From Antedon mediterranea (lineage: Eukaryota > Animalia > Echinodermata): DNA of 64,000 nucleotides. Positions 1 through 64,000 of this stretch are shown here, piece by piece. The notes under the pieces are model-generated. The model saw nothing but the letters and a program-made list of their open reading frames with translations, did no database searches and was not told the origin of the DNA. Within the stretch, counting starts at the first letter, position 1. Each line of letters opens with the position of its first letter. Made by a program: the position numbers and the translations under genes. Location of the stretch: NCBI RefSeq assembly GCF_964355755.1, contig NC_092671.1, positions 34,110,304 to 34,174,303 of the forward strand, written 5' to 3'.

Positions 1-293
1 GCCATTTTTGCGGGCAAAACACAACATAAGGCCACCGACTCGAATAAAGTTTACAATGGACAATTGTATGAACGAAATGAACAAAAAAACCACAGTGGTA
101 GTACGTAGGCCTAATTGTCAATGATAGATCAACCATATCATTGAATACAATAATATCAATAATCAACTTAGTCTAGTTCGTTTTTTCGTGCACACTTCAA
201 GTGAAATACACGCATCAAGTTTAACAAAACTAGATTGGATTTGATTGATTTGAAATAGTAAAAGTAAATATTATGTTGGACATAGGCCTACAT

Positions 294-441
294 GTCACTG
301 TTACAACTTATAATGTAGAAAACGTCAGCTAATTTCGAAACAACCGTTAATGTAGAAACATCAACAGCTTATGTTCTGTAGTAAGCGGTGTTCTACATAA
401 CGGTTATTTGAAAATGGCGTTTTCTACGTTGTAACAGTCAC
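294..441. mobile_element. Palindromic MITE, superfamily unassigned
   Basis: Left arm gtcactgttacaac..tagaaaacg..aaccgttaatgtagaa is the reverse complement of right arm ttctacataacggtt..cgttttctacgttgtaacagtcac. Confidence 0.6.
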
Positions 442-502
442 CAACATTTATCTGAGAAGCCTATAAAATCCGTACGTACTATTTAGTACAACGACTAAAG
501 TA

Positions 503-1678
503 CACCAGTTGCATGCAATTCTAATTATGTTAAATATATATATTTCATTTCTTAGTATGACCTTAAAATTTCTTGACATTTCTTAATTATTTGGCATTGA
601 ATAAACATTAAATATTATAACATATTTTTGTTACTAATCCACTTGTATTATAATTCTAACCCAATAAAGATCCATTCAATATATTCACAGTTTTGACTTT
701 GGTTTACATTTGTTGTATTCCAATACTTTAAAATTTTTTAGCATAACATGAATGCTTATTTTATCATTTTCGTTATATCTACCAGAAATCATTTTACAAA
801 ATAAATGTTTACAATGGTTTTGGTGGCACTGGTTAAACATCTCTCTGCCTACAAGCAATATTAGGAAATAAATGTATTTTAATCACATTTTGTGTAAAAA
901 TAAGAAAAGATTAATTAATAATGCAAATAGATAAAGGTATACTTGACGTGTTTACAACAAGTTGGGATAGGTGCTCGTGATCATTCACAAAAGGCACCTC
1001 GATTATATTATGTTGGGGCGACCATATCATAGAACGACAAGCCATACATACCGCGTTGGTCTCCCATATGGTTAAAACCCCTTAGCCTGTTTTCCTGTCG
1101 ACGTTATTTGACGCTATCGTCGTTGATCGTTAACAGTTCAACGACGATCGTTTGAAAACGATCAAGTTGAAATGATAACGATAGCGAGTACCTTTTCCTG
1201 TAAATCATTTCAATGTTTACGTAGAAGATCGCCGATTATTGTTAACGATAGCGTCGACTGACGTCGACAGGAAAACAGGCTTTAGAACGCAATCGTTCTA
1301 AGATCGTACCGTCGGCCTTGCCGTCCTCAACCCTAACGACATAATCTTTATCCTAAATTGTGTTAATCTATGTTAGGAAGGAGGTGTGTATGTTTACGTG
1401 CCGATATAAACTGAGATATACTTCTCTTTGTAAACGGCAAACCATGTTTTGTAAGGCTATCTCTTTATTAAAGACAACCCGTAGGTTTTTATTGCCAACA
1501 GAAATATGGTTTTTAAGTGATTGATTTGTTGTTCTAATTGTGACTCAGTAACTTCATATGAACAGTATCTGAATAGAATAGACTTTGCTACATATCTTGT
1601 TTCTATTGTCTTTCAATATTCGATCTACCGTAGCGTTAAACAACACAGGTTCATCACTGATTATTTCGCGATTACATA
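503..1678 (+). repeat. Local segmental duplication unit, copy A (copy B about 34545-36563 plus 43090-43230; copy C about 50647-50800)
   Basis: Colinear similarity, e.g. actaatccacttgtattataatt, gcataacatgaatgcttattttat and ggtggcactggttaaacatctct in both A and B; catcactgatt(a/g)tttcgcgattacatacac in A and C. Confidence 0.8.
1084..1281. mobile_element. PIF/Harbinger-type MITE
   Basis: TIR agcctgttttcctgtcgacgt / acgtcgacaggaaaacaggct in TTA context; absent from the paralogous segment near 36035-36090. Confidence 0.75.
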
Positions 1679-1830
1679 CACTGTAAAAAAAACTGTTAAA
1701 TTTACAATTTTTTGACTGTAAAAAATTACATCCGACGACCGTTTTTACTAATTACAGTCGTTTACTGTTAATTTCCGCCTTTTTACAACTATTTACTGTA
1801 AGTAATAATTTGTGTACCCATTCGTTGGTG
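1678..1830 (+). mobile_element. Left end of a CACTG (EnSpm/CMC-like) non-autonomous DNA transposon
   Basis: cactgtaaaaaaaactgttaaatttaca with subterminal actgta/ttacag repeats, starting exactly where similarity to duplication copy C breaks; no right end found. Confidence 0.45.
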
Positions 1831-2506
1831 GCGCTGTAATTAAATTAATCTGAGCATGGGTCGTCTGTGTTCAGATTTAAAATTTACCCACGGGCAAAGA
1901 ATATATATCACAAGAATGAGTATTCCGCGATTTTTGCATGAGAAATTTTATAACAGAGAGCTCCAGAGAGTGATGCCCGCCCTCATAAGGGCGGATGTAT
2001 ACATACTAAATAAGACTTGATTTAATAGATATTATACATGTCACATTAAATAGAAGTTGATAATAGTTTTGCAATTGTAAACTATTTTATAATACATATT
2101 TATTAACAACCGTCTGATTGACAATAAATAATAGAGCAGATAATTTAAACAATGAAGAAACTATTCAGACATTATTTATGTAAACATACTAATGAATCTT
2201 TAATACTTTTTTTACCGAAAAATTAAAGTACAAGTAGTAATGAATAAATTGATGAATTAATTGCATACTATGATCAACACAAGCATATCAAAATCAAAAT
2301 TAATTTTAGACACTTACTGTACTACACCTCAAGAATTGTGTATTGAATTTCATGTCACTTTATTAATTTGAATCTTTAAATAATTCAATAATTTATTATT
2401 TAATATTTTCTTTTTAAATCATAAAAAATCAAGAGTTTTTGACTAACTGATACTGTTGCAGAAATAATAAGAACCAATTTTAATATTTATCAGAATATAT
2501 AATACA

Positions 2507-3318
2507 TCTATATATAAATTTACGTAAGGGCAAAATTAGGTAAATCGCGCGTTATTTCTAGAATGTTTACTCGATGGTATATAAAGTTGGTTCGTACTTT
2601 CAGTAATGATTTTAACCACCTGATGTAACCCTGTTTACTAATTAAATTGAGTTCGATAATTAGTTATTGACGATTAAAACGAATTTAGGTTCAACGATTT
2701 GCCCCAAATTTTTCGATCGTGGTATACACTGTCTAATGGATGTCCGTCTTGAAAAATACCCGCAGACGATAATACGAGGATGCTTCGCATTTTCGTGTCT
2801 CCTCCTACGATAATTGTTTTTAATGACTGAAAACCGGTTGAACAGCTCGAGTACAGCATCATAATGTTGAAGACAGGCCGATTTTCTTTAAAAAATACTA
2901 TTTTGATAGATTTAATATACGTTTATACAAATGTATTGATTTGCGATGAATGGAACATTCCAATCTCTCTTCCACAAGTGTCTATTCCCTCAGGCGTCGT
3001 AAAGGCAAGTACTGTATACTCAAAACAGAAATTCGATCCATTTTTTTTTTCAATCTGTGTTGCAGAGGTTGGATATACATTTTTTTTTAAACGGATAATG
3101 AGCTAGCGTTTTCACTCGCCGTATATTATGTACAAATCGTTATTATTGCAGTTAATTCACCCTTCCCTCACTGGCATGAGTAGCGTTGTACAACCAGTAG
3201 AGGATAGGCCTACGGTACATCACATGCCCTAAACGCAGAACAACTTTGGTGGGTAGGGTATGAACCAACTTAAGTATGAATTGGCTCTAAGAAACAATTG
3301 AAAACCATTAGGCCTACT
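2507..3318 (+). mobile_element. Non-autonomous Helitron-like element, copy 1 of 4
   Basis: 5' end A|TCTATATATAAATTTACGTAAGGGC; highly similar copies at 16180-16650(-), 22930-23310(+) and 57083-57910(-); no TSD. Confidence 0.65.
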
Positions 3319-3418
3319 AATTAAGTTGAGTTAGATAATTTAATATTTATTGACGATTAAATCGAATTTATGATTTTCCCCGAATAGAGGTGGTTTTTAC
3401 AAATTGTTTTACATTATA

Positions 3419-3495
3419 TAATAATAATAATAATAATAATAATAGGATTTTTATAGCGCACATACCACTCAAGAGTGCTCAAGGCACATATAAAC
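3419..3495 (-). mobile_element. L2-type LINE/SINE 3' tail
   Basis: Minus strand reads gtgccttgagcactcttgagtggtatgtgcgctataaaaatcc(tat)n, the L2 stem-loop plus microsatellite tail pattern. Confidence 0.5.
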
Positions 3496-3684
3496 ATATA
3501 CACGTCGTAGTGATGTATCGTTACATGTACTGTACTATTTCAATCGACTAGGACGGTGACAACAAACTAAGTATTACATCGCAATGTTTTACTGTGTTTA
3601 GTGGTATATTATGTGTAAAACACGAAAACAATAATAATAATAACTGGTACTTGATATATCGCATTATGCTGAAAGCCTCAATGC

Positions 3685-5963
3685 CTCAATCTCCTTATCA
3701 AGAAGCCACCCGTAATCACTAAATCCATCGAAACTCGTCATTGGAATGCTATAAATTTTGAGACATTATGTAAAGATATCACACAGTCTGATCTCGGAAC
3801 TTCGCTCTCAAATCTTGATTTATCAAGTAAAGTACGACTATATGTCACCACTTTGAGTGAACTTCTTGACAAACACGCACCACCGAAAAAGAGAACAGTA
3901 AAGGTCCGACCAAACACTAGTTGGTATAACAGTGACATCTATGCTGAGAAAAGAACAAAGCGTAAGCTTGAAAAGAAATGGAGAATCTCTCATCTGGAAA
4001 TAGATCGTCAAGCTTACATTGCACAGAAGAGGAATGTAAATTCCATGGTAAGAAAGGCAAAGGCCAACTACTACATTGGCTTGTGTGAAGAACATGCAGC
4101 AGATCAGAAAGGACTTTTTAAAATTGTTAACCAACTCCTTCATCATCGCCAGGTATCACCTCTCCCAGATAGTCTTTCTGACTTAGATCTTGCGAACAGG
4201 TTCTGTCAGTTTTTCACAGACAAGATCAAGATCATCAGAGACGACTTCAAGATTGATGACATGTCATTTAATGAGCCTGTGACAGCTGTTCATCAGCATC
4301 TCACAACATTTACACCAGCATCTCAAGATAAGATCCGCAACATTCTGATGAAATCACCAACAAAATCATGCAGGTTAGATCCAGTTCCTACTTCTATACT
4401 GAAGAAGTGTATAGACGCAGTCGTTCCAATAATAACGGAAATCATTAACCATTCTCTTAATACCGGCATAGTGCCAGATGAACTGAAAATTGCTCACGTT
4501 CGTCATTTAATAAAAAAGCAAAACTTGGATCATAACACGCTGAAAAATTACCGCCCGGTGTCGAATCTTTCTTTTCTTGGAAAGACTCTGGAGCGTGTAG
4601 TGACATCACGCATTACTCCATATCTTCAAAAGCATAATTTAAATGAGAATTACCAGTCGGCATATCGTGCATGTCATAGCACGGAGAGTTCCCTTTTAAA
4701 GGTACAGAATGATTTGTTACAAGGAATGAATGATGGGAAAATAACGCTATTGGTGTTGTTGGATTTGTCAGCAGCGTTTGATACAGTTGATCACCAACAA
4801 CTGATAACCCGTCTGAGAAATCGCATTGGCATAAATGGTGTTGCTCTTAACTGGTTCCAGTCATATCTTACAGGAAGACGTCAGCTAGTCTGTATCAATG
4901 ATGCATTCTCAGATGAAGCTTGCCTGGAATATGGTGTACCACAGGGGTCAGTAATTGGGCCTGGCCAGTTTTCCATTTATACGCTTCCCCTTGGTGACAT
5001 TATTCGCAAACACAGTCTACATTTCCATTTCTATGCAGATGATACACAGATTTATGTGTCAGTAAATCCAGTGCAAAGGGATGTTGCTGCAGCAATGAGT
5101 AAGATGGAAGCCTGTATAGAAGATGTTCGCAATTGGATGACAACAAATTACCTAAAGTTGAATGATGGAAAGACAGAGTTTATTATCGTCGGGTCTAAAT
5201 GTAACATCTCCAAAATCAACATCACACATATCAGAATCGGAAACTCTAACATCGCTCCCTCATCGGTGGTCCGGAATCTGGGAATCATGCTGGATAGTAA
5301 TCTCACTATGGAAGCACAAATAACAACTGTATCCAAAGCAGCATGCATATCGATTAGGAACCTTGGTCGTATTCGCGGTAATCTTAACAAGAAAACAGCT
5401 GAATTGATTGTACACTCATTTGTCACTTCTAAAATTGACATTGGTAATGCCTTGTTGTTTGGCATACCAAAATATCAAATACAACGTTTGCAGCGCTTGC
5501 AAAATATGGCAGCTAGAATTGTAACTTATACAAAATCAAACGCTCACATAACTCCTGTCCTGATGGATTTGCATTGGTTGCCTGTTCAACAACGTATTAA
5601 GTACAAACTTGCGTTGTTTGTATTCAAGATCCTAAATGACAGTGCTCCTGCTTATTTATCTGACCTTGTGGATCGTTACGAATCATCCCGCAGAGGCCTA
5701 CGATCATTGTCACAAAACCTTCTTCAAGAGCGTAGAGCGAAAAATCAGTGGGGTCAGAGATCTTTTTACGTTGCGGCCGCAAGTGTATGGAACAGCTTAC
5801 CAGCAACAGTTAAATGCTCATCTAGTCTAAACAGTTTCAAGACCAACCTAAAGACGTCGCTATTCGCTGATGTTCTCGCACGTTGTTAATGCACAAAGCG
5901 CCATGAGCGCCACATGGGTGGAGGATACCGGCGCTATATAAGTTTTCATTTATTATTATTATT
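3685..5963 (+). mobile_element. 5'-truncated L2-clade LINE with intact RT reading frame
   Basis: ORF 3853-5889, open from about 3690, with NYRPVSNL, LDLSAAFD, GVPQGSV, FYADD and the L2 C-terminus LHWLP..RSF..WNSLP..FKTNLKT; 3' aagcgccatgag..ggcgctatata(tat)n; TSD aatgc at 3680-3684 and 5964-5968. Confidence 0.92.
3853..5889 (+). CDS. L2 LINE ORF2 reverse transcriptase (endonuclease missing)
   Basis: 678 aa ORF with RT motifs including YADD. Confidence 0.9.
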   Translation: MSELLDKHAPPKKRTVKVRPNTSWYNSDIYAEKRTKRKLEKKWRISHLEIDRQAYIAQKRNVNSMVRKAKANYYIGLCEEHAADQKGLFKIVNQLLHHRQVSPLPDSLSDLDLANRFCQFFTDKIKIIRDDFKIDDMSFNEPVTAVHQHLTTFTPASQDKIRNILMKSPTKSCRLDPVPTSILKKCIDAVVPIITEIINHSLNTGIVPDELKIAHVRHLIKKQNLDHNTLKNYRPVSNLSFLGKTLERVVTSRITPYLQKHNLNENYQSAYRACHSTESSLLKVQNDLLQGMNDGKITLLVLLDLSAAFDTVDHQQLITRLRNRIGINGVALNWFQSYLTGRRQLVCINDAFSDEACLEYGVPQGSVIGPGQFSIYTLPLGDIIRKHSLHFHFYADDTQIYVSVNPVQRDVAAAMSKMEACIEDVRNWMTTNYLKLNDGKTEFIIVGSKCNISKINITHIRIGNSNIAPSSVVRNLGIMLDSNLTMEAQITTVSKAACISIRNLGRIRGNLNKKTAELIVHSFVTSKIDIGNALLFGIPKYQIQRLQRLQNMAARIVTYTKSNAHITPVLMDLHWLPVQQRIKYKLALFVFKILNDSAPAYLSDLVDRYESSRRGLRSLSQNLLQERRAKNQWGQRSFYVAAASVWNSLPATVKCSSSLNSFKTNLKTSLFADVLARC

Positions 5964-6240
5964 AATGCGCTTTACAAAGACAGAACAAATTTAGAAAATT
6001 ACAAATTAAAAAGGTGGGTTTTGAGGAGAGATTTGAAGACACTGCACTGGTGGAAGTAGCCTGACGGATTTCAATAGGCAACGCATTCCATAGAGAAACG
6101 GATGTCGAAGAAAATGAACGATTTCCATAAAACTTAGTGGATGGAAGGATGAATTAATATATGGGCAAGAAGAGACTCAGATCTAGATCTCAGAGACCGC
6201 TTAGGAACATAAGGTTGAATAAGTTCAATTAATATTTCGT
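5964..6240 (-). mobile_element. Older L2 3' fragment; its tail continues at 3629-3684
   Basis: Translates ..QPYVPKRSLRS..FYGNRSFS..LWNALP..FKSLLKTHLF; joining across the inserted L2 gives tgtaaagcgcattgaggctttcagcataatgcgatatatc..(tat)n. Confidence 0.8.
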
Positions 6241-7329
6241 TACTAAATGAATAAAGAATATATTTAAAAATTGTTCCTCTTTGCACCCATCCTCTTCCCC
6301 ATTCCTCAACCCTAATGTTACATACAAAGCACAAATTAAGTTTGTTTAAATTTGACTTAAACAATTGGTCTCATTCTGTGACAAGTTTCTCTTTCGGAAG
6401 TAATTCCCAGTGTGCTAATTTTAGTTGAGTACATAAATCACAGTGTATATTTATGTATTATTGTCCTGCGGTACGTACATTTGAAATCGCCAGTTTTTTA
6501 ACGCTGAAATTATTATGTATTCGAGAACCATCTGTGGGCACAACCTAGATGGTACGCGAGCGTATTAATTTTAGAAATTAATAGAACATAATTCATCTAA
6601 GAAAATTATATTAAACATTTAAATAGTAAGATGATAATTTAAAGACAATGCCTAATTTTCAATAAACAATAGAGCAAGAAATTAAAAAAATTGGCAGAAA
6701 TTATTTGTGTTATACTAATGAAGCTTATATATTTTTTATAGAGGCACAATGTCAAAGGTTAATAAGTAAAATAATAATATACCAGTACCATTTAATAGTA
6801 AATATGGTACTGTATATAGTATAATAAGATGATTAATAAACTTGCATACCAAGACAAAGCATTTACACATCAAAATTCTGGCAAATTATGGTTAAAATTG
6901 TATTTTCACTGTTCCCTGGTTAAATAAAAACAAAACATACCAAAATCAAAATTGCATTTAGACATTTCCTACACCTCAGGAATTGTGTATTGAATTTCAT
7001 GTACTGCATTAATCATTCAAATAATTGTAACAATAGACTAAATTCATAATTATTAATTCAACAAAAAAATGTTTACAAATTATAGTACAACTTTTTTACT
7101 GTGCTATTTTGGGTATTTAAATTACTGTAGTTGTGTAAATTACAAAATGAGGCTAGACAAAACATAACAAAATGAAAAATTTAATTTAGACACTTCCTAC
7201 CTACACATCTATAAAAATAGTTAATATAGGCCTAATGTAAAATCAAGATTAAACTTGCTTGGTTAAAATAATGAGTACAATTTAAATTGTAAAATAAATG
7301 CATAGATTGTTATAAAACTAACTCCAAAT

Positions 7330-8572
7330 AATTTATTTTATTTTATTTATTCGGTATATAAAAATATATTACAAAACGACAGTCAAGGACTGAAATGAAT
7401 TGTATTACAAAATAATAAAAAATTAGTTAAAATTGCCATAAAAATAGAAACATCTAATTAAAATTAGATATCGTACCATAAAATTATAAAACATACATGA
7501 ATAAAAAACCTTAAAACATTCACTTATAACATATATCTAAAAAAGAGCTCGTGGTGCCTATTAATTATATCCACCATGGTGGGAACTGGAGATGACCTAA
7601 GTCTGCTGGTTTTATAATGAGGTACTTCTAGAAAGCGGTTGAATCTGAGAGACCGAGCTGGCTTATGAAGAGGGGGAAGTATTTCTCTAAACAGCTCGGA
7701 TTTTAATAAGCCTTCCCCGAAAGACAACATCAGTTTGTTTCTTCTCTCAACAAGAGTGGGTAAACCAGTAACAGACAATGCATAATCATAGCACAAATAG
7801 TTGTTACCTAGCATGATTCGCAATGCTCTCTTTTGTACCTTTTCAATAGACTTGGACATATCCTTAGTGATAGCGCCATACCAAACAGGGGCAGCATATT
7901 CTAAAATAGGTCTTATATAAGCCATATAAACAGTCAACAGATCATTAATTAAGATTCCAGCTTTCTTCAAAATGCACAAGGAAAATAAACGTCTAGAAGC
8001 TCTAGACACAATATTATTAGTGTTAAGTTCCCATTTCAGGTCATTTTGAATGATTACACCAAGAAGTGTCATGTGATCAACTACTTGTAAAATGGAACCA
8101 CTCAGACTAAAAGAAGGCGATATAATATCGTCCGACTTGTCCTTAAGAAAATTGACAACCAAGATATGGCATTTGGAGGGTTTGGGTATCATGTTATTGG
8201 ATGAACACCAAACACTCAAATCATCTAACAGGGATTGCATGGAAGGCAAATCACCTTTGCGAACGACCTCCCCAAGGGTGAGGTCATCCACATATTTCCA
8301 TCGTCTGCAGCAATCAACACAAGCATCGTTAATAAGTACTAGGAAAAGTACAGGGCCAAGCAATGTCCCCTGTGGGACACCACAAGTCAGTGACTTGGAA
8401 GATGACAAAATCCCAGCAAACTTGGTGTTGAGAGAACGGGAAGTGAGAAAGCTGCAGACGATGGGAATTATGGACGACCTCACACCCAGTTCAATCAACT
8501 TTATAATAATAACATTATGATCAACACGATCAAAAGCTTTAGTAAAGTCAGTGGCACATATGTTCACATAAC
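7330..8572 (-). mobile_element. Daphne/Crack-type (CR1/L2 group) LINE A, 3' half (RT C-terminus and 3' UTR)
   Basis: ORF 7524-8567 with DFTKAFD, GVPQGT, WKYVDD, RPILEYAAPVW; 3' tail cagtccttgactg..ataccgaataaataaaat. Confidence 0.88.
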
Positions 8573-11500
8573 CTCCTCTTAGTTTTTGATACTTTGTTTT
8601 ATTCTGAATTGTTTTTATTTCCGATAATTATGGGTTTGAATTATAATTTCTCAAGAACTAATGTATCCGCTTTCAAGCGTAAAAGAGGGCGCCGTGCTGG
8701 TCGGAATATGCGGAAGCAAATACTTGTTCAGATCGGAGGAAGAGTTGATAATTCTAATATTAATGGTGAGAGAGGGCCTAGCATTCTTGTTCCAATTTTG
8801 TGTAAAGCTAAACTTAGTAGGTCTAACATTTACCCTAGTGTTTTTCTGTGTAATGCGCGCTCGTTATGTAATAAGATGAATGAATTTGAGTTAGTTTTAG
8901 CAAACAGTAACATTGATATTGCTGGTATAACAGAATCGTGGTTTCATTCTGATTTTTCTTCTGAGTGTTCGGCAGTTCAAGGTTCATGCATTCGGAATGA
9001 TAGAAGTAATCGCGTTGGCGGTGGTGTTGTTCTATATATTAATGAAGTATATATGATTACGAAGTTGATGATGCATGTCCTATTGATCTTGAATGCCTAT
9101 GCGTTGATGTAAAAATTAACCTCTCTTTCTCAATCGTCACTATTGTCGTCTATTACCCACCTAACTGTAATTGGAATCAACAGCTTACAGAGTTCTTGTG
9201 CTCAAGAATTGACTATTTTCGTAGTGTAAGGGATAATGCTGCTTTCATTATTATGGGTGACTTTAATGACTACGATATTGACCCCCTACTTTATCAAACA
9301 TCATTAGAACAAGTAGTAGATTTTCCCAATCGCGATGATGCATGTCTTGATAAAATGTTAACAAACATCTCTGATCTTTACCAATCCCCTTTAAAACTCT
9401 CTCCCCTGGGTCGCAGTGACCATGCCTCCATTCTTTTAAAACCTAATTTTATTCAAAAGAAACCGGTAAAGAGAAGGTTGCTAGTTCGCCGTCCTTTGAA
9501 AGACTCGTCCATGCGTGCATTTGGCCAAGTTATTACTGGGATTGACTGGGATATGGTTCATGAGGACGACAGTTCTGAATATTTAGCTGCCAAATTTGAA
9601 AGTGTGCTTAAGGAAACCTACGAAAAGTCTTTTCCTTCAGTAGTTATTCGTGTCAGAGACAATGATAAACCTTGGTTTAATCAAAGTATTAAAAATGATT
9701 GAGAAAAGACATCATGCTTATCGAAAGGGTAACCAAACAAGATACCGTCATTTTAGAAGGCTTGTTCGTTCTAAAGTAAGATTGGCAAAATCAAACTTCT
9801 ATAAAGAATCTATATCTTCTCTTAAGAAAATTGAGCCCCAGAAGTGGCACAAGAAAGTGCAGAGGATTGCTGGAAAATCAAAACCGCAATCTGCACTTCT
9901 TGAACCTGGTTGTGACCCTGATGTTGTTGTAGATGTTGTCAACAAACATTTTGCTAGGATTTGTTCTTTTTTACCTGCATTAGATTTGCGAAATTTACCT
10001 GCCTTTCTTCCTTCTGTTAAGCCCCCTGTTATTTTTCCTGGGCAAGTTTTTAAACTATTAAAGGGCATTAATGTGAATAAATCAAGGCATCCTCGTGATA
10101 TACCTCTCCGATTAATTAAGGAATTTGCCTTATAACTTGCCCAACCTCTCACTAAAATATTGAATTGTTGCCTCCAGGATAATAATTTCCCATCTATCTG
10201 GAAGAATGCCATCATTACTCCTGTACCCAAAAAGCCAAAGGCTTCTACACCTAATGAACATAGGCCTATATCTATCACGCCTGTTTTTGGTAGAATTTTT
10301 GAGAGCTTCCTTTCTGATTGGATAGCTACTGATTTCAGACCTCTTATGGATTCCCAACAGTTTGGAAATGCGAAGGGTTCATCACCGACTCATTACCTTG
10401 TTCAACTCTGTAATAGGCTTCTGTCAGGATTAGATAGCTCAGGAATGTATGGTACTATTTGTGCCATAGACTTTAGTAAAGCCTTTGACCGGGTCAACCA
10501 TTCAATTCTGATTGACAAATTAATTGGTCTTAATATCATGCCCTCTCTCATTCCAACGGTGTGTAGCTTCCTCTCGCAAAGAAATCAGTGTGTGCGGTTG
10601 GGCGGTTCAGTCTCAGCGCCAGAACCAATTTCGTGCGGAGTGCCTCAGGGTACTAAATTAGGCCCAATCCTATTTACTATCATGGTTAATGATTTGCTCA
10701 ACAATGTACCTGATAGATGGAAGTTCGTTGATGACCTGACGATTGGCGAGGTGATTTCAGTACAGAGACCTGAAGATAGTTTGATTCAAAGCAACCTTGA
10801 TGCTCTTTCCAGTTGGTGTGTGGAGAATGATGCAACACCAAATCCTGTAAAGTTTCAAGTGATGCGTGTTCATTTTTTGCGTAATGTTCCCCAATTTGAG
10901 CCGTTACAAATGGATGGTGTTATACTCGAAGAATCCCAGAGTGTAAAACTTCTTGGAGTGCATCTGCAAAGTGACCTCAAGTGGGACAAGCAGATTAAAG
11001 AAGTCGTTTCCAGGGCATCACGTCGTCTATATATGCTATACACTCTGAAGCGTTTTGGAGCCCCAAAGGATGATCTGGTTTTCACTTTTATAACATACAT
11101 TCGTCCTTTACTCGAGTATGCCAGTCCTCTTTGGTATAGCTCGATCACCAATAAACAGAGTGATCAACTTGAATTCATCCAAAAGCGTGTTGTAAAACTT
11201 ATTATTGGATATCAAAACTATGTTAGTTACGCAAAATCACTTGAAACCCTCAAGTTAAAGACATTGCAGCATAGACGTCAGGTTCTTCTTTATAACTTTG
11301 GTAAGGGGCTGCTAAAGTCGGATCGCTTTAAGGAATGGATCCCTGAAAAAGAAAAGCCGACAAGGTGTTTACGTAAAGTTAATAAGTTTGATGTGCCACG
11401 ATGTCGGACTAAAAGACTTGCTGCATCAACACTTCCAACTGTTATTGGACTCTTAAATAATGAATAGATTTGGACAATTAACCTTTAAAGACATTTCGAA

Positions 11501-11980
11501 GAGTATGTTCTATTGTCTCTTTTTCAAGTGGTTGTTTTATGCTTTACATTTTTTTTTGTAACTATTTATGGGACTATAAAAATGTGATTTATAAGATTCA
11601 ATTTTTTAAATTTGTAAATATAATATAAGAATTTGTAATTATTAATATCATCCTTTGAATTTGAATGTTGTGCAATTTTTATTGTACTTTTAGTTTAATG
11701 AATTTTACATATATTTTATTGGTGTATAAAAATAATGTGATTATTAATATTAGTCTCTATTTTTTAAAATTGTAAATATTTAAGAATTTGTGCATTTTTT
11801 ATAGTAATTTTAAGTTTAACGAATTATGCAGTAATTATTACTGTTTCATAGGCTTTAATGTGTTTTTTCTTCGTTTAACTTTGTTTATGTAAATTATCAT
11901 TTTCATATGTAAGCTCTTCATTTCAACTATGAGTTGTATTTTGAGTCTTTTTATACCGATTAATTGAAAAATAAATAAAA
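8573..11980 (+). mobile_element. Near full-length Daphne/Crack-type LINE B (APE and RT, frameshifted), inserted antisense in LINE A
   Basis: KRKRGRRAG N-terminus, NARSL/ITESW/GGGV/MGDFN/SDH endonuclease motifs (8594-9702), RT 10160-11467 with WKFVDD; TSD ataac at 8568-8572 and 11981-11985. Confidence 0.9.
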
Positions 11981-13440
11981 ATAACATTTACCCTTCTCAA
12001 CATCTTTGAGCGTAGAGTCAATAAGACTAACAAGATAGTGAGTTGAGGAAGCCTTTTTCCTACTACCAAATTGACGAGAATCTAATTTACCCTTAATATC
12101 TTCAAGAATCCACTTAACAATAAAAGATTCAAATACCCTGGCAAGAATATAGGTAAGGGAAATAGGTCTAAGGTCAGAGACAGAACTAGCATTCGCAGTT
12201 TTAGGAATGGGAACTGCAGTAGCCCTTTTCCAAAGGTCGGGGAAAACACCATCCTTCAATGCATGATTGAAGATATCCGCAACAGGCTCAGCAAGTTCAG
12301 GAGCAAAATCTCTATATAATTTAATAGGGGGTTCATCTGGATGGCCAGCTTTGTTAGGCTTAATATTACAAAGGGCTTTTAGGACCTGACCAGCATGTAT
12401 TAAAGGTGGTGGCCCAGGGGCTGGGAGATAAGCAGGCAAACCGTTTAAATTAAGAGGAGGGATGGCATTACAAACACTAGAGAAATGGGCATTAATCTCA
12501 GAGGCAGTTTCAACTTTGGACACCCCAGGCAAGGTGAAATTAGTATTTTTAGTCTTAAGATTACATAGTTGTTTAATACCTTTATGCCACATGTCAGGGT
12601 TGTTACGTTTAAGACTTAATAAGGAATTACAATAATATTGGTTTTTTGCCTTTCTAATACAATCTTGGACTAAGTTGCGAATTGAACGCCACTCATCCGT
12701 TCTACCAAACCTACGAAACAAAGTTTGTCTAGAGTCAATTAATCTTCGAATCTTGTCGGACATCCAGGGCTTGTCAGCAGTGCGCTTGTTCCTAATCAGT
12801 ACAGGAAAGATCTTAAAAGCACCATTCAAAATTGAAGAGAACATTTTAGTTTTTCGATTGACGTCCTCAATATTCAGCACATCATTCCACTCATGGGTTG
12901 TAACCCATTGACCAAAGGACAAAACAGAGGAGTCACGATATGGCTGAGAACGCACTGATAGACGCTTGTGCTGAGGTAATTCAATCAGTGGTTGCAATAG
13001 AATGGCATTATGGTCACTCCGACCCAGTGGCGCCAAGCGTTCCGGAAGATGGTAAAGATCAGCACGACTAAAAAATATCTTGTCCAACAGGGCATCCTTT
13101 CGCGTAGCGAAGTTAACAAGTTGCGACAGTCCAACATTCACTTCCAGCTCAGCTAGATCTAGGTCATTAAAGTCACTCAAAATAGCAATAGGAGCAGCGA
13201 AATCCATAGAACGAATATTATCAATTGTATCAACAATGTGCTCAATCAACAAATCCGCATTAGCGGCAGACGGTGGATAATAAATAGCTCCAATATAAAA
13301 GTGACTACCTTGATTAGACTTGCCTGGAATAGTTGTCTTTATCCAAAAGCATTCGAAATTACAGCTACCATGTGCAATGCAAGATTCACAGGCAAAATCA
13401 TCACCAACAAAAATAGCAACACCAACGAGAGGCGAGCCAT
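11981..13440 (-). mobile_element. Daphne/Crack-type LINE A, 5' half (APE to RT start)
   Basis: ORF with IYYPP, SDFND, SDH, LRPISLT, QFG; joins the 7524-8567 ORF in frame as KGKC-YVNICATDF. Confidence 0.88.
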
Positions 13441-13521
13441 GATTCATCATTTCAATCTTTATTTGATCATCATCAGGTATCATCCTTATGATGATCAAAT
13501 AAATATTGAAACGTTGAATCA
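13439..13521. ncRNA. Inverted pair of degenerate minimal hammerhead ribozyme motifs (Penelope-type)
   Basis: About 39-bp inverted arms; inferred consensus CCTGATGA-TGATC-aaataaa-GAT(T/C)-GAAA-CGTT. Confidence 0.5.
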
Positions 13522-14275
13522 TGATAATGATTGTTTAAACTAAAATAATTAAAAAGAAATGATTTTACACAATTTTACTGTGTTACAATATTTTAAACAA
13601 TTTTCTAGATTACAAAAAAGTTAATATAGACCTACTATTTTCAAGAACAAACAAAATAGTTTATAGATTTATTACTAAAACTTTTTTTTAAATCGTAAGA
13701 GAATATCAAATGTTAAGCCTGACTCACGATTGAAAAAATAAGAAATCAAGATTAAACTTGCTAATACAAAAATGTTGTAAAATAAAACAAATGCAATACA
13801 TAGCAGTCTGATTGTCAATAGATAATAGAGCAGGTAATGAAAACAATGCAAAACTATTCATACATTATTTATGTAAACACACTAATGAATATAAATACTT
13901 CTTTACAGACAGCGAGAGTAGATCACCTTAATATAATTATGATTAGATAAAGTGTGAAATTTATTATGTAACACTTAAAATTGCAAGTAATAATTAAAGG
14001 CCTTTTATGGTTACCACAAAGCATAACAAAATCAAAATTGCATTTACACATACTTCATGCACCTCAGGAATTGTGGGTGAAATTTCATGTTCTGTATTAT
14101 TATTAAATCTTTCAAATAATTGTACTAATTGTAAAATAAGTTCATAGGTTAATAATTAAACAATAACACAATTATTTAAAATATTTATTTACAAAAAAAA
14201 TTTAATTTTACAACTTTTGACTGTATTTTTGGATCTTTTAGCTAATTGTCAAAATTGTAAAATAAGTTTACTATA

Positions 14276-16045
14276 TGTGACCTGCTCTGGCAAAGTGAAA
14301 CATAAGTCGAAAATTTAAATTTTTCAGATTTGTATTCTATCTGGTAGGAAATGTTATATCCTTTACAATGATACCAAACTTAATATTTAACATGAAGGGG
14401 ATCCCGAGATATTGTACGTTAAGTCGAAGCATGTATAAAGAAATATACAAATAACAGTTTTGAGAAAATCATGATTGAATGTCAATGTTATTTTATAAAA
14501 CAACAACACAAATTAATATTTGTTAATCTAATAGTGTATACTTTCTAAGTATCACACATTCACAAAATATGATACAATGAAATGTTTTTTGGTAGGATAT
14601 TGATTACTGTGACAATGCATACAAAAAAATATTTCCACATTCTATGTTAAGTACATACTTGTGTTTCTTTTAAGCACTTGCTTAAAATGGTAAAAAAGGG
14701 GGTAAATTAATGTTTTTACACTAAAAAAACTGTATTATTCTTTAAGAATTAATTAAATGTATACAATAAATTAAGTTATATAACATTAAATACCATTTCT
14801 TGAACTACTGGATTTAAGTACGTTCTTAAAAGTTACTTAAATAATTTAAATTTTAGTTGTGTAGTGCCTGCTGATTAGATAACAAATACAACTTAAATAA
14901 CATTATGCGATTGCTTTAATCAATTAAATAATGGATATGTTTTAAGCACATACTAATGTATTAAGTTTGTTTTAAGCATTTACTTAAAATTGTGTAATGT
15001 TCATGAAATTATGTTGGTGTAAGTGCATAATAATAGCCTACAATAACATGAATTAATACAATACTTATTATGTAAAAACAATAAATATGGTAGGCCTATG
15101 TGATATGTAGGCAAATAAAAGTGCCACTTAGGCCTAGCCTACCTATCCTAGCTAGGCCTATTTGCCCTGCAACCTACCTAGCTAGCCTACCTAGGCCTAG
15201 CTAGTCTAGTCTAGACCTGCTAGGCCTACCCTACTAGGGCCTAGCTAGGCTAGGACAAGTAGGCCTAGGCCTAGAAGGACCCAGCCTGGAGTCCAAAAGG
15301 CTACTTAGTAGGCCTAGGCTATAGTCACTACACTGGCTGTAATAATTTAATATCATAGGTCCTTTGCTACTCTCATTATGTTTTAATTTTTTAGTCATTG
15401 TATTTGGCCTAGGCCTAGGGCCTGGCCCTAGACTAGATCCATCGATTATCTTAAATCTGAATTGTTTACACTCTCTTCTCCGCGTAAAAAGTAAACAGGT
15501 CAAAGGTCATTATAAGGATAAGCCAATTACAGTACTGTATTTCTACTACGCGCTAGCCATTACGTGGCGTATCCTTGACAACGGATTTCTGTTGTGTAAA
15601 AATCACGTCAGAGAAGCTTTTTACCTCCTCTAATTCCCGCTGAAGAAGCCAAAAATATTGAAAACCACTTGAAATACCCACTGAATATGGCTTATGAATA
15701 TTTAAATTTTCAGACTCTACCATGTTTCTAAAGGTAGCTATACAAAATTTTTTATAAACTGCACAGTTTTCTAACAGTGTTTCATGCACTTTATTTCATT
15801 TCTTTGCAACAAAATGAAATCAAGACAAAAAAGGTACTCATTAAAATCACCTATTTAGCCCTTTTATAAACTTAATTCACACAAAATGAAACTTGATCTT
15901 GATTCTTAAATAGTTGTAGATTCCAAAAAGGGGAAAACCCTATTTTCACCAAGATAGTGATTTTTAACGTACATAGTACCTCTATAGGTCAATACACTGA
16001 ATAAAGATCAGCGAGTTATGTTTCACTATGCCAGAGCAGGTCACA
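14276..16045. mobile_element. Non-autonomous DNA transposon (about 1.77 kb) with about 35-bp TIRs and TA flanks
   Basis: tgtgacctgctctggcaaagtgaaacataagtcg / cgagttatgtttcactatgccagagcaggtcaca; TA on both sides. Confidence 0.8.
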
Positions 16046-16179
16046 TATTTTATGTATTATTTAAAAGTTCAACGTAAAGCAGTATGATGAAATATAAATT
16101 GAATGATGAATAAAATTAAATGTAAATTGAATGGACTTTATCCACTTAAAGCAAAACAGAATCAAAATTGCATTTAGAC

Positions 16180-16650
16180 ACAGAGATTGGAATGTTCCAT
16201 TCATCGCAAATCAATACATTTGTATAAACGTATATTAAATCTATCAAAATAGTGTTTTTTTAAGAAAATCGGCCTGTCTTCAACATCATGATATTGTACT
16301 CGAGCTGTTCAACCGGTTTTCAGCTATTAAAAACAATTATCGTAGGAAGAGATAGGAAAATGCGAAGCCTCCTCGAATTTTTTTGGCGGGTATTTTTCAA
16401 GATTGACATCCATTAGACAGTGTATACCATGATCGGAAAACACCCCTATTTGGGGCAAATCGTTGAACCTAAATTCGTTTTAATCGTCAATAACTAATTA
16501 TCTAACTTAATTTAATTAGTAAACAGGGTTACATCAGGTGGTTAAAATCAGTACCGAAAGTACGAACCAACTTTATATACCATCGAGTAAAAATTCTAAA
16601 AGTAAGGCGCGATTTACCGAATTTTGCCCTTACGTAAATTTATATATAGA
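16180..16650 (-). mobile_element. Helitron-like element copy 2 (3'-truncated)
   Basis: Reverse complement of 2507-2970 with the A|TC 5' end. Confidence 0.65.
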
Positions 16651-18205
16651 TAAATTCATGAATGTACTAGCATATCACTGTATGGTAAGAATGGCAATAT
16701 ACTTCCTACACCTCAGTGTAGGCCTATTTAATTTCATATGCAATTTTTTACTGTATTAATTTGGATATTTTATTTAGATATTTCTTCAAAATATAAAATA
16801 ATTTTTATTGTATATTTTGAATTTTTTTAAATTTAAATAAGTTTATACATTATCATTTAAGCCACAAATAATATGTATACTACAAAAATGGTAGTCTTAT
16901 TCTACTACAACTTTTCTAATATTTCTAATACAGTAATTGTCCAAATTGTAAAATCAATTAATATTATAGATTTCTCTTTAAACACATTTTCCTAAAACTT
17001 GTTTTAAATACAATGTTCAGCCTTAATATCTTAGTTTTTGGAAATAATTACAAAATGTATATTGTATGCAGTGTCAGAAAAGATGTTATTACATATCACT
17101 TCAAAGTACAGTAGTATAATGTAATGTGCATTATAATGAATGAACTACAGTAATACAAATCAAAGCATAACATAAAGTAAACAATTGTTAAATATATTAA
17201 GCAAGAACAATATTTATATTTTAAATATAATATAAAATAATTAACTGACGGTGGCCATCATAGATTTGTTTGAAATCAGGTGAACACCGACAGCCGAATG
17301 GAGTTGTTGAGTTGCTGGCAGGTTTTAACAGGTTGCCCGGTATCCGCAGGTGTGCCGCCGGGACCCGTGATGCATTTATCACAAATAGCTTGATTTCGCG
17401 AGAAAAGTTGCTTCCAAATACTTCCCACGATGCTTCGCGCACATTAATTGAGATAAACCATATTGGCACATGTTGCAAGACGTTAAAATGTCTTGCTGAA
17501 TGTCATTGTGTGGGGTTTGCTGAATATTTACAAGATTTGAACTAAATACTGTATTTATTATACCAATTAAGCCTACCGCATTTATTTGAATAAACATTAT
17601 TTTAAATCTGCACCTTCTAATACACCCCACCACATATATTTATACACACAATATTGTATAATAACACAAACACAATTTCTATTTGTATTAGAATTCATTG
17701 ACTGCTATATCTACAATTTACCAAGCATTTTGATACAATTGTTTACAGTATTCATCACTTGATTATATTAATTACAGTGTTGTATTTGTTCATATCAAGA
17801 GGAATTTATTTTATTATGAAATCTTACCATTTACAAAACAAACGCCTCCCTCAAATTACTCCCCACCCTCTAACATCCCCCTGGTTTTTATCCTAGGTAC
17901 CAACATCTGACCATGAAGTCAATATAAGTGTGACATTTATTACAAAACAATTGAAAGTAAAAGTAGTAATAATGAAATAGAAATTCATGAAAATGAACAT
18001 ATTTTGGCCAAGTTGAAGCATATCAAAATCAAAATTTCATTGAATCTTTTAAATAATTGTAAAATAAATTCATATTATCTTTTTAAATCATAAAAAATCA
18101 AGGATTTTGACTAAAAGATTCACTACTGCAAAAATAATAAGAATCAATGCTAATTACAATGTTTCATACATTTTGTAAATAAACAGAACTTAAATTAATA
18201 AAGCA

Positions 18206-18990
18206 TCTATATATAAATGGTTAATTCTCACATAGGCGAGCACAATGTAAAAACTTTGGTACAAATCTCCGCCTTGGATACCTACCTTATCTATCTCAGA
18301 TGTACCGCGAAACGTAGATTTGATAACATTAATTTTCACATCGACGCTATTTTGCCATATTTCTATCTTATGAAGATATTATAATGAGTTTTTTAACACA
18401 ATTTATGATTTCAACAGTAGATTTTCAACTCAATTTCAATTCTTCCCGGGTCAAAGTAATTTCCGGGTTCATCTTGCAACAACCTGGTTTCAACTATTTT
18501 CTCTCTTTTAAACACAATGGAGCAGTTAAAATAATAGATTTGACTCTAAATGTAACTGGAAACAGGCACTTTCCATCAATCAATACAGTGTTCCTTTGGA
18601 AGAAGGAAGAAAAAAAACCGATAGTAGGACTGGAACATAACTTTCATAGCCATTTCAGTTTTTTGTTTATTTTAGCAACGGACAGCGCGTGTGTGAAGGT
18701 ACAGTAGTTAAAAAATAAAAATTATACTGCAAATTAATAAAGATCAAATTAAATATACGCCATACAGAATCGGAATATATTGTGGGAAATAGTATTATAA
18801 AATTACATAGGGAGATTTGATGATAAGACATTTTGTTTAAAATCGAGTGAAACCTCAATAGTTGATTGAGTATTAGCTGACAGGAATAACTGTAGGCTAT
18901 CTGTGTCCCATTATGACCGAGATGTCTGCCCATGTTGCAAGCCGTAATGTCTTCTTTCTTGGGCCCTCTCTGTCACGGCAGTTAGTTTCA
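18206..18990 (+). mobile_element. Second Helitron-like family member (tentative)
   Basis: A|TCTATATATAAATGG start interrupting the local repeat unit; possible degenerate hairpin and TAGT end near 18970-18986. Confidence 0.35.
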
Positions 18991-21460
18991 AAAGATGTTT
19001 AAATTAAATAATGTATTAATAATCATTAGGATAGTATTTATTTGAATAGACGCCTCTCCAATAAAACATCACTTTTGAATAATAATCATTATACTATTTG
19101 TAGTAGAATTCAACACACTGTTATCTACAATTTACCAAACATTGTTATTCTTTTTTACTACTTTTCATATCTATTAGAGGATTTCATTTGATTATAAATG
19201 TTACCATATTAATAAAACTAAAAAAAATAACATATATCCCTCGAATAAGCACCTCTCTCAAATGAATTCCGCCTCCCTAAATGGCCCTACAAAAAAATAA
19301 ACACTATACTTTAAAATGTTATTAATCATCTAAAACACTGTGAAACAGAGTAGTTTAGTTTTACGAATGTCAAGCATTTTCCATAATGGTAACCGACAGA
19401 AAACGTACAAGGAGAACATTTTTATCATTCCGAGAACCATCGTCTACACTTCCAAGAGTATAAGATGATGAATAAACTTGCATGTTATGACCAAGACAAA
19501 GCATTAACAAAATGCATTTAGACCTTAGTCCCTCACTATTATGTCTCTGTAACAGTTTGTCACCGTTTGTCACAACTCATCCATTGCATATGTAAACTTT
19601 TTGTAATACAAGTTTGCATGAATGAAAATGACTTAAAGATGCAACACATAACTTTTGTATACAGTAATAATAATTATATAATGAGTAAGAGAAGAACAAT
19701 ACAAACCATCTGGTTATCAATAAATAATAGAGCAGATATTTAAACAATGCAGAATTATATATTACATACTAATGAATCTATAATACTTTTTTTTACAGAA
19801 AACGGCTAAAAATTTAATATTTATTTCAAAGCAATTAAAAGTACAAGTACGGTAGTATAATGAATTATAAATTCATGAATAGACTTATATATTATTATTG
19901 TCAAGACAAAGCAAATACAAATAAAAATTGCATTTAGATACTGTCCTACACCTCAAGAATATTTGTATTGAAATTCATTAATAATTCAAATCTATCAAAT
20001 AATTATGATAATTTTTTACATTCATAGATCCTTATTATTTAAACAAAAAATATTTACAAAAGAAATTATTGTACAGCATTTTACTGTGTTACGATATTTT
20101 AAACAATGGTTTAAATTACAAAAAAAAGTTAATATATCATGTCCATAAGGGATTACGAATTTGTAAGTTACATCCTCCGAAAATTAAATATGCTCGCCCC
20201 GCCATGTTATGTCTTTTGGTTACACTTCAATGCACATCATTCTTTGTCATCGATCGATGAATGTATTCCCCGCCATATCGTTAAAAAGAACTAATAATTA
20301 AAACTAATGTATTAATTTAAATCATTGTATTAATATTAATAATAAATACATAAATTATCATTTATACAAAAAATATTTGCAAAAAAAATTATACTATAAC
20401 TGTGTTAATTTGGTTTTAATTGTAGGCCTATAAATTAAAACAATAAGTTAATATAATATTTTTTTCCAAACACATTTTTTTTAAAGATTGATACTATAAG
20501 TTTTTAAATCATAATAAAATCAAGAGCGTTCAGCATTAATAACTCACTATTGCCAACATAACAAGAAAAAAGATTAAACGTTAATAATATAATAATGTTT
20601 CCTTTACACACTTTCTACATCTGTGAATTTTATTACAACAAACTATTATAATGAAATATATATTGAATGGACTTGCATATTATAATCAACACAAAGCATA
20701 ACAGAATCAAAATTGCATTTCGTACTCCTCAGGAATTATGTACTGAATTTCATGGACTGTAATAGTTTGAATCTTTCAAATACTTATGAAATATATTATT
20801 TAAATTTAGTTATTATTTAAACAAAAATATTTATTTACCCCAAAAAATGATAACATTTTAAATTACAAAATAGAGTTAATATAATAGATCTTTTTTTATA
20901 TATTTTGTTATAGTTATTACTATAACTGTTTAAATCAAGAGATTTTAGCCTGAATGACTCACTATTACAAAAATATTAACAAAATAAAAACTTACTATAA
21001 TGCGAGTGAAAAAAGTAACAATAAATAACATTCTGGTCGTCAATAAATAGAGAAGATAAGTTTAACATTGGAGAACTATTCATACATCATTTATGTAAAT
21101 ATACTATTTTAACAAACAATATTTGAAAAATGAAACTATAAACTGTGTGCTGATTTGGTTATTTGAAATAATTGTATACATTTCTAAAAAATAATAGATT
21201 ATTGTCCAAACACATTTGTTTTAGATTGTTACTATAGTGTTTAAATCATATTGTATAATGTAATGTGCATAATGAAGAGACTTAATACATTTAAGACCAA
21301 ACCATAACATAAAGTAAATAATTTTGTTAAAAATACGCATTAAGAACAATATTTATATATTAAATATTTGAAATAATTTAAAACAGAAAGCAATAGTATT
21401 TTTAATATTGTTTTTAGTTGAAAATAAAATTGAATATTTACACATTACCTTATCTCTTTT

Positions 21461-21916
21461 ATGAGCAGGGCTGAGTTTTCCCAATTGATAGATGAACTTT
21501 CAAGTAGAATTGAAGTGAATGATGTACAGATGCTGAAGGTCACCCTCTATGACATAATCCACGATAAACAGGCATTAGAAGCAGCATCAGCTAATAGTTT
21601 GTTTAGACAATTATATTCAGAAGGTCACATTAAAATTGATTGGTTTTTTGTTGATTGTGATCTGTTATTTGAAGTATTTGAGTTAACAGGACTTCAAACA
21701 CTATCTCAAATATTATCCAAGAAATATCGTAGACCGAGGAATCAACGAAAAAGCTCTACAATATTGAAAAGAGTGATTCTGAAAATGTGTGGAATTTTAT
21801 TAGCAGATTGAATCAAGGCAAAATTGAAGACACTATAGAATCTTTGACGGAATTTGAAGCGCTTCTAAAGGACCAACAAGATTTGAATTATGTACTTACT
21901 ATTGTAAGATCTTTTG
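21461..21916 (+). CDS. ROCO exon: death effector domain 1 and a frameshifted, partly deleted DED2
   Basis: EFSQLIDELS..DVQMLKVTL..LFRQLYSEGHI..DLLFEVFELTG fits the DED helix pattern; after about 21750 a second frame reads KLYNIEKSDSENVWNFISRLNQGKIEDT.. to a GTAAGT donor. Confidence 0.7.
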
Positions 21917-24900
21917 GTAAGTACCGGTGTCATTTGTAGCATCATTATATTTTAGCCAAAAATAAGTCTTATTTTGTTACCGGTTTCAGTCACAATATTC
22001 TTTTTATTTTGTTTATCAAATATTTAAAAAATATAAAGTAATTACCATGAACCATGAGAGTATACAATGTACACAATTGCATGTAGCTCTACACTAAAAT
22101 TTCAATGGTGGTGATATTTAATTGTTACATACACCATCAAATATAATATTTATTTTTATTTTCCAGTGCAGCAGAAGAAACTGAATGATGGTGAGTGAAC
22201 AATTGGTTATGAAATAGTAGTAAATGTTTATATTGATAAAGAAATAGAAAGAAATAGGTCCTAATTGGGGTTTAATGTGTATAATTGTTTTAAAAATTAT
22301 ATGGTGATCGATTTTATTGCTATAATAGTTTTTTTGTTTGGGCCTTAATATTACAAAGCGAAACATGTTCTCTTTCTCTCAAAATCGCCAGGTAAGACAT
22401 CTAAGTAATTTATCATCACGGACAGATAATACAATTTAAATAAACTATATTTGTGTATTGGCTGACTGTATTTTATATTCTGCTTTACTAACAGTATCGC
22501 TTTACAGCAAACTCTCTGCCTTAGACTTTTATCTCTCAAAATTCAAAACCAAAAATATCATACCTATAATCCAGTACTAAATGTGTGTCATTATTTGTGT
22601 CTTTTAAAGTTCCTCTTGAGGTGTTGGCAAGAGGTCAGGAGGCTAATTATGCATTTCTTAATGCCATACAAGAAGGCAGCAAACCTATATACCAAACACG
22701 TCTAATGCTTGTAGGACAAGAGCGTGTAGAAACGAGTCTAACCAAAGCACTCACTGGTCAACCGTAATTAGGCTAATCATTCTGTGCTTTTATGAGTTCG
22801 ATGCAATCAAAACGTCAATTTTATTAAATCAAATACAAATACAGCTGGTACATTATTGCGCAGTACAATTTAAAATAACACTGTATACTTAATATTTGTG
22901 TACAGTCAGAATATTATAAATGTATGTAATCTATATATACATTTACGTAAGGGCAGAATTTGGTAAATCGTAAATAAATTTTGGTTACTTCTAGAATGTT
23001 TGCTCGATGGTACTGTAAAGTTGGTTCGTACTTTCGGTACTGATTTTAACCACCTGATGTAACCCTGTTTCCTAATTAAATTGAGTTAGATAATTAGTTA
23101 TTGACAATTAAAACGAGTTTAGGTTCAACGATTTGCCACAAATAGAAGTGTTTTCCGATCGTGGTATACACTGTCTAATGGATTTCCATCTTGAAAAATA
23201 CCTGCACACAATAATACTGTACGAGGATGCTTCGAATTTCCTCAATAATTGTTTTGAAAATCGGTTGAACAGCTCGAGTACAGCATCTTAATGTTGAAGA
23301 CGGGCCCATTTCCAGTTACTTAAACTTTAAAAGCAGTTTCCTCAAAACACTGATTGTAACAGCCAAAATTTTAGACTTAGATATATCTGGAATATAATTT
23401 TTTCAGCATTTTAAATCTTGGATTATGTAGTTGTAGTTTTTGTGAAAATCTCAATTTTAAAAATTCCGACTTATGTCCCTTGCATGTGCCACATTTACTA
23501 AAACCTATATACTATAAAATATTATTCTTTGAGTGATTTTACTAATCATTGTTACAGCTTGTTGTATTACATTTGTTTAAGGTGTGATAACATACAATAC
23601 TTCCAACATTTATTTAGATTCAATGTTACTGAGGAAGTGACTGATGGAATTGAAGCATCATTGTCATGTACAATTAGTGTTAAGCATACTACTAACTGGA
23701 AACCAAATCAAAATAAAGGTATATTATGCTGTACTTTTATATCTTTCATAAAAATTAAATTTCAAATACAATATGAAGATCCAGATAAGGCTTTAAAATG
23801 TACCAGTAATAATTAATAAGTAAAACAATTTTTTATTGTTTAATTGTTTATTTTTTAACATTATATCTACAAGATAATAATTAAGGTGCAATACTTGGCC
23901 TCTTGTTATAATATAAAATAATTAATCTTAAAGAAAAATCAAAGAGAGAGACTGAACTACAGAAAAATAAATTTAAATATGAAAATTGCAAGAAAAAAAA
24001 GAAAACGCTTCTTTTATAATAATATTATATAAAGTTGTTGTTAAATGTGTACAGCCATTGTATTTCTGAAGTCTATATAATGGAAGAACTAGAATAAATT
24101 CAAAATTGTTAATTAAGATTCTTAAAGCAAATATGGCCAAAGCTTTAACAAAAATTTTAACAAATCCAAAACGGATGCTTTGGATGTCAGATTGCCTGGT
24201 AGGTCTATATTTATTACGCAATTTTCCACTCAACAACCCAAAAATGAATTTTTTAAATACATGCCAGATATGAAAAAATATGCTGTTTTGAATCCCTACA
24301 TATGTCATAGCAGTTTTGGTAATTTGTTAATTTATCACATATGGATACCTTTTTATAGACTACATGACAAATCAGTGTTTTATGTCAATTTATGGGTGCC
24401 AGATTTAGGGTAAAAGAATGCCAGATATTAGTTAAATTATGCCATATTTGTTAGCATCAGATGACAGGTGCCAGAAGGGTCACAGTTATGCGAAAAAACA
24501 TAATTACGACAAATTTTGTCACATTGCTTGCTGCACGCTTTTGTAATCGACTTTATAGAACAAATGAACTTTCCATAGCTATGGTTATCATCACTTAGGT
24601 TACTGATGTTTATTATTTCTAAAGATTCATTTCCCACCTGAATATTAGAGATTGGAAAGGTGTATATACGTAAATAGCTAAATTCATGGTGACAAATGTA
24701 TGCAAAGATTAAACCTTGCATTACTTTGTACTATTTACAGAATTGAATAAAGCAAGACAAGAATATATAAGTGCTCTTGCAGAAAACATTGTAACAGATA
24801 TTTTGCAGGATAAAAAAGAGAAGCAAGATGAGGTTAGAACAATATGATTAAGATGATCACAACTATACATTTAAACAATACTTTTGAATCAATATGTCAT

Positions 24901-27900
24901 TGTCTTCTAATTATTATGTCATGGTTTGCAATATACAGAGGTTAAGAGAAGATGACAAGAAAAAACAAGAAAATAAAGTGAGTGGCACTATTGCTGAACC
25001 AGAAGAAGCAAGTCCAATAAATTCCTCACACAAAGGTATGCAGTCTCTTTTTTGGGCCTTACCATGTTTTAAGGTAAATCTCTTATTCAGTAGTCTTGTG
25101 TGGGTTGATTGATATCACCACACATTCACTGTGGTAGGTAGAATTGCAATACAGATTTTGTCAATTTGTTTTAAATAATTTTGTTTTAATGTTTATAATA
25201 TAATGTGCATAATCTTCATCATATCTCAAGTAATGTCTATTGTGTTTAATGTCCTGCAAAATAGGGGTTTGGCTGTAGTGTTAAAGCATTATTTTCACTC
25301 CTTTCTTTAATGGGAAAAGTGTCCCCTTAATAGGAATGTTCCCTGATTATGTGTGTCCCAAATAAGTTTACCTGTAGTTAAAAATAATGAGTGCACACAT
25401 TAAACAACTTATTTATAAACATTCAAATGTCTCCATTTCTGTTTTTCTGTTCGATAGAGAAAAAAGGTGAAACATTGATTGAAAGAGTCATAAGAGCTGT
25501 TCGGAAAAAAATCATGAGGGTTTTGCCGATGGAAAGAAAAAAAGAAAAACATCAGGTTCAAAATTCAAAAGAATTTTACAAAAGAAGAAGAAATTGATAA
25601 CAGGAGGTGGAAATCTAGAACGTACCTAATACAGTTACAAACATTTAACCATTGCCTCCTCCACCCTTCGTCTTTGGTTTATTTAGTGTGTACATAATAA
25701 ATGACTTCTCTAATTTCAGTTTAAATCATTTATGTAGTGTTTTTAGAGAGAACAATTAATATTAAATCTGTGGTATCAGTATTACAATTATGTAGCAACT
25801 TCTTTAAACAAAAATTGTTTGCAGCAACATGTTAATCACCTTAGAACCTACATCGTGCTAAATGTACACAACACTTTATATTTATACAATGTATTAAATA
25901 AATGTATATTTGATTCGATTGTTATTACATATTAAATGAAGAACCCTGGTGCTTAACTATCCTTTGGCATTGATCTGTCACTTAATCTAATATCAATCAA
26001 GTTCATGTTGTAATTGGTTATTTTGCTTATTGAATTCCCATTTTCTTTTTTACTGTATCTTTATTGTATTTTGATTTTGATTATACAGAAATCAAGAGAA
26101 ATTGGGAGCAATATAGAGGAACATGAAGATTTTGGTATGAATTTGAATGGAATTAACATCTATTTTAATAGAGTAGTTAAACAATAATTATATGTAAATA
26201 CATGTGAATAGGATATGTATCATAATGTATATGTATAGTTTAATTTAGCATATTCATGTCATCATTATCCACAAGTTAGAAGTTGAGAAGTTATGAGTAG
26301 CTTTATGGTGTGTATAACATATAATTATTAGGAAAGACATGACATGCCTAAAGTATTACATCATGAATATTGTTCAATTATAAATTTATCAGCAGGTGAC
26401 GAATCTTCACTAGTCAAGCCTGCTACATCAATGACACAGGATATTCAAGAGAAGGTTCAAGAAGAGGTTCTTGAAATTGTTAAAAACATGTTTGAAAAAA
26501 AGAAATTGCAAGTAGAGAAGGATTTGTTGGAAAAGAGTGAAGAGTTACAAGAGACAATTGATGATCTGACTCTCAGCATCTGGGATTTTGCTGGACAAGA
26601 TCTTTATTACATTACTCACCAGGTAGTCACGGTCATATAGGCTGTATATGTTTTTCTTCAAATTATTAGCCCTCATTTTTTTAACTTCAGATATTTAACT
26701 GACCAGAATTCAAAATTAGGACAACTAATTCATTGTGCAAAATAAATTTAAAATGCCAGTGCAGGTCAGTTATTTCTAAGCTGATTTTATATAGTCCAGT
26801 TGATATATTGGCATCCATTAAAACTCTGTAGTTCCTTAAAATTTGAAATATTGAATTGAATATATATATATATATAAACTTTAATTAGACACGAGACTGA
26901 TGTGCAGTACAACTCATTCAATCAATAGTGATTGTTTTTACACAAGTTCGTGATATTACAAAAATACCAACACCATATAAATACGACAAAAAAAAGACAG
27001 AAAAAATTGAAATTGAACACAATGAATATTAAGGCAGGCTAAATTCCTATTTATACAAAAATAAAATTTATATAAAACATCCATGTCTATAAACTGAACT
27101 GGTTCAAATATCTGATCAGAAAAAGCTAATTCACTTATGTTTGTGTTTTTTTCATGTTTTCATGTAATTGTTTACATTTTTTTTTCTTAATCAAGTTAAG
27201 AATATGGGAAATTATTGCTTATTTAGTAATTATATTAAGTTGATTTTTTTTCATAGATGTTCTTGGTATCCCGTGCTATTTACATCATCTGTTTCAACCT
27301 CTGTCATGACCTCAATGCCCCATCTAGAGTAGAGGTTGTTCATAGAGATAATGGGAAGGTAGGTACAGATATTTCAAACAATAATTTGAAGAAATAGTTT
27401 ATTTCAAACAATAATTTGAAATAATTGTTTGATTTTATATATGTGAACTTTCTCTATGCAAAATAAATTTGATTTAATTGAACATAAAGTTATTTGACTT
27501 TGAGATTATATTGATAATAAGTGCATTTATTAATCGAGTAAGATTAACTAGTTTTAGTAACTTAACTAACATGAATTGTAGAGATTATGTTTAATAAAAG
27601 TAAAAGTGATACTATTATTTTATTTTGAATTGGCTTAAACCATATTTACTGCATCTTGCATAAGTTTATGGGGAAGTTTAGTATTTGTTATTATAACTTT
27701 CTACAATTATGTAACTATTGTTTAACATTGCATAGATTTCAGATGCTGACCACTATATGACCAACTTGGATCGTGTGCTTTTCTGGTCACATTCAATCTA
27801 CTCAAATACCAGTACAACAGACAATCCAGTGTCAAACCTGAAACAACTTTCACCGCCTATATTTATTGTGGGCACTCATAGAGAAAGTCTGCCAGGCAAT

Positions 27901-30900
27901 GATGAAGAGAGACAAGTTCTTGTGAGTATGATATTTAAGCTTCTACCATTAGGAACCAGCATGGGCAAACTTTATTTACATTATTTGCATTAAACATAAT
28001 AATAATAATAATAATTTTTACATCCATATTGTTATTTTGTAGACTGATGAAAAGTTTTCACTATTAAAGCAAGCATTTAAGGGGAAACCATATGCAGGTC
28101 ACATTGTGTTCAAGTACTATGCCATTGATAACAGTATCAGGTCACCATTGGATAAATCCATTATTGAACTTAGAGATCATATCACAGAGGTGACTAAGAA
28201 TGAACCATATATGGGCGAGAAGATGCCATTAAAATGGTTGAATTTCTTGCATGAAATTGAACAAATACGTGCACAGAATGAACACTCAATTACCTTCAAG
28301 CAGGCAAGTATAATTTATGTATGTACACCATAAGGGATGGATATACTACCCTGTGGAGGAAAAATAATTTTGGTAGTTATTGCTTTTGTCATGAACAGAA
28401 AAAAAGAGATAAAAGAATGGTTTATAATGTTATAATCCAGTTTAGTTCTTCACTTTTTGTAACAAAATCCAGGTAAATGAGCTGTTTCCAGTTCACAGTT
28501 CATTTAGCAGCATGCATCACATTTACCTCTGTAAGTTGGAACAGAGGCAAGCAATAAAAAGAGCGGTTTTTTTGAAAACACAATTGTAATCAAACATGTT
28601 TGTTTCCATGTGTGATGATGTATTTTGTTCACTTCCTTTTCATAGTTACTTATCTTTTTTAGTCAACATTTTATTTTTGTTGGTAGGTACCAATTCTCTA
28701 AATGTTTATGTATTTGATTTTATATGTTGCTTATATTTGAATTGTGTATTCAAATTTCAGGTAAGCAAACTAGCTTCCAAGTGTCATATCACTAAACGGG
28801 ATCAATTGTTTGCTATGTTGCATTTTCATCATGACCTTGGTAACATAGTTTACTATGGAGAACGAGATGCAGCGGATAGCGCCCTCAATGATATCATCAT
28901 TATAATACCGCAATGGTTGATTTTCATTTTCAAGCTAGTTATCACAGTTAAAGATTCTTCAGATCAAGTATGAGATTTTTATTTATTTTTATTTACTGTA
29001 TTTGTGTTGGAATAAAGATTTTTTATTTCTGCGAAATATACATTTAACAAGTCCTTAACTCAAAGGTTCACCTAATATATTTTGGCTGATATTATAACTT
29101 TTCGTAATTATCAGTCAAAATTGTAAAAACATAATTTTTAGCAGCCTAAAGCGTGGTTCCCACTAGCGACGCAACGCAAGGACGTAACGCAACGCAAGTG
29201 AATTGACCAATCACAAGCGATGGCTTATTCGCTTGTGATTGATAACTGTCTATAACTTCGCTTGTCATTGGTTAAAATGCTTGCGTTGCGTTTACGTCCT
29301 AGTGGGAACCAAGCTTTATAATACCATTTATTTTTTCAATACTGTCTGCTTGCATAAGTAAGTTGTATACTATTTAAAGATGTATTGTCCCTTTGACTAA
29401 TTTCAAAAAAATAAAGATTTAAAAAAAAGTGGGTCATTTTGAAGTATCATAATAGTTATTAGCTTTCACCAAAAATTAGTCGAAATAAAAAAATCATTTA
29501 ACTGAAATACAGACGTTTTTTTGTTCAAAAAATAACATTGACTTCCATTCAAAGTTTTTGATCAAAACATATCTCATAATGCAACGTGCTTGTTTGGCTA
29601 CTCTGTATGCATAATCTTAAAACTTCCTCGCGATCTGTGTGAAAACACCTTCTCAACCGTGACGAGTTGTAAACAATCCTAATTAGCATCATGCATAATG
29701 CATACTCGTGTTTTGTAATCTTTGTTTACTTTTGCTCACGACGATTTTCCAGACGAAATGTAATAAATTAATTTACCTGTTAATTACGTAAACTTTTTGT
29801 TTTTGGCTCAAATTTTCGACTTAAAGTGAATTACTTTGATATGGCCAATTTTAATTTAGAATATTTTGACCTTCATTTTTTGTGTTTCAATGGACAATAC
29901 ATCTTTAAACTCTATTTTACATTATTTTTAATCCTGCTTTTGTAGTGGGCAGAGTTTAGAAGCTCTTGGGAAAAACTTGATAAAGAGGGTGTCCTAGAGG
30001 TGAGACTACTTAGACGTATGTGGCAAGACTTTCTTGAGAAATTTGAAGCATTGTTAGAGCTGATGCAGAAGTTTGACTTACTGTGTGTCAAGACTCAAGC
30101 AATTAAGGTATAGTTAGGGTAGCGGTGAAGAAAATGTTCTGCATGGTTTTAAATCATTTGCTTCACAGAATTATGTAAATATATAGCACCCAATTCAACC
30201 AAGAAGCATCAATAGTATGTTAAGATAATTATTAATAATGCTATTATAACTATCAAAAAGGCAACAGGTACTGAAGACAATCGCCTCTTCTATGTGCCAT
30301 CACTACTAAAGAAGAATGAAGGTGATGAACTGGTGTCTCTCGAGAAACTCACAATGTCAAAGACTGCTGCAGATCTTTACGTTGACTTTGCTGGTTTCCT
30401 ACCTGAAGGACTGTACTATCGACTCGTAGTAAGAATTGTACATTGGTCACAACAGAGGAAGCTTGATGAGGGATATAATCCTAGGCTCTTTTACCAGCAG
30501 GTGAAAGTATACATTGATCAGAATCATGATGCAATCATCAGGATCCTGCCTGAAAAAAGATCTTGTATCCAGGTAGGCTAGCAATAGTTACAACAAGAAT
30601 ATGCATGTTTTAAATCCTAATAACTAAAGTCTTTTAACTGAAACTCCAAACAAATATTTCTTTTCATCCAATCTATGAATGATGAAATGATTTAGATCAT
30701 TAAAAGTCATAGGAATTGTGATTTGTTTTTAAAACCAATTAACTTTCTTTTTGACACAAACTATTTGTATTGACAATTAAACTATTGGATGTTTTAATTA
30801 AAAGTAATTTAATTGATACACATGGTTATTTAAATAATAATTATCGTCTCAATCAAGTTATCATCAGAATACACAACGCAAAGTCCAATATTTCTTTATA

Positions 30901-32209
30901 GGTTGTTATTTACAGACTTAAAGTGGGCGGTACACAGCTTGAACCATCTCCACGTGTCTGCAAAGAGGTATGTGTTGGATTACAGCTCTTTTTATTTGAA
31001 TGTTCTAGAGTATAAATTGAAAGTATTTTAACAACAAAAAAGTAGACTGCAAGTAAAGGCATTTTGTGTGTATGTTAGCTTAAACTTAAAACCAAACAGT
31101 AATATATCAATGCATTTTCTTAGGTTAAACTTAAAACAAAAAACAAATACCTTCCAATTATACCTTAGCTTGTATTTCTGATTTACAGGTACTTAAACTC
31201 ATTGAAGCAAATCTACTGGACATTGGTCACAAATGGATGAAACGTGTTGTGTCTAACGTATGTGCTCTGTGCAACGTCTGTCCTATGGAGAACATCCACT
31301 TGCACAAACTAAAAGATTGCATGCAGTCTACGCCTCGATGTGGGCCAGATGAAGGAATGGATACTTCCAAAATCAGACGTTTGTTTGCAAATCACAAAAC
31401 AAATCCAGGTACTGCATGAAACCATTCTTGTTCAGTAATATGTCACAGGTACCATGTAACACGTTTCTTTTTAAATTGTTGTATATAATAAATCAATTGA
31501 CTATGATTAAAATGGGTCCACGTATAAATCGGGTACTAAAATGAGTCTCAGTGTCTATAATTTCCCTGGAATCATAGGGAAATTTTGTCCAATATTGTCC
31601 TACCTTCACATGATATACACACGCTGCTTGTGATACACATGTGACACACGAGAGATGATGTATTACGGAATTTGCCCATAACATTGGACAAACAATGAAA
31701 TATTGAGAAGCAGTACTGATAATTGGGTTTCTCAGTGGCATATTCTATTGTTATCTATTTTTCCCCAAAACAATTGTCTTAAATATAACAAAACATTGAA
31801 GTTAATTATAAAAAAATAATTATTTTGTATTATTTCAGCTTTCCAGGCCACTGCTACTCAAGGAAACTCAAATGTTCCAGGGTTTCTGCGATTTCTCATT
31901 GGCATCTATAAAGACATTCCATCACCAATCTTGCCATTAGAAGTTATGACACAGATTTGTGTTCGTCTGGACCCTCTTCGCTCAACAGACTACAATGACT
32001 GGCGTGGCGTAGCATGTAAGGTTGGCTATGATTGTTACATAGACTACATCATGAGCATGAGCTGTGTATCAATGATCAATAGCCCTACTATGTGTGTAAT
32101 GCATGGATGGTATGAGAAAGGTTTGTCATTGAACGATTTTAAGGAGTGTATGATTGAAATGAATCGTCATGATGTTGTAAGTATAATTGATGAACATCTT
32201 AACCTGTAA
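21461..32209 (+). CDS. Spliced DED-DED-ROC-COR-death domain ROCO gene (no LRR or kinase), with P-loop deletion and DED2 frameshift; possibly a pseudogene
   Basis: Exons with AG/GT (one GC) boundaries, phase-consistent except the uncertain 25555 donor: 21461-21916, 22167-22190, 22610-22763, 23618-23718, 24741-24832, 24939-25035, 25458-about 25555, 26089-26134, 26396-26622, 27257-27358, 27736-27921, 28043-28303, 28761-28967, 29946-30107, 30261-30572, 30902-30967, 31189-31408, 31839-32209. ROC motifs RLMLVGQERV(GK)TSL, TDGI, IWDFAGQDLYY, IVGTHRE. COR motifs MPLKWL, LHFHHDLG, PQWL, MQKFDL, FYVPSLL, FLPEGLYYRL. AATAAA at about 32290. Confidence 0.85.
22610..22763 (+). CDS. ROCO exon: pre-ROC helix and G1/P-loop
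   Basis: VPLEVLARG..AIQEG..RLMLVGQERVETSL. Confidence 0.85.
22930..23310 (+). mobile_element. Helitron-like element copy 3 (intronic)
   Basis: Similar to 2507-2885 with the A|TC start. Confidence 0.65.
23308..23494 (-). mobile_element. DNA transposon end fragment (paralog at 43810-44020, +)
   Basis: atgtggcacatgcaaggga..ataagtcg terminus, similar in style to the 14276 element TIR. Confidence 0.55.
26396..26622 (+). CDS. ROCO exon with ROC G3/switch II
   Basis: LTLSIWDFAGQDLYYITHQ. Confidence 0.88.
29150..29315. mobile_element. PIF/Harbinger-type MITE (intronic); decayed relative at about 35800-35900
   Basis: TIR agcgtggttcccactag / ctagtgggaaccaagct, flanked by TAA and TTA. Confidence 0.8.
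29378..29904. mobile_element. Kolobok-like MITE (intronic)
   Basis: TTAA TSD at 29374-77 and 29905-08; TIR agatgtattgtcc / ggacaatacatct. Confidence 0.8.
31839..32209 (+). CDS. ROCO last exon: MyD88-like death domain
   Basis: LPLEV..ICVRLDP..NDWRGVACKVGY..SPTMCVMHGW..LSLNDFKECMIEMNRHDVVSII. Confidence 0.85.
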
Positions 32210-33227
32210 AGATGGATGAACAAAGTAGAATGATGAATAACAGTTTACTGTATTTATTCAGAGAGTTATGTAGAATCAAAATCAATTCTAATAAATTTTA
32301 TAAACTCAAAGACACATCTTTTCAAACAGAAGCTTAACTCAAGAGACACATTTCTAAAGAATCCAAATATTGATATTGATTTATATATACATTCCGCTTT
32401 AATGTTTAAATGTATTTTTCAACTAATATTGTTTGAATATATTGAAATAAGCAATGAAATTAATATGCAAATCTTACAAATATTATTATAATTTGAGAAA
32501 CAATAATGAAACAAAGTACTATAGGCACTGCAGCACTAGGTTGTGAAGTTGCAGTGAAAATACATAAGAGAAAATATTTATGAGAGTACTGGTTCTGGTT
32601 TAATGAAATTAAATCACTTCTTCGGAGCTTGAGATGCCGGTAAAATCCAGAAACTAATTTGCATAACAAACTTTGTTTCACAAAAATATCTTCACTAATA
32701 GTTTGTACTTAACTTCGAATAAGGATTTCTTACAAAACATCGTCTATTTTAACTAAAACTTATAACTTAACTAAATCAATCATTCTGTTTAGTATGTGTT
32801 AGATTTCTATATTTTCAAATAAGAAGCAAATAATACAAGTATCACAATGTGTTTTTCAAGGATATTATCACCCATGATTATATTGGTAAGTAAATGTATA
32901 ACCAGCTTTTGTCTGTAACTTTACATAACCAATGTTTGTGTATAAGTTTATTATCTTATGTGTCCCATTACATTAGTACTACTGTTAGATTAGTTGCATT
33001 AGTTGTAAACATTAGCTTAAAAAAATACTTTCCAAATTGTTTTAAAACAGTATTGCAGGCCCGTAACCAGGGGGGGATCGGGGGGATCGTATGATCCCTC
33101 CCCCCCCCCCCCCCCCCGCTGAACAGCGAGTTCCGCTTGGCCTCCCACTTTTTTTTTTGCTGGGCATACTAACACAACACGACGATTGTTCACTACAGGC
33201 CTAGTCAAGCCTTAATAAATTTAATTA

Positions 33228-33249
33228 ATATATATATATATATATTTAA

Positions 33250-33312
<63 letters not shown>
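33228..33312. repeat. (TA)n microsatellite
   Basis: Direct reading. Confidence 0.95.
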
Positions 33313-33315
<3 letters not shown>

Positions 33316-36300
33316 CTAAAATATAAAAAACCTAACACTAAAATTTACAAGATAAGTTCTATTTGATAACTGCTGAACATCGTGGTTCTGGAGCTAGCGA
33401 GCTGTACACAGAGCATAGTTGTTGTTTGGTTGACATAACAGGGTATTCCCCTACACAGGTCTCCGCGTGCGTGTGTGACGTGCCCAGCCAGCTGCTTGAT
33501 AGAGAAAGCATGCAGCTCACACGGACGCAAGTGCAAGATGCAATGGTTGAGTGAATTCAGGGATCATCTTAATTCCATGGTTTTTTACCTAAACACCACA
33601 TGATGGTGAATATGCCTGTTAAAGTCTCAATGATACGATCCCTAATGTACCATGTTGTTGCTAGGAGGCTTGAAAGGAGGAGGGATCTAGCCTAATTTCG
33701 GTCGGCAAGAGAATGCCGTCCTCTGACAATATAGTTCATAAACAAAAGAGAATAGCCGGAAATGCGATTTGCGGCCATAGGCCTATAGAGAAAAAAAAAT
33801 CGAGGGTATGGTTCCAGTGGCGAATCTAGCGGGGGCGTATTTTTTTTTTAAATTAAATAGATTTTAAAAACACGTATCGTTTCGACGGTCATAGTACGTC
33901 GGAGCACATCGTCAGCTTGATCGCATTCCACCAAGCATGTACGTCGACATCCTTTGTGTACTATCAATCTCTAGCGTTACCAACGATCATTCACAGTTAT
34001 GTGTAAAAGGAGCAAGCTGATAAAAGCCACGTGGTGAGCTTGGTCGCGTTCCACTAAGCAGGTCGGCATCCTTTGTGATCGTCACTCCCGTATTGTGGAG
34101 TAGCGGTACCTCAGACGATCAATAGAGTTGATGAAGCCACATGGTCAGTGCTACTATACTACGCGCCCATTTATTAAGTACAATAAAAACAAAGGCTAGG
34201 ACTGTAAGCCTATGAAAATTATCCCGTTAGGGCTAAATTTTATTAAAACGTATTACTATTAAAATATTAACAATGCTGCAGCATTTCATGACCCTTGTTG
34301 TTTTATTTGCTTTCCCGTCGATGATTCTCATAAACACATCGCGATGAACAATGCACTTTTTACCGTGTTTGTGATGTTTGTGTTAATATTTTGTGTGAAT
34401 GTTTATAAGTTGCAACAATTGTTTGATTTTCATTTTCCATACATTTAATAGCCATTTAGTTTTCAAATCAATTATAACAAATCACTATATTTACAGTATC
34501 ATATGAAACAAAGATTTCCTTTATAATAGTAAATCTGAGGTAAACCAGATGGCAATTCTAATTAGGTTATATATTTCATTTCTTCATATTACCTTAACAT
34601 ATTATCTTCATATTTCTTACTTAATTATTTGGCATTTAATTAGCATTAATTATTATATTATATTTTTTGTTTCACTAATCCACTTGTATTATAATTGTAA
34701 ACCAATAAAGATTCATTCAATACATTAACAGTTTTAAGGTGTTTTACATTTGATATGTTCTAATACTTTATATGTTATTAGCATAACATGAATGCTTATT
34801 TTATTAATGTCGTTATATCTACCAGAAGTCATTTTACAAATGTAAGTTTACAATGGTTGTGGTGGCACTGGTTAAACATCTCTAAAAGCAATATTAAGAA
34901 ACAAATGTATTACGAATCACATTTGGTGTAAAAACAATAATCAAAATAATACAAATACATAATACATAGATAGGTATGTATTAATATTTGACGTGTTTAC
35001 AAATGATCGAAATCGATTATTAAATAAAGCTTTAAATTACCAATACATTTAACCTATATTTTGTATATAATTTTTTACGTTAAACCATTCATGAATACGT
35101 ACGTGTGCAACGTTTCGACTTGTTTTCAAAAATCTTCATCTGGCAATGACTAAATGGAAAATGTTAAATATTTTTTTATCAATTATTATAAAAAAATTTC
35201 ACATTGCAAAATCCGAATAATGAAAGAATATTTATGGATCAGAAAAAAACCAAAATACCATGAATGGGATGACAGTGGATGTTCAATATATTACAAATGA
35301 TTTAACGTAAAGAATTATACAGATAGTTAATATAAAACATTTTTCGAAAAACAAAATCTACCTTTTAAAGTACATACATAATTTAAAACAACATTAAATA
35401 TCTAGTAACAAACTCAATACCCTTTTTAATAGTAGCTGTACTGAGAAGTAATAGGTGTAATTTTTGAGTAAGTAAACTTACATGTTCATATTTCACAGAC
35501 GTCCCAACTCTCTCTCGAAAAGTGTTGGCATTTTCCGACTATTGGGTATATCATGCTCTTCTGTTAAATGTCATTCCTTCCGACATTTTGGGTAAACCGA
35601 AGAATTATCTCGATATGTATACATTGTGAATAAACTAGATAGTGATGAAATAATAGAAAATATACTAAAATCGACCTTTGATTATTCACTATTATAGATG
35701 TATTTTTAAACTTTTATAGCTCCCCCATGTATTATACCTTAATTTATCTTATGAAGACGTCAAGTATTAACAATTTCGTTCCCGATAATTTCAATTACAA
35801 TTGACGTAGACCCAACGCAAGCAAATTGACCAATGACAAGTGACTGTTCAAATTATCCGTTGATTGTGATTAGTCAACTCGCTTACGTCATTGCGTTGTA
35901 TCTCCTCATAAAAAACCTGGAATCGCTATTCTTGATCATTTACATGTTCACCCACAAAAATGTGTCTTAATTCAATCAGGTTTGTACGACCATACCAAGT
36001 AATACACCATACCGTGTCGGTCTCCCATGAGTTAACCAAAGTCGGCTTCATGACGAATTTTATTATCACGTGACCCGTTTTAAAAAAACCCATAAGAACG
36101 GAATCTTTATTAAATGGTATCGTGGTAGGCCTATGCCGTTCTCTATCTTAACGACATAATCCCATCGTCAATTTCGTTTTCAATATTAGGACAAAGGTTT
36201 ATTTGCATTTTACGAGAATCAGTGTCGATAACAGACGGAGATCTGTACTATCTTTTGTAAATGGCAAACCCGTGTTTTGTAAAAGACTACTGTATTTTTG

Positions 36301-36814
36301 TTAACAGAAAACCTATAGTTTTTTCTTTTATTAAAAACATTATGGGTTTGAAACGATTGATATTAAACTAAAGTTCTTGAATAATATAAATCAAATCTTT
36401 GTCATATATGTTGTTTTTATCACTAAGTATCTTATCTGTCAATATTTGATCTACCATAGCATAAAATGACGCAGTTTCTCAATAGACAATTTCCAGATTA
36501 CACAGTACAAAACTTGTGTTTGTATAGTCTAGGGAGTCACGGACAGACAATAAAACTACAGTGACGTTTTCTAAATCTCGATTGATTTCTAAGTGAGTAT
36601 AACACAGTGAATAAGTCAAGTTAAACCAAGTCTTTGTTAAGGTGGATGTTTTTACCTGAAAGAAATACTAGGAAAAAACAATTTGTATATCGTTCACGTC
36701 TAAGCCCGGTGAAAGCCAAACAATGGCGTCAAAAACCCATAGAAACGGGACTAATAAAGGAATGTACAGTGCTGCACAGGCTGACGGTGACGAAATCAGC
36801 AGGATGAACGGGCA

Positions 36815-37749
36815 GCGATTTTTTTTTCGTACATAAGTTGGGGACCCCCTCATGAAACGTCACAAAATAAACATGAATAATTCATCTGTTAAATTTTCTT
36901 GTTCCGTGTGCACCCAAGCGTATAGCAACAAGAAGTGATTACACAAGTGCGGTACGATTCTAGGCCTATCTCCGCTGTTGTTGCGGCGTGCGATTTCATA
37001 GAAGAATAGCGGCGTTTTGTGTGGATTGTCGAAATAATCAGCCTTTAGTTTATGGTGTTTTTAATATAATTTATTACTAAAGAATTACGTGTTAAAACTA
37101 TAGTTTCTTCTATTAATACTATTAGGTCTAATTATTAGTCTCTAAACCCATGTCTATTCTAGTAGTAGTAGCTGTGTGGGTGTGTGTGACGTGTGTGTGT
37201 TAGGTATGACCAAAGATAGTTACACTTACTATCTTTGGTATGACACAATCCGAGTAATAAGTCAGCAAAATTAAACAATAAACATTACACAAAAATACAT
37301 TTTTTATTCTCGTGGGTCAAATCTTCCCATCTCATGTGTTCATATACGCGCATTTTTAAAATTCCTTTGAGTACATGCATATTGTTTGATAATAAAATAG
37401 CAGAATTAAAAAAATACAGTACACAAATTATACACATTCTTTATTCTTGTGGGTCTAAGCTTTCTTTGGGCTATGTCCAATGAATTACTACTTAGTTTAA
37501 TGTCTTGCCTAGCTGTCGATTAGCCTCGACACATTTTGTGTGAAGAAGAGTGTGCGAGGGCAATCACGTGAATTGACTTGGAATCCTAGGCCTGCTGTAG
37601 AAAGTATCGTATCGCAGTTGTGTAATCACTTCTTGTTGCTATACGCTTGGGTGCACATGGAACAACAAATTTAACTGATGAATTATTCATGTTTATTTTG
37701 TGACGTTTCATGAAGGGGTCCCCAACTTATGTACGAAATAAAAAATCGC
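36815..37749. mobile_element. Mutator/MULE-like MITE (935 bp) inserted in Tx1 ORF1
   Basis: About 145-bp TIRs starting GCGATTTTT; 9-bp TSD gaacgggca at 36806-14 and 37750-58. Confidence 0.85.
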
Positions 37750-39010
37750 GAACGGGCAAACAGTAAACAAAGAACGTAGTGTAGTGAAGCCAATCTTTTT
37801 GAAGGCTGATCAAATACCAACAGGAAAAAGCTTTTTCAAAGATGAAGACCTATGTATAGCCCTACTAAAAATAATTGCTGCAGAAAGTATAATCGGTGTT
37901 CAAAAAATACGGAACCTATGGCGAATTTATCTAAATAATAGAAATGATAGAGTGAAACTAATTACGAATGGACTAAACATTAGGAATTGTAATATTACAA
38001 TTCATGATAAAAATCCTTATTTGGCATACAACAACATGGAAACAACGAGAATAGTCATAAAGGATATACCATTATCGGTTGCTGACGTAGAGATTGCTAG
38101 CAAGTTGAAAGCGCTAGGATGCAAACCAATAGGAGATGTTACAAGGCTAAAAATAAGGGTTAATGGTCAATTAACCAGCTGGCTAAACGGTGACAGAGCT
38201 GTCGTTGTAGAAAAGCTAAAATCGCCAATACCAAGACAGATAATAATAAATGGTTTTAGAGCACGGGCTTTTCATGACGGTCCGGAAGTGAAATGCAACA
38301 AAATTAATGTACAAGGACTGGGCATTTAGCTTTTCAATGCAAAGCTGATATAATCTGTTTCAAGTGTCATTTACCAGGGCATACTAGGGACAGATGTAAT
38401 GTTGAAGCGCATAATGTTTTTAACTTTGAAAACCCAAAAAATAATAATGCTAACGATAACCACTACGGGAAAAGAGCTACGGTACAATTTGATACAAAAA
38501 CACATGATGAAGTGTTAGTATTGATGAAAGTAGTGAATCATCAGATGATGAAAATGCGCAGAAAGAAACAAGTGTGATCACTATAGAACAACACACAAAC
38601 CAAAATGAGCAGGAAGATGATGACAGAGAGGAGCAGAGAGAAGAGCAGGAAGTGGACGAAAGAGAGGAGGAGGAAGTTGAAGAAGGAGAGGAACAAGAAG
38701 TACCGGGAAGAAAGAACCAGAAAGCTGAAGAAAGAGAGGAGCAGGAAGTTGGGGAAGGAGAGGAGCATGAACAGAAGAAGGTAACTGACTACTTTGAAAA
38801 AAGTATACAAAAAACTAAAAGTGTTAGCACAAACAAGAAAGCAGTGAGAGATCTGAAGGAACAGTCCGGAAATGAAGGCAGGACAGAAGTAAAAACAAAG
38901 AGTATTGAAAAAAGAAGTTTAAGAAAGAGAAACAAAAACAAGTAATTTAATCTTAATAATATGTATTCTAAATATTGTAATTTCCCTAGGAAGCTCTTTA
39001 CTCTAATCTT

Positions 39011-42000
39011 ATGAATTTACATTGTATAACACTAAGCGTTAGAGGAGCTAGAAATATAAATAAGCAACATAAGCTATTCCAATGGGTAAAAGATCAAAAA
39101 GCGGATATATGTCTGCTTCAGGAAACCCATCTAACAAATGAGATTATTAATAAATCAAACTTTGTTTGGGAAGGTGAAGCGATCCATAGTATAGGTAATT
39201 CACATAGTAGAGGAGTGTCGATACTATTACGAAAAGGTCTTGAATGCAAAATTGTTAAAAAGTTAACTGATATTGATGGAAGATATATATTTCTTAATTT
39301 AATGATAAATGAAAAGGAATTGGACATTATAAATATTTTTGCTCCTAATGAAAGCAAAAATAGAAGTGCATTCTTTAGGACCATACACAAATGTTACAAT
39401 GACTTTGATGGAGGGAAGGGTAATTCTATCATTCTAGGTGGAGATCTGAATTGCATCATGAATAGTGACATTGACCAAAAAGGTAGCGCAAATAGGTCTG
39501 ATAAATCTGTTTTTACGATTAAAAACCTAATGAAAAATTTAAATTTAAATGATATTTGGAGATCCAAAAACATGAATAAGCGACAATTTACGTTGCGTAA
39601 GAGATTTAACAACATTTTCCGTAGGCTGGATTACTGGTTAATATCAGAAGATCTCTTTTCAAATGGAGATGTTTTAGCCTGTGACATTCGTCCAGCTATT
39701 CTCACAGATCACCAGGCGGTATCAATTAAAATAGATTTGCATGAAAAAATACGCGGTCCTGGTTTATGGATGTTCAACAATAGCTTTCTGAAAGATGAAA
39801 TATTTACAAAATTAGTAATTAAAATAATTGATGTTTCAATACTAAAAAATAATAGAGAACCTGTAAGTGCAAGTTTGTTATGGGAGCTTGTAAAAACAAA
39901 AATAAAAGAATTTTCAATAATTGCATACGGAAAACAAAAAAATAAAAACCAGAATAAAAAGAAAGAAAAATTACAAAAACAAATAAAAAACTTAAATGAA
40001 ACAATTATGAATACTCAAAATTGTGATATAACCATTGAAAATAAAATTGAAAACAAAAAAATAGAGCTTGAAAACATTTATATGTAGAAGCAAAAGGCGC
40101 GCAAATTAGGTCCAGAGTAAAATGGATCGAGGAAGGCGAGCGGAATACAAAATACTTTCTTGGGTTAGAAAGATCCAAAAGTAAAAAGAAACACATAAAA
40201 AGTTTAATTACTAAAGACGGGAGCTTAGCAACGAGCCCAATTGATATTTTAAAGGAACAAATACAACATTTCGAAGGTTTTATACGCAAAAAATGTTATA
40301 AACCCTGGAAAAATTAATAAATACCTTTGTAATTCTATTATAAACAAGCTTTCAGAAATAGAAAAAGAAATTGTGAAGGTTACGTCACTATTGATGAATG
40401 TAAAAAGGCCATTTCAATGATGGAAAAAAATAAAAAACCTGGATCGGATGGTCTAAGTGTTAAATTTTATGTGTTCTTTTGGAATAATATTAAACATTTA
40501 ATTTGCGATGCGTTAAATGAAAGTTATAATTCTCAAGAATTATCCTTGTCGCAAAAACGAGGTGTAATCACCCTTTTGTTCAAGGATGGAGAAAGAGATA
40601 ATTTGAATAATTGGCGTCCCATTACCCTCTTAAACACCGATTAAACAATTCTTGCACATGTATTAAGTAACAGACTTAAAATGGTTATTAAATCAATAGT
40701 AAGTTCAGACCAAAAAGGTTATATAAAATGCCGTTTCGCTGGTGAAAACATTCGGTTAATAGAAGACCTGCTTTATTATACAGAGTGTAATGATATCGAA
40801 GGGGCAATAATTACCGTAGATTTTAAGAAGGCTTTTGACTCTATTAGTAGAGATTTTATGTTCAATGTTCTAGAAAAGTTTAACTTTGGAATGTTTTTTT
40901 GTAACTGGATAAAAGTATTATACAATAACGTTGAAAGTGTCACAGTTAACAATGGTTGGGTTTCAAACAATTTTAAAATGGAAAGAGGTATTAGACAAGG
41001 TTGTCCTCTATCTGCTCTGTTATTCATTTTAGTGGTTGAAGTAATGGCATCTAGAATAAGAAACAAAGATGACTATAAGGGTATTAAACTTCCAAATAAT
41101 GAAAATAACATAGAAGCTAGAATAAGCCAATTAGCAGATGAAACTGTTTTGTATGTTGGTAATGACAAAAGTATTAAGTCAGCAGTCAGTGTAATTGAAC
41201 GTTTTTGTGAAGTATCTGGAATGACACTAAATAAAAAAAAAACCAATGCTTTTTGGATTAGTAAATGGAAGAACAGAATAGATAGATCTTTAGAATTAAA
41301 TTGGGTAAAACACCCGATCAAAATTGTAGGCATATATGTAGGGTATAATACAGAAGAATGTACCAGAAAAAACTGGGATGTTAAATTAATAGAGCTAGAA
41401 AAGACTTAATAATAAGAATAATAATCCTGAAAAATCTTGCACTATCTAAATTAACATATGCTGCAAATATCACTGATGTTCCAAAATATGTATATACACA
41501 AGTTACAAATCTAATATATAATTTTATTTGGAACAATAAAAGGGAAAAGATAAAAAGAAAACTCTAATTGGTGATGTTGAGATGGGAGGCATTAAAATGC
41601 CTGATTTTACTCTTCATGTTAACGCACTCATGTGTGGCTGGTTAAAAAGAATTATGAATGATGATGGTGCTGAATGGAAAAATATTCTAATGTATTATAT
41701 TAAAAAAATATGTGATGTTAATGTTTTACTTAATATGTCATGTTATAACATTATTGATGTTAATTCTGATAAAATTCCACTGTTTTACAAAAATATGATA
41801 AAGCCAACATAAATTATAACAGAATCTCTAAAAAAAAAACTGAAACTTATAACGATATAATGAATGAACAACTGTGGGGAAACCACTATGTTAAACTAAA
41901 AAAAAATCGCTTTTCTACAAGCATTGGATTGACAGTGGCATTATCAGTATTAAAGACATTGTTAATAAGAACACTTTTTTAACATCAAACGAAATACAAT

Positions 42001-42700
42001 GTAAAACAAACTGGTTAAATGAGTATTTGTGCATTATTAAGGCAATACCAATTCAATGGAAACGTATTATTAAGGAGGTAGATATTTTCAATTGTGATGA
42101 TAATGATGAATTAGTTGGGACCAAGTATGAGATTAATACTACCAAACTAATATACTCATGGTTTGTGAAAGAATATTTCATTATTCCAATGTCACAACTA
42201 AAATGGGAAGAGTACTTCAATGATAACAACATTGATTGGAAAACTTCTTGGTTACGGAAAGTATGTAAAATGAAAGATAAGAAACTAGCACAATTCAATT
42301 ATAAGATGTTACATAGAATACTGCCTACCAACAAACGGCTGTATCAGTGGAAAGTTAAGGAAACACAAACGTGTGACAAATGTGGAGAAATTGAAAATGA
42401 AAATCATTTGTTTTTTAGTTGTAGATTTATTCAGAAATATTGGAGGAAAATGCTTAGTATCTTTGTAAGTTTAAATCACAATAATATATCATTTAAACAA
42501 TTAGTACTAGGAACGGGAGATAAGCTAATAGATTATATTTACACTTTTGCAGCATTTACTATTTATAGAATAAAAATGTTATCTGCACAGTGGGTAAATC
42601 TTCATGGAATTCATTTAAAAGCAATATGTTATATAACATTGAGTGTGAAACATATAACAATAAAGAAACAAGTATAGAAAAATGGGTAGCTTTAAGAAAT
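39011..42700 (+). pseudogene. Tx1 ORF2 (APE-RT-zinc finger) with multiple frameshifts and stops
   Basis: ORF pieces at 39011, 40417, 40681, 41582 and 42027 are colinear with a Tx1 ORF2. Confidence 0.88.
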
Positions 42701-43339
42701 ACGATTATGATAATATAATTTCTAATTTGATACGATTAACAGAAAAAGAATTACAGTGATACGGGTTACTGGTGGTACTGAGCTATTATTGTTTTTTTTT
42801 ATCATGTATATAAATACATTGTATAATCCGGGTTGTAAAATAAAAACAAACAAATGAAAATGTGTGAACTATTTTAAAACGGGATAGATGATAATGGTGA
42901 TCCTGTCAAGTGTATAACAAAATATAAGAAAATTAATGAAAAAAGGAGTAATACAGAATTCATATATGTAAAAATGTTACTTATGAACTGTAACGACATT
43001 TACAAGTTAAATAATACGATTTTATGTAATATGAGATAATATGAATGTGAATAAAAGTGGTGTTTGCGGCAAAAAAGAGAGAAAAAAAATACAGTGTTCT
43101 TTTATGTTCTCAATACACATATGATTGACTTTCATCGAGGATTAGACACATTTAGTTTGCTTGATTTTACTGATTAAAGTGTCTATGGCAACAGTTTTGC
43201 CTTGAGATTAAAGACACCAGGTAAGTATATATTCCAGGATTTTATACTGTAATCATACTTCTAGTATCAAACACAATATAATTGCGGGAAATCATTTTGT
43301 TTTTTTAATTAGGAGGGGCGACATTGACGGACTTTAGAG

Positions 43340-43790
43340 TATGTCATCCCTCGACCAAACGATACTTTTTTTTTTAATTTGTTTTTTAAATGTACATGTA
43401 CTATGTTTATGTTGTTTTTGGTCGAAATAGGCCTAAATTGAGTCTGCCGAGATTGTTTCAATCTCACCATCCCCTAATAAAAAAAAATTTCTTTTACTTT
43501 ATTGGCCAACAAAAATAGGTTTAAAACGATTTCTATTGTCCAAATTGTATCTATAGCAAAAGGACTTTGCCACATATATTGTCGCCCCCGGTCAAATGAT
43601 GATACTTTTTTGTTGTTCTTTTATTTTTTTTTTAAATTTTTGATGCTGATTTTGGTCGAAATAAATTGGGTCTACCAAAATTATTTCAATCTCACCATCT
43701 CCTACTAAAATAAAATTTCTTTTACTTTATTGGCCAACAAAAAATGGGTTTAAAACGATTGATATTGTTCAAATTGTGACTCAGTTTAAA
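43340..43790 (+). repeat. Tandem duplication of an approximately 240-bp unit
   Basis: tttcaatctcaccatc..tttcttttactttattggccaacaaaaa occurs twice. Confidence 0.75.
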
Positions 43791-44619
43791 CGAACAGTAT
43801 CTAAAGCAAAATGTGGCACATGCAAGGGAAGTAGATAAGTCGAAATTTTCAAAATTGAGATTTTCACAAATACTAAAACTACATAATCCAAGATTTAAAA
43901 TGCTGAACAAATGTATTGATACCATGTCTACTTCCAGAGATATCTAAGTCTAAAATGTTGGCTGTTAAAACCAGTGTTTTGAGAAAAATGCTTTTAAATT
44001 TAAGTACAGTAACAGGAAATTACAAACACAAACAAATAAACAGGGCGTTTCAGTTTACGCCTTAGCAAAAACGTATTCTAATTGTTTTATTTCAATGAAA
44101 CTTCGCACTTTCCTCAATTAACTATTGTTCTATTATTATGCAAAATTTTCATTAAAATCAACCCACTGGAACACTTTCAATTTAAGCATAAAACATGATA
44201 GGTTTTATGAAAATCATGCATAATTTACACCCTCTTTTTAACCAAAATACCACACAAAATGTTAAAATTTATTTAATTGTCTAAAAATGTATTTATTTAT
44301 TTGTCTAAAAATGTATTTATTTATTTGTCTAAAAATATTTGTCTAAAAATAGAAAAACACCAAGGTAATGTAAATAAATGCTGTTTCAGCTATCCTTTTC
44401 TGTAAAAATAAAAACATTTAATATTCAGCCTTTTATTGTTTTTGGCTGTCTCTACAAATAGTCCAGGAGGGGGATATCACCACCCGATAGGGGACAAATT
44501 GCCATCCAACTTTTCTAGACCAGAATTTTCCGTAGATTACGAATATGAAAGGTAATCGATCAGGATAGGAAGCGTTTTCAAGATATAAGGGGTCAAAGTT
44601 CAAAATTGACCATTTCATT

Positions 44620-45645
44620 TCATTATTTATTTGGTCTATTTAAGTATATACAAAACAAAAAAACTGAAATTGGGGAGACCAGGGTCAACCTAAGTGAACT
44701 TAATCACTGTAGCTGAGCCGGTTGACCCAACCCCAAAGTCAGTTTACACATAAAAGACATAAAGACAAAATACAGTTACAGCGAATCAAAATGAATATGA
44801 ACTTTTCTAATGAAGGCTGATGGGCTTTATAGGACTGCAGCATCTGTCAACGGTCTGGGAAGCTGGTCCCAGACACGGGGTAACCTGATTGCTATAGAAT
44901 GGAAAAAAGCCTGTGTCCTTGATGCTTGATGTCTGAAGCACAAGCGATCATTGTGACGAGTATTTATTAAAATACAGTCATGAACTGTACTGCAGTCCAG
45001 AAACCCCACCAGAACCTTAAAACAAAGTATAATAAGAAATTTATCTCTTCTAACAGACAAAGATGAAACTGTAAGCAAATTTAACCTCTCCTCATAGCAC
45101 ATCTGTCCACGATGCTGTTTGAGAGAGCAAGACGAGTTGCTCTTCTATGGACCCCCTCAAGCTGATCTGACAAAGACTTCGTCCATGGAAACCAAGCAGG
45201 TCGCGCATACTCCAGACCAGGCAAAACAAGACTTTTTGTACAAAGACAAAAATGCACTGGTCGAAGCATGTCCAGCCACACTCCAAACAAAGCCCAACAT
45301 ACGTTTAGCTTTGGAAACAATGACATGGACATGGTCATCCCAGGTCAATTTTGAGTTAAAAGTAACACCAATGTATTTAAAAGATGTCACCGGACTAATA
45401 TGAGAGCCAAACAAAAGGTATTTAGACAAATGTCTGTTACGCGAACGTGTGACATGCAGGACATTCGTCTTCATAACATTGAAAGGCATGCGATTTGCTT
45501 GGCTCCACAGACCAAGTCGGTCCAGATCAGCTTGAAGGTTTAGAGAATCCTGAGGAGAGTTAATTTCATTATAAATAAGAGTATCATCGGCAAAAATAGC
45601 AGTTTTACATTTAAGTGAACAAATAATATCGTTAATAAAAAATAA
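44620..45645 (-). mobile_element. 5'-truncated CR1-group LINE fragment
   Basis: IFADDTLIY, LQADLDRL..W, YIGVTF..LTWDDH, LEYARPAW, RVWDQLP; frameshifted. Confidence 0.85.
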
Positions 45646-46055
45646 TATCGTTAATAAATCTATATCTATCTATATCTCTGGAAATTCTGGACCTAGTGAG
45701 ATAATTTTGGTGTCAAATTGTTCACAATGTATATGTTTATATTAGCTCTAACAGAACTTTCTTTGTAAAATTGACCGGAAACCCCATTTTTAGCAATTTT
45801 GACCTTTTACCTCTTTTTGCTATATCTAAGCAACGGCAGGTCGGAGAGAATTAAAAAAATAGGAGCAAATTGTTCCCAAGATATACATTTATATTCATTG
45901 TAACAGATGATATTGCTTGAAAATGACCGGAAGTGTGGTTATTAACCCTTGACATAATTGAATAAGGTTATAAAAACATAAATTAATAAATATTTTTGTG
46001 GATTTTTACTTTTATGTTAAACCAAGACAACAAAAAGGAATGAAATTACCTTCGT

Positions 46056-46088
46056 GACGTTTCGCCGACAATCTGTCAGCTGCTTCAG
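46056..46088 (-). ncRNA. Minimal hammerhead ribozyme motif in the Penelope terminal repeat
   Basis: CTGAAGC-A-gctgaca(gat)tgtcggc-GAAA-cgTC. Confidence 0.7.
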
Positions 46089-46089
46089 A

Positions 46090-47995
46090 CTAATGCCTGG
46101 GTTGGAATGGTCTGGTTTTTTGTAAGTGACGCTGAACAGCGCCACCAGCCGTCTGGTTGGTATTGACGGTAGAGCGTCTCCGCTGGCCCCCTCCTGCTTC
46201 AACTTTTTCCAGCAAACTATCATATGTATGTGGGAGGTCATACCCACCAATGTCTCTGTTGATATTATGTGGTCTTTTTCTTATGCAGATAGATTCTTTT
46301 ATTTTTCTTTTGTCTGTCTGTGCTTCTTTTTCAATAACTCTCGCATTCCAATTTGGAATATGGTCATTCCCTATAGCGTGGTCAGTTATGGCTGACTTAT
46401 GTAAAACCTTGGACGAAGAATTTCTATTAGCACGTGTTCTAACTACTTGGTTGTGTGTTGATACGTCTTTTTTATGTTCCCCAATTCTTGTATTCAGTGC
46501 CCTTCCGGTCTCTCCTATATATACTTTCTCACAGTTTAGACAGTTCACTTCGTATATAACCCCGCACATGTCTTCCGTTTTTATTCTATCTTTTGGGTGG
46601 ACTAGTCCATTCTTTAATTTATTACTTGGAATGAAGAAAGTGTTCACTTTGTGCTTAGCAAAAGTGCGTCGAATCTTTTCAGAAATTCCGTGTATGTATG
46701 GGATACCTATGTGAGCTTTCATCTTCTCCATTTCCTTTCTTTGGCGTTCTTCTGATTTGTTTATTGACTTTTGTTCTTTTCTCTTGTTTACGACTCTGTC
46801 TACTGACCATTTTGGATAGTTACAAATTTTCAATGCTTTTCTAATGTGTTCCAACTCATGTTTTTTATCTTTCTCTTCACTAACAATTGTGTCTGCTCTA
46901 TTCACTAACGTGTTAACCACGCTTAGTTTGTGTTCTAAGGGATGATTAGAGTGGAAGTCCAAGTATTGGTCGGTGTGAGTTGGTTTTCGGTATACCTTGG
47001 TAGCGAGTGTTCCATCTTGTTTAATCGTGATAATCATGTCCAAGAATGGTATTTGTTTCTCTGACATTATTTCTGTGGTAAACTTGATGTTGCCCGACGG
47101 GTCAATGCTATCAAGATGGCGATTGAGGGGGAGAGGTGCATCTTTATGGACAATGGCAAAAACATCATCAACATACCGTCTCCAAAAACGTGGTTTGATG
47201 GTTCTATCTGCGCTCTTAATGGCTTCCTCTTCTAACCATTCTAAATAGATATTCGCTATCAGAGGGCTTACCGGAGATCCCATTGCAATACCTTCGTGCT
47301 GTTCATAAATCTGTTGTTGAAATGTGAAATATGTCGCATTAATTAACTGGTAGATGAGTTCCATGATGTCTTCTACTGTTAATTTCGTTCTCTTATGTAG
47401 TGTTGTATCTTTTTCCAAGTATGATCTTACAACCTCCAAGGCTTGGCCTGTGGGTGTTTTTGTAAACAACGAGATGACGTCAAAAGACACCATCACCTCA
47501 TTTTCCAGGAGTATCAACTGTTTTAGGTCTTCCGCCAGTTCTTTCGCATTGGTCACATGATATTTACTTAGACCAACCAAGGGGCTTAACACCTCCTTTG
47601 CGATAAACTTAGACACGTGATAAAAAACAGAGTTGATGTTGTCAACAATAGGTCTGAGAGGCCAGTCAGGTTTATGGATTTTTGGCAGACAGTAAATTCT
47701 AGGTACTACCTCTGCGGTGGGGTACAAACTACATTTTTGTGCCCATGTGATCTTTTCTTCTTTTAAAAATCTACCCAGTGTCTTTATTAGTTTTTCCTTG
47801 TGTTTTTTGGTCGGATTGGTAGTCAACTTTCCATATACCTTTTTATCACTCAGCATTCGATTGACTTTATTTACATAATCCTCTGTGTTTATAACCACCG
47901 TTGCACGCCCTTTGTCAGCTGGCAATACCATCACTTCTTTATCTTTCTTTAACCCTTCTAAAGCATTTCTTTCTGTTCTACTTAAATTGGGCCAC
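46090..47995 (-). CDS. Penelope RT plus GIY-YIG endonuclease (N-terminally truncated)
   Basis: Uninterrupted frame; the annotated start at 48021 lies in the inverted tail. Confidence 0.9.
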
Positions 47996-48058
47996 AGGCT
48001 GGTGGCGCTGTTCAGCGTCACTTACAAAAAACCAGACCATTCCAACCCAGGCATTAGT

Positions 48059-48091
48059 CTGAAGCAGCTGACAGATTGTCGGCGAAACGTC
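48059..48091 (+). ncRNA. Second, inverted copy of the Penelope hammerhead motif
   Basis: Identical to the 46056-46088 copy. Confidence 0.7.
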
Positions 48092-48559
48092 ACGAAGGTA
48101 ATTTCATTCCTTTTTGTTGTCTTGGTTTAACATAAAAGTAAAAATCCACAAAAATATTATTTGGAACCAGATGAATTTATTCAATGTAATAAATATTTGT
48201 CGTAAGGAGCCAATTTTGGTATCAAATTGTTCATAATATATATGTTTATACTTGCCATAATGCAATATTTTTTTCAAAAAGTGACTGAAACACTATAGTT
48301 CTGTAATTTTAACCTTTGACCTGTTTTTCTCATCGAAATAACGACATGGCATAGAGATTTCTAACGGAAAATTGTTTATAATAGATATTTTTATTCAATC
48401 TAATTTGCTTTGAAATCCTGTACATAAGAGCCTATCGGGCGGATTTAATGCAAAGAGGTGTGGAAGGGGAATACTACTACTTATACAGTACAATGTCTTT
48501 CAGAAACATTTGAGCAATTTCATTCAGGTAGGCCTATCCATGTATCTCCAATAAACGGA

Positions 48560-49500
48560 ATATACGGCTCATAGAGAATCCAGAAGTTACCCTTGGTTAA
48601 TTTTGACAAATCCATATGGGTTCCTTTTAAAAGGATTGAGGGTGCACAGACAGGATTTTCCCATGGCTTAATATTGGAACCTACAGTTTAGTTACCCGAT
48701 ATATTTCTATATCGGGTAACCAGTAACTTATGTAGCCAAATGCATTGATCCGATACAGGGGCCAAATGTAGAACTGAACATATAGTAGAGAAGGGTCTAA
48801 ATAGATGACCTGCTGTTGTTTCATTTTAGGCAAAATCCAAATCGGTTCCTTAAGGATCGAGAGTGCACAAGCAGCTTTATTCCATGTGCCTGTCTATATA
48901 AACCCACATTGTCACCCCTTATATTTCCATTATGGGGCTTAATGTCCATCCATGGAGGACCGGCCTTTCGGGGGTTAATTTTGGCAAATCCATAAGTGTT
49001 CCTTAAGGATCGAGAGTGCACAGGCAGCTTTATTCCATGGGCAGCGCCTGTTTATATGAACTCACAGTGTCACTCCTTATATTTTTTCCATTATGGGGCT
49101 TAATGTCCATCTATGGATAACGACCGGCCCTTGGGTTAATTTGGGCAAATCCATAAAATGTTCCTTATGGATGATCGAGAGTGCACAGGGATATTTATTA
49201 TCTCTATGAAGATACAGTATTTCCAATATAGGGTCTCTTGTAGACCCACATAGAGAACCCCGAAAGGTCCATGAAGGATCGGCCCTTGGGTTCATTTGGG
49301 CAAATCCATAAATGTTATTTAAAGATTGAGGGTGAACATTTTAGTTTTATTCCATATTTCATCTATGAACTATTTACCCCATATTAATTTCTAATACAGG
49401 GCCTTATGTAGCACACCACATAGAGATCCCAAAAGGGTCCTTAGAGGGTTCATTCGGGCAAATCCATATGGGTTATTTTAAAATCTTTTGTGTGTACAGG
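48560..49500 (+). repeat. Degenerate tandem repeat of about 130-170-bp units
   Basis: Recurrent ggcaaatccata..ttcctta(a/t)ggatcgagagtgcacag motif, about 6 copies. Confidence 0.7.
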
Positions 49501-51558
49501 AAACTCGTTCTTGTATGGGCCAAACTATCTGTGGCTATATAAAAATTGTGGTATGTCTGTGTAGATTTGTGGATTGAGTTTGGCCACCTGGTTCTGCCTA
49601 TGCCCTGTCCTGTACGAATTGGTATTCTCTGGTTCTGATGAATAGTAGTTTATTTTCCAAAAACGAATATTGTAGCCCTAATAAATGCAACTGTATAGTG
49701 GCAAATCATTGAAGGTCAGCGTAACATTTTAACATCATAATATTTTAACCGTCATAATATTAATAATATTAATAATTTTATTATTTATTTTACAGTATTA
49801 TATTAATACATTTAAAATAATGCGCACTAGAAAAAATACCATAACTTCAATGATCAAATAACGTGATCACATTTATGAACATCGATCTCATACTTTGAAT
49901 AACTTTGCATTATTTAGAATATCACTTGTTCAAATGTTGACCTTTGACCTATGTCAACTTGTGTAATGATAAATGTGCTCTTTTGATTGTGTATGATTGG
50001 TAGATGTCTTAACAGAATGATAAAACATAACAGAATGATAAAACATAACAGAATGATAAAACATAACATTTTGTCTTAAATGTTAGTTTTTATTTGGGTT
50101 TATATGCAAATTGTGTGATTGGTCAATATTGACATTTGACCTTTAATTGAAAAGTATTTGTTGTATAAGGCGACTGAATAGTTTGGACAACTTTGCATTT
50201 ATTTGTTAACTAATACGTGTATTAAAATGTTGACCTTTGACCTTATGTCAACTGATGATATTGACCTTATGTCAACTGATGAAATGATGTATTCGCTCTT
50301 TTACATTGCGTGTGATTGATTAACAGGATGAGAAAACATCCAATTTTTATTAAATATAAGTTTTTATTTGGTTTTATAGGTACGTTCTATGATTGGACAA
50401 TATTGACATTTGACCCTTAATTACAAAGGTTTTTATTTTCATAAGGTGATTGAATAGACACTTATAATCATAAAATGTAACAAAAGACCAAATTGTGCTT
50501 CAATAAATGTGTTATAATACATATACATAATACATTGTTGTAATTGTTCTATTTTGAAATTTGACCCCTTATATCTCGAAAACGCTTCCTATCCTGATCG
50601 ATTACCTTCCATATTCGTAATCTACGGGAAATTCTGGTCTAGAAAACGACAAAGTTCCATCACTGATTGTTTCGCGATTACATACACAACTTGTGTTTAT
50701 AGTTCACGCCACTCTAGTGATACACCATAAAGAAGTCTTTTCTTGAATTCTTTCTATGGCAAAATGTTTGCTTTAGAGTATGAAAACCAGGTAAGTAGTT
50801 TTGTTTTTGAACTGTACATAACATTTAGTAGGCCTACCAAACACAAGTTTACTAGGAATAGTACCTGTTCATTATCTAATAAGCTTAAATCTATCTACCT
50901 TCGACAGCATAATTTCTGCAATGATGTCTCACTTTTAACAATTTTTGTTATTGGTTGATACTGTGTGCAACATTTGTTTTTATTTTACAGTTGCACAATG
51001 TTTTAAACATAATTATTTTGTCGTATGTATAACACATGCTATCAAATTTAAACACGAAAAAGCAGGTTTGTCTTTAAATGCCTAAAAAAGTTAAAAAGTC
51101 TAAATTAAATATTTGCCGTTTAGTAGCATTTACGTATATAAAATAGTAATACCAGATATTAATTAGTTGTGCTATAATTGTTATAAAAGACATATGTTGA
51201 GTACTATATTATATACACAGGGTTTCTAATAAAAAAAAATGTATAGTGTGTCTGCTAGTAATTTAGAAATAAATACGGGCCAGATAAAAAGCATTTAGGC
51301 CTAGCGTCGAAAACTCATGGCTTTTAAGGATATTAACAGTGTTTTCCCTTTTATCTGTACCGTAGCTCTTTTGTGAGCCGTATGAAGCGGAACCATGGCA
51401 TCTAATTTTGAAAACCCGGAAAAAAGGTAATACTATTTGTATCATATTTAATAATAGAAGTAAATAATAAGTACTGTATGCACAAGCTGTATCTCAATTA
51501 TTGCTTAAAAATTCATTTTTCCACTTTGAATCAAAAGTAAAATGGCAATACATGTAGC

Positions 51559-52110
51559 CTCTCTCTCTCTCGTCGTTCTACTCATATCTGAGTACCCGTG
51601 ACCATTCTGATGAGGTATCTCCATTCTTGCCGATCTTGAGCTTCATTGTAGCAACTGATTATTGGTCGGTTTGTAGCACCACTTATACCATCAATCCATC
51701 TGAGTCTCTGTCTTCCTCTTTTTCGCTTCCCCTCAACTTTTCCTAACATAATCATTTTCTACATACTATCTCCATCCCGTCTGACAATATGTCCAAAGTA
51801 TTGTAGTTTTTGTTTGATAATATAGATTCGATTAATGTGCCTTTCTTGCCTATTTCGTGCCTTACACTTTCATTAGTTCTTCTGGCAGTCCATGGAATAC
51901 CTAGAAGCTTTCTCCAGTACCACATCTTAAAAGCTTCAATTCGTTTTTGATCTTCAGCATTAATTACCCATGTTTGACATGCGTACGTTGCAATTGGAAA
52001 AACTAGAGCTCCAATTAATCTAATTTTTGTTGCTTTGCTGATGCTTCTGTTTTTCCATATCATGTGCATTAAACACATTGATGATTTTGCCATTGCCAGA
52101 CGACGTTTGT
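51559..52110 (-). mobile_element. RTE-clade LINE 3' fragment
   Basis: IWKNRSISKATKIRL..YACQTW..IPWTARRTNE..GKRKRGRQRLRW; (GA)n tail. Confidence 0.85.
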
Positions 52111-52794
52111 GCTGTATTTTTTTTTTACATCTAGGTGGTATTTATTTGATTATACATATTACCATATTATACCCCAAATAAAGATGCCTCCCCTCCACTA
52201 AAAACCCTTTTGAACAATAAATGCCCGGGGCGTTTAATCGGATACACATGGCAAGTTACTTCTAGCATTCTGAAAAGAACTGTTGAGCTTGACGTTTCTA
52301 TTAAAATGTTCTTGGGGACAGCAATAACTAGTACTTGAAATTGAAACAATTTAAAGTATCAGTTATTGCATAACATTATTGTCTAAGGATAAGTTATGTA
52401 GAGATATGTTTTTTTGTTTGAAACATTAGTAATAGTATTTCTGTACATGTTTTAACCACATTTTCTATTACAATGAATGTAAATATGTATATTTCGAACA
52501 ATTTGATACCAAACTTAAGTTTCTACGACCAGTACTTACAGAGATATGAAGATGCCATGATATGTGGGTCAAAATAATTTTTGACTAAAATGTCCCATTT
52601 GATTGAATATGAAAGCATGCCTTCTGAACATTTTGATTTTGTTCATATAACCCTTGACCCTGACCCTTTGACCTTTTGTAACATTTTAAAAAATGTGCAA
52701 CAAATAACAAAATGTTTATTTCAAACAATTTAAGACCAAATTCAAGTGTCTAGGATCAGTAGTTACGGAGATGTTTTTGCAAACATTGAAGAGA

Positions 52795-54170
52795 AAGTTG
52801 GTTATTCATCTCGTGATCGTGAGGTTGAAATTGTTAGTTTGATATTTGGAAATCTGCAGTTGTTTTCCGATGTTCCAGGTCGAACGAACTTAGTGGAGCA
52901 TGACGTTAAGACAGCTGATTGTTCACCAATAAAACAAAATCCATATAGAGCAAACCCGTTCAAGATGAAGATATTACACAATGAGATTGATTACATTATT
53001 AAGAATGATATAATCGAGCCTAGTTGCAGTGCTTGGAGTTCTCCATGTATATTAGTTCCGAAGCCAGATAAATCGTATCGTTTTTGTTCTGATTATCGGA
53101 AGGTTAATGTTAAATCTACTACAGATTCATATCCCATACCGAGGATAGACGACTGTATTGATCGTGTGGGTTGTGCTAAGTTTGTCAGTAAATTTGATCT
53201 TATAAAGGGTTACTGGCAAATTCCTTTAACAGAGCGTGCGAAAGAAGTGTCAGCTTTTGTAACTCCTATGGGTCTTTATCAGTATAAGGTCATGTCTTTC
53301 GGTTTAAAAAATGCACCAGCCACGTTCCAGAGATTGGTTAATGGTATAATTTCAGGGTTGGAGGGCTGTGAAGCTTATATAGACGATTTGGTTGCCTATA
53401 GTGATACATGGGATGTCCATGTGCAGAGAATTAAGGCATTGTTTGACAGGTTGACAGCTGCAAAGTTGACAGTAAATTTGGTGAAAAGCGTGTTTTCATG
53501 TGCAGAAATTGTGTTCTTAGGTCATAAAGTTGGTTGCGGAAAAGTGAAACCATTAAGTGCTAAGATTAAGGCAGTCTGTGATTTCCCAGTTTCAAAGAGT
53601 AAGCAGGAGTTAATGCGGTTCCTGGGAATGGCTGGGTTTTATCGACGTTTTTGCAGAAGTTTATCAACGCTTATAGCTCCATTAACGAATCTGCTGAAAA
53701 AGAATGCGAGTTTTGTGTGGTTGGAGGAATGCAATAAGGCGTTCATTAAAGTTAAAGCGATGTTATCAAACGAACCGGTGTTGATGGCTCCACAATTTGA
53801 TAAACAGTTCTCGTTGATGATTGATGCCAGTGATGTTGGTTCTGGTGCTGTGTTGGCGCAAACAGACGAGAATGATGTTGACAAGCCTGTGTGTTTCTAC
53901 TCGAGAAAATTCAACCAGCATGAGAAGTTATTCTACTGTTGAGAAGGAGACATTAGCTTTGATGTCAGCGTTAAAGCACTTTCAAGTGTATCTTGGATCT
54001 ACTCCGTTTCCAATTGTAGTTTGGACTGACCACAACCCATTAACGTTCTTGGCAAGAATGAAGGACAAGAATCAACGCTTGTTGAGATGGAGTTTAGCAG
54101 TTCAAGAAATGAATCTGGAAATTCATCATATCAGAGGAAAAGACAATGTTGTAGCTGACACACTCACGTC
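52795..54170 (+). mobile_element. Gypsy LTR retrotransposon pol fragment (RT and RNase H), no LTRs seen
   Basis: PIKQNPYR, SSPCILVPK, DLIKGYWQ, FGLKNAPATF, YIDD, DASDVG, YSTVEKE, TDHNPL, NVVAD; one frameshift near 53925. Confidence 0.9.
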
Positions 54171-54424
54171 ATATTGCGAATTTTGGACAAAAAGTGTTTT
54201 GAGAGCGCTTTTGATTTAAACATTAGCGCGAGCCTATCTTTACCGCTGAGAATTGTATTGAGAAACCCGAAGACTTCACGCGAGCGAGACGAACTGACTA
54301 AGAACATTATTACTATAGATTTTCACTTCATACACGCTTATTATTGAACAATAGTTAGTATAAATAACTGCTAGTTAATTAGAGACATTCGATGTTACTA
54401 CGAATACTAAAGAAATTACTTATA

Positions 54425-54784
54425 ATTTATTTATTTATTTTATTTTATTTTATGTCTTTAGGCACTGTGGCCAAGGATTACCAATAGTGAATTAATCACT
54501 GTCCTATCAGATAGGTGGTAATCCCCCTGATACAGAGGCTATTGTGTGAACCAGTTCACCGGGGTAACCCCCTACTCTTTTTCGAATAATGAACTGGGTT
54601 CTTTAAAGTACACACAGGTTATAACTGTGTACACTGGACCTACGGTTTATAGTCCTTATCCGAGAAGACTTGTTCCACCACCAGAACTAGGAGCGAGTCG
54701 GCCTCGAACCCTTGCCGATGTTGTTGTTGGCTCTTTAGGTACGATAAACGGCGCCCCTGCCTTAACCGCTCGGCCATATAACTC
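54425..54784 (-). mobile_element. tRNA-derived SINE with Nin/Deu-like central domain
   Basis: A box TGGCCGAGCGG, B box GGTTCGAGGCC; core gataaggactataaaccgtaggtcc..taaagaaccc..ttcgaaaaagagtagggggttaccccggtg; (TAAA)n tail. Confidence 0.8.
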
Positions 54785-57082
54785 GGCCATATAACTTATC
54801 CCGATTTATAACGATTCTAGTTTAGGTAACATTCGCCCATTAACAATGAAAACAAACAAATCCTGCGTAGGAAATCGCGGAACTCTAAAAACTTTGTTTT
54901 AATATCACGCTAAAATTGTTTCCGAATTTTTAAATACATATTTGTAAATATTATGTTAAATTTCAATATCTTTACTTTTAATCCTCAAAAAATCAAAATG
55001 TTGATATTTTTTAAAAGAATTTTATGATCATTTGAAATCGGGATAATTTACTATCGATCGCGTTCCGCCGGTGCCCGAGTAGGTGTGTACGCGTCGCTTT
55101 TGCAGGCTCTATTCCCAGTAGCGAGTTTCGGTCGCGCTAACATAAGCAATGTTTTCTACATATACATGCATTAGGGGTAAATTATGTTTAATTGTTTTTA
55201 CCGCATAACAAAATTCCCAAATTTATTTCTTTTCTTGCCTAACCGTTTCTGTCACCCTAAAATCAAATGCTTTAACTGCATAATTTTAAGCGACAATAAC
55301 ATACAAATAGGCCTACTATAATTTGATCACTTCTGCGCAATACTTTAGAGTTGTTGTATACAATTATTTTAAGAATATAAATAAAAACACACAGAAACTA
55401 ATAAAATGGCAACTAATTGAAAAGTCAAACTCATTTATTTCATCAATTAAATATTTGAAAAAAATCAAATCAAGTAAGGTACTGCTGTGTAGGCCTTAAA
55501 TATGATTGATGACTGTATTTTTTTAGTTTTAATTTGTATAATGGCCTAGGCCTAATAATATAGTACTAACAACATGTTTATTTCTAAAGGCAAGAATAAC
55601 AAACAGCTTTATTTATTTACCTTCAATATTAAATCTATGAGAAACCTCAATTATGAGAATCATTTAAATTTCTGTCACCGTACATTTCATTATAATAAAA
55701 ACCTTTAATTTAAAAGACATTTAATTAATAAGAGCTGGTCAAATTTTTTTTAATGTCAACATGCTGTCCATAAATAGCCGCTTTCAAGTGATGCAAATGT
55801 TTTCTGGAGTCAGATCCTATAAAAAATATAGAAATATAAAAAGTATGTTAATTTAAATATGTATTTGAAAGATGGGCTAGAGGTATAGGCCTACTGCATG
55901 ATAAATTAGGCTGAAAAACCTAGCATGTGGTCCTAGGCCTACTACAAGGCCTAGCTTAATGTTTTAAATCCCATAAAACGTTTGAATTTAATACAAGTAC
56001 AAAATCTAATTTATATAGAGTTGTAAAGTGTGGTACATTCAGTACATTAATTAAAATAAATGAGAATGGGGCCTAATATTAATAAATAAACATGTAAAAA
56101 AATTGGCCTAAACGACTACGTGTGTATCTTATACGCGTTGGACCATCAAGGCTAGGCCCAGCTTCGCACAAACCACCGTTATACATGTGATTTGTTTACC
56201 TATTTCAATCGCCATTTAAAAAATACCTGAAAATATCAACATGCCCATTTTTTGTTAAAAGAATATTGACATTATATAGTAACTTTTTATTTAGTCACTC
56301 GTTTACTCAAAAATTGAGGAATTTTTTTATGGTCTCGTAAAAATGTACAATATTATTATTGATAAAAACCGTATAAAATCTAACAAAAAGAAGAGCAAAT
56401 TCAATGATTACCTGACACGATCATAACTGCTATCCTGTTCCAAAAACCAAGTCACATGCTTCTTCAACCCTTGCTTTAATTATTCTCATGAATTATTCAT
56501 AAGGAACTATAATTTAAGGCTTTCAATTGGTTAAAAGAGTTTAACCCTATTAACATTTTAAATTCACATCATTTCCGGGTGATGTTGTCGCGCTTCGATG
56601 AATCTCAGAAATCACAAATGACCGCTAGAGGGCTCACTACTTTTTGTCTAGTCTAAATGAATGTGCTGACGCTTTGTCAAGAGTTTAGATAAAACATGCA
56701 TGAAATGATTTTGAAAGTTTTGTTGATTTTAAAAGTGTTTATTTAATTATAATATGTTAGTTGTGATAGAGTGATGCATTAATGGCTTACACGGAAGTAC
56801 AGTAATTAGAACTTGTGAAATTTTAAAGAAGCAGTTAAAGTAAATTCATATCAACGACCTGTTAAAATAACTACTGTATAAGAAAAGATTTAAGATGTTA
56901 TAGTAAACAGTTATAAGTTTAATCATATCAAACTTTCTTTAAGTGGGGGTGTGTGATGAGTTTGTCACACGGAAGTGAGCCCTCTAGAGAGGAAGAGGGG
57001 AATGAATAAAGATGGACGACAACTACAACGTGTTTTTTTATATTCTTATTGTTGGTTTTAGCCTAACGAGCGAGCCCGTAAC

Positions 57083-57910
57083 AGTAGGCCTAATGGTTTC
57101 CAATTGTTTCTGAGAGCCAATTCATACTTAAGTTGGTTCCTAACCATCAAAGTTGTTCTGCGTTTAGGGCATGTGATCATTCGTACTGTAAGCCTGTCCT
57201 CTATTGGCTTTACAACGCTACTCATGCCAGTGAGAGGGAGGGTGGTGGTGTGGATGGTGGTTTAACTGAAATAATAAAGTTGATTGTACATAATAGACGA
57301 CGACTGGAAAGGCTAGCTCATAATCCGTTAAAAAAATATATTCAACCTCTGCAGCACAGATTGAAAAAAAATGGATCGAATCTCTGTTATGACTGTACAG
57401 CACTTGTCTTTTCGACGCCTGAGGGAATAGAAACTTGTGGAACAGAGATTGGAATGTTCCGTTTATCGCAGATCAAAACATTTGTATAAACGTATATTAA
57501 ATCTATCAAAATAGTATTTTTTAAAGAAAATCGGCCTGTCTTCAACATTATGATGCTGTACTCGAGCTGTTCAACCGGTTTTCAGCTATTAAAAACAATT
57601 ATCGTAGGAGGAGATAGGAAAATGCGAAGCATCCTCGTATTATTGTGTGCGAGTATTTTGGATTGATATCCATTAGACAGTGTATACCACAACTACAAAA
57701 CACCCCTATTTGGGGCAAATCGTTCAACCTAAATTCGTTTTAATTGTCAATAACTAATTATTTAACTCAATTTAATTAGTAAACAGGGTTACATCAGATG
57801 GTTAAAATGAGTACCGAAAGTACGAACCAACTTTATATACCATCGAGTAAAAATTCTCGAAATAAACCGCGATTTATCGAATTTTGCCCTTACGTAAATT
57901 TATATATAGA
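57083..57910 (-). mobile_element. Helitron-like element copy 4 (may extend further left)
   Basis: Reverse complement of 2507-3318 with the A|TC start. Confidence 0.65.
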
Positions 57911-58292
57911 TTATAGATTAACAATAGCGGAGAGATTTACGAATTGGCTTGAAGAAGAAAAGATCGATCGAAGCTTTGTTTACCAAGCCAGCGCATGTTC
58001 ATACCGTGTCATCGCCGTCCTTCATGACCGCATTTTGCGTTATTAGCCAATCATATTAGCGGATTCGCTTAGCCAATAGAAGCGCCGAATGCAACCACGA
58101 ATTTTCATTGGTCGTATTTGACGTCACAAATAGGCTGCCATGAGTACAAGATGACAAAAGTTTTGAAAACAACTTTAAAATCCTGTTTACTAGAAAACTA
58201 CAAATCCGATTTAAACATAAATTGTTCTGAATATTAAGTTGGTGGGGTTACTTTTATAATAGTTAAGTAAAATATTAGGGTGTCCCTTTCCA

Positions 58293-58803
58293 TTAAGCAA
58301 AATAAGCAGCTTAAGCAGTCACTTCACAGGGAGAAGAAAATTTGCAAATTAGCAACTAATCAGCGCAACGTTTCAGCTTACAATGCTACAGCTTAAGCAG
58401 TAATCTCATAGGGAACAGATTCGTTGCAAATTAGCATCTAATCAGCGCAACGTTTCAGCTTACAATGCTACAGATTTTAAAGCAGTAATCTCATAGGGAA
58501 CAGATTCGTTGCAAATTACCAACTAATCAGCGCAACGTTTCAGCTTACAATGCTACAGCTTAAGCAGTAATCTCATAGGGAACAGATTCGTTGCAAATTA
58601 CCAACTAATCAGCGCAACGTTTCAGCTTACAATGCTACAGCTTAAGCAGTAATCTCATAGGGAACAGATTCGTTGTAAATTACCAACTAATCAGCACAAC
58701 GTTTCAGCTTACAATGTTACAGCTTAAGCAGTAATCTCATAGGGAACAGATTCGTTGCAAATTACCAACTAATCAGCGCAACATTGCAGCTTACAATGCT
58801 TAA
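58293..58803 (+). repeat. 82-bp tandem repeat, about 6 copies (a further partial unit at 61736-61815)
   Basis: gcagtaatctcatagggaacagattcgttgcaaattaccaactaatcagcgcaacgtttcagcttacaatgctacagcttaa at 58397, 58482, 58564, 58646 and 58728. Confidence 0.95.
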
Positions 58804-61735
58804 AATGGATATGAAAGGATTTTAAAATTTCACAAAAAGGACTTTGTATGAATCCTTTTAATGTTAATAAACAGCACACAAAACATTAGATTCAAATACC
58901 TAGTAGAAATTGAGAAATAAACAAATTAAATTTTGGTATAAAACGTCCGCAAAATGGCCGACCAACTGGCACGCCATCTTAATTTTTATGAACGTTCTAT
59001 ACGCACGTACGAGATCGTCAAATTTAGAGTTTGAAACACCCGGGGTTGTAGCCACGGCAGCAGTCGTTTTGTGATTGGTTAATGAATTTTAATACAGTCC
59101 AATCACCGCCTTGTCTCGTTCGCGGACTGTGTGGTGTAAACAAAATAAACAAACCCATCCTTCACGAGACTCGCGTGTTGCAAGCTCCCTGTTGCTGCAG
59201 TCGTAGAAAATATCGATATTTCACAAATCAATAAAAAGTTATGTCTGCAAAGATTGTACGTGAAAAGAAGAAAGTGTGTATTTGTACTTCTCACACTAAA
59301 CCACTCACGCAGACTACAAATTAGGCTAGGTCTAGTAGACTATAGTTTCTTCTAAATTCGCTAGTAGTAGTAGGCTAGGCCTACACATGGAGTTACTCCA
59401 TGGCCTACACTACAGTACAAGAGAGTAGCAGTCGCCGGTCCACCGACGAACCTCCAGGAAGTGGACAAGGCGCGGGCGTAGACGTATGTAAAAGGCGACG
59501 TAAATAAAAAAGGTAAGCTTGTGTTGAACTTGTTTTTGGCTCTGACTTTTGTTATTGACTAATATAGTAATATAATAATACTAATAATTAAAGTAGAGCA
59601 GAGGAGGTGAGGCCGAGAGGATTATTATATTATAGTTTAGTTAGTAACTGTAGTGTAATTAAATAATAACCTCTTTCTGTTTGTTACCAAGTCATAAAAT
59701 ATAATACTATAGGGCCTAGAGGTAGGATTGAATAAAAATAATAGTACATTTCCATCCATTTATTGGTCTTATCTTTGCAGATTTATGGAATCAACAGTAC
59801 ATGAGATGGCTTTGAAGAACTGTAATAGTACTAGTAATAAAATTGTAAACATCAAATTATATGGCAGAAATAGTGTGTGGAATGAATTTTATTAAACAAA
59901 TGTATCATAATGAGTTTGGAACAAGCAGGATTTTTCAAACGGGACATAAATTACTTTTGAGACCTGAGTGATACATTTTAATTCTATCAACACCAGCCAG
60001 CTCCATCATATTCAAGAGATGGATTCTTTCATAAATGTCCATTGTACATAGTATTTGGCTAAATAAATAAAAAAAAGAAGTACAGTAGTGGTTTATTTGT
60101 TTATATACCCAGACCCATTTAGATGGTTAAAAACAAATATGATGCACTGCTACTAGTGTACTGTCTGGTAGTACCAGAACTCTTCCCTGGTAGTACATTA
60201 CCATAGTTACAGTATGACTGTAACCCTAGCACTCGCATCTAAAGAATTCTATTATGCATATTTTACTATTCTTCATAAATATTTAGTTCTGTAATTTTAA
60301 TTGTCTGCGCTCATTCTATACTTGGTGTCTTAGTATACTGCATAAATGTATCGTGCAAGCATGATCCAAGTAGCATCTATTATAAAGTACTCTGGGTATC
60401 TTTCTATTCACCTGAAAAAAGGAAAATGAATAAGCACATGTTTATCTGCCCTCAAAACAAAATAATAATTTAGTATAATGTATTATGTAGGTTTGATCAA
60501 CAGTTTAAAATAGCAATGCTCAGTATCTGTTACCTTAATATTATAATTTGACTCTAACATTTGCGCTTCCATTCCAATCAATAAATACATTTGCTTATCC
60601 CGTCCATCAATTATCATAGTTGCACTCCAATTATAGACCTGTAGGTAGGTAAAAATACAAATGAATTGTTTATTTACTGTATACTGTACTGTATATGATA
60701 CAAGCTGAAATACCCCTAACTAGGCCTGGCCTGTTATAACCTTTATTACTACATTAGAGAAAATCCAACTCTATTCATTTTATTGGGAATCATAATATTT
60801 AGTATTCAGTGTTGCCTAGCCTACTAGCTAGTAGGGCGGCATGTAATAACAAAAAAATATTTTAATAATGCGTTAGTCAGGACACTACAGCACACAACAA
60901 TATTAATAAACGTACTTATAAATAATGTGTATATACATAAAACAGTAACACAATTGTGCCTACCATTAACACCCTCAACGATACATCAAGGAGCATACGC
61001 TCTCAGCTCACCTCTGGCCGGGCGACTGAACACCGTATCCAGCAGTCATCACTACTAAAAAGGCCTAGGCTAGGCCTAGCTAGCTCCAGGCCATGGCATT
61101 GTCAAACACCATTTACTCGTCCAACCGTTTCTTCAAAACGATGTTAACACCCGTGTTAACAAGACGATGTGGACGAATTTCCATCAATTTCAGTTAATTA
61201 CAACGAAATAATAATAAAATGAATGTTTCAATAATACGTGTATAATAAATAGCGAAATAAACATCGCTCGCGAGGAGGGTCGAGAGAGAGGCCAAGGTGG
61301 TCGACTCTGTGATTCTCACGCTTGCGCAAAATAACTCCGTGTACCCAGCAAGATAGGCATTTGGCTATGAATTTCTTAAAAGATGGCCTTGAAAAACGAA
61401 ATTAAAATCCGTTTTAAAAAAAACATGGTTGATAATATGAATTAATTTTATTCGATTAGGCTAACATACTTATCCAAGAATAAAAATATCAAAGCAATAA
61501 GTAATTACTACCATGCTTTTGCAGCAATCAATGATTTACTGCTAAATTCCTATCTCTGTAATACAAAAATAACTTTTAGTGACGTCACAAAAAGTTTTTC
61601 ACAGGTTTCTCAGGGGCGTTTTGAGGGCGTTTTCGTCCTCCAAAACATTAAGTATGACTATGGCAAGCTTAAAACTGATTGATCTACACGTTGAGCCAAT
61701 AAAATGATATTGCTAGGAACCCTTTCATATCCATT
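58804..61735. mobile_element. Kolobok-like non-autonomous DNA transposon (2.93 kb)
   Basis: TTAA TSD at 58800-03 and 61736-39; TIR aatggatatgaaagg / cctttcatatccatt; no transposase recognised. Confidence 0.8.
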
Positions 61736-62766
61736 TTAAGCAAAATAAGCAGCTTAAGCAGAGACTTCACAGGGAAAGGATTCGTTGCTAATAAGCAACT
61801 AATCAGCACAACATAGCAATACATTTGAATTTAAATAAAATAACTAAGTTTTATCGATGGGTGTCTTTAAAATATAAATTCAAGGTTCAGAATAAATAGT
61901 TCAAAATTTAGATTGAAATCAAATAATATTACTTTATTAATCTTTTTACCATATTTTCTCTGATAGTAATCAAAATATAGGCCTACATAGGTACATTAAA
62001 GATGAAAATGGGCCACATAAACCCGCAAGGCTTATAAAGATGTGGAAACCATAATAGTAGGCCTAAATGAATGAGTAATTACACAGTAAGCAAAATTGAA
62101 ACGATAAAATTAAGGGTAATAGGGCCTACATAATAATATATAATAATACATGTTTAGTAAACTAAAAGTTAATACATATTTCGTTAACAAAAAAAGATGT
62201 TAACATCATTATGATTAATAGATCAATACTCTATTATTTCTACTACATTTTAATTCATAAAAAAAAATGGGTACAGAGTCTGAATTAGTATCTAGATCAC
62301 CGGTAAATAATATTAGGCTGCCAGTTATTGATTTAAACAATGTTTAAATGCGAAGGCTTGTTAATATGCTTCCTTCTTCGTGGTAAATTAACGGCGAACT
62401 GTACTAAAAAAGAAGACACATTTGCTTCGGCCTCCAAGCGATTATATAAAACACATTGTTTTCAGTGGGGTTTTATCGCAGGACATGTCTCGGGGTAATG
62501 GTATCGAGATCGTCACGGGCTATATATTGAACTATGCCCCAGTCAAATGTATATTGGCCTAATATGCATTAAAGCAGAATAATGCATGTCTGTGTACATT
62601 ATTATAATGAAAGAAAAACAATGTAAATAAGTTAAACATTTTGGCAACATAAATTTTAGATAGGCCATTACTTTAATTATTTTTCTTGAGCCCAAAGAAA
62701 TATATTTATTACATTTTCGTTATCCGTGCTCTTAAATTGCTCAGAAAAAACGTCCCCTTTTTTAGT

Positions 62767-62953
62767 AAACCAAATATAAACAGGTTAAAACCAAATATAA
62801 ACAGGTTAAAACCAAATATAAACAGGTTAAAACCAAATATAAACAGGTTAAAACAAAATATAGACAGGTTAAAACCAAATATAGACAGGTTAAAACCAAA
62901 TATAAACAGGTTAAAACAAAATATAAACAGGTTAAAACCAAATATAAACAGGT
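62767..62953 (+). repeat. 21-bp minisatellite, about 9 copies
   Basis: aaaccaaatataaacaggtta. Confidence 0.95.
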
Positions 62954-63153
62954 TCCGAATTATGACATTAGGTTACGTATCATAATCAGCAACCATGACT
63001 AATACAATTAATAAAAACCAAGTACGAAAGGATATGTAAACATTTTCTCAGTCGGTCAACCATGTGCTTTTTTAAAATGATAAACGAGTTATGGCGAACA
63101 CGCACAGTATACATCAACTGAAAGAAAAAATAATATTTTAGGAACTGTATCTT

Positions 63154-63400
63154 GGAGTTGTGGCTTGGTGGTTATGATGCTTGGCTACCAATCCAAGGGT
63201 ACTGGGTGCCTGTCGTATGTCAGTAGTTTTTCTAATTTCTAATGACCAATTACAACTCCACTCCAAAACTTGTAATAAGACATTGTTTATGTAGGGCATC
63301 TTATGTATGTTTGTCTTCTTGTGAACGGGATTGCCAACTTTAAGAAGGATAGTGAATGAATTCGCGTTTGGTTCGTCCTTGGCAAATGAAAATTTAAATT
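63154..63400 (+). mobile_element. tRNA-derived SINE, degenerate
   Basis: ggagttgTGGCTTGGTGGttatgatgcttggctaccaatcc tRNA-like head; B box not intact. Confidence 0.5.
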
Positions 63401-63601
63401 AATTTTACACTTTATTTTATATTTTACACTGTGTTTTGTCAATATATTTTGCAAGCAAAAAATGCAAAATACATGCATGAAGTAATTTTACTTTGTGTTC
63501 TTTAAAATTATGTTCTGTCGTGATACGGCGTTTTAAAAGAATGGGGACGAATGAAAAAGAATTTAGGCACACTGAATAGATTAATATTTGTTTAAGTATA
63601 C

Positions 63602-63721
63602 TTTTTTTATGGCTACATGTTGGGCCCATGTACCCATTGGAGCATTTGCAGACGCTTGTATTATCTGTTGTAACACAAGTACCACCATTCAAGCATACAC
63701 CGCAATCATCTTGAATATCAT
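63602..63721 (-). CDS. EGF-like domain exon of a gene extending beyond the right edge
   Basis: 120-nt phase 1-1 exon (ttacag acceptor, gtatac donor): DDCGVCLNGGTCVTTDNTSVCKCSNGYMGPTC. Confidence 0.8.
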
Positions 63722-64000
63722 CTGTAATAAAGAAATTAGTAATGGTATATTTAGTAAAAATAAGATGTTAGACTTGTGTCTAAAATGAATAATGGGAACT
63801 TTTATGTTTACGACCTACCACCGACTAACCTAGGTCAGGTCAATCGATGTGTCTTCCTCGTCGTCTAGACTGGACCTAAAAACTATTGAAACAAACATGT
63901 GTCGAGGTGAGGAGCAGGATATGGAACGCCATGACGGACATAACTATGTCAAGTTGACCTCGCTCGTGTTATGTAGACATCGCTCTCGTGTTATGGAGAC

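What the first reader, a model, noticed from the sequence alone, without database searches (positions are those of the whole stretch)
21461..32209. ROCO protein bracketed by two different death folds: DED-DED-ROC-COR-DD
Seen: tandem DED-like N-terminus, ROC G-motifs, COR, a Cys/His-rich segment (CALCNVC..H.H..C..C) and a MyD88-like death domain, with no LRR, ankyrin or kinase in the assembled exons. Established: vertebrate ROCOs (LRRK1/2, DAPK1, MFHAS1) lack DEDs; DAPK1 has ROC-COR-DD; FADD bridges DD receptors to DED caspases such as caspase-8. Inference: a FADD-like adaptor with a built-in GTP-dependent dimerisation switch, i.e. a candidate invertebrate innate-immune or cell-death signalling module parallel to NLRs. 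Death-fold ROCO expansions are known in some invertebrates, so the novelty of this exact architecture needs a search.
Basis: partly seen in the sequence, partly recalled or inferred. Interest (0 to 1): 0.85.

Follow-up and report, generated by a model that had tools for sequence, protein, structure and literature searches.

The report
Broken feather-star double-death-fold ROCO gene
This feather-star gene joins a caspase-8-like pair of death-effector domains, an LRRK2-type GTPase and a death domain, but this copy carries a frameshift and lacks its GTP-binding lysine, so only its intact sister genes would likely work, most likely as untested immune or cell-death signalling adaptors.

Summary
The architecture is real, but this copy is broken. 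Eighteen exons with canonical splice sites encode tandem DED, Roc, COR and DD. The gene is 89% identical to an intact Antedon mediterranea protein (P0001); three full-length paralogs share the layout. P0001's N-terminus models as a caspase-8-type tandem DED (Z 17.8). A spliced contig from a close copy joins the DED exon to the P-loop exon.

A 76-nt deletion in DED2 gives a stop after 116 codons. A 3-nt deletion removes the P-loop lysine kept in 157 of 157 homologs.

Other corrections: the DD is closest to UNC5B's, not MyD88's. The Cys/His stretch is the end of COR-B. DED2 lacks the FL phenylalanine that caspase-8 chains need.

The family is one branch of a crinoid ROCO expansion that swaps DED, DD, Macro, ankyrin, TAZ/KIX and HEPN modules. 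Death-fold ROCOs are in print for other invertebrates; this layout was not found. The scan noted sister ROCO branches on other pieces of this genome. Function is untested. Verdict: new variant of a known kind.

The parts
21461..21916 (+). Exon 1: DED1 (intact, about 21467-21730) and the C-terminal half of DED2 (21754-21916, out of frame with the ATG). An unlocated upstream exon is possible: AG at 21467-21468 lines up with acceptor-like sequence in a paralog.
21751..21752 (+). Breakpoint of a 76-nt frameshifting deletion (P0001 codons N98-K123, the N-terminal part of DED2)
   Evidence: contigs of other individuals carry extra sequence here
21809..21811 (+). Premature TGA after 116 codons, 105 nt upstream of the first exon junction; predicted NMD target
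   Evidence: NMD rule recalled
22167..22190 (+). Exon 2 (24 nt), DED-Roc linker
   Evidence: GT..AG joints on both sides in a run X9 contig
22610..22763 (+). Exon 3: Roc alpha0, beta1 and P-loop (G1 at 22714-22734) with a 3-nt deletion near 22728-22730 (GQERVGKT to GQERVET)
23618..23718 (+). Exon 4: Roc G2 region (TDGIE at 23640-23654)
24741..26134 (+). Exons 5-8 (24741-24832, 24939-25035, 25458-25555, 26089-26134): charged, partly helical and partly disordered insert between G2 and G3; the most variable region among paralogs
26396..26622 (+). Exon 9: end of the insert and Roc G3 (WDFAGQ at 26581-26598)
27257..28303 (+). Exons 10-12 (27257-27358, 27736-27921, 28043-28303): Roc G4 (THRE, 27871-27885), G5 region (28118-28135) and start of COR-A; GC donor after 28303
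28761..30967 (+). Exons 13-16 (28761-28967, 29946-30107, 30261-30572, 30902-30967): COR-A and COR-B
31189..31408 (+). Exon 17: Cys/His-rich C-terminal end of COR-B; only 50 of 74 residues identical to P0001
31839..32209 (+). Exon 18: linker and death domain (about 31934-32200), closest by sequence to UNC5B DD; stop TAA at 32207-32209

Best explanation
This gene copy has a frameshift and no P-loop lysine, so it is likely a null allele or young pseudogene of a small Antedon family whose intact members likely act as nucleotide-switched death-fold adaptors in immune or cell-death signalling. Shown: the exon structure, both lesions, intact paralogs with the same layout, tandem-DED and Roc-COR folds, splicing of DED to Roc exons in a close copy, and a mosaic relation to P0001. 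Inferred for the intact proteins: (1) Roc-COR cycles between dimer and monomer with nucleotide load, as in other ROCOs, and so controls how many tandem DEDs and DDs are presented together; (2) the tandem DED binds the related tandem DEDs of other crinoid ROCO and NB-ARC proteins rather than extending vertebrate-style caspase-8 chains, because DED2 lacks the FL phenylalanine; (3) the UNC5-like DD passes the signal to a DD partner. The protein has no enzyme effector and no repeat sensor of its own, so it would be a relay. Birth, recombination and loss of copies would explain the broken copy here.
For: Lesions: (P-loop Lys present in 157 of 157 homolog rows and absent here). The 116-aa product is not in the protein collection. 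Intact layout in P0001, P0003/P0007 and P0008; P0002 lacks the DD as modelled. Four models have neighbouring accessions (XP_071941107 to XP_071941112) on one 40.9-Mb scaffold, which suggests a tandem cluster. Folds. Splicing. Mosaic: 733 of 773 residues identical to P0001 in exons 1-7 and 10-16, against 139 of 190 in exons 17-18 (Fisher p 4e-16), although the tDED is the less conserved part among paralogs. Related tDEDs occur on crinoid ROCOs with ankyrin, TAZ/KIX or ZU5 and on an NB-ARC-TPR protein. Death-fold ROCO expansions are proposed as immune genes elsewhere (PMC4104024, PMC9334734, PMC5094078 passages; PMC11378527 abstract).
Against: No functional data exist for any member. No expression-after-challenge data were seen. 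The excess of window-specific changes at conserved sites (20 against 11 in P0001) is not significant (p 0.15), so relaxed selection is not shown. The lesions were not seen in any listed contig of other runs (tables were cut), so they rest on this one assembly. G4 reads THRE rather than THxD (21 of 200 rows have E, 105 have D), so guanine-nucleotide binding by intact paralogs is assumed, not shown. The direction of signal flow is a guess.
Confidence: 0.55

Rival explanations
1. The intact paralogs are FADD-like bridges: the DD binds an upstream DD receptor and the tandem DED nucleates a caspase-8-like chain.
For: Two different death folds at opposite ends; the tDED superposes on caspase-8 tDED; a ROC-caspase fusion exists in an annelid (PMC11463336 passages), so ROCOs can be wired to caspases.
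Against: DED2 has K-L or K-I at the F122/L123 site in the four paralogs aligned, and this site is needed for chain formation in human caspase-8. The RxDL motif is also degenerate. FADD has one DED. The last tDED profile search returned no caspase among 9 hits, which is weak evidence.
Confidence: 0.2
2. The intact paralogs, or the 116-aa DED1-only product of this copy, are cFLIP- or PEA-15-like brakes that cap DED chains.
For: cFLIP and vFLIP tDEDs are among the top structural matches. The chain-extending FL site is degenerate. DED1 of this copy is intact and aligns weakly to PEA-15 (E 0.19).
Against: The stop lies 105 nt upstream of a junction in an 18-exon gene, so the transcript would likely be degraded (NMD rule recalled). 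The rest of the gene keeps a 969-codon open frame, which fits recent loss rather than long use as a short decoy. No contig showing the lesion in RNA was listed.
Confidence: 0.13
3. The lesions are assembly errors and the gene is intact.
For: Over the P-loop site all laid depth in X1, X3 and X9 differs from the window, and where indel rows are shown it carries three extra bases. Contigs of X1, X3, X5 and X9 run into extra sequence at 21751.
Against: These runs differ from the window at many fixed sites (best share of words 0.61), so they are likely other individuals. The other 3.1 kb of coding sequence has no further frame break. A 76-nt and a 3-nt deletion are not typical homopolymer errors (own knowledge).
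Confidence: 0.07
4. The protein is its own sensor: the roughly 160-aa insert in the switch-I region is a bait that pathogens cleave or bind, which triggers the death folds.
For: The insert is the least conserved region among paralogs (mean identity 0.49) and sits between G2 and G3. G1-G3 spacing is 222 aa against 47-52 in LRRK-type hits.
Against: A long insert is typical of the whole clade (median spacing 180 in 123 proteins). It is E/K-rich and partly disordered, so low constraint explains the variation. No dN/dS test was possible.
Confidence: 0.05

Closest known systems
DAPK1 (vertebrate ROCO with C-terminal death domain; PMC6337361 passages)
   Same: Roc-COR followed by a DD, no LRR
   Different: No kinase or ankyrin here; an N-terminal tandem DED instead; a long insert inside Roc
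Invertebrate NHR-Roc-COR-DD-TIR gene ('neuralized PATS1'; noted in PMC5094078 and PMC9334734 passages)
   Same: Closest non-crinoid BLAST relatives (29-34% identity over about 82% of P0001); same split Roc, COR with Cys/His end and collinear DD
   Different: NHR instead of tDED and a C-terminal TIR. A separate clade in an unresolved polytomy, so descent from it is not shown
Crinoid Macro-Roc-COR-DD proteins, including Anneissia DED-Macro-Roc-COR-DD (P0010) and DD-Macro-Roc-COR-DD (P0011)
   Same: Sister clade (11 rows, SH-aLRT 99); same Roc-COR-DD; P0010 already brackets the core with DED and DD
   Different: Macro-domain region in front of Roc; a single, more canonical DED; database models only, not characterised
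Trichoplax ROCO expansion (at least 17 genes with CARD, DD, TPR, LRR; PMC4104024 passages)
   Same: Lineage-specific ROCO expansion with death-fold modules
   Different: No DED named in the passages read; different phylum
Caspase-8 / cFLIP tandem DED and FADD
   Same: Same tandem DED fold (Z 17.8, rmsd 2.5 A, 167 residues)
   Different: 18% identity; FL and RxDL motifs degenerate; fused to a GTPase rather than a caspase; FADD has one DED and no GTPase

Membership tests
ROCO proteins | Roc domain directly followed by COR | tested here: met
   Pfam Roc and COR-A above cut-off in P0001; model matches LRRK2 at Z 30.4 and M. barkeri RocCOR at Z 27.3
ROCO proteins | Intact G1 P-loop (GxxxxGK[ST]) | tested here: not met
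   Window copy reads GQERVET; intact paralogs meet it
ROCO proteins | G3 DxxG and G4/G5 motifs | tested here: inconclusive
   G3 DFAG present; G4 is THRE, with E in 21 and D in 105 of 200 rows; G4-G5 vary in ROCOs
ROCO proteins | GTP binding, hydrolysis and nucleotide-dependent dimer cycle | not testable with these tools
   Needs biochemistry
Tandem-DED proteins (caspase-8/cFLIP type) | Two packed six-helix DEDs | tested here: met
   For intact P0001: pLDDT 87.6, Z 17.8, profile E 6e-7. The window copy has lost part of DED2
Tandem-DED proteins (caspase-8/cFLIP type) | Exposed DED2 FL motif and RxDL motif | tested here: not met
   K-L/K-I at the FL site and no RxDL in the aligned paralogs
FADD | Single DED plus DD and nothing else | tested here: not met
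   Two DEDs and a 700-residue Roc-COR lie between the death folds
FADD | Binds a DD receptor and recruits a DED caspase | not testable with these tools
   No crinoid caspase or receptor sequence was fetched
MyD88-like adaptors | DD plus TIR | tested here: not met
   Stop follows the DD; no TIR in P0001, P0003 or P0008
MyD88-like adaptors | MyD88-type DD | tested here: inconclusive
   Best PDB sequence hits are UNC5B DD (E 0.0013 single, 1.3e-7 profile); the DD was not folded and searched alone
DAPK1 subfamily | N-terminal kinase and ankyrin repeats | tested here: not met
   None found in the exons scanned or the paralogs
NLR / STAND receptors | NACHT or NB-ARC ATPase with a repeat sensor | tested here: not met
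   The core is Roc-COR with no repeats; any likeness is in logic only

The most novel reading that the evidence does not exclude
Feather stars run an NLR-like sensor-helper network built on ROCO GTPases. Diversified sensor ROCOs (ankyrin-, TAZ/KIX- or ZU5-bearing, ending in a tandem DED) recruit, through a crinoid-specific tandem-DED code, this tDED-Roc-COR-DD helper, which converts the DED signal into a DD signal and swaps its DD cassette by recombination between copies.
Probability: 0.18. Interest if true: 0.8.

Novelty: new variant of a known kind. Interest (0 to 1): 0.45.

Why it matters
Most ROCO proteins have no known function, and crinoid immunity is almost unstudied. A small ROCO with no kinase and a death fold at each end is a simple system in which to test whether Roc-COR alone can gate death-fold assembly, which bears on DAPK1 and LRRK2. 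If it pairs with the tandem-DED-ending ROCOs of the same genome, it would be an animal parallel to plant sensor-helper NLR networks. The copy in this window is broken, so experiments should use the intact paralogs.

Tried and rejected
No whole genome is held for this window, so paralogs were counted only from protein databases. No holder run is on record as RNA; X9 is a guessed RNA run whose contigs show splice joints. A two-copy prediction of the tandem DED gave no answer (score 0.00, alignment not used) and is not used as evidence either way. The ESM Atlas gave DED-cluster leads at 0.86-0.88 for residues 1-185 (below 0.9, a lead only) and no usable hit for the DD. A single-sequence PDB search with DED1 gave only non-significant hits, led by protein G fusions. 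Foldseek on the tDED model had no hit at E <= 0.001 (best 1.9e-3; all listed rows were caspase-8, cFLIP or vFLIP). MyD88 was not among the 3 hits or the 60 of 79 rows shown. No second ROCO copy, free tDED or upstream exon was found in the 64 kb. My first idea that the family descends from the NHR-Roc-COR-DD-TIR gene was dropped to 'related', because the tree leaves it unresolved; the careful tree did not finish and the quick tree has SH-aLRT support only (60 rows chosen by hand from 220 fetched proteins plus the window). The Cys/His segment as a separate zinc-finger domain was rejected, since it aligns within COR-B; metal binding was not tested. No dN/dS test was possible because no paralog DNA was available. 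Two artefact rows (the X junction and the P-loop gap) were dropped before the 20-against-11 count. No supplementary files were read; tables in PMC5094078 and PMC9334734 might list related layouts. Older ROCO surveys in subscription journals are outside the library.
Full report
OBSERVATION. Reading 20500-32499 and fixing exon borders against homologs gives an 18-exon gene from ATG 21461 to TAA 32209, with 16 GT-AG introns and one GC-AG intron. Pfam on 11 exon stretches found DED (E 0.0019, below cut-off), Roc, COR-A, COR-B and Death, and no LRR, ankyrin or kinase. One exon used as a query returned six Antedon mediterranea proteins, so the window comes from a feather star close to that species. 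The best, P0001 (XP_071941109.1, 1081 aa), matches 933 of 1052 aligned residues. No other copy lies in the 64 kb.

THE COPY IS BROKEN. After codon 97 the window lacks 76 nt, the 26 codons N98-K123 of P0001 less two bases. This removes the start of DED2, shifts the frame and gives TGA at 21809-21811 after 116 codons, 105 nt before the first junction, which by the recalled NMD rule predicts decay. Downstream the frame is open for 969 codons. In exon 3 the P-loop reads GQERVET where paralogs have GQERVGKT; the lysine is present in 157 of 157 homolog rows. Contigs of other runs show extra bases at both places: all laid depth at the P-loop site in X1, X3 and X9 differs from the window, about a quarter of X5's depth is not accounted for in the rows shown, and the tables are cut. 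These runs appear to be other individuals (best share 0.61), so the lesions are neither confirmed nor refuted. A null allele or young pseudogene is the most likely reading. Window-specific changes at conserved sites outnumber those of P0001 by 20 to 11, which is not significant (p 0.15).

THE ARCHITECTURE IS REAL IN PARALOGS. P0001, P0003 (isoform P0007) and P0008 are full-length tDED-Roc-COR-DD models; P0002 and P0006 are shorter models with the same N-terminus. Four have neighbouring accessions on one scaffold. A contig of run X9 with 6 differences in 117 bases carries the joints 21916|22167 and 22190|22610 with GT..AG ends, and so links the DED exon to the P-loop exon. Another X9 contig joins exon 17 to exon 18. 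These come from close copies, not provably from this one. A seven-sequence tDED profile hits caspase-8 across both DEDs at E 6e-7. The AlphaFold model of P0001 residues 1-183 has pLDDT 87.6 and matches caspase-8 tDED at Z 17.8, rmsd 2.5 A over 167 residues, followed by vFLIP and cFLIP. The full model (pLDDT 78.3) matches LRRK2 at Z 30.4 over residues 181-960 and the C. tepidum COR over 615-958, which places the Cys/His stretch at the end of COR-B; similar Cys/His patterns occur across the clade. The DD passes Pfam's cut-off, and its best solved relative by sequence is the UNC5B DD.

DETAILS THAT BEAR ON MECHANISM. In human caspase-8 the DED2 F122/L123 motif is needed for DED chains (PMC3477315, passages). 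The aligned site is K-L or K-I in the four paralogs aligned, and it is also degenerate in the other crinoid tDEDs. Roc has an insert of about 160 residues between G2 and G3, encoded by exons 5-9; such an insert is typical of this clade and is the most variable region among paralogs. G4 is THRE. A bacterial Roco is dimeric with GDP and monomeric with GTP (PMC5714945, abstract), so the direction of the switch is open. The window copy is a mosaic relative to P0001: 95% identical in exons 1-7 and 10-16, 73% in exons 17-18 and 69% in exons 8-9. Because the tDED is less conserved than the DD among the other paralogs, exchange between copies explains this better than rate differences. Which copy is the recombinant is not known.

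FAMILY CONTEXT. A quick tree of the Roc-COR core (60 rows, SH-aLRT only) puts the window with five Antedon proteins (100), sister to crinoid Macro-Roc-COR-DD proteins (11 rows, 99). One of these, Anneissia P0010, already has DED at the front and DD at the end. This group sits in an unresolved polytomy with a conserved NHR-Roc-COR-DD-TIR gene of hemichordates, echinoderms, amphioxus, molluscs, a nemertean and a flatworm, and with a second crinoid clade. In that clade related tandem DEDs follow COR (P0103 with TAZ-KIX, P0111 with ankyrins, P0117 with ZU5, P0131, P0143) or flank it (P0120). Related tDEDs also occur four times in front of Roc in P0210, which was not in the tree, and on an NB-ARC-TPR protein. 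The last tDED search found 9 proteins, all from A. mediterranea, among 7989 candidates scored; that search is word-limited, so the range may be wider.

MECHANISM. Shown: anatomy, folds, lesions, splicing in a close copy, family shuffling. Inferred: intact members are relays without an enzyme or repeat sensor, in which the Roc-COR nucleotide cycle sets the clustering of tDED and DD; the tDED most likely meets its crinoid-specific relatives, and the DD a downstream DD protein. The FADD-like and cFLIP-like readings remain open. The two-copy complex job gave no answer.

WHAT IS KNOWN. ROCOs with death folds are in print: at least 17 Trichoplax genes with CARD and DD (PMC4104024, passages); anemone kinase-Roc-COR-DD-TIR and its neuralized form (PMC5094078, passages); Aplysia MyD88-like ROCOs (PMC9334734, passages); an Owenia ROC-caspase (PMC11463336, passages); brown-algal ROCOs as candidate immune receptors (PMC11378527, abstract). 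A 'neuralized pats1' transcript is listed as strongly down in infected clams (PMC4769524, one table passage). I also read passages of PMC8195603, PMC6321704 and PMC6337361; the UNC5 papers were seen as a listing only. Searches returned no paper on DED-bearing or crinoid ROCOs; the library lacks most subscription journals. The intact proteins are public RefSeq models named 'uncharacterized protein'. Earlier notes of this scan describe ankyrin- and TAZ/KIX-bearing Roc-COR-DED genes on other pieces of the same genome; I confirmed such layouts in database proteins but took the 'sensor' reading from those notes.

VERDICT. A real and apparently undescribed domain combination within a known kind of invertebrate death-fold ROCO, represented here by a disabled copy. 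New variant of a known kind; interest 0.45.

Noticed in passing
window 21461-21490: The ATG region lines up base for base with acceptor-like sequence in a paralog contig (loose end at 21491), and four paralog models have 20-30 extra N-terminal residues. The gene may have an upstream exon; none was found.
   Followed up: partly
window 28304-28305: GC-AG intron after exon 12.
   Followed up: partly
window 22805-23606 and 28820-30022: Very high-copy repeats inside introns 3 and 13 (summed depth up to about 10^6), including a 121-bp imperfect palindrome at 29179-29300; MITE-like by appearance.
   Followed up: no
window 3673-13534, 37742-42677, 45157-48021, 51752-54219: Many reverse-transcriptase ORFs, several broken: LINE-like, a Penelope-like ORF at 46090-48021 (-) and a Gypsy-like RT-RNase H at 52734-54219. 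Labels are from recalled motifs, not from a search.
   Followed up: no
P0013-P0037, P0040, P0083: A conserved NHR-Roc-COR-DD-TIR gene across hemichordates, echinoderms, amphioxus, molluscs, a nemertean and a flatworm; the name 'neuralized PATS1' occurs in only one library paper.
   Followed up: partly
P0120, P0210, P0222: Antedon models with tandem DEDs at both ends plus a hydrophobic C-terminal tail (P0120), four near-identical tDED repeats before Roc (P0210), and NB-ARC-TPR with a C-terminal DED (P0222).
   Followed up: partly
P0009-P0012, P0024, P0025: Macro domains fused in front of Roc-COR in crinoids and, on a separate branch, in a brittle star; possible ADP-ribose sensing.
   Followed up: no
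fetched Roc proteins: The G4 aspartate varies widely in this clade: D in 105, N in 36, E in 21 and G in 7 of 200 rows with TH at the start of the motif or otherwise.
   Followed up: no
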